Assembly: GCA_043228905.1 (NCBI GenBank)
Contig: JBHGNT010000004.1
Location: 930,001 to 994,000 of the forward strand
DNA length: 64,000 nucleotides
Direction: 5' to 3'
DNA from: Azolla caroliniana
Taxonomy: Eukaryota; Plantae; Polypodiophyta
The position numbers were made by a program, and so were the translations under genes. Numbering within the stretch: the first letter of the stretch is position 1; every line of letters begins with the position of its first letter. Shown here piece by piece: positions 1 to 64,000 of this stretch. The notes under the pieces were generated by a model. It was not told the DNA's origin. It saw only the letters and a program-made list of their open reading frames with translations, and searched no databases.

Positions 1-4
1 GCAG

Positions 5-1002
5 GTAATGATAATTCCCCTGGAAGGGAAACAATGAAAATGTCAAGGCAGTGGAATTTGGCTTTCCAGATTGATCATGGTTATGAAAGATTGTCTGAAA
101 TGAGCATGGTGGAAAACAAACTCTTTGAAGAAGATGCAGAAGATATAAGGCAAGATAATAATCCCCAATTGAGTGTTCGTGACGTGGTTAATCTTTTTGA
201 AAGCAAATGGCAAAAGAAACTGAGAAATCAAGATGGAAAAATAAGAGACCTAAAATCTTCCAACAGCACACAAAGTTTGCATATGGATGAAGATTCTATT
301 GCAAGCATGAGAAAAGAGAGAAGTTCCAATGTTTGTGAAATAAGAGCTTCAAATGCAATGGAAAGAGAGGTTATTGAAATCTTGATGCCTGAGTCCATCG
401 CAAGTATTTCAATTGAACATAGTGGTTTACAGGAGTCATTGAATGTGGCACAACGAGATGAATCTCATCCAGAAGGAGCTAGCATGGATCAATTATCTAA
501 TGTTACAGTAGACGGTCTACTTCACTCTACATGCCGAAATAAATCCAACTCGAAAATGAAAACTGTTGGTGTGGAATGCAAAACGGAGGTTAAGGAAGAA
601 GAATCTAAAGGCTCTTCAATAGGCAGAGGGAAAACCACCAAGGGTGAGCACAATCCACAAACAGATGTTGGTGGGGCCACAGTGCCAAATCATTTCTCTT
701 CTATCCATCGGGGCAGTGGAACTGAAAAATATAGGGTAAATGTCCATCGGCCGTTACTAGGCAATGGAACTCTGCATCCAACAGGGCTATCTGAAGATCG
801 TGTGAAAAAGTTTTTGGATAGATACAATGAAAAGAGGGATTCAAAACTCAAAAACTGTACATATTTAAAGAATTCGAAACTTAACCAAATTGCGATTGAA
901 AGAGAAGAGAAATCAGAGAAGAACCTGAAGTCTGAGATTCCAGAAGGAAAGCAAAGAAGACATAACACACTTTCGCAAGACATAAACGAACTGCAGGATA
1001 AG
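5..1002 (+). CDS. Internal exon of a COP1-interacting protein (CIP7)-related gene; gene start probably upstream of the window
   Basis: Frame open from base 1; possible acceptor cag at 2-4; donor AG|GTACC at 1002/1003 (phase 0). Motifs LSVRDVVNLFESK and KFLDRYNEKRDSKLK resemble the LSVQDRINLFE and FYEKYMQKRDAKL motifs I recall from plant CIP7-related proteins. Confidence 0.7.
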
Positions 1003-1621
1003 GTACCATCCTGTTACTTAATGCAATTATGAGATGTTCATCCATGCATGATTGTGCATATCTGAATTAAATGTTTACCTTCTACCGTTTTCTATGATGA
1101 AATGGAAAAGCAATCATTTATATAATTGTATGATAAGTGATGAAAGACTTGAAGATGCACGTGAAATAATGAGTAGGTTTTTGAAACAAGCACACTTGAA
1201 TTTTGTTGCAAAAGTGTATCATGCTTCAGTATTCCATGGAATTTTTATGTGTTTTAAATCATTCTTTTCCACTATGCATGAGAGGTAAAACTAAGTATTA
1301 AAACATATTCTCACTAATAATAGAATGCATGTCCCGCTTTTTCAAAGTTCAAATCAATCAGAGATATATATTTCACTATGTGCTCCCTGCAAGCTAATTT
1401 TAGATTTTATGCATCTTTCGCTTTATAAAATGGGTGGTATATCAGCATTAATTGTTTTGAACCAGGCATGGCTTTATACACACTCGAGAACAATTCCAAT
1501 TGTAACTTTTATGTGTATCCTTATGTTTTTCTCCATTTTCCTTTGAACTTTCCTTTGAGGTATTTTCATTCAGTCTTATCTTTTTTCATTCTTTGCTTTA
1601 TGTGTTTATCTTTGTATAAAG

Positions 1622-3224
1622 GAGAATTTTAGGTATTCACACCCAGCCAATCAACTGTGTGGAAGCATGAAGAACAGAAATTCTGCAACAGTGTGTAGCA
1701 TATCTTCTTCAAATGGCGGACATGTATATCAAAGAAAAACCAATAAACTGTCACCAAAGTTGCAGAAAAGCACAGACTGCATTAGCAAACCATGTCTTAC
1801 ACAGAAGCAAGGTGTAAAAGGCATACAACCCTCTGACACTTCTACATCCAGAAATCAAAGCAATCAATCGAGTAGCTGTGCACACTCCTTGAATGACACA
1901 AAAAAGAAAAGGAATCCAAATCCATTTTGTGGAAACAGTGGATCTCAACTACATCCTTATACTGATGAAATTTGTGAAATTCAAGAACCATTATGCAATC
2001 GGCCGAAGTCAAGTAGTACTGAAGCAAGGAAAAATTGTGAGGGAAATGGAAACATCGCTAGAGACTTAGGTTGCGCCCCCAATGGAATTTCTCTTTATCA
2101 AGGTGGCCTGAAAAACAAAGACAGTAAAGGATCAGCAATGCACAATTGTAACACTATTGCAGAGGTTAGACAGGACCCCAAAATGTTTTTAAAGAAAGGT
2201 GCAGGTGCTCGAACTCGAGTTGGGGCAACTTTATTGAAATCAAATGCAGTACATATACGTGATAATGTGCTTCGGCCGAATAAAAAAGATGCCGATCAAA
2301 TTCAGGAATCAAAGGCCAAGCTGAGCCCATGCTCAAGAGAAGATGGTGATGGTAGTGTTAGATCTATCATAGTTGGTCCCACTCTTTGTGATGGTGATAT
2401 TGATGTCAGGGGTTCACCTAGTACTCAAGAAAATATTAAAGAAGAATCAGAGAAGTCAACTGATCTCCCATCCAACTTTTCTCCCCAATGTGATCTTCGA
2501 AATGATAATTTGGCTGAAGAATGCCAAATCATATCTGATGTCCATCCACAGATGCCAGGGCCAAACAATGATACTGAAGTGTTTAGACTAAATTCAATCC
2601 AGCCAAATGTGTCTGTGGATAAAGGCATAGATGGGGCATTATCTCTTGATTCATCTGAAAATAAAGTGGCAAATGATCATGCAAACACATCTGTTGCACC
2701 CTGTAAGGTAGTTGATACATTGCTTGAGAATGCTCACAATTCCCTTTTAACTCCTGTTCATCTCCACGGTAAAGAACAGTTATCAACTTTGAGCCCAACA
2801 TGGAGTCGGCAACCAAATCCCGCAATTGGCTCAGAGGTATCTGATGTTTCTGGGAATGATTCTCATCGATTAGGAATAAAATGGGCGCCATCAAGACACT
2901 TATCATCGATTGATTCCAACACTCCGACAAGTAATCATGGCCGAGAACTCAAGTGGTATCTCAAGTTAGGGCGCCGAACCATCAATCCCCATGGGCATGA
3001 TCAAAGTTGTAGCTCTGTTTTCTCGGAGGGGGATGATGATAACAACTTTCCTGGTGAACCTGGAGCACACATGGTAGATTGTTATGGGAGGAGGAGGCAC
3101 CAAAGTGGGAAAGCGCTGCATCTCAAAACACATTGTAATAACGAGATGCGGAATGTTATACAATCATCAATAGTTACTGATAGATCCAAGGGAGAAGGAG
3201 ATGGCTTGAGAAATCTACATCCAA
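1622..3224 (+). CDS. Large exon of the CIP7-related gene
   Basis: Pyrimidine tract and AG at 1620-1621, in frame with ORF 1667-3283 and phase-compatible with the previous exon; donor A|GTAAGT at 3224/3225. Motifs PKMFLKKGAG, KWYLKLGRR and SVFSEGDDD resemble family motifs PFLRKG, RLLKFGRK and SEGDDD. Confidence 0.72.
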
Positions 3225-3325
3225 GTAAGTTCAATATTTTAAAGTCTTTTTATCATGCGAATGTTTGTTCAAGTCACGATTGAAAAAATCATAATGTTTT
3301 TCAAACGTGGATTGGGCATTTGCAG

Positions 3326-3432
3326 TCATGACCTTGGAGAGGTCAGTTTCAACACACGAAATACCTGAAAAGTCTCCACACCCGACACACGCAAAGACAT
3401 CAGCTGTCAAAGGTTTAAATACAAATTTATAA
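3326..3432 (+). CDS. Probable terminal coding exon of the CIP7-related gene
   Basis: Acceptor TTGCAG ending at 3325; the phase-1 join gives an open frame (IMTLERSVSTHEIPEKSPHPTHAKTSAVKGLNTNL) to TAA at 3430-3432. Confidence 0.55.
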
Positions 3433-5499
3433 AGACAGAATCTTCTACGGAGTTCTTTTTATACTAGTTCTTTTCTTCTTCTTTTCTCAAGTTTCAGATC
3501 TTATACGGAAATCTAATAAAATTGTAAATTGGCTTTTATTTTGCTTGTTTTAATCAGCAGCAACTCGTTCCTTCTTTTCCATTTCTGTACCGTTCCGAAG
3601 AAAAACTGCACAAGGGAAATGATGAATGATGCCTTATATTCAAGGAAACATAGCATCGTTTCAGACGTATACTGTCCTTTCAGCCTAGCAGCATAATCGC
3701 CGTTGTCCTCATCGTCATCATCCTTGAGATAGCGCAACATTGATATCCCATGATTTTCTCAAAATGGGTTAATGAGGAAGTGATTGTTTGGATTGAAAAT
3801 TGCTGGCCTTGTAATTGTTTCAGTCTGCCGAACAGGACAACAGACTCCATCTCTGCTTAACAAAGGAATGACTTCCCTTACTCAATTGAATGTACATTTA
3901 CATTTACTGCTGCAAATGTACATTCTCAATATCTGAAGTATGATAAACACCAATGCCAAATCAAATATTAAGGGGTATGTTCAAAATGAAATATAGTGGA
4001 GAAATGGGGTATTTTAGTGTCTCCCAATATTAATGATATAACCGAACTTGTTTCAATTAGCCCAGTCTTCAAAACCCACTCTTTTTTCAAGAACATGTGT
4101 ATAAAATATCCTAAGCTTAAAAATATTTGGCCCTTACCATAATGTGCTGTTGTTTAGATTAAAATTTCAGTTCTGTTAGTATAGAAACATGACTTGATTT
4201 ATACTAATGTGATATTTTGTTGTGCAATCTCCCTTGCGTTTATGAATGCTGAAACAATGTATTACAGTTAATGACATTTAAACATCATAAAGTATCTTAA
4301 TGTATTTGGTATGGTTTAGAAATATGAATTAACCATTCAATTACGTGTGAAAATTAAAGAATATTAATTAATGACCATGTAACACTTATGCTTAGACTGA
4401 TTCATAACCATGCACACATTGTTTCATGAAAACGTCACATATCATATTGTGATAAAGATATGACGTGAAGCATTTTAAAATACCCTTCGCTTATTTAAAT
4501 AAGTGAAATATTTTAGAACAACCATTTAAATATATATTTCACCAACTACTACTCTACGTATTTAAAAACATTTAATTTATTTAACAACTATTTGACGTTT
4601 CCAAATATGTAAGTAAAAACGGTAAAAAATTAATTTTCCCTTTACAAAAACTTAAAAATTTAAGAAGTATTTAATGTATTTTAAACTTATTTAACATATT
4701 TTATTTATCTAATACCTATTCTAATATGTAAAAAATGGTAGAATACTTCGGATATGTATTCTATATGTATTGTATGCTAAGTATTCTACAACTATGTGCA
4801 TACCATACTTCATAGAGAGAGTTTGAACCAATCTCTTCATTGAGGGGGTTTCTTCATTCATAGTCTAGTAGTGTGTGGCAACCTCTTTGTCGGAGATATG
4901 AGCATATTCATTGTGCATTGTTACCTTGCCTTTGCTATAAGGAGTAAAGAATCAATGGTTCAATAGGTTGAGGGAGCTGGCCGTTGACATTCGAGTCTTG
5001 TACTCGAGTTCATAAGCTTGATTACTTGTATATATGTACTTAGCCAAAGAACTCTCATGCTCATGCTAACGAAGCTTTGTGTCACCTTGGATATTCGCAT
5101 GTGGATCAAGTAGCTACGTTACTCTCCAATCTGCTTCAACACATTGTCATTGGCTCATTAAGCCCACTTGCCATATGGGTGGTTAGGTTAATAGAGAGGT
5201 GTTCAACCCTTGCATTCCATAGTGGCATGCATATATATGGAATAATGGAGAGATGAGAGAGCATAGATGCACCTAGCTTAGTTGGTAAGGTTGTTTGACA
5301 GAGACTAGAAGGTTATATGTATAACCACTACATTCCATAATGGCTTTTGGTAAATTAAGAGAATGTTTATGGAGTAATAGATATGTTTATGGGGCTGACG
5401 TATAAGGTCACGAGGAAAGGAGGAAACTTGACTTAATTTGTTGTTGTATCTATAGGAATTTGGTGGTAATTTGGCGAGATGGTTGATGTGGAAAGAGGA

Positions 5500-5747
5500 A
5501 GCACAAATGTGAAATGTGGTTCTCTTGAAAAAGCACATAACGTATTTGATCGCCTTCAAATCCGAGATGTAAATGCATAGAATACATTGTTATCTACCTT
5601 GAAAGCTTGTGGTAGCATTCGGGTTTTTGGATAAAGATTATGTTGAACAAGAGCAAGTTGAAGAAGTATTGAAATGGTTCATAACTATGACTTGTGAGGA
5701 TTTGTTTCCGAATATAAGCTACTTTTGTTGTTGTCTATGGATATGGA
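5500..5747 (+). pseudogene. Degenerate PLS-class PPR gene fragment running into the assembly gap
   Basis: Translated pieces KCGSLEKAHNVFDRLQIRDVNA*NTL, STLKACGSIR and DYVEQEQVEEVLKWF are PPR S/P/L motif remnants with stops and frameshifts. Confidence 0.65.
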
Positions 5748-5847
5748 NNNNNNNNNNNNNNNNNNNNNNNNNNNNNNNNNNNNNNNNNNNNNNNNNNNNN
5801 NNNNNNNNNNNNNNNNNNNNNNNNNNNNNNNNNNNNNNNNNNNNNNN
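5748..5847. other. Assembly gap (100 N)
   Basis: Run of exactly 100 N, typical of a scaffolding placeholder of unknown true size. Confidence 0.98.
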
Positions 5848-5881
5848 AGCACAAAACCATCGAAGAAAAGGCTAATATAAT

Positions 5882-7129
5882 TTACCAAACCAGATTAGCA
5901 TCATGTTCAGACATGAAGGCATTACCAAGGCAACCCCCGAGGAGGTTATAGCGATAGGGCAAGTTGGTTTTGCGCTTGAGATGGGCGGCATGGGCACGTT
6001 GTTGGGTGTAATGGAGGGCGTGTGGGGACATGGGGACCTTGGAAGATTTGGGCGTCCGAGGGGATGGGGATGCAGAAGTGGGCGAAGGGAGCATCTTATA
6101 GGGTCCAGGGGCGGGGACCTCGATGGGGGATACGGGCGCCTTAGGTTTGGACACGAGGACCTGGTGTTGGGCTATGCTATTGGGCAAGAAGGGTTTCGGG
6201 GTCCTCGGGGAAGTGGGGCAGGGCGAGCGCGGGGTGCCGGGTGCGGTCTTGCTCTCGCCCAGGCATCTCTTGGGGGGCCTCGAGTGGGCGGGCGAGCCGG
6301 CCTCGTATTTCGAGCTGGGCACGGTTCTACGGAGGAAGTCTTTGAAGGCCCATAGCTTGCCGGAGGCCGGGCTACTAGCCGAGGCGGACGGTTTCTTTGT
6401 GTGGAAGTGCCGGCTCGATTCGTGGTGGTGGAGGTTCGAGAACGAGGATCGGCGTGCCACCGAACCCGAACCAGAACCAGAAGCCGCCCGATTCGGCCGC
6501 CCGTCTTTATCCACCGCTATTATGTCCATGGATCTCCGCCCTTCTTGCAGCCCCAATAATGAAGCAGAAGAAGAAGAAGAAGAAGAGATTAAGAAGGCCT
6601 CCTTCTGATCCATGGCTACATCATGAACAGGGCCCGAATAGAAGACGAATCCATCGCCCTCCTCCCCCTCTTCCCTGCTGTTACTGCTGCTGCGCATATC
6701 TTCTTCCAATAGCTGCCTCACACTGGAATTCACCAGCTCCGATGACGACGACGAAGATGCAGAAGATGCAGAAGATGCAGAATTAGGGTTTCTCGAATCC
6801 CAACCGAAACTCAAGTTTCGGGACAACGACTTGAAATTGTGGTTTCTGGAACCTGCCCTGAAGCTAGGGTTTCGTAATTCGGAGCCGAAACTAGGGTTCC
6901 TGGGCTCTGGCACGATAGTAGGGTTTTGTGGGGCAGGGGAAGTGGGAGTGCTTCGCCAGGGAGAAACAGGGCAGATGAGCCTAGGCGAGACAGGGGCCTC
7001 ATCATGGTCCGCCTCTCTGAAGTTCAGGAAGTCGAAATCAAACTCAAATTCAGAGGATTGAGGGGCGCCATTGAAGGCCGAAGCAGGAGGAGTCGTCGTG
7101 TTTTCATCACCCATCACCATCACCATCAT
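5882..7129 (-). CDS. Intronless DUF1645-family plant protein, Ser/Pro-rich
   Basis: GC-rich ORF of ~415 aa (first ATG at 7129; the track start at 7138 is TTG). N-terminal EFEFDF and C-terminal SPHALHYTQQRA..LKRKTNLPYRYNLLGGCLG match the DUF1645 pattern SAHELHYTANRA..KKKTFLPYRQGLLGCL. Confidence 0.8.
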   Translation of the reverse strand: MMVMVMGDENTTTPPASAFNGAPQSSEFEFDFDFLNFREADHDEAPVSPRLICPVSPWRSTPTSPAPQNPTIVPEPRNPSFGSELRNPSFRAGSRNHNFKSLSRNLSFGWDSRNPNSASSASSASSSSSSELVNSSVRQLLEEDMRSSSNSREEGEEGDGFVFYSGPVHDVAMDQKEAFLISSSSSSSASLLGLQEGRRSMDIIAVDKDGRPNRAASGSGSGSVARRSSFSNLHHHESSRHFHTKKPSASASSPASGKLWAFKDFLRRTVPSSKYEAGSPAHSRPPKRCLGESKTAPGTPRSPCPTSPRTPKPFLPNSIAQHQVLVSKPKAPVSPIEVPAPGPYKMLPSPTSASPSPRTPKSSKVPMSPHALHYTQQRAHAAHLKRKTNLPYRYNLLGGCLGNAFMSEHDANLVW

Positions 7130-7593
7130 CCTGCACAAAAATCTCTGAGAAACTAGAGAAGCAATGAAGAAGAAGAAGAAGGAATTTAATGGGAAAGCGA
7201 GGTAAATCCAAGTATTAAGCTTCCAAAAGAAGAGGTAATAATTAGGGTGTGATTAAGAAGGAGACTAGGTGATTAGAAGGGGTGATTAGCCACCTGGGGG
7301 GTGTGATTAAGGGGATAACTAGCTATCTTGGAGAAGGATTGAGGGGGCAAATAGCTATTTATCTTAGAGAGGGAGAGGGATTAAGGGGGGGGATAAATAG
7401 GTATGTTATAGATAAATGTGTTGGGATGAGGTTAGTGGTGTGAGAGAGAAATTGGGGTCTCTCTAATAAGAGTTTGAATGAGCCAAATGTAACTCTACAT
7501 ATATATATATATATACACACATATGTAGAAGCAAGGAAGCCACCTTGTGTGTGTGGTGTTGTTTGACTTTAGCTCCAAGGGAAAAGTGTTCTC

Positions 7594-7595
<2 letters not shown>

Positions 7596-7624
<29 letters not shown>

Positions 7625-7705
7625 TGTATGTATGTATGTATTATATGTGTATATGTATATCATATATGTATGTTTATGTATATCATATATGTATATGTAT
7701 ATGCA
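7596..7705. repeat. (TATG)n microsatellite with degenerate TA-rich extension
   Basis: Directly visible tandem tatg units. Confidence 0.9.
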
Positions 7706-7896
7706 TATACATTGAAAACCCTTTACCGAGTATCCCCCACTTCATTGCTTATGTAAGTCTGAAATGGACGCAAACGAAAGCGATGAAAAGAAGACCACAG
7801 AAGAAGGTTATACTCGTTTATGCTACTGTCGTTGTCTCCTTCTGTAGGGCCCATTCCGCTTGATGGATCTCTTCTACAACTTCGAGAAACGTGTTC

Positions 7897-7927
<31 letters not shown>

Positions 7928-9354
7928 TTCTTGCATGAATTTTTCTTTTTCTTTTTTCTGAACTCCGTGGGGTTCGCGCAACTTACCTTACGAACATCGA
8001 CTAGTCACTCACTCGCGATATAAAGTTTGGAACACACCTCACTCGACAGTTTGAAACCTTGATGTGACTTGGTGTCATATAACTTGATCCTTTGGTGATA
8101 AGCGATTATATTATTTGACTTCTCGTGAAAGGTTACATCTACCATATCCATATGAAATGTTTTTTTTTACCCCCCATTACTTGACCATCACTTAAGAATG
8201 TCACCATACCTTATGGTCCATTGTGTATTGTACACAGTAAAATGTCAGCACAAAGTAGTATTTTATTCGTTGAATTCATGTAAACCTAATGTATTGTGGG
8301 TATGATTTTAGAATAATGATGGAAGGTCACATGGAATTCATTTTACATGAAAAGTAAGATTTTTGTTGTATTGAACACATAAGAACCAAAACGTTGCAAT
8401 TTCAATACAGTATATGGCACACAATTTAGGGAGACGATTATTTTTTAACAAATGTATGTATTGTGTGAAGATTTGAATATATGATAATCAAGGCTAGGAG
8501 CTCGTTGGATTGAAAGTTACCACGAAAGAGATATAATATATCTAGAAGCAAATTGCAAGCGTGTTTGACTAAAGAATTGTAACCTTTTGTTTATTGCAAT
8601 AAACTTGAAAGCCAAGAAAAAGTCTCGTGTGCTTTACTTCTCGATATTATTTTCTTTTTTGTCATTTTAAATCAAAATCTTAAGTAGTACGAGAGGCATG
8701 TCAGAATCATGTTCAACAATGACATCTTTAATAGACACTTAATATTGAAAGACCTCGGACAACAAGAATTGAAGAATAATGTTGTGAATTAATCAAAGAT
8801 CGGGAGACTAATTAGGTCATTATAAATTTTGAGTTGACAAAATTGTGGGGAACATGAAAACCATATTATATGTATTTTAGGAAAAAGAGTATAGCTACAA
8901 CCTACAACAAGAAGCAAGATTTCATGTTTTATAAACATACAAATGCCCAATGCTTAGCATAAAATTGGAATATATTTTGTTGAAGTGATCTAGTCTATGT
9001 TCTTCATCATTCAGTAGCCTATACCGTTATCATGATGTTTGAAGTGCAACTCAATATTGTGCAACACGAATAGAAACTCGATCATAAGTTCTATTGTGTA
9101 ATGTCTGCTTTCCTCCTAATGTTATTTTAGCAGCGTGTTTAGTTTAGTGTATATTCTAAAATTGAGTTTATTTCGTCTCCTCTAACATTGTTTTAGTTGG
9201 ACTATATAATATATAACTCTCACATTCGGGTTTTCTTTACCCTACTAATAAGGGAAATTTGTCTCAAAACATGTTTAGACATGAAGTTCCTTTTTAATGC
9301 ATGATGTAGGAGAGCGCAGGGGAGAGAGGATGTGCACAATCATTTTTTATTGCA

Positions 9355-9357
<3 letters not shown>

Positions 9358-9417
<60 letters not shown>
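9358..9417. repeat. (GA)n microsatellite
   Basis: About 30 perfect GA units. Confidence 0.95.
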
Positions 9418-9421
<4 letters not shown>

Positions 9422-12285
9422 TCATGTCACAAAGCTGTGTTGTTGTCGACAAAGCCGTCTAATGTCTACATTGCTATTGCATGAGATATTTATTATACAA
9501 GATTATGCTCAATGATTAGCTTGCTTTTCAATATCAAATGAAATATTTTGCTAAGCATCCATAATTATTTATATTGCATTTGCCAAGTCCTTGTATATGT
9601 TTTAGTTCATCCATATCCGAATAATAATATAGGAGGTGTAAGTTCTAATTGTTAGTTTTTTACCCTTCAAATAATGAATATTAACATCGGTTCTCGACCA
9701 AAAGAACATGGTGCACATTTTTAATGCCATGAGAAAGACGACATATAAACATATGGATGCCTAGCTGCCAATTTGGTGTCGAACAAGCAAGCCAAATCGA
9801 TTAATTTGTGGGATGGTGCCCAATTCCTACCTTCAATTCAATATTGAATGTCATTTGTTTGCTAAAGTAGTGGCGGTTTTTCATACTTTAGCATACACGC
9901 GTGGTTTAATATTGAATGTCATTCTTTGCTATAACATGGTCAATTCTGCATATTTTATTAACACACTTGTACAAATGGTGTAATTTGCAGCTCTAATATA
10001 TTTCAACAAGCAAATCTCGTATCAGTTCTAATGTTTATTTATTCATCTTAACAATGAAGTATCTTTTTTTGCAGATAACGTTTCGACCAAGCCGACATAA
10101 TGTTCATTTTTGATACATTTGGTCGATGCCTAGCTAGAGAAACCAATTAATATAGAGGGAGGCTTTTATTATTTTTTAACTTGTCTTCAAAATGATAGTT
10201 TTTTCTGGAAAACTTTATTAGTTCTTCATATACTACCTAAAAACGATCCCTAACCACAAGCTTCTAGTTTCATATGGAATGACATCCTTTGCCACAACAT
10301 TGGTGTGTTATCTTTTGCCACTACATATGCTCTACCCACCCACTCCATCGGCTTCACATACACGTATTCACTTGTCAAAAGGCCTTCAAAGCCTCGTATG
10401 AGGTCCGGTCCACCTTCAGTTTTATTGTGTGCTTTTGTAGAATGTTTTAGCTGGAAATTCTTGTATTTTAAGTTCCAATGTTTACTTTTTCTTTTTAACC
10501 ATGTTATGTTTATTTTCTATAGAGCCTACATAATCTTCATTTCTACATAAATTTGGCTCATGGAATCTTTATTGACCTTAGGTGTTCATGATATCCAGCA
10601 AGTGCTAAAACAAAAACATAGTCATATACACACAAACAAGTAAACTATGTGGACAACATAACATAAAGGAAAAATGCCATCACTGTTAAGTGTACATACT
10701 AGCTTTGCAAGAACTTAGAATTACTTATGTGGACTAGTCCTCGACTTGTTCAACATTATACATTTTTTAACCTACACAATTGTGATGTAATACTTAAGTC
10801 CTTACTAATACAATAACATTTAACAAAGACCAAAGTGTTCCGTTTCGTGCAAGTTTTAGAAATATATGTATATTCAATAGCTTCACATGCACGTGTAGGA
10901 AATGCAATTGCAATTCAATCTAATATTGTTTGTGATAATAAAAAAATTGTGGAATGGAGTATGACAAATCTGAAAAAATGTTATGGCACAACAATGTTCA
11001 CATTTAATTCACGAGACAAGAAAACCTATCACATATAGCATACAATTGGAAATCGAATTAAAGGATGCAGTTGAACATGGGAATATTTGAACTCACAAGA
11101 GATCTAATATCACATGCACCACAAAAGTTGAGCCAAAAGAGTTAAAAGAACTTATCTTGGATCTCTATAATGGATTTCAAGTAACGTGTTTCTTTACCTA
11201 CACAATAAATGCACTATATATTTCCAAACATACCTAGGACTACAGGTCGGTTGTGAAATTGTTGTGGTATAGCTTGTTTGATATAAATATATGCAAACTA
11301 CAATAGTATTGTTCTTGCAAATTATTTGATTGCTGACAGAATTGACATTTCTGTTTGTTATAAAAAGCAACCTTACATTCAATTCTATCTCGTCATGGCT
11401 TGTGTGTAGTGTTTTTTTGTACATGTTCATATGCACGTGAAAGACTATAAATTGATAGATCAACAATCTAAACTTTGATAGATTTACTCCATTCAATGTG
11501 TTTATCTGCACGTTTCCTTATTAATAAATATGTTTTGATTGGAATGTACAACTACAAAGTGGGGAACTGTTGATCTTGTGTAAAATTGATAACATTGTTT
11601 CCCTCCGTGCAGCGAAAGAGTTTGTGCATGCGATTGTGTGTGATTGAGATGTACTTGTATGTGTGTCAACAAGACATTACGTGCTAACTCACAAAGAGAA
11701 TCATGCAATGCAAGTTAGACATCAATTTTTAGTTTAGTTCCATGCATTACTTGTATTTTCCACATTACAAAAAGTGAACAGGACAAGGGCAATATAAAGA
11801 CAAATTTAACTAGTATTGCTTGACGAGGAGAAATCATTGATAATGTCATGTTGGAGGGAGGCTTTATCTTTTGTCGAAATTTACAAAATAAAGTTGCCAT
11901 TTTGGCATATGCCTCTATCTTGTACATAATGCGCCCAATTTCCTACTTGCATCCATATATACAAAGTAGATATATCCAAAGCAACTTGTCTAAGGACATG
12001 TTTAAGTTCTCTTTACAACAAAATTTGCTTGTTGAAGAACTCCCTCTTTCTCTCTCTCTAAAAGTAGTGTATAAATTAAAATCACATGACAATAAAACAA
12101 ACCCTCCGTGTCTTTACTACAATAATATGGATCTTATAGCAAGTTGAACCCTTTTATAGTGTTGTAAGACAAGCTAAACCAAATGAATTTAACTTTCGGC
12201 CTACATACATGTTGTGATGCCTCGTGGACTATGGATACCATCAAATAAGAATATGTTCTTATGATAATATTATATTATAGACCCC

Positions 12286-12286
12286 A

Positions 12287-12379
<93 letters not shown>

Positions 12380-12394
12380 CACACACGCACGCAC
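12286..12394. repeat. Compound (TC)n(AC)n microsatellite
   Basis: Directly visible. Confidence 0.95.
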
Positions 12395-13384
12395 CATTTT
12401 TGTTACGTAGTATATTACACATAAGAAACTTCAATACAAGGTGAAACGGAAAATGAATGCATACAACAATTGATTAGAACCCCTGTGCTCAATAAACTAA
12501 ACCATTAAAATGAAAAAAATGTAGATGCTCTAAAATAAGATGAAAAATATAGCAAGCATACAATGACAAGTATGGTAATATCTAAAAGGTGCAATATTTT
12601 TCAATTAGGTTTACTAGGATGGGCATGGTTGCAAAAGAACCACACTCCATAGTGGCTAGATATGATCCAATTGGAAAAGTTGCACATGACATCAAAGACA
12701 AGTACCAAAATGAACTCTTTTTCGCAAACATAAGGCTGATAATTTGTACTTCTAAAAAATGTTTTCATTATAATAGAAAATCACCGGTAGGAAGTTCACA
12801 ACAAATGTAGCATGCTTTCATTAGGGTGTCACATAAGTTGTAAGTTGCAAAAGTGATTTTCCAATCTCAAAGCACAACCCCCACATGTAATATTCAAAGC
12901 AAACACCTCCATATGGAGACAATGTTCCTTCAATGGCAACAAACTCTTTCAAATACATTTTAATCATGATCTCCATAAAGACCGATGGTTTGTGCACGTT
13001 CCACGTTACGTTGCAAGGTCCATATGTCCACAATTCTAGATATTGGCTAACATATAATAGATGACATTGAAAAGCGGTGCTATTGAAATAGATACTTGAA
13101 GAGTGATCTTGTTCAGGGGTGGCAAAAAGATATCAAATTAATTTTTTTTCCATTCCAAAAAAACCACTACTTCGCATTAGTTAGCAAATAGAATACAACA
13201 AAGTTTATCCAAATCCACAATGGGATCAACATATACAACTTGGAGAAACAACTCCAAAACTATCAACCAAAAACAACAAAAAAAACTCAACCGATCCTTA
13301 ACTCAAGCAAAATTGAATTAAACCCTATTGTACCCCGACTCTACGACTCCCTGATGCACGTTTGTGTAAGCTATACATACATAA

Positions 13385-16300
13385 TTACAACCCATGTACA
13401 ATATTGGGATCCATCGGTGGAAACAACCACCTAGGTGCTTGGTAATTCCACTTAGGCCTCGATGAAGATTTGACTAGCATGGGAGAACTACTCCATTTCA
13501 ACAAGAAATTTGACCTTGCCCTTTCTGCTTCTTCTGAATCCCCTTGAATCGAATCATACCGACCGCGCAACCAAGCCACAAGATCAAACTAGATATTTAA
13601 CATCATCTCCCCACATGAGATCTTTTGCTGCTGAAAAACAACCTTACAACGCCTGATCTAGATGTGCCAGGCCGTCAAAGAGGCCAACATAAGCCAAATC
13701 TCCTCAAAAATTTCAGAATTTGTGCCTGGTCTCACCCCATCACATTGGAACACGCTACCGCCCTGCACTATAAATCCATGTCCTTGTGGGTTTAACTGTT
13801 CACCCCAGCTTTCCCCTTTTAAGGACAACCCTTGTATTGAGCCCCACACAACGTTCCCTTTCACACCACATGCTGCCACGATTCGAAGGTTTCTACTCCA
13901 AATGCTAATCGCCTTTGTACAATTCCAAAAAACAGTGAGAGATTGATTCCAAAGCCTGTCCATATAACTTACAGCTAGCCTCACCACCACGGGAGCTCAA
14001 CCACTCGCCTACAGGTACCGCCTTGTGACTAAGAAGCCACCACCAAGCCTTAATTTTTTCTAGCATATCCAATGCCCATAGTCTCCTCCAAAACGACTTC
14101 AAATCGTCGTCTGAAATGCCTTTATCCTTCCAACTATTGCGAATCATTCCAACATCCACGATTTTGGAGCCAACGATTCGTCTTCCTAGCTTGGTATTGT
14201 ATTCAAAAAACTTTTTCAAGTTTTTGTTCCTGGTGTGTGCCACCAAACCTCCAATGGGCCCCACTCCAAATCATATAAGGGCTTGTTATCGTAAAGCCAT
14301 ATTTTACAATCATGATCCAGTGTCTTAAGGTCTGGGTTCAATTGCCACCACTTACCCTCCAACACTGCCGCCCACACTACCATCCACCTACCATCATCTG
14401 TCAAAGAACTTTGGTTACCCCACAAACGATCCTCGCTAGTTGAGCACCTACCACGGATAAGTTGTGCGTCACCCTCACCTACAAACCAACCCGACCAAAT
14501 TGTCTCTTCCGCAGTCAACTTATCCAATCCATCAACAACCCCATCTATTAGTTGGGTTACCTTCTCTAGTCTTCTAGTAATCCTACAATTAATAGTCTGA
14601 CCCGTCCGCCTCTTCATGCTGTAAACCTCCCAATCGTGTACTGACCGAATCTTGTACCCTAGCATCTTCCCTCAAGGCAAGTATTTCTGTTGTCCAAGCA
14701 TCTTACCATCTTCACTTCTAATCCTAGGGTTCCAAAACAATAGTTGTCGTAGTTGTTCATCCAGTGTTTTCGGTTGCATTAAGACTAACCCTTCTCCTAA
14801 ACTTGACCATGCCTTCATTATGGCGCGAACCACTCTATCCTCCATGCTAGCTGGGCTGAATAACCACCATGTATTTGCCTACCAAGGACCACCATTCCTG
14901 GAACACCAAAGGTAAACTCTATTCCTAAGGAGCACCTTCCACAATTCTGGTCCGGGTTGCAAACTTCGCACTAAAAGCTTACCAAGTAGAGCCTTACTTT
15001 GGTGAACCGGATCCACCAGTCCAAGTCCTCCCTCATTCTTTGTCTTAACTAAACAACCCCACGTCACTTTAGCTGATGCCATTTCATTGTCTCTACCCGA
15101 CCACAAGAAGCCTCTCACCATTGCCTTAATATTTGTTATGTAGGCTTTGTCTAGCATCCAACATGCCACTGAATGCCACATGGTGGCCAACAAAATATGG
15201 TTCACCACCACAACCCTACCAGCAAGTGAGAGCTTTACTGATGCTCACAACCGAAGCTTTTTTCTAATTTTGTCTTTGACCTACTCAAGCTGTTGATTTG
15301 TAGGTTTCTCAACTCCCACCAAAAAGCCCAAATACTTAACAACCATGCCATTGGGGACCCATTGAAAATCAACGTTGGGACACCATAACGGTCCTGGGTT
15401 TGAACTTACCCAGAATCCTCTACATTTGTTCCAGTTAATTTTCCCCCCTGATGCATTGCAAAACCACTCAATCCGTCCTTCCGCCTTCTATAAATTAGCA
15501 TCATTCCCTTGCAAGTAAAGCATAGTGTCGTCTGCATACTCAGAGTCCAACAACTCCTTACTCGCATGTGGGATAGCTAAACCTCTTATTCCTACATCCG
15601 ATCTGTTCAAAAAGAAAGAGAATGCTTCTGTAATAAATAAAAAAAGATAGGGGGCCAGCGAGCACCCCTGTCTAATAGACCTATGTAATGGAATCAATGG
15701 GCCACGATGCCCTGTCACGAACACCCTACTCGAACTTCCTTTGTAAAGGGCTAGCGCAGCTGATCGCCATTTTAAAGGTAAACCCAACCTTTCCATGACT
15801 TTATCTAAAAAAGGACAATGAAGTCTGTCATATGCCTTCTCAAAGTCAAGCATGAGACAGGCAATGTGCTGATTGGTTTTCTTTGCCAAGGCAATCGCCT
15901 CCCAAAATATCAGCACATTATCAATTATGCATCTGTTTTCCATGAACCCTGTTTGTCCAACATGGATTAGTTCCTGCAGGTAGGGTTTTACCCTCTTGGC
16001 TAGTATATTAGCAAATATCTTATATATTGTGTTTAGTATCATGATTGGTCTCCATTGCCTTGCATCAGTTGTTACACCTTGTACCTTAGGAATTAGAAAT
16101 ATCATCCCCTCTTGAAATTGCTCAGGTAAGTACCCAACATCCCATGCCTCCTTTAGCCCATCAACCAAATCTGCCTTGATTACGTCCCAAAATTTTTCGA
16201 AAAAATCTCTTGATAACCCATCGGAGCCTGGGCAGGACATTCTACAAATACTTGCCAAAGCATTAGCCACCTCCTCCAAGAGAGGCCTCACCAAATTAGC

Positions 16301-17670
16301 TTGTGCCGCATCTGAAATTTTATGTTGCATTCCCTCAAGCACATATTCTATCATAGCACGTTGTTCGGGGCTATTGTAACTATCCGAAAGCAACTCATGA
16401 TAGTGTGAGGTGACTGCCTCCAAGATCTCTGAAATATCCTCCGAGATAGAGCTATCTTCCTTAACCAGCTTCGGATTGTAGCTATAGTTTGTTCTAGGTT
16501 GTTTATGCATGAAAAATTGTTTATTCACCTTATCCCCATTTTTGCTCCACCATGCAGTCGAACTCCTAAATAACATCGTATTTCTGGATGCAATCAAGCA
16601 TTGCAACGTTTCTCTAGCAGCCTCGAGGCCTGCCCTAGATCATTGGCATCAGGGATCTTTTTGTAGTAGCCTTTGGGCAGCCACTATTGATCTCCTTAAA
16701 CACATTTCTTCCTCCTTAGACTTCGTAATTCTACTTTTCGTCGCCTTATGGAGATAAGTTGACGTTTCGATAATCTTCCCTTGAAGTTTATCAAGTGCGC
16801 CACATCCAACCGAATTGCTTTCCCATATACGCCTTATGTTTCTACTCACCTCCACATCCTCAAAAAGGTTTTTGTTGATCCTCACATTGCAGTCCCTTGG
16901 TGGTCTCCTCTGCGTTTCTAGCGTTATTTTTAACCGACATATGATCGGAGTAGGCTGACCTTGCAATGATTTCAACATTGGTTCCAAATTTTTCTAGTGC
17001 CAGACTTATGTATATTCTGTCTATGCATGACATGCAAAAACCATGCATACTGCAACCTGCTCTCGAAAAACTTAGCGAATTTCGAGGTTTTTTTATTACA
17101 TGCCAGGCATCTTTCGCCCCCATTCGACCCATCAGCAAATCCCACGCAACAAGCTCAGCCCCCTACACCACCATTGGTATACCCCCCCACCTTGTCCTCT
17201 TTGTACAAAGTCCTGTTAAAATCCCCAGCAAGGATCCATGCATCTGCCACCGGCAGACCATCGGCCAATTGCCTCCAGAAAAGGGCCCAGTTCGTTGACG
17301 AATTGGGCGCATACACATTTATTATGCCAATTAGACATTGGGCCCATCTAATAGTCACATAGATGGCACGTCCCTCCACTATGGTGTCCTAACCCACCAC
17401 AACAACATCTGAAGACTTCCTTATAGATGTACAAACACCCCCTTTCCTACCGTGCTCACCTTGAGCTGGGGACCAGAATGTCTGCCAATCTCCCTCAAGA
17501 GGATTGCCAATATTTAAGATCCTATTCACACTTAGATGGTGCTCTTGCAGCAACAATATATCCGGGGCCCCCTTGAAACTTGGGGATTTGAACTCCTATC
17601 GGAAGCTCTTCCTCTCCAACATACATTTGCTACCGCCTAGACCTTGTATGTTCCACGTGAGTAATTTCAT
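13385..17670 (-). pseudogene. LINE ORF2 (APE endonuclease, reverse transcriptase, zf-RVT-like region and C-terminal tail), disrupted
   Basis: Starts MKLLTWNIQGLG..DILLLQEHHL; endonuclease motifs INVYAPN, ILAGDFN, IDRIY and SDH; RT motifs CPGSDG, WRPIMILNTIYKI, LDFEKAYD, IRQGCSLAP and YADD; GGLG; several stops and frameshifts. Confidence 0.92.
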
Positions 17671-20074
17671 CAAAACATGAGTGAAGCCTCCCATGACGGA
17701 CATAGCCCCTCCTCTTGAGTCCACGCCCAACCGCCCTTACTGAGCCTCTCCCATCCCACCATAACATCTTGCCGCATTGCATCCTCTATTTCCTCCTCAT
17801 GGAAATGCAATACCTCATCGAGGGAGTCTACCCTCTCTTATATGCTTAGTAGCAACTGTTTTTTAATGCATGAATCATTGACCCTCCCACAGATCATTTT
17901 AGCGTTCATCCACATCACACTCCAGTTATCTCCATTCGAATTGATGGGCAAATTGTTAAAGTACTTGTTCGCCCTACTGGTTATGGAACTCGAGATCCAA
18001 TCCATGTTATTGGCTAAAATCTCCAGGTCTGTCAGGTCAAAAGAAAAAAAAGAATTTGGCAACTTGTTGCGTTCATTGACAACCACATAAACCCTCAGTC
18101 CTGGGCCTTCCACATGACATAAGTCAATTAATCTCTTGCGAGCCTGTTGGCTAAACCTGCACCCCTTGTCCAACCTATCCCTGATTGATCTTTTGGACTG
18201 AACAAATTTCACTGGAACTCGAGCATCTACGCCTAAAGTTACTTGTCTTGTCTCATGCAACTTTTGAGTTTCGGAACTAAGTGGAGAGCTTTCTTGCCCC
18301 CTCCTAGTATGCAACCACTCTTTCATTGCTCTTAGTCCGATACTTCCACTCTTACCAAGCAAGGCATCAGGTGTGCACACTACCACCTCTTCAACATTAT
18401 TTGAGCTTTGATCCTGAAACGGATCCTCTTCTTCCAACAATGCCTCAAAGCTATTCTTCAACCTTACATGAGGCATAGTTGTGTCTCCTTCTTGCTGCAA
18501 ACGATTTTTTCGCCCGAAAACCAGAGTCCATGAGTCTGTATTAGCCTTCTCCTTCACTACCCCATTGAGGGTGTTATGATATTTCACTCCTATATTCTCT
18601 TGCCTAGCAACCTGCCCTTTGTCCTTTCCCACCCTCCCATTACCATTGATCTTCCTAGGGCATTCCTTAGCAATGTGGCCCTTCTTTTTACAATAAAAAC
18701 ATTGACCAGGTAAGCCCTCGTATTCCACCGCCACATCTAGCAAACCTGCTTCTACATCATGAACCTTGATTATAGGAGGGAGTTTGGACGAACTTTGCAC
18801 AAGCTCTCTAATCTTAGGGTAGTCCCTGACTCTATTTACCATCGTTGCCTTTGAGGGACAAATGATGCCAATCTTATCCCCAATCTTTGGGATGAAGGGG
18901 TATAACTATTGAGGTAGATTTGGGAATATCATAGAAATCACCCAAGGGTTACCAATTTTCTTGTCTTCCTCCATAACGTTGAAGTTAGCATGCCACTCCA
19001 ACAAAAGAGCTCTTCCATATTTGAGCTCTACAAATTTCATATCCACAATCCGCAATACATCACCCCCCTCGACCACTTCAACATGGAAGAAATTTCGACC
19101 CATTTTGTGCACATTTAATATTTGCGGCACCCGATCCATAAGAGCTACTTGTAGCATGTCACGAACCATACCTCTATTAGGTCTACCACCAAGTAGCTTA
19201 CAAATGAACGAGCATTTCTTTAATCTTTCAATCTTTGCATTCAAAATCTTACTTTCATCTTCTGACAAAAAAACCTCTAGTAACTCAGAGCTCTCATTCA
19301 TATCCATATCCTTATCATGACCTCCTCTCGGGCATGCATTATGTGCGTGACCACATTCCTGTAGGAGATTTTCTACTTGTAACATGTCCTCTGTGGCGTG
19401 CAATTCCGCACACCATCCAACCCTTGTGACGATCCGCATGCCTGTCCCTGCAGCCTCCCCGCACTCATCACTTGCCATAATGCATGGCTGGAATTATTCC
19501 CCCCAATTGTTTTCTTCCCAACCTCTTTATTCCAAACCTCCGGCACTCCCCACACTCTCAAATCCTCTGAGCATTCAACGGTGAAGACCGTTTCCGCCTT
19601 GCTGTTGAGAGGAGCCCTATCATCCTCTTCCATCCAGCCCGCCTTGTCTAATTGATTGAGTGATTCCTTACCCAACTCCCTATCTCCGCCAATAATGTGT
19701 TGCCTTGTTTCTTTCATCATCTCATCTACTTTCTTACACCCCCCATTTGCCATTTGATGCGTCTCCCTATCCTTGTTCCCACCTTGCAATGTGTACCTCA
19801 ATTCCACCGCCCTCACAGCGGGTACCCTTACCGTTGCTACCTTAATTGCAGCTGCTAATGCGTTAACCCTAAACCACATCCCGGCATCGCTACCCTCTCC
19901 CTTCGGCTTAAACCCTGACAGCACCACAGAGCAGAAAAGCCACTGACGATCGGCCAAAACACCCCCTCTGGCAACAACCGATGCGCGCGAACTTGGACAG
20001 TGGCTCACAGCTATCCAACGCGCACGCTCCTCACCGTGCTCCTGCTCCTGCTCGCCATTTCCTTTTCCCGCCAT
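17670..20074 (-). pseudogene. LINE ORF1 (DUF4283/RRM-like region and CCHC zinc knuckle), disrupted
   Basis: Pieces 19373-20074 (MAGKGNGE..), 18906-19478 and 17838-18842, the last with CFYCKKKGHIAKEC. After an in-frame TAA at 17838-17840 the frame continues to TGA at 17670-17672. Confidence 0.8.
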
Positions 20075-22330
20075 GCTCTGCTCCTGCTCCTCGCCATCGC
20101 TTGATCGAAGGAAGTAATATTTCCATGATCGTTCGCAAAAAGATATCAATTGATAGGAGCTTGTGAATAACTTTCCACGTAGGTTGATGATGGTGATGCC
20201 CAACCCATTATCTCTTCTAGCTTCTCAGAAAAATGCATATATTTTCTCCATTAGATTTTTTGACGTATTGAATGATATACATAACCTTTTGTCGTAGGAA
20301 GTAAGGCTTTTATTGGATGACAAATTGCTAGTGATTCTAGAAAGGTTGCATTCCATTCTATGGTTTTCAATTGTGTAAATTCGATTGTAAATTCAATTGT
20401 TGTTGCACGATTTTTCTTGTAACCAAATATTAAACTAGCAGTCAAGTGGCAACTACGATATAGGTCCCTCAAAAAGCCCAAAGATAATTTCCTAGCAAGC
20501 AATAGTTCAATTACCAAAACAACCATTTGCAACATCAATAAATAAATTACCAACATTGATGTCCATGGACACAAGTACCAATGTATATTTTCTAACAAGC
20601 ATTTATTCATGTAAGTTGAGAATATTCAGCCAATAACACACCATGCATAAAAGTTCCAAACTTAACATTGTTTATTTTTTGCTTGCAACAAATAACAAGT
20701 AAAATTGAAAATAGGAAATCAGCTATATTATTAAATTGAAATGATTTGGCTGAGTAGATGACAGGCAATATTGCAATATTGTATTTATTCTCTCTAGTAC
20801 CCATTTTAACGTGTGCCTTACCAAGGATTCCAAGCAGGGCCTGAATTTGACGGGTTAGTCTTAAAGTTTTTTGACGGGCATTTTTTAAAGATGTATGTCA
20901 TATGACGTAAGAGTGCAAAAATTAACATGTCATTTGACATACAAATTTCTTATAATGAAAAGCTCTATATGATGCTTCATTATTATACATTTTATTACTA
21001 TAGAAGGTACACAAATAGACACAACTACCTCGCAAAGATAATGAAATACAGAAAATAAATATCGTGTTAATGTTTTTTTTTTACCAAAAAAGTGTTAATG
21101 TTTTTTAAGCCAAAGTACAAACTATATATGTATCCATAATCATAATTCATTCTTGCAAAGTGGATACAATAAGCTTCAAACAAATAATCATACAAATCGA
21201 ATACTTAATCATCATATATTTCTTAAAGCCCAAAAAACACAAAAAAATGTTTATCATACCGGGACTCCTCATACTTATTACTAAGCATTGTTCAATGATA
21301 CTATCCTTCTCTCTTTCTCTTCAAACCAAAGGTTAAATATATCCTTCCAACAAATGTTTGATGTCTCTTGAGCATTCAAGGATATAAACATCAAAGCATC
21401 TAAAGTTTCCAAAGATAAACCATTTCTAATATCATTTTTTATGATATTTTGACGTGAAAAGCCTCGTTCACATGCAGCTGTACTAATAGGAATAGTCATA
21501 CATAGTTGCCACAATTGCATAATACCTGGAAATAATTGCCACCAAGATTGTGCTTTGCAACAAATATCCCATGCATCATGCATTCCTCTTCCTTTAGCAA
21601 TTCTCACAAGCATACCAACAAAATCTTCTCGTTCATTGAAGCATCTTTTCATGTCAACAATTTGCCTATCAATGTTAAACTTCCCAATAAGTTTGTGCAT
21701 CCATTCCTTTGTCTTTTTCTCTCTTTCATTTTCCTCAATGGGATATGAAGATGGATTAAACAACTTGATAGCATTGAAAAATGTAACATCCGGGAAACGA
21801 TTGTTTAAGGCATCAATAACATGTTGGACAAAAGTTTTTCCAATTCTAATGCATTCATCCAAACTACCATTTTCCGCATTACCATTAAACATATTCAAGT
21901 TAGAATCATTATCTTCATTCTCACTATCAAGACCACTCATTATTCTTGATCGATTTGCTACCTCCTTTGGGTTTGGAATCGGTATAAACTTCAATGGATG
22001 TGAATGAGTAACACTATCACATCGAATATATATGAGTATGCCATCTTTCACATTCGATAAAAAGCTTGCAAGAAACATAGACCCGGTGCCAAATGTTTCA
22101 CACGATAAATATCTTCTTCGAAGTTTCTCATGGATCAAATCCAAGTGAACACCAAGCATAGTTACATCCATTAATTCCCTTTGGAATTGCTCATTTAATT
22201 TATTTAATTCCACAAGAATATCTGCCAATAGGTGCAACATAAATTGCACTTGGAATATAGTAGCATACTCGTACCATTTTTTCTCATGTTTTTCCCATTG
22301 TTCTAAAATTGCGGGCATAAGTGTAACTAG

Positions 22331-25300
22331 TGTTGAAGACAAGGCCGTCAATGCGGAAGATCAAGTAGCATTCGATTGGGGTTGAGTACCTGCGTATGAC
22401 AGTTTCCAAGATCGTGCACAGAGATAGAGAGAGAGAGAGAGGAGGCACAAAAGACTCTTTCTATTCAATAGAAACAATAATACAACCAACCTTACAAAAA
22501 GGTTACTAGGTCACTTTATATAGTGACAAACTTAGGGCAACTACCATTTATGCTAATTACACAAATGGCCTAAACTTGAGCTATACAAAGGGATAGTGTG
22601 AATACGTCCATTATACACTTGTATTCGACACTCCCCCGTAATGGGCGTATACATGGGTTATCTAAGATTACAGGTATAAACCTAGGTTCTCGGACATATC
22701 AGTTTTGTTCGAGTCGGCAAGTTCCGAAGGCAGAAGGCCGGACTGGTCGGGTCGGAAGAGTTGAAGCCGATCATTAAGGAGCTGATGTCGGTTGTTTGAA
22801 ACCATCCTGCGTTGTGTCCGACTCTAACCGGACTGGTTTGTCATTACGCCCATCTGACGCCGAAGGGACCGAAAGTGGTCTGCCGAAAGACACTTGGTCA
22901 TTCCATCTGCGACATTGTCGGTTGTGGATATTTTCTCTAGACCGATTTTCCCTGAAATGACGCAGTCCCGAACGAAGTGATATCGAACGTCGATATGTTT
23001 GGAGGCGTTGTGGTGAACCGGATTTTTCGACAAGGCAACAACACCTTGACTGTCGCTGTAGACAACTGGGGCCGAGTCATGGTCGACTTGTCGAAACGTG
23101 TACGCCAGCCGGCCGAGCCACAAAGCTTCTTTTGCAGCGTCGGACGCAGCTACATATTCTGCTTCGGTCGTTGAGGTCGCTGTGCACTCCTGAAGTTTCG
23201 ACTTCCACGAAATTGCTCCATTGCCGAATTTGAAGCAGTATCCGGTTGTTGATTTCCGACTGTCTATACAGCCGGCGAAGTCCGAGTCGGTGTAACCGAC
23301 TACGCCTGAGGTTGAGTTCGGACCGAAAAGAACGCCGTGGTCTTTTGTGCCAGCCAGATATTTGAACACATGCTTGACTGCGTTCCAATGCGATCGGCCA
23401 GGATTGTGCATAAATCTGCTAACGACTCCTACGGCATGAGAAATATCAGGCCGTGTCGCGACCATCAGGTACATAAGGGAGCCGACTGCCGGTGCATACG
23501 GTACCGACTTCATATCTTCCCCCTCCGGACCGGATGTCGGGCAGTCTCGCTGAGAGAGCCGAAGATTCATGGGGAGCGGGGTTGAAGCAGATTTGGCTGA
23601 TTGCATGTTGAAGCGTTCCAAGACACGTCCGATATAGTCGGTCTGAGACAAAAAAAGATGTCGTTTATCGCGATGCCGACTAATCTTCATGCCAAGTATG
23701 TGTCGTGCCGGACCGAGGTCCTTCATGGCAAACTTCAACCGCAATTGCCGAATGAGATCGGCAAGTTCGCCCGCGTGGCGTCCAGAAATTAGCATGTCGT
23801 CCACGTAAATGATGAGGAAGATGGGTGATTCATCTTGAGCTGTGTTGGTAAAAAGACAATGGTCCTCATCGCTTTTGGAGAAGCCGATCGATTGGATGAA
23901 GTCGTCGAACTTCTTGTACCATTGTCGCGGTGCCTGTTTGAAGCCGTATAGACTCTTCCTGAGTCGGCAGACTAGATGTTCTTGGCCAGTTACCACGAAG
24001 CCTTTTGGCTGCTCCATATAAATTTCCTCTTCAAGATCACCATGGAGGAAGGCTGTTTTGACATCTAGCTGAATCAGCTCGAAGTTGTCGGCTGCCACTA
24101 CGCCGAGTAGAAAACGAAGGGTTGTCATTTTCACCACTGGTGAAAAAATCTCGTCGAAGTCGACGCCATATTCTTGTCGGAAGCCCTTCGCAACTAATCT
24201 GGCCTTGTACTTTGGGGTGGTCGAATCAGACGTCTCTTTTAGTCGATAAACCCACTTGCAAGGAAGAGCACGTCGATTCTTAGGTAATTCGACCAGATCC
24301 CAAGTCTTGTTTGCCCGAATGGAGTGCATTTCCGACTCCATCGCCAGATGCTAGGTGGCTGAATCGACAGATGTCGATGCTTCTTCGTAAGACGTCGGTT
24401 CGCCGGCGTCGGTGAAGAAAATTCCAGGAGAATACCTCTCCGGAGGTTGCGACAGTCTCTCGGATCGTCGAGGTATGATTGGACTGGTCGTATCGGGTAT
24501 CGAGGTCGGATGGTCCGAAAGCGAATTATTCTGCTGTGCCGAGTCAGAGTTGTCCGAGTCGGTAGTGTAAGGTTCAGCTACCCGTGAAGCTGACCGTGTG
24601 TTAGGAGCGGGGCCTTCTTGAAGGGTCGGCACATCGGAAAATGTTACCCTTCGGACTTCGATCGGTGTTTCGACTGATGGATTCATAGCCGACTCGTTGA
24701 ACACAACGTCCGAACTTCGAACGATTTGTCTGCGTTCGGGGTCCCAGAGTCGGTATCCCATTTCGCCGTCTGATCCATATCCAAGGAAAATGCATTTCCT
24801 GGACCGAGGTGCAAGTTTTCAGCGATCATCTTTCGGAATAAGGGCGTACGCCTCGCATCCGAAGATCCTCAGCTTGTCGTAATTCGGCTTACTGCCGATC
24901 CATAGTTCCTGAGGAATTTGAAGTCCTAGAGGTCTGCTTGGCGACATATTGATTATGTGTACTGCCGTGAGTAGAGCCTCTGCCCAGAAGCCATCCGACA
25001 GTCCGGAGTGTTGGAGCATGGAAACTATCCGTTCTTGGATTGTCCGATTCATGGTTCTGCAATCCCGTTTTGCTCCGGACTGTGTGGTGCCGTAAATTCA
25101 CGTCGGATGCCGCGTTGTCGGCAGAATTTGACGAATTCTTCTGATTTGAACTCTCCCCCATTGTCGGTCCGAAAGCATTTCAGTTTTCGGTCAGTTTGAT
25201 TTTCTACCATAGCGAGCCAATCGGAGAAGATCGAGAAGACACGATCTTTGGTGCGAATTGGATAAGCCCACACCTTTCGAGTCGAATCGTCAATAAAACT

Positions 25301-27487
25301 GACGAAGTAAGAGGCACCGCCGAGAGACTGATGCGGCATTGGGCCACAGACGTCCGAGTGGACTAAATCGAGAGGTCTCGTTTCTCTTGGTGCTGATGTC
25401 GGGTGTGATGCGGCTGCTTGTTTGCCATACTGGCAATGTTCGCAGAATTGATGGTCCGAGAAGGAGAGTTTAGGGATGTATCCGGCTCTAGATAGGTGCG
25501 TAATGCCGGCCTTGCTGAGGTGTCCTAATCTTCTGTGCCATAGTGATGACACAGGAATATCCACCAAAAACAGGTTACCCTCTCTGAGCGTAACATGTAA
25601 CGGATACAGTGAGTGTATCTTGGGTCCTCTAGCAAGCAGGAGGTTCCCCCTGTGGAGTGTCCACCCTCCCGAAGAAAAACCGGCACGAATGCCGTCTTCA
25701 TCTAGTTGTCCGACTGAGATCAATGGCCTTGAGAGCTCGGGTACATGTCGGACATTGTGAAGTACAAGTGTAGAGCCACCTGCAAGGTTGAGCTCTACTG
25801 TGCCGATTCCAATGATGTCACAGTGTTGCGAGTTGCCGACTCGAACTGAGTCGGAGTGACAGATCGTATATTGCCGAAATTGGGATCGATGAGGAGTCAC
25901 GTGAAATGACGCGCTCGAATCTAAGAGCCATGTGCTCGATTCTTCAGTCGTGAGCAGAACTTCTGATCCGACTGGATTTTCGATTGATAGTATATTCGGG
26001 TCGTTTGGTAGCACATCAGCTGAGAAGCTGACGTAATTGATCTCCTCATGCCGGCCACTCTTCTTGTCTGATTTCTGAGACTTGTCGTTCTTGTTCTTGA
26101 GTGCGCGGCAGTCGGCTTTGATGTGTCCGGGTTTCTTGCAATAGTTGCAGATTCGATTATCCCGTGACTGGCTCCGTCTTCGCTGATTGTTCGGCTGCCG
26201 TGAGGAATCTCTTCCTCGTATGTTCGATCGTTCTGTCGAACCTTGTACTACATAAGCGTCGTCTGTTGAGTCTTTGGCGAAAGACTTTCTCCGAGCTGCT
26301 TCGGTCAGGATTGCGCTCGTGACTTCGGAGTATTTAACAGCCGTGGTTGACGCGTTGCACACGGTTGTGACGAAAGTTTCCCATGATGAGGGAAGGCTGC
26401 TCATGAGTATCATTGCTCTGAGTTCATCCTCGATTGCCGTCCCCTGAGATGAGATTTGGGAGCTTATGCTTTCGTACTCATTGAGATGTGCTTGAACCGA
26501 ATCTGATTCTTTCATCCGCAAGTTGTAGAGGCGTCGGATCAGAAACATCTTCGTTGCAGCGACCTTCTTTTCGTAGGTGTCCGACAGTGTTTTCCACAGT
26601 TCGAATGCTGTCGTACACGATTGCACCGTAAAGTATACCGATTCCGATAGGTGCATCCGAATCGTGGCGCGGACGATTCTGTCCAGCTTCTGCCACTCAA
26701 TTGGTTTGTATCCTTCTGGAGGTGCTTCATTTTCGATGGGATCGATTTGCCCCTTGACTATGAGATAGTCCTGCATTTGCTCCTTCCAGAAGTTGAAGTT
26801 CGATCCATCGAACTTTCGTAGACTCATTTCTGACGAGCCGGATGTTGATGTCATGACTCTGCCCTAAGTCGGCTACGAACTTTGGTGAAGTGCAGCGGTT
26901 TGGCCCACTCAGTGTCGTTCTAGCCGAAGTTGGACACAAGTGATGTTGATTACGGAGAATCGGGGATTTGGTTCGGATTGACTACCGACAACTGTCTTAG
27001 TCGAGTTGAACCTAGATTTAACGATCCGACAGTACTTCAAGCCGATTCGGTTTCGGTTGACTGCAACGGTGAGAGCAATGGAACCGACTGGTCCTTCCGA
27101 TTATTGTCCAATCGAATGAAACACGAACTGGGGTTGTCCTTGAAGTCGTCGTTGTGCAGGAAGCCCACCTCAAGTAGTTACGATCAAGGAAGTAGAGTAC
27201 AGCCGACTGGCTTACTCCGAGTGATGATCTAACGCAGCGAGATTCAAGCTTGTGTTTGCCTACTTTCTTCTCTGTTTCTTTGAATGACGCAAGAAACCGA
27301 ATGCTTTGCAGACTAGGATGAAGCGAAAGGCCGAATACTGTGCAGGCTGTGATGAAGCGAAGAACCGAATGCTGTGCAGGCTGAGACGACGGCCGACAGC
27401 GGGTTGAGGGACCTCGCTCTGAAGACAAGGCCGTCAATGCGGAAGATCAAGTAGCATTCGATTGGGGTTGAGTACCTGCGTATGACA
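22331..27487 (-). mobile_element. Ty1/copia element 1 with intact 3' LTR (22331-22630) and truncated 5' LTR (about 27421-27487)
   Basis: LTR termini tgttgaa...ttcgaca; PPT (ctccccc on +) at 22631; PBS remnant gctctga at 27416-27422; no 5-bp TSD but a ~337-bp flank duplication. Confidence 0.92.
22824..26854 (-). pseudogene. Copia-1 gag-pol (gag, CCHC, protease, GAG-pre-integrase, integrase, RT, RNase H)
   Basis: Motifs CNYCKKPGHIKADC, WLLDSSAS, WHRRLGH, RTDNGGEF, YKARLVAKG, YVDDMLI, YTDSDFAG and KHIDVRYHF; one frameshift near 25050 and in-frame stops at 24819 and 24351. Confidence 0.93.
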
Positions 27488-29699
27488 ATGGATGTGAATG
27501 AGTAACACTATCACATCGAATATATATGAGTATGCCATCTTTCACATTCGATAAAAAGCTTGCAAGAAACATAGACCCGGTGCCAAATGTTTCACACGAT
27601 AAATATCTTCTTCGAAGTTTCTCATGGATCAAATCCAAGTGAACACCAAGCATAGTTACATCCATTAATTCCCTTTGGAATTGCTCATTTAATTTATTTA
27701 ATTCCACAAGAATATCTGCCAATAGGTGCAACATAAATTGCACTTGGAATATAGTAGCATACTCGTACCATTTTTTCTCATGTTTTTCCCATTGTTCTAA
27801 AATTGCGGGCATAAGTGTAACTAGTCTCTCCATTACTTGGCCTCGAGATAACCATCTTATGGAGTGAATTTTAAGCACCTTCAAATCACCCTTACCATGT
27901 CGTTTCATTATCTCTTTTAGCTCCTTGTGTCTATTAGTTGACTTTCCCAACCAAGAGTATACTTTATTTGCAAATACATCAAGGAAGCTAAACACATGGG
28001 CATGAGACATTATATATGCATCTTTTATGGCAAGTGCTTCACGATGTGCAATGCAATGTACTCCCAAAATATTAGGCATCATGGATTGAAACTTAGAAAT
28101 TGCACCATTGTTCTTCCCTATCATAGATGATGCCCCATCACTTGCAAAAGCCACAAGTTTTTTTAAATCTAAATTGCTCTCCAAAATGAATTCATTGATA
28201 GACTTGTAGATACCTTCAGCTTTCACATTTTCCACCGGAAGAAGTCGCGCAAATTTACAATGTGGCTCCCCTTTGCCACCTTCACTTAAGTACAATACAT
28301 AGATAATGAGGTGTTTTTCCAATGTACGATCAGTGCTTTCATCAATCAAGATGGAGAAAAATGGACTTCCACGAATTTCATCATACAAGAGTTTCCTTGT
28401 GTGGTTCTTAATGGCCATTAAGAATTCTCTTGCAGATTTAGCATTAGCATAAGCACCATATTCTTTTGAGGCAGGGGCGTTTGGAGTACCAAGTTCTCTT
28501 TGTAACATACATTGTTTTACATATTTCTCTAATGGAATATCATTGCAAGCATGAAAATGAACCAACTTCATGCATAAAAGTATCCTCTCATATTCTAAAT
28601 GCATGATTTCTGAAATTTTGTCATCCATTGGGCCTTTCACATTTGCATTTTCCTTTTGTCTTTTTGCATTATACATGGCACTTGCTATCACATGATCGGA
28701 TGACTTTGCATGTTCATTCAATGAAGACATTTGCATGCTTTGAGATCCACCATCCGCAAATACATTGTTCTTTCTTGCATCTTCACACCACATGCATTTG
28801 ATTATATCATCACCTAATAGGGACTTTGTCACATATGCCCATGGGTGAAGCAAAGTCCATTGGTTTCTCCACTTTCTTTTTTGTTTGTTATAAGAAGATC
28901 TCGACTCATTTGTGTTTGTAACCACCTCGTGCTCATTATTTGGAGCATCATTAACATGTGTTGCCTTGCAAAACATAGTCTTAATAGAATGTTGTTGTGC
29001 TTGGTTCTTTGTTTTCCCCCTGAAATTATTTAAATAATAGACATCTAAAAATGTACTAAAAGTATTTCATTTCACTATAATAGAGACATTGAAGTTATTG
29101 TTTAGGTATTAAGGTAATACAAAAACAATATTGTATAATAACTTGTTAAATGAACATAATATGATAGATATTCATGGTAACTTACATTTTTAAAATGTAG
29201 TTAAAAAATGTTGAAGGTTGAAGGCTGTTTTTGTTCTATTCCCATTGCACAAAAAGGCTACATAGAATCAATAATTTTTAATTGGAACAATAGCTTGCTA
29301 CCTAATAGTAAGTACTCACCTTTTCCTATACTAATAAGTTATTATTAACCCTAATTTTTTAATAAAGCATAGTAAAACGTAATAAGTATGTATAAAACAA
29401 TAGGTTAGTAAAACATTTAGTTTAAAAAAACTTAAAATCAAACCTTATTGAAATGAAATACTTTTAGTTTATTTTTAGAGGTATTAAGGTAATACAAAAA
29501 CAATATAATAACTTGCTAAATGAACATAATATGATAGATGAGCATGGTAACTTACATTTTTAAACTGTAGTTAAAAAATGTTGAAGGTTGAAGGATGTCT
29601 TTCTTTGTTCTATTCCTGCTGCACAAAAGGCTACATAAAATCAATCATTTTTAAGTTGAAAAATAACTTGTTACCTAACAGTAAGTAGTAAGTAGTAAG

Positions 29700-32600
29700 T
29701 GTTACACTTGCGTGTTCCTCTAGTAGCTTTGATGTGAACCATTTTCCCTATACATGGGCACTTTTTACTCTAGTGCTGGCTAGAGGTTTTTTCCCCATGT
29801 TACCACATACATGAGTTACTCATAAGTGGTGGTACTGAGTACTTAGGGATATATATTTTCAGCTCCTATTTTTTTTAGGAACATTTTTTTTCATCAATAG
29901 AGAGCAATTCCAGCCATTGCCTTCCTTGTGTGAGTGCTTCTTTCTTTGAGCTTCTTGTGTGTTTCCCACTCTTCCTCACATACCCAACAGTGGTATCAGA
30001 GCCAAGTTCTTCATCCTCTCCATCTTCGGTTGTCTGCATCGCGGTGTCGCGGCGCGCGCGCACTTTTCATTGTGCAAATCAACTTCCGAATATAGAGAAG
30101 TGTATTTCAGCACTTGGAGCGCATTTTCAGCAGGTACCCTGCTGTTTTACCCCCATTTCGAAGCCGTTCGTGTAGTCGAAATCGTCATCCGAGTGATAGT
30201 TTGTGAGCTGCATTTTCAGCACTCATTTCCGATTTGTTGAGGTAATATTTTACCACTTTCTTGTTCTTTGGTAAAATGGCAAACAATGATGATTTGTTTG
30301 GCATGCTTCAAGCTGAAGATAAGCTTGATGGGACAAACTATCCAATGTGGTCCTACATGATGAAACACGTTCTTGTTGCCAAACAACTATGGAACATAGT
30401 GGTAGATGTAGATCGACGCCCCGCCGGTCCTACTACTTCACAGTCTACTATCACAGATACAGGTTCATCTTCGAGCACAGTGACTTCATCTACTCCACCA
30501 ACACAAGAGCAACTTAGATGGGATGGAAAAGATGCTCAAGCTCATGCATTGATTGCACTTTCTGTGAAGCGTCATATAGTTCCACATATTCGGTCATGCT
30601 CTACATCCAAACAAGCATGGGACACTCTTGCTTCGTTGTATGCCGTGCGTAACGAAGCACGTGTTGCATATTTGAGAAAGCAACTTGAGGATGTATATAT
30701 GGCTGAAAATGAGTCGGTAGATGTGTATGTGACACGCATTAAAGATTTGAAAGAGCAATTGGCAAACATTGATGAGATCATTTCGAATACATCACTTATC
30801 TCTACGTTGTTGAAAGGATTACCCGAATCTTTTCAAAGCTTTGCTACTACTATTCGTTTGGTTGCAAAAGGGAATACGGATATGTACGCATTTGATGAGG
30901 TTGTGTCTCTTCTTCTGCAAGAAGAACAATCTAGAGTGAATAGAAGTGGTTTGATAGAGGGAACACAAGCACTTGCTATCTCACAAAAAGGAAAAGGCAA
31001 GCATGGTTCAGCTTTTGGTTCTTCAAAACCAAAGCCTCAACCTCCCTCTTTCACTTATTCCTCTAATGATGGTGATTTGCAAAAGAAGAAAAAATGCAAA
31101 TATTGTTGAAAGGTTGGCCATACGATTGAAGAATGTAGAAAGCTTGTTAAGCGCAATGAGAAGAAGAAGGAATCCGGCATGACCATTTCTGAAAATGTTT
31201 CAAGTGCAAAGAGTGATGAGGCCAACATGGCTCAAGATTATTGGGCATGTGTTGTTACATATCATTATGATGCATCATTGCACTCTAAATGTATGGTTGT
31301 AAGTGAGATTGATTCGGATTGGTTCTTTGATAGTGGTGCTTCAAAGCACATTACTTCATGCAAAAGTTTTTTTGCATCCTTGAAAGATGCACCCAAAGGT
31401 GGACATGTGGTGTGTGCAAACAATGCCTCTTATCCTATCATTGGAGTAGGAGAAATTGAGCTTTCGGCTGCAAATGGAGGTGTTGTTATCTTAAAGAATG
31501 TATTGTATGTGCCCGGTATCAAGAAGAACTTAATTTCGGTTCCTTTGATTGCCAAAGCCGGACTTCATGTACATTTTGTTGATGATAAGTGCATGGTTCA
31601 CTATTATAGCAATGGTGATGTTATCGTGATGTCCGGTACATTATGCAATGGCTTGTACCGTTTAGATACATACAAGAGGGCTTCTCTAAATGCCTTGGCT
31701 GTACATACTTCTTCCATGGCTGAAATGGAGCTTTGGCATGCTCGTTTTGGTCACTTGAACTTCAATAGTTTGCTTCACTTGCAAAAGAAGGATATGGTTA
31801 TTGGGTTGCCTACACTTGAGTCCATTGAAAAACATGCATGTGAAGGTTGCATTCTTGGAAAAATGCATCGTGCTTCTTTTCCAAAAGATAGTCATACACA
31901 CACTACAAGAAAATTACAACTTGTTCATAGTGATGTGTGTGGTCCTGTAAAGACTCCATCTTTTGGAAAGCATGTATATTTTGTTACCTTCATTGATGAT
32001 GCTACTCGTCATACATGGGTGTATCCTATGAAAGCAAAGAATGAAGTCTTTTCTTGCTTCAAATCATTTTTAGCTATGGCTGAAAATTTTTCCGCAAATA
32101 AGCTCTTGACTCTACGCACGGATCGTGGTGGCGAATATATGTCACATGAGTTTAATGCTTTTCTTTGTGAAAGAGGTATTTTACATCAATGTACGGTGCC
32201 ATATACACCTCAACAAAATGGTGTTGCAGAACGCAAAAATAGAACACTCTTAGAGATGGCACGATGTATGGTTAAAGGAAAGCATCTTCCTAACAAGTTT
32301 TGGATGGAAGCGGTTATGTGTGCAAATTATGTGTTGAATCGTTGCCCTACAAAAGCGTTGAGAGTCATTACGCCATATGAGGCTTGGAATGGACATAAAC
32401 CTATGGTTAGTCATATGCGTGTGTTCGGTTGTTTGGCATATGCTCTTGTGCCATCACAACAACGTCACAAACTTGATGACAAGGCAAAGAAATGCATATT
32501 TGTTGGTTATAGTGCGGAAAGTAAGGGATATCGTTTGTATCATCCATTGACGGACACAATTATTGTGAGTCGAGATGTGGTATTTGCTGAAAATTCAGCT

Positions 32601-34883
32601 TTCCCTTTTCTTGAATGCAAAAAACAACCAACAGTTAGCTCACAAGATGTGTTTGATACACTCATGCCTTTGTTCCAAAGTGCTGCGCTTGACCATGGAC
32701 ATGTAGACCAGCCAAGTGAGTCTCAAAGGGATAAAAATTTCCAGCAAATAAGTGTTGAAAATGCACGAAATGTCCAACCAAATGTGGCTGAAAATGAGCA
32801 TGAAATTCAGCCCACGCATGATGTACATATTGAAGATGTATTACATAATGAACGTATGGCTATCGAGAGGTCACAAACTATGCCGAGGTGGCTGAAACAA
32901 ACTTTGCAAGATAGCAAATTGAGTGCACCTTTACTTGGTAAAACAAGATCAAGCTCTCGCCATGCATCAGGTAATTTTGTGGATTATTCTATTGTTGCAA
33001 TAGCATGTAATGAGGAGCCACTTACTTTTGAAGATGCATGTGATGATCCACATTGGATGAGTGCTATGCAATCAGAAATGGATTCCATTCATAAAAATGG
33101 TACTTGGGAGTTATGTGAATTGCCAAAAGGAAAGAATGTGATTGGTACTAGGTGGGTTTACAAGGTTAAACGAAATCCCGATGGTAGTATTGATCGCTAC
33201 AAAGCTAGATTGGTTGCCAAAGGATATGCCCAACAATATGGCATTGATTATGAGGAAACTTTTGCACCTACTTCACGCATGACTACCATTCGTACCGTGG
33301 TTGCATTGGCTGCCCAAAGAGGTTGGAAAATGCATCAATTGGACATAAAAACAGCCTTTTTAAATGGTGATTTGCAAGAAGAGGTTTATGTGAAGCAACC
33401 TCCTGGATTTGCTACGAAAGAGAAAGAGCATATGGTTTGTCGCTTGCATAAGGCCTTGTATGGTCTCAAGCAAGCTCCGCGTGCATGGTATGAAAAAATC
33501 CATAAGCACTTGATTTCTCTTGGCTTCACATGTAGTCCGATTGAAAGCACACTTTATGTACGCAAAGATGGGGCTGATCTTCTAGTGCTCGTTCTTTATG
33601 TTGATGACATACTCTTGACTGGGTCATGTGATGCAAAACTCGATTTTCTTATGGCTGATTTGCAGCATACTTTTGAAGTCACTTATCTTGGTCTTTTGAG
33701 CTACTATCTTGGCATCCAGTTTGTATCCGTTGAGGGGGGAATGTTTATGCATCAAGGAAAGTATGTTGAAAAACTACTTCAGCGTTTTGACTTTGAGGAT
33801 TGCAAGCCGGTTTATACACCTGTGGAGACAGGATTTAGGTTCTCTGTTGAGGATTCTAGTGATGCGTTTGATACTTCTCTTTATCAACAAGCTGTGGGAT
33901 GTCTTATATATGCATGCAATACAAGGCCGGATATACAGTATGCAGTCTCCCAATTGAGTCGATTCATGCATAGCCCTGGCACTAAGCATTGGCAAGCAGT
34001 GAAACGTGTGTTCAGATATCTTAGAGGCACTTTGAGCTTGGGTCTCTTTTATGGCAGAGATACTCAGCCATGCTTGCATGCTTTTACAGATAGTGATTGG
34101 GCTGGTTGTTATGATACTCGCGTGTCCACTAGTGGTAATTGCTTTTTCTTTGGAAACTCATGTATATCTTGGTTGAGTAAAAAGCAACCTACAGTGGCGA
34201 CATCAAGTTGTGAAGCTGAGTACAGGGCAGTTTTCACAGCTACAGTGGAGTGTATATGGCTAAGACGCATTTTGATGGATCTTTGCATGGAGATTGAAGT
34301 TGCTACACGTATTCTCACAGATAGTCAGAGTGCATTGGCTGTTGCACGAAATCCTGTTTTTCATGCACGGACCAAACACATTGAGGTGCATTATCACTAT
34401 GTGAGAGAGCGCTTTCATGCAGGAGATATTGATTTGGTATATGTGCCTACACAAGATAACGTGGCAGACATATTCACCAAAGCTCTTCCACGAGAAAAGT
34501 TTGAAGCTTTTCGCAAAGCTTTAGGCTTATTGCCTTGTGGGGGCTGATCTGTCACTCCTTGTACATGTTCACATCATTCGCTCCAGGGGGGTTTGTTACA
34601 CTTGCGTGTTCCTCTAGTAGCTTTGATGTGAACCATTTTCCCTATACATGGGCACTTTTTACTCTAGTGCTGGCTAGAGGTTTTTTCCCCATGTTACCAC
34701 ATACATGAGTTACTCATAAGTGGTGGTACTTAGTACTTAGGGATATATATTTTCAGCTCCTATTTTTTTTAGGAACATTTTTTTTCATCAATAGAGAGCA
34801 ATTCCAGCCATTGCCTTCCTTGTGTGAGTGCTTCTTTCTTTGAGCTTCTTGTGTGTTTCCCACTCTTCCTCACATACCCAACA
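29700..34883 (+). mobile_element. Ty1/copia element 2, complete and very young
   Basis: 290-bp LTRs at 29700-29989 and 34594-34883 (one substitution seen); PBS tggtatcagagcc at 29991; PPT agggggg before the 3' LTR; TSD gtaag at 29695-29699 and 34884-34888, confirmed by the empty site in hAT copy 2. Confidence 0.96.
30276..34547 (+). pseudogene. Copia-2 gag-pol, single reading frame with one premature TGA at 31107-31109
   Basis: ORFs 30261-31109 and 31179-34547 are in the same frame; the stop lies inside the knuckle CKYC*KVGHTIEEC; protease WFFDSGAS, integrase RTDRGGEY, RT YVDD and RNase H DSDWAG are intact. Confidence 0.93.
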
Positions 34884-35167
34884 GTAAGTACTCACCTTTT
34901 TCCTATACTAAAAAGTTATTACTAACCCTAATTTTTTAATAAAGCACAGTAATAAGTATTAAGTATTAAGTAATAAGTAATAAGTATGTATAAAAAAGTA
35001 GGTTAGTAAAACATTTACTTTAAGAAAACTTAAAATCAAACCTAGAGTGACTAGTCTACACTCTAGTATTTTTTAGAGTATTTAATAAAGCACCAAGGTT
35101 ATTGTTTAAAATTTAAATTGATTTGAGGATTCATCATTACAATTTATATGATATTATTTTAAGCGTG

Positions 35168-35206
<39 letters not shown>

Positions 35207-36874
35207 TTTAGTATATTACACACTTAATACTATATAGTCAAATTGAATCTTGATACTACATAGATGATAGTATGATAGTACATATATTTAAATTTTATAT
35301 GACAATATGTGGTATATATATATAATATATATGAATAATGACATAGAAAATAAAATTTTAGCATGTCATTTGACATGTATAATTTTAAGGGGCCTTTCAC
35401 ATGAAAAGGAAAATTTTATACTTTATATGTCACTTGACGGACATTTTTAGTAGGTGTATGTTTTTGACGGGCAAAATGGCCTTTGACGGGCATGACACCC
35501 GTCAAATTCCTGCCCTGATTCCAAGGTAGATGACATCCAAGATGTTTTACTAGTTGATTTGCTTGTATTAGTAGTTGTCCTAGAACATAAAGGATGCACT
35601 TTTGCACTTTGTAATGGAAGACCTTTTGTTTGTAGTAAATGCACATTGAGTGTGTGCGTGAACAAGCTATCGTGAACTCGTCAAACTAGATCTTAAAAGC
35701 ATAATTAAATCTCGGGATAAGAAAGGGGTGTGTTTTCCATGTAAGAAGAGTGATCATCCTTGTTGAAGGAGTCTTGTAACAATCTTTGTGCATAATTGTG
35801 TAGTTTTACCACTGTGTTCTTCAGGGTAGAGGAGTATCTAACATAGGTCATCTTTTTGAAAGAATAACATCCATGATGTATTGTTTCACTATCAAGAGTG
35901 GAAATAGCATCGAAGGAAGGAGATTTATTGACATGAATGATGAAATGGGAAAAACCAGACTGACTAACAATGTGCATGTAAGGGAGGATTATATGATGCT
36001 AACAAATGCGGGAGAGTCCTCTCACCACTAGAGAAGCTATGCAAGCCAAAGAAAGTGCTCAAACAAGAACCCAATTCTCATATGCTAATTATACCTTAGA
36101 CCCCAAAGTTGGCTGACACCACCTTCTATGATTTGGTAGTTATGAATTGCTTGAGTCACAATCTTGTAAAAGAGTGACATGAATGCTCTAGTTGTGACAT
36201 ATAAACCCAAATGGCTTTAGTGGTGGACCGTGGTTATGAGTGATGGTTTGAAATTGGACAACTTCCAGATCTCCAAATTGTGTAACACAATTATTATATA
36301 GGTCAATTGTTGTTTTGAGTTCATATATGTATTTCTCATAAAATAGATAAGGGGAATGAATCTTCATACCATATGTAGAATAAGAGAGAAAGGAGAAGTG
36401 TTTTATAGATTGAAATAATGTGCTAAAATAGTATTGATTTTTATAATAAAATTATGTGTGCACAAAAAAACTATCCTATTAGAAACCTACAACCATAGAA
36501 TGAACCATACGTATCATACGTGCATTCGCATTCGAGAATGATTTCAATCAAACGTGTATCGTAAATCATCTCAAAGTTGGATTGGATTGACTATGGTCTA
36601 TATTATATATTGATTCACTCTCAATCCCAATAAGTGGACTCTAATCCATTGTGAACCACCAACATAAGTATGGTTGCAATATTTGCATTGTATCACATGC
36701 ATACTTTTGGGATGCTTCTTAAGAATCAAGACATCTTTGCCATCCTCACTTTAGAACTTTACAAAAAAATGAGTATGAACTATAGAGATTGAATCAAAAC
36801 ATGTCATTATAAATTATAATCAAACATTCAAAAACTCATAAAATGTATATTCAAGAATATGAAGAAAACATGAG

Positions 36875-37290
36875 ATAGGCAGTAGTAGCATAACAACTTA
36901 CCACTAGGTGACGTAATTTCTAATAACAAAGAAAGGAAGAAAGAAAAAGGAACATGACACTAACATAAAATTTTGCCATGACATAGGCAGTAGTAGCATA
37001 ACAACTTACCACTAGGGTGAGCTAATTTCTAATAACAAAGAAAGAAAAGAAAAGAAAAGAAAAGGAACATGACACTAACATAAAATTTTGCCATGACACT
37101 AACAAGAAAATATTAGAAAGTTGAGAATTGAACCCAAGACACAAGTAACAGCAACACAACAATTTACCACTAGGTGATGCTTAGTTCTAATAATAGGAAA
37201 AGAGAAAAACAACTATTATAACATGAAGACATAGACAACAATAGCATGACTCCTTACCACTAGGGTGAGCTAAACTTGTAATCATAATAA
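36875..37290. repeat. Tandem ~110-bp repeat (2 close and about 2 diverged copies)
   Basis: Unit ataggcagtagtagcataacaacttaccactagg...aacatgacactaacataaaattttgccatgac is repeated; the core ttaccactagg recurs near 37165 and 37255. Confidence 0.8.
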
Positions 37291-37497
37291 ATGAAAAAAA
37301 AAAAAAGAGCACGTATTTTTCCCTTTTCAAATGTTTGAATGCTTGCACGAACACGAATATTACGTTCTATGCCTACAACCATATACATATTTGGAATAAA
37401 ATACAATTCTGTAAAATATGTTAGGAAGTGTAAAAAACATTCTAGAGATAATAAGTATTTTGGCAAGAAGGTTAACGACGATTTGTCTTTATGTGTT

Positions 37498-38008
37498 TTT
37501 TTTTTCCCAAAAAATCACTACTTCGCATTAGTTAGCAAACAAAATTACATCATAGAACTCTCAAAATTCCTCTTAATAGCCCTCACTCTGGCCTTCCCAC
37601 CAAAGCAAACATAGTCCCCACCTCATTTTCAACAAACATATCCAAACAACTCCAATAACCTAGTTATTCGTACCATAACTATACAAATTTACAGCACCTA
37701 GACGTTGTTGGAAACTATTGGGGGAAACAGCCATCGGGGTGCTTGGTAGTGCCATTGAGGCCCTGATGATGATCTGCCGACCATAGGAGAATTACCCCAT
37801 TTCAGCAAGAACTTTGATCGAGATCTTTCAGCTGCATCAGATTCCCCCTTAATCGAGTCGTATCGTCCCCGCAGCCAAGAGACCAACTCAAACCAGATAT
37901 TTATTAATACCTCACCACTAGGGATCTTTTGTTGTTGAAAAACAAACTTACAACGGTTGGTCCAAATGTGCCAGACCGATAAACAAGCCACCATCCTCCA
38001 TATCCTCC
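37498..38008 (-). mobile_element. 5'-truncated LINE 3' end, same family as the 13.1-20.1 kb LINE
   Basis: 17-bp TSD atttgtctttatgtgtt at 37481-37497 and 38009-38025; encodes ..WLRGRYDSIKGES..WHYQAPRWLFPP; shares cactacttcgcattagttagcaaa near the 3' end. Confidence 0.9.
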
Positions 38009-38131
38009 ATTTGTCTTTATGTGTTAGATTGATTGGAAGAATTGTTATATGTTTTTGCATGGTTTGTGATTAGCGAGCTATTTCATTTTATGACATAGTT
38101 TGGAGAAGCTCTTCATAATGTCTTGTTCTAG

Positions 38132-38133
<2 letters not shown>

Positions 38134-38194
<61 letters not shown>
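38134..38194. repeat. Compound (TC)n(AC)n microsatellite
   Basis: Directly visible. Confidence 0.93.
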
Positions 38195-38342
38195 TGAATA
38201 CACACTCTCTTTCTCTTTGGTGAAAACACACAATGAATATTGAAATTTCGTCTTGTTCTCTCTTTCTCTCTCCACCCCTCTTTTTCTCTACTTATTTAAA
38301 AATAAATAAAAATAAGAAATGTACTAGAAAAAATGGCCCAAA

Positions 38343-38612
38343 CTTTCTTCCTAATCATTGAAAGTTTCTATCTAGAGAGATCAAAATGTATATACTTAGC
38401 TTCTTTCTTCCTTAGCATTGAAAGTTTTTATCTAGAGAGATCAAAATATATATATTTAGCTTCTTTCTTCCTAGTCATTAATAGTTTATATTGAAAGATG
38501 CTAAGAAAATATGTTTAGCTTATTTCTTCCTAATCTTTGATAGTTTGTATATAGCTAGAACAAAAAGCATGTTTTAGATTCTTTCTTCCTAATCATTGAT
38601 AGTTTTCTATAG
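38343..38612. repeat. Tandem ~60-bp minisatellite, about 4.5 copies
   Basis: Unit ttctttcttcctaatcattgaaagtttctatctagagagatcaaaatgtatatacttagc recurs at roughly 60-bp spacing. Confidence 0.88.
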
Positions 38613-38706
38613 TAGCCTATATTAAGGTTGATTGGTCCCTCTTATAGACATAACTTAAAGACCAATTTGAAAGCTATCTTTATTGTGTTAAAGGGTAGGA
38701 TAGTTG

Positions 38707-39533
38707 CCGAAAAAAGTCATTTGCTTTCGATGGTTGTTGACTCATTATGCTCTTCCTGTTGGTGATTTGTTGAGACAACATCAACAATATGCTTGTGGAT
38801 TGCATTGTGGCACACCTACTAAATCGATTTTGCATGTATTTTGGTTATGTCCCAAGATCAAGAAATTTTGGAGTACGTTGTTTTTATGGTTGAGACAACA
38901 CTACTCTCGATCAATATTCTCTTGGGGTGCAGTATTGTGGGGTGTCCTTCATGGAGAGGTTATGAGGTATGAAAGTATGCATGCTTCTCATGTTTTTCCT
39001 TTTTCTTATGGACACCTCGCTCTCACCTCGTTTCCTTCTTCTATTTCACGGTTTAGAATTAAAAATCTGGTCATTTGGCATACAATTATATCATTGGCTC
39101 TTTGGATAATATGGAAAGCGAGATGTGATTCTGTTTTTAACAATGCCCATATACAGCTCAACACTATGCTTATTGAATTCTGGATGTTTTTTGTTCACAC
39201 ACTTCATGGCCAATAAATATGATGATCTGCATGGCTCGGATGATGTTTTGTGGCAACGGCAAGTGGCCTTTAAGAACCGATGGCAAGGACTCCAATTATT
39301 TTCAGAGACAACTGCTGGTCCAAAGTGGAATTATGCCATACCTTCGTTTATGTTGGATAGTGGATAGTAAGTATTGTTCTACTTGTTCATATATGACATC
39401 ATCTATATCATCAGATGTACTAGCTTTTGTATCTTACAAAAAGAAGTGAGATGAAATATCTTCTTTTGTTTTTCTTATGTAGACTTTTCAAGTAATATAC
39501 TAAGGTGTATCTTCCTTAAAATAAAAATAAAAA
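38707..39533 (+). mobile_element. 5'-truncated LINE 3' end (zf-RVT region and 3' UTR)
   Basis: 18-bp TSD taaagggtaggatagttg at 38689-38706 and 39534-39551; (taaaaa)n tail; PKKVICFRWLLTHYALPVG..C..C..SILHVFWLC..LWIIWKARC. Confidence 0.9.
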
Positions 39534-39663
39534 TAAAGGGTAGGATAGTTGGGAAACTAAGGTATAATATAAGGTAATATAAGAAAAAAATGACATACAA
39601 AAGAGAATTGTAGTAAACTCTAGTAGAAAACCAAAACTTTTGCACCTCAAGAGTAAAAAGACA

Positions 39664-41319
39664 GTTTTGTGCTAGAAATGCGACCCAAATATTGGGGAAG
39701 TATGCAGAGTCTATGTGTTGTTGGAATTATGAAAGCATGGCAAGAAATCAGAAAGGGGATTCACATGTAGGTGGAGAAATGATGCATATGCCTAGATGTA
39801 CATGCCAATTGTGTGGAACCCACTTATTAGAGATGTGGATGGGCTGATAATAGAACAAAAAGCAATATTCAAATGGGCCGACTTAATCAATGCCCAAGGG
39901 AATGCATTAGTGGAGTGGAAGAGATTTCTATCCAATGATGTGGGCACTCAAAAGGCTAGAATATGGAGAATAAGCAGGATAAAAGGCATACTCAAGAGAA
40001 TTACAGATGCCATTGCATGCAACAAGCATACCTTGGAAGAGGAAGATATAATTACCTCTAAAATTGCGTGGACAAGACTTATAGATGTTGAGAACTGTTT
40101 AATTGGAATTAAGGGAATGAAAACATAATCGAATGAGGCCTACTACTACAAAATAGAGCATGGAATGACAAGAGGTGAGCAACCAGCCTATCAAAGCAAA
40201 AGGTGATTAGGTTGATTGCAAAAAATGGAAAGGATATGATTATTGACCTTAAGCCAAGGGAGATCACACCATCAACAATATGTTGGGCAATAGAACGACA
40301 TTCAGATAAGCTATCAAGGGACCCAACGATGTATTTATGGAGAACTCAAGGACGAACTGAGGGGACAAAGCTAGTTCAATTTTTCCGGTACAACATGAAA
40401 ATTGGGAGGCACATTATTCTAGAACAAGAACACGACAAGATTGCAACACATAAAATTTGGATACAAGAGGGCATTAGTGAAAGGAAACTCGATAAATTCT
40501 GGAAAATGATATGGCATGACAGTAATGACTGCAAGATAATGATGTGTTTAAGGCTTATTGTGCATAGAGCCTTGCCGGTAGGGACGTGGGGTAAAGGCCC
40601 CAATGTAGACCCTAGATGTACTGCATGGACAATTAGAAAGCATTTCCCATTGTCTATGGGAATGTCATGAGGCAACGACTATATGGGGAAGGGCATTACG
40701 TTTGTTTTGCCATGCCTCTAGTTCATTCACCCTCAACTAGGGACATGCTTTTTGGATCTGTCTTGAGGATGATGTGGCGAAATACGATAGCACATTCAAA
40801 GCTATGTACAGAGGGGAGAATGAAACTGTTCGGCTTATCACTGACAACAGATTACCTGCAGTTATTGTGCAAAAGCAAAAATTTGGAGATCTATGGACGT
40901 TGCTTGCACCCATTACCATATGGTGCATATGGACGACAAGGTGTACTAGGGTATTTTCAACAAATAAATGCCCTCCACCTGAATCGATTCAGCTAATATG
41001 GCACACACTAATAACTACACTGAGAGCTCAATATGAGCGGATTGATGGTACTGATGATGCTTCAGAATTAATGAGGCCGAATTTCAAAAAATGTTGGTGT
41101 ACTACAAGAGGGGCGTGAACAAGATGTCATGTGAGATATTGAATGCAGGTGATGTGTATGAAAGGTTGGCTAGAGACACATGTGAAAGTGTAAGATAAAT
41201 AAGTGAGATCACTCATGAATGATAGGATAGTTTAGGCAAGGCCTACCCGAGAAAGGGATCGGAGTTGTGTATATTTTAACTAATGGAGTATATTCTTTTT
41301 TGGAAAGAAGAAGAAGAAG
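39664..41319 (+). mobile_element. 5'-truncated LINE, about 1.65 kb of ORF2 C-terminus and 3' UTR
   Basis: 15-bp TSD aagagtaaaaagaca at 39649-39663 and 41320-41334; (gaa)n tail; pieces PIVWNPLIRD, HRALPVG, WCIWTTRC and LRAQYERIDG. Confidence 0.88.
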
Positions 41320-42691
41320 AAGAGTAAAAAGACAAAACTTCTAACCATAAATGTTAGCTTCTTGATATTATTGAGGCTCAAACTCAACATTTAAGTAATT
41401 TTCAATGTTCTTTCCCTGAACACTTGCTAGGACCAAATTATTTGCTACAAGCAATTTGTCAATTCATGGATCTCAATTCTCTAGTGCATTACTTGTTCAA
41501 ACAACTTTATTGATGATCACTTGGTACACTTCAAATAGACATAACTTATCGCACTCATAAATGGAGGACTACAATTTCCTCAATTGCTCATCTACATAGA
41601 TTCTTATGTAGAAAGGTTTGTTTTTCATGTGATGAAATTGAGAACCACTCCCTTGTTTTATAATTAAAGATCCTCTTTATACATTGTTTGGATTCACCAT
41701 TGCTTTTATAGTATATAGTGTTTTACAAATTATTCAATGCACAAAAAAATCTTCAAAATCTATTGTCTCTTCCATATGTTTAATTGTGAATTCATGTTCT
41801 CTGCCTTACTATTATGTGATTGATCTAAAAATTCAATATTATTGTTTTGATGTTGACATGAATAAATTATCTTTCCATGAGCAACAATTCAATCATAAAT
41901 TATTTCAAAGATGTTTTTCCTAAGGAATCCTTATCACCCAAATTACCAAATGTTCATTGACCATATGTTTTTCATACTAGGTGTTGTCCCTATTATGAGC
42001 ATTCCATCTTAATGAGTTAGTGGACTTGAAGAGGATGAGATCGCAACACAACTTAAGGATAGTTTAGATTCAACATAGTAAATTTTCTTACGAGCACATT
42101 AGTTATTTCAATTCAACAAGAGGATCATGGTGAATGTGTATTAATTATCGTCATCTCAACAAATTGTTTATGAAACATTTGTATCCAATTTCACATGTTT
42201 ACAATTTGATTGATCGTTTGCATGGAGCTCAATACATTATGAAAATTTATCTTCAAATTGGCTACCATAAAAAAAAACAATTACTGACATGGGAAATAAT
42301 AAATAATACCTTTTGTTCTCATGGAGCTTAACAAACACGCTCGACAATGCGAACAAGCTACATTTTGTACACATTATAGTCAGGGCAGGAATTTGACGGG
42401 TGTCATGCCCGTCAAAGGCCATTTTGCCCGTCAAAAACATACACCTACTAAAAATGTCCGTCAAGTGACATATAAAGTATAAAATTTTCCTTTTCATGTG
42501 AAAGGCCCCTTAAAATTATACATGTCAAATGACATGCTAAAATTTTATTTTCTATGTCATTATTCATATATATTATATATATATACCACATATTGTCATA
42601 TAAAATTTAAATATATGTACTATCATACTATCATCTATGTAGTATCAAGATTCAATTTGACTATATAGTATGAAGTGTGTAATATACTAAA

Positions 42692-42749
<58 letters not shown>

Positions 42750-42874
42750 ACACGCTTAAAATAATATCATATAAATTGTAATGATGAATCCTCAAATCAA
42801 TTTAAATTTTAAACAATAACCTTGGTGCTTTATTAAATACTCTAAAAAATACTAGAGTGTAGACTAGTCACTCT

Positions 42875-43690
42875 AGGTTTGATTTTAAGTTTTCTTAAAG
42901 TAAATGTTTTACTAACCTACTTTTTTATACATACTTATTACTTATTACTTAATACTTAATACTTATTACTGTGCTTTATTAAAAAATTAGGGTTAGTAAT
43001 AACTTTTTAGTATAGGAAAAAGGTGAGTACTTACTACTTACTACTTACTGTTAGGTAACAAGTTATTTTTCAACTTAAAAATGATTGATTTTATGTAGCC
43101 TTTTGTGCAGCAGGAATAGAACAAAGAAAGACATCCTTCAACCTTCAACATTTTTTAACTACAGTTTAAAAATGTAAGTTACCATGATCATCTATCATAT
43201 TATGTTCATTTAGCAAGTTATTATATTGTTTTTGTATTACCTTAATACCTCTAAAAATAAACTAAAAGTATTTCATTTCAATAAGGTTTGATTTTAAGTT
43301 TTTTTAAACTAAATGTTTTACTAACCTATTGTTTTATACATACTTATTACGTTTTACTATGCTTTATTAAAAAATTAGGGTTAATAATAACTTATTAGTA
43401 TAGGAAAAGGTGAGTACTTACTATTAGGTAGCAAGCTATTGTTCCAATTAAAAATTATTGATTCTATGTAGCCTTTTTGTGCAATGGGAATAGAACAAAA
43501 ACAGCCTTCAACCTTCAACATTTTTTAACTACATTTTAAAAATGTAAGTTACCATGAATATCTATCATATTATGTTCATTTAACAAGTTATTATACAATA
43601 TTGTTTTTGTATTACCTTAATACCTAAACAATAACTTCAATGTCTCTATTATAGTGAAATGAAATACTTTTAGTACATTTTTAGATGTCT
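42875..43690. repeat. Internal ~410-bp tandem duplication in the hAT 5' region (also in copy 1)
   Basis: aggtttgattttaagttt..aaatgttttactaacct near 42875 and 43284; both units carry aaggtgagtact and aaaatgtaagttacc. Confidence 0.8.
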
Positions 43691-43752
43691 ATTATTTAAA
43701 TAATTTCAGGGGGAAAACAAAGAACCAAGCACAACAACATTCTATTAAGACT

Positions 43753-45954
43753 ATGTTTTGCAAGGCAACACATGTTAATGATGCTCCAAATAATGAGCAC
43801 GAGGTGGTTACAAACACAAATGAGTCGAGATCTTCTTATAACAAACAAAAAAGAAAGTGGAGAAACCAATGGACTTTGCTTCACCCATGGGCATATGTGA
43901 CAAAGTCCCTATTAGGTGATGATATAATCAAATGCATGTGGTGTGAAGATGCAAGAAAGAACAATGTATTTGCGGATGGTGGATCTCAAAGCATGCAAAT
44001 GTCTTCATTGAATGAACATGCAAAGTCATCCGATCATGTGATAGCAAGTGCCATGTATAATGCAAAAAGACAAAAGGAAAATGCAAATGTGAAAGGCCCA
44101 ATGGATGACAAAATTTCAGAAATCATGCATTTAGAATATGAGAGGATACTTTTATGCATGAAGTTGGTTCATTTTCATGCTTGCAATGATATTCCATTAG
44201 AGAAATATGTAAAACAATGTATGTTACAAAGAGAACTTGGTACTCCAAACGCCCCTGCCTCAAAAGAATATGGTGCTTATGCTAATGCTAAATCTGCAAG
44301 AGAATTCTTAATGGCCATTAAGAACCACACAAGGAAACTCTTGTATGATGAAATTCGTGGAAGTCCATTTTTCTCCATCTTGATTGATGAAAGCACTGAT
44401 CGTACATTGGAAAAACACCTCATTATCTATGTATTGTACTTAAGTGAAGGTGGCAAAGGGGAGCCACATTGTAAATTTGCGCGACTTCTTCCGGTGGAAA
44501 ATGTGAAAGCTAAAGGTATCTACAAGTCTATCAATGAATTCATTTTGGAGAGCAATTTAGATTTAAAAAAACTTGTGGCTTTTGCAAGTGATGGGGCATC
44601 ATCTATGATAGGGAAGAACAATGGTGCAATTTCTAAGTTTCAATCCATGATGCCTAATATTTTGGGAGTACATTGCATTGCACATCGTGAAGCACTTGCC
44701 ATAAAAGATGCATATATAATGTCTCATGCCCATGTGTTTAGCTTCCTTGATGTATTTGCAAATAAAGTATACTCTTGGTTGGGAAAGTCAACTAATAGAC
44801 ACAAGGAGCTAAAAGAGATAATGAAACGACATGGTAAGGGTGATTTGAAGGTGCTTAAAATTCACTCCATAAGATGGTTATCTCGAGGCCAAGTAATGGA
44901 GAGACTAGTTACACTTATGCCCGCAATTTTAGAACAATGGGAAAAACATGAGAAAAAATGGTACGAGTATGCTACTATATTCCAAGTGCAATTTATGTTG
45001 CACCTATTGGCAGATATTCTTGTGGAATTAAATAAATTAAATGAGCAATTCCAAAGGGAATTAATGGATGTAACTATGCTTGGTGTTCACTTGGATTTGA
45101 TCCATGAGAAACTTCGAAGAAGATATTTATCGTGTGAAACATTTGGCACCGGGTCTATGTTTCTTGCAAGCTTTTTATCGAATGTGAAAGATGGCATACT
45201 CATATATATTCGATGTGATAGTGTTACTCATTCACATCCATTGAAGTTTATACCGATTCCAAACCCAAAGGAGGTAGCAAATCGATCAAGAATAATGAGT
45301 GGTCTTGATAGTGAGAATGAAGATAATGATTCTAACTTGAATATGTTTAATGGTAATGCGGAAAATGGTAGTTTGGATGAATGCATTAGAATTGGAAAAA
45401 CTTTTGTCCAACATGTTATTGATGCCTTAAATAATCGTTTCCCGGATGTTACATTTTTCAATGTTATCAAGTTGTTTAATCCATCTTCATATCCCATTGA
45501 GGAAAATGAAAGAGAGAAAAAGACAAAGGAATGGATGCACAAACTTATTGGGAAGTTTAACATTGATAGGCAAATTGTTGACATGAAAAGATGCTTCAAT
45601 GAACGAGAAGATTTTGTTGGTATGCTTGTGAGAATTGCTAAAGGAAGAGGAATGCATGATGCATGGGATATTTGTTGCAAAGCACAATCTTGGTGGCAAT
45701 TATTTCCGGGTATTATGCAATTGTGGCAACTATGTATGACTATTCCTATTAGTACAGTTGCATGTGAACGAGGCTTTTCACGTCAAAATATCATAAAAAA
45801 TGATATTAGAAATGGTTTATCTTTGGAAACTTTAGATGCTTTGATGTTTATATCCTTGAATGCTCAAGAGACATCAAACATTTGTTGGAAGGATATATTT
45901 AACCTTTGGTTTGAAGAGAAAGAGAGAAGGATAGTATCATTGAACAATGCTTAG
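43753..45954 (+). CDS. hAT transposase, 733 aa uninterrupted (ZNF862/DUF4371-like)
   Basis: N-terminal C2H2-like finger (CMWC..HAKSSDH); catalytic-type motifs LIDESTD and SDGASSM; HCIAH (CxxH); RW; CERGFS in the dimerisation region. The frame is open upstream past an acceptor-like ttcag near 43709, so 5' exons are possible. Confidence 0.93.
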   Translation: MFCKATHVNDAPNNEHEVVTNTNESRSSYNKQKRKWRNQWTLLHPWAYVTKSLLGDDIIKCMWCEDARKNNVFADGGSQSMQMSSLNEHAKSSDHVIASAMYNAKRQKENANVKGPMDDKISEIMHLEYERILLCMKLVHFHACNDIPLEKYVKQCMLQRELGTPNAPASKEYGAYANAKSAREFLMAIKNHTRKLLYDEIRGSPFFSILIDESTDRTLEKHLIIYVLYLSEGGKGEPHCKFARLLPVENVKAKGIYKSINEFILESNLDLKKLVAFASDGASSMIGKNNGAISKFQSMMPNILGVHCIAHREALAIKDAYIMSHAHVFSFLDVFANKVYSWLGKSTNRHKELKEIMKRHGKGDLKVLKIHSIRWLSRGQVMERLVTLMPAILEQWEKHEKKWYEYATIFQVQFMLHLLADILVELNKLNEQFQRELMDVTMLGVHLDLIHEKLRRRYLSCETFGTGSMFLASFLSNVKDGILIYIRCDSVTHSHPLKFIPIPNPKEVANRSRIMSGLDSENEDNDSNLNMFNGNAENGSLDECIRIGKTFVQHVIDALNNRFPDVTFFNVIKLFNPSSYPIEENEREKKTKEWMHKLIGKFNIDRQIVDMKRCFNEREDFVGMLVRIAKGRGMHDAWDICCKAQSWWQLFPGIMQLWQLCMTIPISTVACERGFSRQNIIKNDIRNGLSLETLDALMFISLNAQETSNICWKDIFNLWFEEKERRIVSLNNA

Positions 45955-46400
45955 TAATAAGTATGAGGAGTCCCGGTATGATAAACATTTTTTTGTGTTT
46001 TTTGGGCTTTAAGAAATATATGATGATTAAGTATTCGATTTGTATGATTATTTGTTTGAAGCTTATTGTATCCACTTTGCAAGAATGAATTATGATTATG
46101 GATACATATATAGTTTGTACTTTGGCTTAAAAAACATTAACACTTTTTTGGTAAAAAAAAAACATTAACATGATATTTATTTTCTGTATTTCATTATCTT
46201 TGCGAGGTAGTTGTGTCTATTTGTGTACCTTCTATAGTAATAAAATGTATAATAATGAAGCATCATATAGAGCTTTTCATTATAAGAAATTTGTATGTCA
46301 AATGACATGTTAATTTTTGCACTCTTACGTCATATGACATACATCTTTAAAAAATGCCCGTCAAAAAACTTTAAGACTAACCCGTCAAATTCAGGCCCTG

Positions 46401-46642
46401 ATTATAGTCATTAAGATCACTTACGTGGGACATTTAATTACCAACCATGATTAAATTGATCCTTCTCGAATAGAGAAAGTATAACTCTGGTAAGGCGAAG
46501 TGGTTCTATTCTTGTATGTACATTGTTATAGCCATTAAGATAAATTACGTGGGACATTTAATTACCAACCATGATTAATTTGATACTTCTCGAATAGAGA
46601 AAGTACAAGTCTGGTAGGGTGAAGTGGTTCTATTCTTGTATT
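46401..46642. repeat. Direct tandem duplication of about 123 bp
   Basis: ttatag(t/c)cattaagat..ttacgtgggacatttaattaccaaccatgatt..gaagtggttctattcttgtat occurs twice. Confidence 0.85.
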
Positions 46643-48430
46643 TATTAAGCCAATGGTTAGAATTTAGAAAAGGGGGCTCATTACTGAAAGGTACATCTTG
46701 TATGTACATTGTATAGCCTTAGGGCTTTTCTTAATATTAATGTAGTATCTTTTTTTTGGGAGAAAATATCTTATAACTAATGGAAGGAGTTTTTTTGGGG
46801 GAAAAAAAAAACTCTGGTTTATTCCTTCTACTATTGAAAAACTTCCTTCATTCATTGGTTCTAATAGTTTTCTACAAAAGTCTATTCATAATTTTTTGCA
46901 ATTGACTATTCTATTTACTAATACTTTAAAAGGTCATATGTGTAAGTCTACCAAAGAAATTCCCTAGAATGATTGCTAAGAAGAATGTTTACCATTCTCA
47001 AGGAACCTATATGTGTTGCTCCTATAGTCGCATTGCCTAACCCTTCCAAAGCTTTCACGGTTAAAACCAACACTGGTGATTATGCTATTATTGTTTTTCT
47101 TTACAAAGATAGAAAACCTATTCCCAAAAAGAATATCCTCCCATTAGTTAAGAAAAGCCATATCGGCTACAACATACAAGTAGATGGAAATTAATTTATG
47201 GTCACAACAAACTAGCAATCTTTAAATATATTTTGTGATCAAGCACATGATCTTGTTGGTGGTAAACGTAGATGGGCTTATCCCATCCAAGACTCAACTT
47301 TTCTATTCGTTATATCACAGGTTCAATGAGCATAGTTGATGATGCTCTTAGTCGTATTCATGAGGTTACCATGCTTAGCTTCAATGAATTAATATATCAC
47401 CTTCTTTATTAACTTCAAAGGAAACACTTTGACGGCAAATTCTTCAAAAGATAATGGACGATAATCAACACACCCTTGAAGTCGACCTTTCACATTTTTA
47501 ACGGTCCACTTTATGTTAATGGGAAGGTTTATGTTGTAAATCTCCCTCGTCTAGTAAAAAATATAATTTTAGTGTCATGATACATCCTTAGTTGGGCAAC
47601 CTCAAGGACATCAAACACTCGTTTTTTCTCTACAAATTTTTCCTAGCCTAAATTACATCTTGACGTGTAAAATTATAGAATAAATTGTTTGCTGCATTAC
47701 GTGAGAAAGGCTAAACGAGCTAAAGTTGAAGGTATTTTTGATCCACCAAATATTCCTACTATTAAATGGGAAAGTGTAACTATTAATTTTATCATTATCC
47801 TGTCGTCAACAAAAAGTTGTTGTGAATCTATATAAGTTGTTGCTCATTGACTAACAAAATTAGATAGATTTATACAACCTTAAACCATGAATACAACTTA
47901 TGAATTGGCATTAACAAGTTTCATTTCAAAGTCTGGATGCCATACATTGACTTTCTTGTGATCAATATGTCTTCTAAATCCAAGAGAACAAGATTATGTT
48001 CTCATCTTTGCACACTTCACATATAGAAAAGAAACCTTCTTGTTGTGTTGAAATCTCTTTGAATTTGTGAATGAGTTGAGCTTTTAATATCGCTTTTACA
48101 TAAATAGGACAAACAAGAGAGAAATGACAATTGGGCCAACCTATTGTCAACCCTAGGGTATAACTATGATAGAACGTAGGACTTTAAAGGGGTGACAATC
48201 TTGTTTAAGCTATAGAGCATTATATATAGAGAGAGAGAGTTGTACATAATTTTGTAGCTACTTTTGTAAATAGTGAAGCAATCATTGTTGTACTATGGGG
48301 AGCATATAGGAGGATTTAAGTTAGGCTTGATATAAATATTAAGTTGAAGGAGAGAGCAATGGTATGATAAGAAGGAAATCATTTGAGTTGGAAATTAGGG
48401 AGGTTAAAGGTTCCAAGCCCTACAAGGAAT

Positions 48431-48470
48431 TGTAAACGTGAGTGTTTGCAGAAGCGTAAACCAGAGAACA

Positions 48471-48511
<41 letters not shown>

Positions 48512-51500
48512 AGAACGTAATTTCAAAATTATATCAAGACTCTACATACACACTGTGCTAAGTAGCACTATTTATACAAGTCCTCTTGGGACTGACAGAA
48601 GTACCATGTACTTCAATGCTCACACGAGCATCTGACACTTACTACGAGACTATAGATACCTAGTAGTCTATCCTATTCTAGGCTTCCGATTGGACTGCCG
48701 GTTACGGATTGCACCCGGCCTCCACTGCTTGCCGGTTCGGTTGCTCACCGTCATACCGATCCGTTTCGCCCGATCCGTCTCACTTACCGGCTTCAGCTTA
48801 TTCAGCCGATCCGGCTCCGGTTGAGCTTGCCCCTCAACACTCCCCCTCACTCCGTCTTGCTCGCGCTCCTCGTCCGGTCCGGTCCCGTTTGCCGCGATCC
48901 CTTTGGTTCTGCGTGCCTCGACCCTCTCGGTTGGCATGTCTGCTCAATAGGCCCATCTCAGCACTCACGTTGTTGTGACTCCGACGCTTGCCGATCCGTC
49001 GGTTCTCCCACGATGGCATCGACTTTCGCTGTGTCCGTGTTCCCTTGGTCTTCAGTCGATCCGACTCATCCGGATCCATCTGTTGATCCGAGTCAGCTGT
49101 CTCCGACTCGTTCCAGCTCTTGTCCGAATCGGTACACTCCGATTCGACTTCCGGCTTCAGGCCTCTCACCACATCGGACCACTTCCGTGTCTTGGCCTTC
49201 TCCATGCTTCCCTCAGCTTCTTCAGCCGGTGAACCGAAATCGAATTCTTCATTCGACTCCGCATCATGGTCAGTACCGCCGTGATGACCTCCGCACAGCA
49301 TGCACTTCTCTTCCTGAGTGCACAACTCTTCTTCACAGCCGCTTGCTTCGACCTGTTCGGATGTGTCGACTTCCTTCGCCGACTCGGCTTCCTTTATCTT
49401 CTTGTCTCCTCTTCTTTCGGCTCTCCTCTTACCGACGGGTTCAATAGTTTGTTGGCCTTTGCCCGTTTCGGTAGAGACTTTGTCCCTGCTTCTCCCCCTC
49501 AAGTGCGGCACGTCGAGATGCTGAACACCAAGCATGTCGGTAAAGTGCTGCAACTTGTCCGATCCGAGCGGCTTGGTGAAGATGTCGGCAACTTGCCGAT
49601 CCGTATGAACATACCGTAGGTCAACTTCACCGCTCAGGACCCGCTCACGCACGAAGTGGTAGTGCACCTCGATGTGCTTTGTGCGAGCATGGAACACAGG
49701 GTTCCTGGCGAGCTGCAGGCTGCTCATGTTATCGCAGTAAATCGGGATCGGGGTCGGCACCTCGATCCGCAAGTCTCGCAGCAGTCGCCGAAGCCAGATG
49801 GCCTCACAAGTGGCAACGGTAGTGGCCCGGTACTCAGCCTCAGTGCTTGACAAAGCCACTGTGGGCTGCTTCTTGCTGCTCCACGCAACGGCCGCGCTAC
49901 CTATGGAGAACATGTATCCGGAAGTAGAGCGGCGATCAGACGCATCGCCGGCCCAGTCAGCATCTGTGTAACCGACAAGCTCTTCGGGTATACCTCGCCG
50001 GTATAGCAAACCCCGATCTTTAGTGCCGCTGACATACCGTAATATTCGTTGCGCGCATTGAAGGTGCTCCACGGTCGGCTTTTGCATGAACTGACTTACC
50101 ATACCGACCGGATAGCTGATGCCGGGTCGAGTGATGGTTAAGTAGATCAGGCTTCCGACAACCTGTCGGAACCGTTTCTCATTGCAGGCCGGTCCGGAGT
50201 TGGGACGGAGCTTCTGGTTCCGGTCCAGGGGTGTGGAGACAGGTCGGCAATCCGTCATGCCGAACTTATACAGCATATTCAACACGTAATGTCGTTGTGA
50301 GAGCAATATGCCGTCAGGGGTCCGGATCACTTCGATCCCAAGAAAATAATGAAGGTCCCCCAGGTCCTTCATTTCGAATGCGTCCGACAACTGGGACTTG
50401 ACGCGGTTGATTTCGGGAAGACCTGGTCCGGTGATGACTAAATCATCCACATACAAGAGTATACATACTGGACCGTCAGAGCCTTGCCAGATGAACAGTG
50501 AAGAGTCCGACTTAGAGACAGCAAACCCCAGCTTACGCAACCAGTGCGTGATCTTCGCGTTCCAAGCTCGGGGGGCTTGCTTCAAGCCATAAAGCAACTT
50601 CTTCAGTCGGCATACCGCCGATTTGTTCATCTCCGATTGAAATCTGGGGGGCTGAGTCATAAAGACTTCTTCTTCAAGCTCTCCTTGAAGGAAGGCGTTC
50701 TTCACATCCATCTGATGAAGATGCCACCCCCTTGCCGCAGCAACCGCCAGTACCACACGAACTGTCGTCATCTTCGCCACAGGAGCGAAGGTCTCGTCGT
50801 AGTCGATTCCGTGGGTCTGCGCGTATCCCTTCGCCACTAACCAGGCTTTGTACCGGTTAACAGAACCGTCGGCGTTGTACTTGACCTTGTACACCCACTT
50901 GCATCCAATCGGTTTACAGTGACGGGGAGGATCAACTAGGTCCCAAGTTTTGTTGGCATCGAGTGCCCGCATTTCTTCGTCCATAGCGGCACGCTAATTT
51001 GCGTCCTTTGCTGCTTCTGCGTAGCTCTCCGGCTCGCGCACTTCTGTCACCTTAGTCATGTACACATAATGATGCGCCATGTATTCATTGTACCCGTACC
51101 GCACAACAGGATCCTTCTGACGGGTTGACCAGCGCAACGCACCGTCACCTGATTTGAGGCCCTTCTTGGCCAATTCGGTCTTCGTTGCCGAAGATCTGCC
51201 TTTCTCCTTTCCAGAGTCGGATACACACCGATCCGACTCATCGTTGCCGGTTTCGAATTCCGGCATCTTCCTCTTCCCCTTCTCTTTGCGCGTGAATCGT
51301 TTCCTCGGTTCCTTGCGCGGGGAGAGCACGGCAGAGTCTCCACCACTTGCCATCTCTTCATCTGACTGGTCCTACCGACTCAGTCACTCGTTCGGTCCAC
51401 TCAGCCGCAACGATTCCGGACTCTCATCTTGAGTCCCGGCTTCATCATCCTCTTCCAAGGTTGATTCAGGCTCACTGGCCTGATCTTCCGGCATTCAGTC

Positions 51501-54288
51501 AGGATCGGAAGTCGGAGTCGGTACGGAGTACCAAGATGCCGATTCATCGAACTCGACATCACGGCTAACTCGGGCTTCCTTCGTCCGGGGGTTATAGCAC
51601 TTATACCCCTTTTGCTCTTGAGCATAGCCGACTAGGATGCATTTTTCCGATTTTGCATCCAGCTTCCTCCGCTTCTGATCCGGCACATGCACATACGCTA
51701 GGCTGTCGAATATCCGAAGGTGTCTTAAGTTCGGCTTGTGCCCGAAATATAGCTCATGAGCTGACACCTTGTCACCAATGCGGTTTTGTATGTAGACGGC
51801 CGTCTGGACCGCCTCCGCCGAGTAGAACCGGGCATGCTCTTCTCCTCCAACATTGTCCTTGCCGCCTCGACGAGTGTCCGGTTCTTCCTTTCGGCCACAC
51901 CGTTTTGCTCCGGTGTGTATCTGCAACTGAACTCTCGCCGAATTCCCTTCTGCTGCAGATAACTAGTGAATTGGCCGGAAAAATATTCCTTTCCGCCATC
52001 CGACTGAAGGCATTTGATCTTCCTCTCTGATTCCCGTTCCACCATCTTCTGGAGGCTCCGGAAACAGTCGAAGACTTCGCTCTTCCGCTCAATGAGGTAG
52101 ATCCAAGTATGTCGAGTATAGTCGTCGATGAAGGAGACGAAGTACCGGCTCCCACCAAGGCTTACACTTTGTGTCGGTCCCCACACATCCGAATGGATGA
52201 GATCGAGCTTGTTACGGCTCCGGTTCCGTTCGGTGGGGAATGGAAGCCGGTGTTGCTTCCCAAGTTGGCAGGCTTCACAAATTTCGGCTCTCCGGCCACT
52301 GAACTTTGGCAAACCGAAAACGACTTGTTTCGTTTGCAGGTCTTGAAGCCTCCGGTAGTTGACGTGGCCTATCCGCTTGTGCCATAGGTCGATGTCCGAC
52401 TCGACCTTTTGTCGTTTCGCGAACAGAGCGGTGCCAATGTCATTGGTGTTGAGGATAAACATCCTCCCGTCTCTGCGCCCTTGCGCAATGACTTCGCCCT
52501 CATCTTCAATGAAGCACCCGAGGTGCGTAAACCGCACCTGCATCCCTTGGTCGACAATCTGACCGACGGACACCAGGTTCTTCGTGATCGTCGGAACGTG
52601 TAATACGTTCATCAGCTTCCCTTTCTGTCCGACGTGGCTTAGAGGGACTTCTTCGACGTGCACGATTGGGTGTGGAGTGTCGTCTCCGGTTTCGACTACT
52701 CCTGGTTGATCCGGTTTCTCCAGAAAGGAGAACCACTCTTTGTGGCTCGTCATGTGGTTCGACGCGCCGGAATCAACATACCACACTTCCTCCGTTTTGG
52801 AAGTGGTCTTCTTCATTGAGTTTGCCTTGTGATTCATCACCAAGGTTGGCCCCTTACCGGCCTTTCCGGTTCCGGATCCTCCTGATCCGTTTGCGTAGTG
52901 CGAGTTTTGCCGGCCATCCTTACCGGTCTTGCCGTATCCGGATTTGTCCAAATCGGCACGCTTTCTCCAACACTCGCTTTCCCTATGGCCTTTTTTGCCA
53001 CAGTACCAGCATTCCGTAGCGGATTTGTCTTGCCGGCCTCCGGCACCGCCTTGACTCCCCCTGCTTGTGGACGTCCCGGAACTGCTGTCGGCACACTCAT
53101 AGTGCCTCCGTTCCTGCTCTTGTCGGCCGCCTCCATTGCATGCCGACCCACCTCTTCCACCACGCCCACAGTGCCGATCCGTTCCCGTGTACAGCATTCG
53201 GCTGTCCGGGGATGCACTGGTAGATGCACCGGCGTGGTTCTCCTCTACAAGGAGCATCGGCTGTAAGTCGAAGAATGAGGGGGTATTCTCCCTTGTACAC
53301 ACCGCAGTCCGGAATGCTCCGAACTTGGACGTCAGGCCTCCGAGACATACCTGCACCATCTCGTCTTCCTCTACGGTAACATTGATAGAGGCGAGCGAGT
53401 CACAGATCTCCTTTATCCGGCCCGTGTAGTCTGCCACGGACATGTTCTTCTGTCGAACATTGCTCAACTCCTGTCTGAGTTGTAGCTTCCGGGCAATGGT
53501 GCTTGCGGCGAAAACCTTTTTCAGGTTCCCCCAAGCATCCTTCGGTATCTTGGCGTCACGGATGTGGCTGAGCAGCTGATCGCCGACACTGGACGCGAAG
53601 CAGTACATCACCCTGCTTGCCGCCTGTTCCCATACCGGGAAGTCCTTGTGTGCCGAGTCGGGTGCCGCATCATTCGCTCCTTCGACATAACTCCAGTACC
53701 TGTGTCCAAGCAAGTACTGGTGCATCTTGTAAGACCAGGATGCGTAGTTGCTCCTGTCGAGCTTCTCCACCGGGAGTGACGTAGCCATTCCTCTATCCAT
53801 GTCTTCTACTGTGTCTGTTTTCGACCTATTAGGGTTTTCTTCTCAAGAGTTAAATGTCTGCAGCAGAGGTTCTCAACCCTCGTGCTCTGATACCATGTAA
53901 ACGTGAGTGTTTGCAAAAGCGTAAACCAGAGAACAACAGAGAGAGATAGAGAGAGAGAGCAGAACGTAATTTCAAAATTATATCAAGACTCTACATACAC
54001 ACTGTGCTAAGTAGCACTATTTATACAAGTCCTCTTGGGACTGACAGAAGTACCATGTACTTCAATGCTCACACGAGCATCTGACACTTACTACGAGACT
54101 ATAGATACCTAGTAGTCTATCCTATTCTAGGCTTCCGATTGGACGGCCGGTTACGGATTGCACCCGGCCTCCACTGCTTGCCGATTCGGTTGCTCACCGT
54201 CATACCGATCCGTTTCGCCCGATCCGTCTCGCTTACCGGCTCCGGCTTATTCAGCCGATCCGGCTCCGGTTGAGCTTGCCCCTCAACA
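48431..54288 (-). mobile_element. Ty1/copia element 3, complete
   Basis: LTRs at 53896-54288 and 48431-48839 (TG...CA; they differ in a GA microsatellite and several substitutions); PBS (gctctgatacca on +) at 53884-53895; PPT ctccccct at 48840; TSD ggaat at 48426-48430 and 54289-54293. Confidence 0.96.
48834..53800 (-). pseudogene. Copia-3 gag-pol, disrupted, with a long C-terminal extension after RNase H
   Basis: Motifs CWYCGKKGHRESEC, WYVDSGAS, WHKRIGH, SDGGKEY, YVDD, DADWAG and KHIEVHYHF; frameshifts near 51825 and 51500; stop at 50994. Confidence 0.92.
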
Positions 54289-54360
54289 GGAATGATTGGA
54301 TGAATGGATAGAATGGTGGCATTATGCATTAAACAAAAAGAAGAGTTTGCAAGTGGAACT

Positions 54361-54710
54361 GGTCATAGGAGATTAAGTAGATGAATGAATAGAATGATGG
54401 GTATTAGAGAAAAAGAAGAGTGTGCAAGTGGGAAAAAAATGTATTGTGTATGCTCAAATAAAAAGGCACCCACTATTTTTATTTGTGGGAGAGCATCTTG
54501 AATCCTATAAGAGGGTTAAGAGAGCAGGGAGAGTTAGAAACACAAAAGATGGACCATAGGAGATTAAGTGGATAAATGAATAGATTGGTGGGCATTAAAG
54601 AAAAAGAAGAATGTGCTAGGTGGGAAAAAATACATGGTGCATGCAAAAATAAAAAGGCACCCACTATATTTATTTGTGGGAGTGCCTCTCAAATCCTATA
54701 TGAGGGTGGA
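54361..54710. repeat. Diverged ~190-bp tandem repeat, possibly inside an old gypsy LTR
   Basis: cataggagattaagt..aaaaagaaga..aaataaaaaggcacccactat..tatttgtgggag..aatcctata occurs twice (near 54365 and 54555). Confidence 0.75.
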
Positions 54711-55593
54711 GAGAGCTCATTGTTAGGGGGGAGAATTAGAAAAAACGACGAAGTGACGCCGGAATCAGGAGAAAGCTCTGGGGTTGTGAATAAAGAGGCT
54801 GCACAAGATCAACAACAACAAAAGACAATGTGGTCGTCATTCGTCGAGACGTTAGAAACTCGAGGATCTCCCCCTAGAAGCTCTATTCATGATTTTGTTT
54901 TCTTCTCCACTTACTCATATCTACCTATCTTTCTCTTGTCACTTGATTGCTCAAAGTAACAGAGCCGAGAATCTTCTCATTGTATTTACACACCTTCATG
55001 AACCTATGATTGCTTATCAAATTTGAATATAATTTATATTTCAATTATCTTGTGAGAATCTTCATTTAAGTTTCCCATTAGCAAACAAGGCATTGTGTAG
55101 AAATTTTCGGCTCGAAATTTCGAGCATGGGAGACAAAGTTAAAAGAATTTGATGAAATCAATGTATGGCATATCACCTTACTATCCTACCGGAAAACCAT
55201 CTAGTCAATACGAAGACTTCATCTTGAGGATCATGATGGATTTTTCGGATCTCAATTCCAGCCACTGAACAAGGAAATAAGGGCTCCCATAAATTATCAG
55301 ACGATGAGAGTCGAACCCGCCACGACTCCAACCATCGAGCGAGGAAACATGTGCTCCTATAAATTATCAGACGATGATGGGAGTCAAACCTGCCACGTTA
55401 GCCGGAGCTAACATCCCCTCCCCCAAAGTCAGGGTAAAAAATGTGATTTTTGAAAATTACCCTGGCACCCTCCTTCGCGAGGCCACAAAAGCAAATTAAG
55501 GAAAAGGGGAGACTTCGGCAAGGGTCAAACAATAGTAATAATAAAATTGGTAAATAAAATATATATATATTTGGTAAATAAAATATATATATA

Positions 55594-56410
55594 ATTGGAA
55601 ATGGCTATGAGCCATGCAAATTCCTAGAAAAGTTGTCTTGTTTAGATGGTTGTTGGTACATTATGGCACCCTTGTGAAGTCATGGATGAAGGGGCATTGC
55701 CATGATTTAAAATGTGACAATTGCGGTTTTCCCAATGAAACAATGCACCATGTTTTATGGGTATGTCCTATAGCTAGAGTAGTATTGAAAAGAGTGTTGA
55801 GAATTTTGTATCCTATTTATGGTAAACAGGCGTACACATGGGGTTTTGTGAGATGGGGACGATTGGCTAAAGAAATACAGAATTATGAAAGGGATTGTGT
55901 TGATTTTCTTCTCCTCTCTGATGGAAGACATGTGTTGGAGGCCTCTTATACTACACTAATCCATTGTTTGGAAGAAGACAAGGTTTGGGCTATTGTATCT
56001 TCTTTAGTAGTTTGGATGTTATGGAAGGCAAGATGTAAGTGTGTATTTCAGAATGTCAAACCAATTGCGGTTGAGTTAGTCAAGGAGATATGGTTGATGC
56101 TCCTGCATACTCTAAGAGGTCAATATGAGGCAATACATGGTGAGCCTGATGTTGTGTTTCGCAAACAACAACAATTTCAAGAAATTTGGAAAAAGGCAAA
56201 GGTCTTCACCTATTTTGGGGACAGAATAAAATGGAGATATGCTCCACCAAGATGGCTTTTTCCGCCCCCTATCTTGAAAATACCATGCATGAGAGTTTTT
56301 GCTACTAGAAATGTCCATTCATGTGGGTAGGAGGGTTGTAATAGATTGTATGGATACTTTGTAGCCTTTGGGCATCTTTTCATTAATACCACGGTGAATC
56401 TTGACTTTAA
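55594..56410 (+). mobile_element. 5'-truncated LINE 3' end with an open 238-aa zf-RVT/C-terminal ORF
   Basis: IPRKVVLFRWLLVH..CDNCG..ETMHHVLWVC..WMLWKARC..LRGQYE..WRYAPPRWLFPP; flanked by (TA)n on both sides. Confidence 0.88.
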
Positions 56411-56459
56411 TATATATATATATAGATATATATATAAACGATAATAATAATATTTTCTA

Positions 56460-57103
56460 TTCAAAGATATCGCACTTGGAAATGCACTAGTGGATATGTA
56501 TGCCAACTGTGGTTTGAGTATTAAAGCACAAAATGTACTTGATGAGCTTCAAATCCGAGATGTAGTTTCTTGGTTCATATGTATGCTACATGTGGTGTGC
56601 TTGAGGAAGCAAGAAAAGTATTGGAAGAGCTTCATCTTCGAGATATGTTGGCTTGGTCAGCCCTTATTGTTGGCTATGCTCAACAAGGACAAGCACATGA
56701 AGCCCTGAAGTGTCTCAAACACAAGGAAAGTGAGGGCATATCTCCTGACAACATAACATTAGTATGTGTGATGAGTGCAGGTGGTCACATTGGGCTCATA
56801 AATGATGCCAAAATGATTTTTCAGGTTATGACCACAAAATATTGTATTTCTCCAAACTTAGAGCATCTTAATTGCATGGTTGTAGTATTTGGATGTGGGG
56901 GTAATATGATAAGGCTATTTCAGTGATCAAGGTAATGCCATTTTTTGAGTATTCAGTCATATGGATTTCACTATTGGGTGCTTCTAGGAAATGGGGAAAT
57001 GAGAAGCTTTGGAGATTATCTTTGCAATACAACTATATAATAATGGTATCATGTCATATGTTCTCATGGCTGATATATTTGGAAGTGTTAGTAACATGAT
57101 CTG
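56460..57103 (+). pseudogene. 5'-truncated PLS-class PPR gene, C-terminal motifs with E1/E2 and no visible DYW; probable retrocopy
   Basis: ALGNALVDMYANCG..IRDVVSW; HMYATCGVLEEARKVLEEL..AWSALIVGYAQQGQAHEAL; PDNITLVCVMSA; PNLEHLNCMVVVFG; IWISLLGASRKWGN; SYVLMADIF; frameshifts; no introns evident. Confidence 0.88.
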
Positions 57104-57864
57104 AATAAAACATTATTATTGGCGAAAGCAAGAATATGAATATGCCATGGATGTTTATGTCAATGAGCATATGATGGTTGCATATAATGATCATGGATGA
57201 ATTGATGAATTTGGTGGGTTCTGACAACTCATAAACATGAACATACCATTGATATCTATATCAATGAACATATCATGGATGCTTTTACTGATGATATTAA
57301 CAAGGATTTCTATATCGATGGTGGTTGTATATAAGGGAACCTGAATCTGCAACCTATGAACATGAATATATCATGGATGTTGATGAGCATGCAATGAAAT
57401 TTCTGCCCATAATGTAAACATCTAGGGAAACTTGACGTCACAAATCAAGGGTCATGAACCCAAGCTCACGGCTTGGAGAAAGCAAGGAATGTACAAAAAA
57501 CAATGTGTGGTTATTGTATATACTCATCAATTCGGCCATGATGAGAGTACAAGCGAATCTGTTGGTATATTTGTTTATCCAACACAACTTTTGTAGTTCT
57601 TATGATTTTATAATACCAAGGCCTATCTTTTTTAAAATAAAAAATAAATAAATTACCATAAAATAAATAAATATTTAATAATAAAAATTAGTAAATAAAA
57701 CAACATAGAAATAACAATAATTAATTATGAATCTTACTCATCAACAATGTACTTAAATTTACTAAACTCGACGAACCTAGAAAAACACACACACACACAC
57801 ACAACAACTAAAGCATAAACCCTAAACCCTAAACTTATGTTCCCGCTAGAATTCTTTAAGATAT

Positions 57865-58588
57865 TGTAACATCCTCGAGCATTGTACCCACAAAGACTCT
57901 CCGCTCCATTCTCTCTGGGTCAAATTCCTGGTGGATCCGATCTACTTCACACGCACACGCATAACTTCGTGACCTTGTCTTCAACGTTATTGATTGAATC
58001 ATGTGTACCTTCCCTTAGTATCTTTGAGGATTGTGTCAATGGTAGAGATATTTTCTATATTTGTTGTCTTACTCGTAGTTTTAGTGTAAGATCTTATTAG
58101 ATCTTGAGAGATTAGGTCAAATCTTGTGTTGCCATAACTATAAGTGGTTTGAAGAAAGGTTAATCTACAAGAGCCTAAAGAGGTAGGACACAAAAAGACT
58201 CGAATAATCTTGCTAGGAGATTGGGCGATGAAAACATAATAAGAGAAGAGGAGTAGTAAAACATTAATCAATCATTGAGAAGAAGGGGAAGAGTTTCGTT
58301 AAGGTGGGAGCAAAATCAATCAAAGACAAATGTGGTGTTGTCATATGTGTCAACGAGTGGCTCATCATACACAATATGTTCTTCCCAATTTTGGAAGCAT
58401 AAATTCCTTACATGCTCCTCATTTACATCTTTAAAGAGGACAAAAGTATCCATGGACATTGGAATCCTAAAACTTACCTCTCTTATCCAATTGTCTCTGC
58501 ATCGTCTTTGCAATAGTCTAGTAGGAGGTTAATAGCGGACCTCCTTGTAACTAAACCTTCCGAGGGTTGTGTGAAGCCTAGTGTCACA
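57865..58588. mobile_element. Possible old solo LTR
   Basis: Termini tgtaaca...tgtcaca; flanks atat/ctat are only an imperfect TSD; no recognisable coding domain. Confidence 0.3.
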
Positions 58589-58955
58589 CTATTGAACTTA
58601 TTTTCTAATGCTTTTCCCTTGCCCAATTCCCCCTTACACATCAACGAGGGGAACTTTCGGCTCCCAGAATACCCCTAAGTATCAACACATACACACACAC
58701 ACACACACACACTAACATCAATTCCTATAAGCTAACCCCATTTATAAAGTTTAAAACAACACTTACACAGATGGGTGCGCATTCACACAAAAATATTGCA
58801 ACCAACACATACACAACTACACATACCCCTTACCCTACACACATGACACAAGTTCATTTATACATAAATAAACATCTACTTGGCACACATAATTTACACA
58901 TCCTAGCATACATAAAGGCTTATTATGAGCACATGCACACAAGAGTACACACACA

Positions 58956-59324
58956 TTTACTAATGAGATTAACATGGATTTCTATATCGATGGTGGTTGT
59001 ATATAAGGGAATCTGAATATGCAACCTATGAACATGAATATATCATGGATGTTGATGAACATGCAATGAATTTTCTGCCTATAATGCATAGATTTAGGGG
59101 AACTTGAGTTCACAAATGAAGGGATACGAACCCAAGCTTAGGGCTTGGAGAAAGCAAGGAATATTGAACATCAATGTACAAAAAACTAGGTGTGGTTATT
59201 GTAGATACACATCAAATCGGCCATGATGAGAGTACAAGGGAATCGGTTGGTATATCCAACACAACTTTTGTATTTCGTATGATTTTATAATACCAAGTTG
59301 TATCTTTTTGTCAAAAAGAAGAAG
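58956..59324 (+). mobile_element. Short retroposed copy of the sequence 3' of the PPR pseudogene (paralogous to 57284-57640)
   Basis: Collinear similarity over about 360 bp; (gaa)n tail; degenerate TSD aagagt..cacacattta.taa at 58941-58963 and 59325-59345. Confidence 0.75.
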
Positions 59325-60041
59325 AAGAGTGCACACATTTAGTAAGCTAAATGCATGTCATAGCTACACACATACAAATACATACATTAAACATAGAGTT
59401 CCACATTACCACATACCCAAATGTCTTACTTACTACTACATTTGTGTGGTGACCGTCTAAGAAGGGGGGAAAACACAAGGAGCAAGACTATCCCACTCAA
59501 GTTTTGCAACCCTTCATTAGCAATACCAATCCATCTTCCTTGGTTTAGGATGCCGCCATTTAATATTGTCTCTCTGTGTGTCTCTCTCTCTATTGTTCAT
59601 CTTAATCTTGTTAAGTTGTCTAATACTGAAATCTTATGTTCATCTTGTTTATGTATATCAATCTTGATGTTCTTCACACTATAGTACCGATTTGTTATCT
59701 ACACATTACGACCTTGTCACCAACATTTGGTATCAGAGCACAAGGTTCGTTTCATTGTCAATCATCATCAGTCTCATCACCAACACTCCTGTCTTTCACC
59801 ATTGAAGACTTCAAGATTCGACTAGGCGACATTCGAGTAGGCCAATCGGCATAGCATGTGCCCAATTCGGCTAGGTGTCACGGACATGACAACTGTCATG
59901 GCAAGATTCCAACTCTTGACCATTTGTATACTACGTAGTCAAGTGTTATGTTCTAACCAACACATCCAAATACATAGTCATGTTATAAAAATCTTACTAG
60001 ATTATTAGTAGATTATCTATTCCAAGTTCTAGAAGTTTTTA

Positions 60042-60129
60042 GAAAGTTCTAGAACTAGAAGGTTCTAGAGGGTTCTAGAATATTCTCCAGAATATTCTAA
60101 TGCATATACTTCATCTCACAATATAAATA
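60042..60129 (+). promoter_or_regulatory. Heat-shock element array and TATA box in the 5' LTR (mirrored at 61748-61807)
   Basis: GAAagTTCtaGAA at 60042-60054; GAAggTTCtaGAgggTTCtaGAAtaTTC at 60058-60085; tataaata at 60122-60129. Confidence 0.7.
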
Positions 60130-60560
60130 CTTGTAACCTTTCAACGTCAATCATTGACACATCAATCTAGTATTATCGTTTTATTCCATCTTGCCTTTTT
60201 CTTCATCTTTGTATTCATGCTCTTGTGTCATTCCTAGCTTCTTAAATTCCTCGTTCGTAGCCCTATCATCTGTGTTGCGTCCGAGTTAGCAGTTCGTGTG
60301 TCCATGACAGTTTGAATCTCTTCCAACTGGAAGCATCACCTGTCTTCGTCATCGCCTTTGGTTCTAGAGTTAGCATCATCACCGTCCTTGCTTCCGGAGT
60401 ACCCATCATCAACATCCTTGTCTTTGACATCATCATTTTCAACACCTCTTCGCTCAAGCTTCATCCTCATCAACACTACTTTCCATGGTATTTCATGATG
60501 ATCATTGTTCCACCCTCTTCATTGTCATTATTATCATCTATAGGCATCATTTTGCATAAC

Positions 60561-61490
60561 GATTTTGGTGAGGATTGCTTTCGATCGCTCATCTTCCCAA
60601 TTCTTGTGGGGGTGACAAGCGCTCACTTTCCTGGTGGGGATCAGATCATTGCTCGTGTGCACTCCATTTTCATTTTAGTTCAAGTATCGCTCCACTTTCC
60701 TTTGGCGAGGACTGATTATGATCGCTCACCTTCCCAGTTCTGGTGGGGGTCACAACCGCTCACTTTACTGGTGGGGATCGCGTCGGTTTCCCGCTAGCGC
60801 CCTCTCATGATAGAAGAAGATTTTGGTGAGGATTGATTTCGATCGCTCACCTTCCCAGATCCGGTGGAGGTGACAACCGCTCACTTTCCTGGTGGGGATC
60901 ATATCATTGTTCGCTTGCACTCCATTTTCATTTTAGTTCAAGTCTCACTCCACTTTCTTTTGGCGACGACTGACTTCGATCGCTCACCTTCCCAATTCCG
61001 GTGGGGGTCACAACCGCTCACTTTCCTGGTGGGGATTGCGTCGGTTTCTCGCTAGCGCCCTCTCATGATAGAAGAAGATTTTGCTGAAGATTGATTTAGA
61101 TCGCTCACCTTCCCAGGTCCAGTGGGGGTCACAACCGCTCACTTTCCTAGTGGGGATCACTTTCGGTTTCTCGCTAGCGCCCTCTCATGATAGAAGAAGT
61201 CGAGTCGACCTCTTCATCTGCACTCCTTCACCTGGTGGTGTTCTAGTTCCCGGTGAGCACCACATGGTCGCTCATGCCCGTTGGTGTTCGTGTTCCCGAT
61301 GACGACCGCACATGGTCTCTCGCGTTGTTCATGTTCCAATTCCTAGTGAGGACCACATGTTCGCTCACACTTGTTCATGTTCCCAGTGAGGACTACACAT
61401 GGTCACTTACGCCCGTTGATGTTCCAGTCTCCAGTGAGGACCTCACATGGTCTCTCACATTCGTACATGTTACTATTTCTAGTGAGGACT
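60561..61490. repeat. Internal tandem arrays: 258-bp unit (two full and one partial) followed by about six ~40-bp units
   Basis: gattttggtgaggattg at 60561 and 60819, with a variant at 61077; then repeated gtgaggaccacatggtc.ctcac..gttcatgttcc. Confidence 0.85.
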
Positions 61491-62323
61491 CGCTCAGTCA
61501 TCAATCCACTTTGCTTTCCTACTTTAGCTCGCCATTGCACCATGACGCTTTCGAAAAGGCGGCCATAAAGGAGAGGATAATGTCACGGACATGACAACAA
61601 GCATGGCTAGTTTCGAACTCTTGACCACTTGCATAATAGTCAAATGTTATATTCTAACCAACACATCCAAATACATAGTCATATTATAAAAAACTTCGTA
61701 GATTATCTTCTCTAAATTCTAGGAGTTTTCAAAAAGTTCTAGAACTAGAAGGTTCTAGAGGGTTCTAGAATATTCTAATGCATGTACTTCATCTCACAAT
61801 ATAAATACTTGTAACCTCCTTGGTCCCTTTCAAGGGATTCAACGGCAGTCATTGACACATCAATCTAGTATTCTCGTTTCATTCCATCTTGTCTCCTTCT
61901 TGATCTTTGTCTTCATGCTCTTGTGTCATTCCTAGCTTCTTAAATTCCATGTTCGTAGCCCCATCATTCGCGGTCCATTTGAGTCAGCAATTGGTGTGTT
62001 CATGACACTAGGCACCAATCCAGATAGATCAGTCGGGCAGAACAAGTTAAAAGTCGACGCAGTTCGTGTTCAATTAAGCCAAATCAAATTCGGGTGAACC
62101 AGCCAGTTGCACCCACTTACCAATAGTAGCCACTCCGGACATAACTTTTAGACCATCCATCTCACATAAAAAATAGCATCTATATTCGGCTCATTAGAAA
62201 TGAGTTTCAAGAAGTTTGATCGATCGAACTTCAGTTACTTTTGGACGGAACAAATGCAAGATTATCTAATCGTGAAGGGTTAGATCGATCCGATTGAGAA
62301 CGAAAATCCTCCTAGAGAGTATA

Positions 62324-62996
62324 ATTTTTATTCCCAAGATCAAGCAATTTTGGAGTAAGTTGTTTTTATTGTTGAGACAACATTATTCTCGTTCTATTTT
62401 GTGGTGGGGTGCAATATTATGGGGTGTCCATGGAGATTTTATGAAGTATGAAAATAGGCATGCTTCTCATGTTTTTCACTTTTCCCATGGACACCTCTAT
62501 CTCATCTCATTTCCATCTTCTATTCGATGGTTTAGAATTGAAATTTTGGTTATTTGGTGTACTATTACGTCATCGCCTCTTTGGATAATATTGAAATTGA
62601 GATGTGATGTTGTTTTTAATAATGCTCACATACATCTCCGGACCATGCTTATTGAATTTTGGTTGTTATTTGTCTATACACTACGTGGTCAATATGATGA
62701 TCTACAGGGTTCAAATGATGTTCTATGGCAACGTCAAGTGGCCTTTAAGAAACGGTGGCAAGGGCTTCACTTATTTTCAGATACAACTAGTCTGAGGTGG
62801 AATTATGCCATACCTTCTTTTTTGTTGCATAACTTATAGTTTTTGCTCCACTTTTTTCTTATATGATATCATCTGTTTGAGCAGATGTTGGTACTAGCCT
62901 TTGTATCACAATAGAAGTGAGATGAAATGTTTCCTTCTATTTTCTCTTGTACATTTCTCAAGTAATATACTGAGGTGTTTCTTTCTTTCTTTTTTA
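62324..62996 (+). mobile_element. 5'-truncated LINE 3' end, same family as 38707-39533, inserted in the copia gag remnant
   Basis: PKIKQFWSKLFLLLRQHYSRSI..LRGQYDDLQGSNDVLWQRQVAFKKRWQGL; degenerate TSD aaaatcctc..agagta.aa near 62303-62323 and 62997-63019; gag resumes after the insertion. Confidence 0.88.
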
Positions 62997-64000
62997 AAAA
63001 TCCTCTAGAAGAGTACAAGCCGAATGAATGGATAAAATTAGATCGGCTAGCGCGCGCCACCATTCGTATGCACTTATCCGTATCATTCTATTACGTTGTG
63101 CAATTGTGTTCGACAACTTTTGAACTGTGGAAGACATTGTCGACAGTCGGACACTTATGAAAAGAAGGTGGCCACCACGAAAATATATCTAATTCGGTGA
63201 TTGTACAATATTCGGATGAAAGCATCCGATTCACTCCAAGCACATTTGAACAAGTAAGAAAGCATAAACTCCCAAATTTTGACTCAGGGGATGACGTTGA
63301 AGATGAGTTCAAAGCTCTTTTGCTAATGAGTAGTCTCCCCCCTTTGTGGGAACTTTTGTTACCACCGTGTGCAATGCATTGGTTGCAGCTGTCACGAGCT
63401 CAATTATGTCAGAAGATGCTCAAATGAAATTGTTCATACACTTAGCATACATATTGTATGCAGATTATGCGGAGTATTCTACAAGTAGAATTAATAGTCA
63501 ATGTGTTTTAATTATCCACACAAAGTACACAATAATATAGAATAGATGAACGTTATGCAAGTCTTATGCTTATTCGAGCAATTGAAACATCAATAAATCA
63601 ATACATTATGTATGTGTTCACTTCACTATACATGTCCAACGTTAGATCTTCTTCTACTCACACATCCATAAGTATGCATCGAATGTAAGTTTTCTACTTA
63701 TATAGCACAAAAGGTTATTATGGAATAGGGCAAGTTTGTGCTTTGCTCCAACATTTTCATACGCCACGCACAATTTCAGGAAATACAAAGGTAACAGGTT
63801 AAAAAACTAACACACACATGGTGTTGGCCTTTGATATCCATAGTAATTCTTTTGTAGTGTAACTAGTTATGAGGTCCCCATAGGAATTCATTGGATTTGT
63901 TGGTTAGAATAAAGCAATCACAATAGGATTATGCCTTGGATGTTGGGAACTATGGTAACCTTATCGGTAACATGGTCGTGATAATGATCATTTAGTGTTA

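Follow-up and report, generated by a model that had tools for sequence, protein, structure and literature searches.

LINEs move host DNA that lies behind their end or form one-off chimeras, and the serial capture of host fragments is usually ascribed to Pack-MULEs, Helitrons, LTR elements and SVA. We describe here a LINE subfamily of Azolla caroliniana that holds pieces of three host genes (which encode an RNA-binding PPR protein, actin and a chromatin factor) in its 3′ UTR, starting from two short copies in a stretch of 64,000 nucleotides (contig JBHGNT010000004.1, positions 930,001 to 994,000; hereafter the window). Several described systems resemble it in part. In SVA_F1 (MAST2) and the chimpanzee STK40-SVA, as probably here, a host exon spliced to a retroposon founded a multi-copy subfamily to which further exons were added later; as reported there, however, SVA, which is non-autonomous, adds exons to its 5′ end, whereas the element in Azolla is a LINE with ORF1 and ORF2 whose cargo lies in the 3′ UTR, before the terminus (PMC6139936). 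The WEIRD/Mg-SINE/MGL chimeras of Magnaporthe are transcripts fused by template switches, as we propose for Azolla; these bi- and tripartite LINE chimeras arose through single or double switches and have flanking duplications of about 14 bp (PMC2104539). In the chimeras that paper describes, a truncated LINE is preceded by host RNA on its 5′ side, whereas here the cargo follows the LINE coding region, and, unlike those of Magnaporthe, the chimeras here were re-amplified as nested subfamilies (PMC2104539). L1 3′ transduction likewise takes host sequence to new sites, but that sequence is DNA past the LINE end and from one flank, whereas here the cargo precedes the end and comes from three unlinked genes (PMC6431247).

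Two further systems concern the LINE 3′ end itself. The plant L1-clade element LINE1-1_ZM and its partners ZmSINE2 and ZmSINE3, like the LINE described here, conserve the last ~45 nt despite divergence elsewhere; their passenger is a separate SINE with a hairpin, whereas here the cargo is inside the LINE and the hairpin is unsupported, and the survey of plant L1 stringency in that paper covers flowering plants and green algae (PMC3472496). R2 and the R2/R1 SIDEs, in which template jumps occur in vivo, also yield internally deleted derivatives that retain the 3′ end, which is needed for priming; as described, the SIDEs have lost their ORF and contain no host genes, whereas the deletions here fall in the cargo (PMC3414825). 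Finally, the PPR expansion of early land plants, like the present case, involves dispersal through an RNA intermediate, inferred there from missing introns, A tails and LTRs in the flanks; that paper has no whole-word use of ‘LINE’, and the copies studied here are pseudogenes (PMC13386178). In the open-licence literature we found reviews only, and no description of a cargo-capturing LINE subfamily of this kind.

The original prediction held that a PPR lineage had acquired a LINE recognition tail and now amplifies as a SINE-like, non-autonomous retroposon. The features of the window that bear on this are as follows.

38704..39534, + strand: 3′ part of a cargo-free F2 LINE, with zf-RVT, motif at 39493-39513, its own 17-bp duplication and a protein 36% identical to that of the cargo LINE
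55611..56410, + strand: F3 LINE 3′ end, a separate insertion adjoining copy 1, with the ORF2 C-terminus, zf-RVT (E 4e-5) and motif at 56384-56402
56454..56571, + strand: copy 1 (subfamily A), 5′-truncated start, PPR cargo piece 1; 90% identical to the candidate donor at -2057..-1938 from the 3′ end
56572..57199, + strand: copy 1, PPR cargo piece 2, after an 833-bp deletion common to subfamily A; a frameshifted pseudogene ending at the candidate donor's stop codon
57200..57489, + strand: copy 1, host-derived 3′ UTR of the candidate donor PPR gene; aligns past the stop of the intact L036 gene and is missing from empty LINEs
57490..57632, + strand: copy 1, ~143 bp from a LINE 3′ end, including the terminal motif (57611-57629); alignable with the 3′ UTR of L063, a cargo-free LINE
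57633..57720, + strand: copy 1, A-rich tail merging into AT-rich flank, as read from the sequence
58941..58959, + strand: copy 2, degenerate target-site duplication, left; right counterpart at 59325-59341
58956..59174, + strand: copy 2 (subfamily B), 5′-truncated, 3′ UTR of the candidate donor PPR gene only; 85% identical to copy 1 and 90-94% to most subfamily-B loci
59175..59328, + strand: copy 2, LINE-derived 3′ end lacking the 8 bp deleted in subfamily B, with motif at 59288-59306, followed by an A/(GAA)n tail
62320..62999, + strand: second cargo-free F2 LINE fragment, with motif at 62963-62983, a degenerate duplication and 81% identity to the 39-kb copy

The five motif sites are where they had been placed (57611, 59288, 56384, 39493 and 62963), and so is the second copy: 58956-59309 matches 57284-57632 at 85% identity, begins 1.32 kb past the end of the first copy, and has the expected (GAA)n tail and degenerate duplication of 17-19 bp. 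The PPR fragment of copy 1 exists, but its limits had to be redrawn, as the homology runs over 56454-57199 rather than 56460-57103 and is interrupted by the 833-bp internal deletion at 56571/56572. Similarly, the predicted ‘540-bp tail’ does end in LINE sequence, but only the last ~143 bp are LINE 3′ UTR; the remainder comes from the PPR gene, ~95 bp of it being decayed coding sequence and ~290 bp the gene's own 3′ UTR. The second cargo piece matches residues 458-678 of the candidate donor at 82/75/64% (tblastn), includes a PPR_2 match, and is broken by four frameshifts and two stops, and the structure of the copy 1 start recurs in four other loci (L002, L003, L004 and L021). Because both flanks of copy 1 are AT-rich, no target-site duplication is demonstrable there (flank comparison score 9). 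The adjoining F3 LINE is only 38% identical in protein to the cargo LINE and belongs to a family with 41 matches (best 40 of 450 candidates scored); since its 14 other copies all end in an A tail and contain no PPR sequence, we rejected the possibility that copy 1 is part of that LINE.

The two copies are 5′-truncated members of a dispersed family. Each genome search scored the best candidates only; the 3′ end gave 66 exact matches against none for the control. As had been predicted, PPR sequence joined to a LINE 3′ end has spread by retroposition: the copies, on many contigs and between unrelated flanks, have a common 3′ end, variable 5′ truncation and A-rich tails, and target-site duplications of 11-20 bp were found at 32 of 62 ends, as against 1 of 600 mismatched pairs. 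The idea that the family ‘now amplifies’ fares less well, as its copies differ from one another by 4-15% and no intact cargo LINE was found among those scored.

What carries the PPR sequence? Long copies run upstream into LINE sequence wherever they could be traced. The PPR cargo is located within the 3′ UTR of an L1-type LINE, flanked on either side by copies of a ~55-bp UTR segment, and the long copies have LINE coding sequence upstream of it, including ORF1 in three. One locus (L098) is full-length, with zf-CCHC, endonuclease, RT, zf-RVT, cargo and tail inside one perfect 16-bp duplication; its fragments match zf-CCHC, Exo_endo_phos, RVT_1 and zf-RVT above the cutoff and DUF4283 below it. 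ORF1 with DUF4283 or a zinc knuckle and ORF2 with an AP endonuclease, RT and C-terminal zinc domain is what we take to be the plant L1 layout, and the order of domains in the carrier (ORF1 zinc knuckle, ORF2 endonuclease/RT/C-terminal zinc) points to an L1-clade LINE; an A-rich tail, variable 5′ truncation and a 10-20 bp target-site duplication are present as well. Partner LINEs with the same 3′ UTR are free of cargo at 13 of 30 loci, and the other 17 have cargo at one UTR position. In a tree, these 17 lie on one side of a branch (support 99/95) and the 13 empty ones on the other; because the search started from a cargo copy, cargo rows are favoured among the best 40 of 185 scored. Among 65 ends classed, 36 are cargo and 16 empty. 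No clade-wide frameshift was found in the ORF2 of the cargo LINEs, save a variable poly-G run, and in a multiple alignment the shared ORF2 changes have a pN/pS of 0.50-0.66 versus 0.81 for private ones (p 0.09). No cargo was found in 26 F2 and 14 F3 loci of the other LINE families. The last 137 bp are indeed common to the family and 13 empty LINEs (78-87%, or 79-87% for the tails of subfamily A and the candidate donor), as for a SINE with a LINE tail; however, the long copies carry ORF2, and the SINE-like, non-autonomous reading is not supported. It may hold only for subfamily B, which includes the second window copy.

The cargo lineage also holds a single, precisely delimited exon of an EAF1-like gene and the spliced 3′ half of an actin mRNA. 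The three source genes are unlinked (contigs C1, C8 and C14), and all of the cargo lies upstream of the LINE terminus, unlike in a 3′ transduction. The EAF1-like piece begins precisely at the acceptor of an exon on C14, to which it is 90% identical; a match on C2 (71%) was rejected as the source in favour of this paralog. All 21 junction matches link the same UTR base to either the EAF1 exon (17) or the PPR leader (4), and the empty LINEs have a GT donor-like site at this position. Because the junction reads GAG and the empty LINEs GAT, a splice requires one additional substitution. No LINE is present now upstream of the C14 exon. The type-2 leader opens with ~25 nt for which no match was found near L036 or in five loci searched. 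The actin piece matches the C8 gene (92%, 87%) without that gene's GT-AG intron of ~410 bp and is placed between adjacent PPR bases.

The likely donor of the PPR cargo is an intact PPR gene of 678 aa (L036), free of stops and frameshifts, with a ~137-bp LINE 3′ end in its 3′ UTR; it is the only full-length intact member among the best 40 of 1059 candidates scored. Its pN/pS is 0.44 versus 0.79 (p 0.06). The protein has strong PPR matches, an E_motif match of 22.6 bits (below the 27.3 cutoff) and no DYW match. No RNA sequencing run was listed as containing L036. Of the sequencing reads on the ORF, most match only in part and come from other PPR genes, with 92-94% continuing into unlike sequence. 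We considered that L036 might instead be a retrocopy of a cargo LINE, truncated just past the LINE junction and then selected as a new PPR gene: it is intronless, closes with the LINE terminus plus an A tail, has the tail state GGG in common with the B and actin lineages, is as far from the family at synonymous sites as the copies are (0.051 and 0.050), and has 12 ORF changes of its own. Against this, no target-site duplication was found at its ends, the truncation must have hit within ~30 bp of the junction, and the DNA beyond the A tail repeats L036's own UTR (score 101; shuffle maximum 47). Furthermore, no alternative donor above ~70% identity was found among the same best 40 of 1059, L036 branches outside the copies with the shortest branch (sister to 15 copy rows, support 81/68), and contigs of a relative span its upstream DNA, ORF and tail-to-flank junction. 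We therefore regard a retrocopy origin of L036 as unlikely.

How might such an element have been assembled? We consider it probable that the window copies are 5′-truncated insertions of a LINE subfamily with PPR, an EAF1-like exon and spliced actin in its 3′ UTR, likely built by splicing and by template switching at reverse transcription from a PPR gene with a short LINE end. First, a ~137-bp LINE 3′ end, as seen in L036, would have arrived in the 3′ UTR of the donor gene. Second, the donor mRNA would then have ended in the LINE terminal motif and therefore have been primable by the LINE enzyme. Third, the enzyme would have jumped from the PPR mRNA to a LINE RNA, or to one already spliced from the donor-like site in its UTR onto the EAF1 exon; the product would be the ORF1-ORF2-UTR-cargo-UTR-A tail arrangement observed, with the ~55-bp segment on both sides of the cargo. 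Fourth, the whole unit was retroposed in several rounds, as the single clade, the nested shared deletions and the full-length copy in one duplication show, and was likely driven by its own ORF2. Later on, probably through further switches, spliced actin mRNA entered the PPR cargo and cargo was removed, with the last 44 bp always kept; the cargo has decayed neutrally.

Alternatively, the cargo might have entered at the DNA level, as retrocopies or repair patches that landed in a LINE copy, with the deletions made by DNA repair and not by template switching. The ~55-bp flanking repeat can be read as a long target-site duplication, and the cargo junctions have 1-5 bp of microhomology. However, the actin insert ends inside the 3′ UTR and has neither an A tail nor a duplication, the EAF1 piece begins exactly at a splice acceptor opposite the donor-like site, and the left and right UTR copies are 15-19% different, which together make such an entry rather improbable.

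It could also be that what moves is the LINE-tailed PPR mRNA, copied in trans in the manner of a SINE, and that the LINE-PPR chimeras are occasional by-products. Subfamily B is collinear with the donor and forms an unresolved star near it; LINE sequence is upstream in two members only (L041 and L104), whose junctions differ, as expected of independent template switches, and the five longest tail-linked B copies besides these show none. By contrast, LINE sequence precedes the cargo in long copies of subfamily A (to which window copy 1 belongs; L032 and L033) as well as in those of the type 1, type 2 and actin lineages. No copy extends into the donor's upstream DNA, and only L036 covers query positions 1-102 among the best 40 of 1059. 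Moreover, because all 17 covering rows of subfamily B share five nonsynonymous and no synonymous changes and the 8-bp deletion, it derives from a decaying master rather than from the gene. We think copying in trans a very doubtful account of the family. Carriage by segmental duplication, a Helitron or a Pack-MULE that chanced beside LINE ends has next to no likelihood: multi-locus gene fragments in one element are typical of the latter two (PMC6431247), but the spliced actin junction and the 11-20 bp duplications refute it, as do the A tails, variable 5′ truncation and unrelated flanks, and only three or four scaffold pairs look duplicated (L008/L009, L130/L131 and L138-L141).

In the favoured model of a LINE that gained its cargo by splicing and template switching, the 3′ terminus is the constant part. 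The terminal motif far exceeds chance genome-wide, as predicted (exact matches number 255, versus a single one for the reversed control), and is the LINE terminus common to three families with an ORF2 identity of 28-38%. Derivatives retain 137, 118, 110, 101, 58 or 44 bp of the LINE end, always sparing the motif. The stem proposed for it found no support: folding of all nine ends gave z scores of -1.75 to +0.99 and no common fold, and an alignment of 33 ends revealed sequence conservation only. A recognition signal likely lies within the last 44 bp.

The cargo itself evolves neutrally. Stops or frameshifts break 34 of 37 cargo rows, the remaining three being partial; the shared stems have 24 nonsynonymous changes, 6 synonymous changes and 2 stops in subfamily A and 11, 3 and 2 in type 1, and pN/pS between sub-lineages is 0.90-1.08. 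The copies thus have neither the intact frames nor the purifying selection of functional PPR retrogenes, and the cargo is baggage, not a source of working PPR genes. At the ten nearest non-family PPR loci (two of which are duplicated scaffold pairs), neither motif nor tail was found within ~1.5 kb flanks, and a general enrichment of the tail at PPR genes was rejected. Because the rows are broken and neutral and these ten loci have no tail, the suggestion that the element explains PPR expansion is not supported; it likely does not account for how working RNA-editing genes multiply.

We may speculate that the 3′ UTR of a stringent LINE acts as a standing gene-capture bay, in which a splice donor and a 44-nt priming signal take in host mRNAs repeatedly. 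Host sequence, through stability, export or escape from silencing, might let cargo lineages out-replicate empty ones; such elements might still be transcribed and amplifying in related species, and might occasionally produce a functional PPR gene, such as L036 itself or the 434-aa open frame of L039. This remains a tentative extension that we judge doubtful.

In this study, a whole LINE subfamily has inherited pieces of host mRNA in its 3′ UTR, gained more of them serially and, in the sample classed, outnumbers its empty parent. Its derivatives would provide a natural deletion map of the putative recognition signal of a plant L1, at most 44 nt long, in a lineage where stringency had been open, and the model suggests in concrete terms how a PPR gene may become retroposable. 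PPR counts should accordingly be read with caution, as dozens of PPR-like and actin-like matches in this genome are LINE cargo and not genes.

How might a piece of a PPR gene have come to end in a LINE terminus? The original prediction held that a PPR lineage had acquired a LINE recognition tail and now amplifies as a non-autonomous retroelement; its observation was confirmed, and its interpretation was borne out only in part. We conclude that the feature represents a subfamily of L1-type LINEs that carries pieces of host genes as cargo, having captured host RNA serially within its 3′ UTR. The predicted PPR pseudogene fragment and two tail copies (85% alike over 362 columns) are present in the window, and the five terminal motifs lie in its sequence where they had been placed (39493-39513, 56384-56402, 57611-57629, 59288-59306 and 62963-62983). 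The limits of the PPR fragment had to be redrawn as follows:

56454-57199: copy 1 (subfamily A), PPR homology, including an 833-bp internal deletion
57200-57489: copy 1, host-derived part, 3′ UTR of the PPR gene
57490-57632: copy 1, LINE-derived part, the only such part
58956-59328: copy 2 (subfamily B), with the degenerate target-site duplication and (GAA)n tail that had been described

Around copy 1, whose flanks are AT-rich, the duplication finder returned no clear target-site duplication. The LINE end at 56384-56402 was ruled out as part of copy 1, being a mere neighbour from a different LINE family. Elsewhere in the window, a short decayed PPR fragment (5507-5571), 75-86% like the cargo repeat and with no tail seen, adjoins an assembly gap; three elements (21992-27785, 29700-34885 and 48479-54227), with terminal repeats of ~300 bp that are 98-100% identical and 4.9-5.5 kb apart, are young LTR retrotransposons; and 258-bp tandem repeats with 121/137-bp subunits occupy 60561-61159 within an LTR-like element (bounds 60140-60309 and 61838-62007).

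The tail is dispersed, as predicted: a genome-wide search (523 Mb) gave at least 42 matches to its 537 bp, nearly all with a common 3′ end and variable 5′ starts (best 40 of 257 candidates scored). A 28-letter end pattern had 66 exact matches genome-wide versus none for the control, and the family ends carry A-rich tails and flanks that are unrelated between loci. From 84 loci plus the window, the duplication finder recognised 71 ends; nine were dropped (5′ end not covered, self-reference, nested insertion, duplicate, or <50 bp), and a target-site duplication score of at least 11 was obtained in 32 of the remaining 62, versus 1 of 600 mismatched pairs. One 96-bp family end (L080, C1:7357960-7358074), with a perfect 18-bp duplication, lies inside an intron of an apparent host gene, which we take from its sequence to resemble the alcohol-dehydrogenase family.

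Upstream of the PPR sequence, the long copies of subfamily A (95-96% alike) and one copy of subfamily B contain a LINE ORF2 end or 3′ UTR. A search with this LINE part, taken from a cargo copy, gave at least 43 matches (best 40 of 185 scored), and 30 loci from it comprised 17 LINEs with cargo and 13 with the same terminus and no cargo (empty LINEs). The cargo starts at one and the same UTR position in all 17, with ~55 bp of UTR flanking it on both sides, and the LINE-part tree, from which L041 was omitted as too short, places all 17 on one side of a branch (support 99/95). Three cargo LINEs (L094, L096 and L098) are approximately full-length; in L098, where domains of both ORF1 and ORF2 are found, LINE and cargo together lie within a perfect 16-bp duplication. 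Because identical cargo deletions are common to members of several sub-lineages, the chimeras were copied again.

Three host genes were captured. The likely PPR source is one intact 678-aa gene (L036), whose nearest PPR paralogs stand at ~69% (best 40 of 1059 scored). The ~245-bp piece between LINE UTR and PPR is a single exon of a gene that we take, from its domain layout, to be EAF1-like; an HSA domain was found in its paralog on contig C2. This piece matches the exon on C14 at 90%, begins exactly at the acceptor and stops ~11 nt into the following intron. All 21 junction matches use the same UTR base, joined to the EAF1 exon in 17 and to the PPR leader in 4, and a GT donor-like site stands at this position in 14 of 16 empty-LINE rows inspected; an exact exon start facing such a site suggests capture by splicing. 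The third piece comes from an actin mRNA: its 3′ half, with the stop and ~120 nt of UTR included, has been inserted between two PPR bases that are otherwise adjacent. Because the ~410-bp GT-AG intron of its source gene on C8 is missing from the cargo, capture went by way of RNA, and the tailless insert, with neither an A tail nor a duplication at its ends, suggests a double template switch.

Six copies (L054, L055, L058, L089, L195 and L241) are mosaics that combine a short EAF1/PPR/tail remnant from one sub-lineage with PPR-actin cargo from a second, which points to recombination among cargo LINEs. Internal PPR cargo fragments with no LINE or tail nearby occur at L185, L186 and L187, and at L032 (C19) positions -2671 to -1587 and +14 to +649 hold an EAF1 exon segment three to four times in tandem and, right after the A tail, a second cargo fragment.

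L036 is free of stops and frameshifts; 34 of the 37 cargo rows contain one or the other, and the remaining three are partial (the rows represent 36 loci; L011 and L041 belong to a single element, and L130 and L131 are probably duplicates). Its pN/pS against the family majority is 0.44, that of the copies 0.79 (Fisher p 0.06), and in a tree with five paralogs as outgroup its branch, the shortest, lies outside those of 15 copy rows (support 81/68). Between sub-lineage ancestors, which have fixed stops, pN/pS is 0.90-1.08, and the cargo stems show nonsynonymous:synonymous changes of 24:6, 11:3 and 5:0. The tail was carried by none of 10 other PPR loci. This evidence indicates one gene copied many times into pseudogenes; the wider PPR expansion, which the family had been proposed to explain, is left unaccounted for.

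No target-site duplication was found at the ends of L036. About 115 bp of its UTR recur in the DNA 3′ of the A tail (score 101; maximum 47 in shuffles), the pattern to be expected from insertion of a short LINE end into a UTR that was already there. Contigs of a relative span its upstream DNA and ORF without a gap (33 differences, 914 bp) and join its LINE piece to the downstream flank across a 155-bp deletion. A 1180-bp unit at 100% identity, in tandem from -9353 to -5057 upstream of L036, is either a recent array or an assembly artefact. One truncated B copy (L039, C1:1039215-1040950, minus strand) has an open 434-aa PPR frame (-1738 to -434 from the 3′ end) with 1193 bp free of indels and stops; its private changes, 37 nonsynonymous to 7 synonymous, give no indication of selection.

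No intact cargo LINE was found among the cargo loci examined. In 20 cargo loci and 17 empty ones, the majority ORF2 frame is interrupted only at a variable poly-G run, and pN/pS is 0.50-0.66 for shared versus 0.81 for private changes (p 0.09). The cargo LINE masters were likely autonomous. Subfamily B could alternatively have descended from a non-autonomous PPR retrocopy.

Cargo LINEs were also counted by hand in the first 100 of the 255 listed matches to the motif. Thirty-five belonged to F2, another LINE family (no cargo in 26 examined, the other nine being assigned by motif only), and 65 to the cargo LINE's type: 36 with host cargo (13 PPR with or without EAF1; 23 actin with or without PPR), one intact gene, 16 empty, six too short to class, four sister variants and two unclassed. 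The motif is indeed a shared LINE terminus, common to three families with ORF2 ends 28-38% identical; folding lent no support to the proposed stem. Derivatives retain 137, 118, 110, 101, 58 or 44 bp of LINE end, which sets an upper bound of 44 nt on the likely recognition signal. In this clade, LINE ends are often found within 1-2 kb of one another (L215, L255, L264, L269 and window 55611-57632), sometimes immediately 3′ of the A tail of another LINE, suggesting a preference for A/T-rich tails as targets.

The types of PPR and LINE present suggest that the host is probably a fern or another non-seed plant. The sequencing runs came from organisms some percent diverged from the strain analysed. 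In run X12, a poly(A) run of which 12% was read, 39 reads with ~27 starts cross from LINE UTR into the EAF1-exon start, oriented as sense RNA would be with most stranded library types; this junction is also present in contigs of X7 and X1. In run X2, summed contig depth, which is not copy number, is ~1,000-3,400 in the final ~300 bp of L113:3835-4146 versus ~5 on the flank, perhaps reflecting a high-copy short derivative in the organism from which X2 came. The X2 tail family differs from L113 by a 38-bp deletion and its upstream sequence.

As far as the available portions of the reports go, the closest systems include SVA subfamilies that arose through the splicing of exons (PMC6139936), fungal template-switch chimeras (PMC2104539), L1 3′ transduction (PMC6431247), stringent monocot L1 (PMC3472496) and SIDEs (PMC3414825). 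Likewise in the portions available, host genes matching non-LTR elements were too few to analyse (PMC3597677), PPR expansion is linked to retroposition with LINEs unnamed (PMC13386178), and PMC3747384 has nothing on mosses or ferns. No description of a LINE subfamily with such cargo capture was found in the literature, as distinct from supplements and repeat databases, where a prior entry is possible. As far as the literature searched extends, serial capture of host RNA within a LINE 3′ UTR is thus a new form of the known capture of genes by retroposons.
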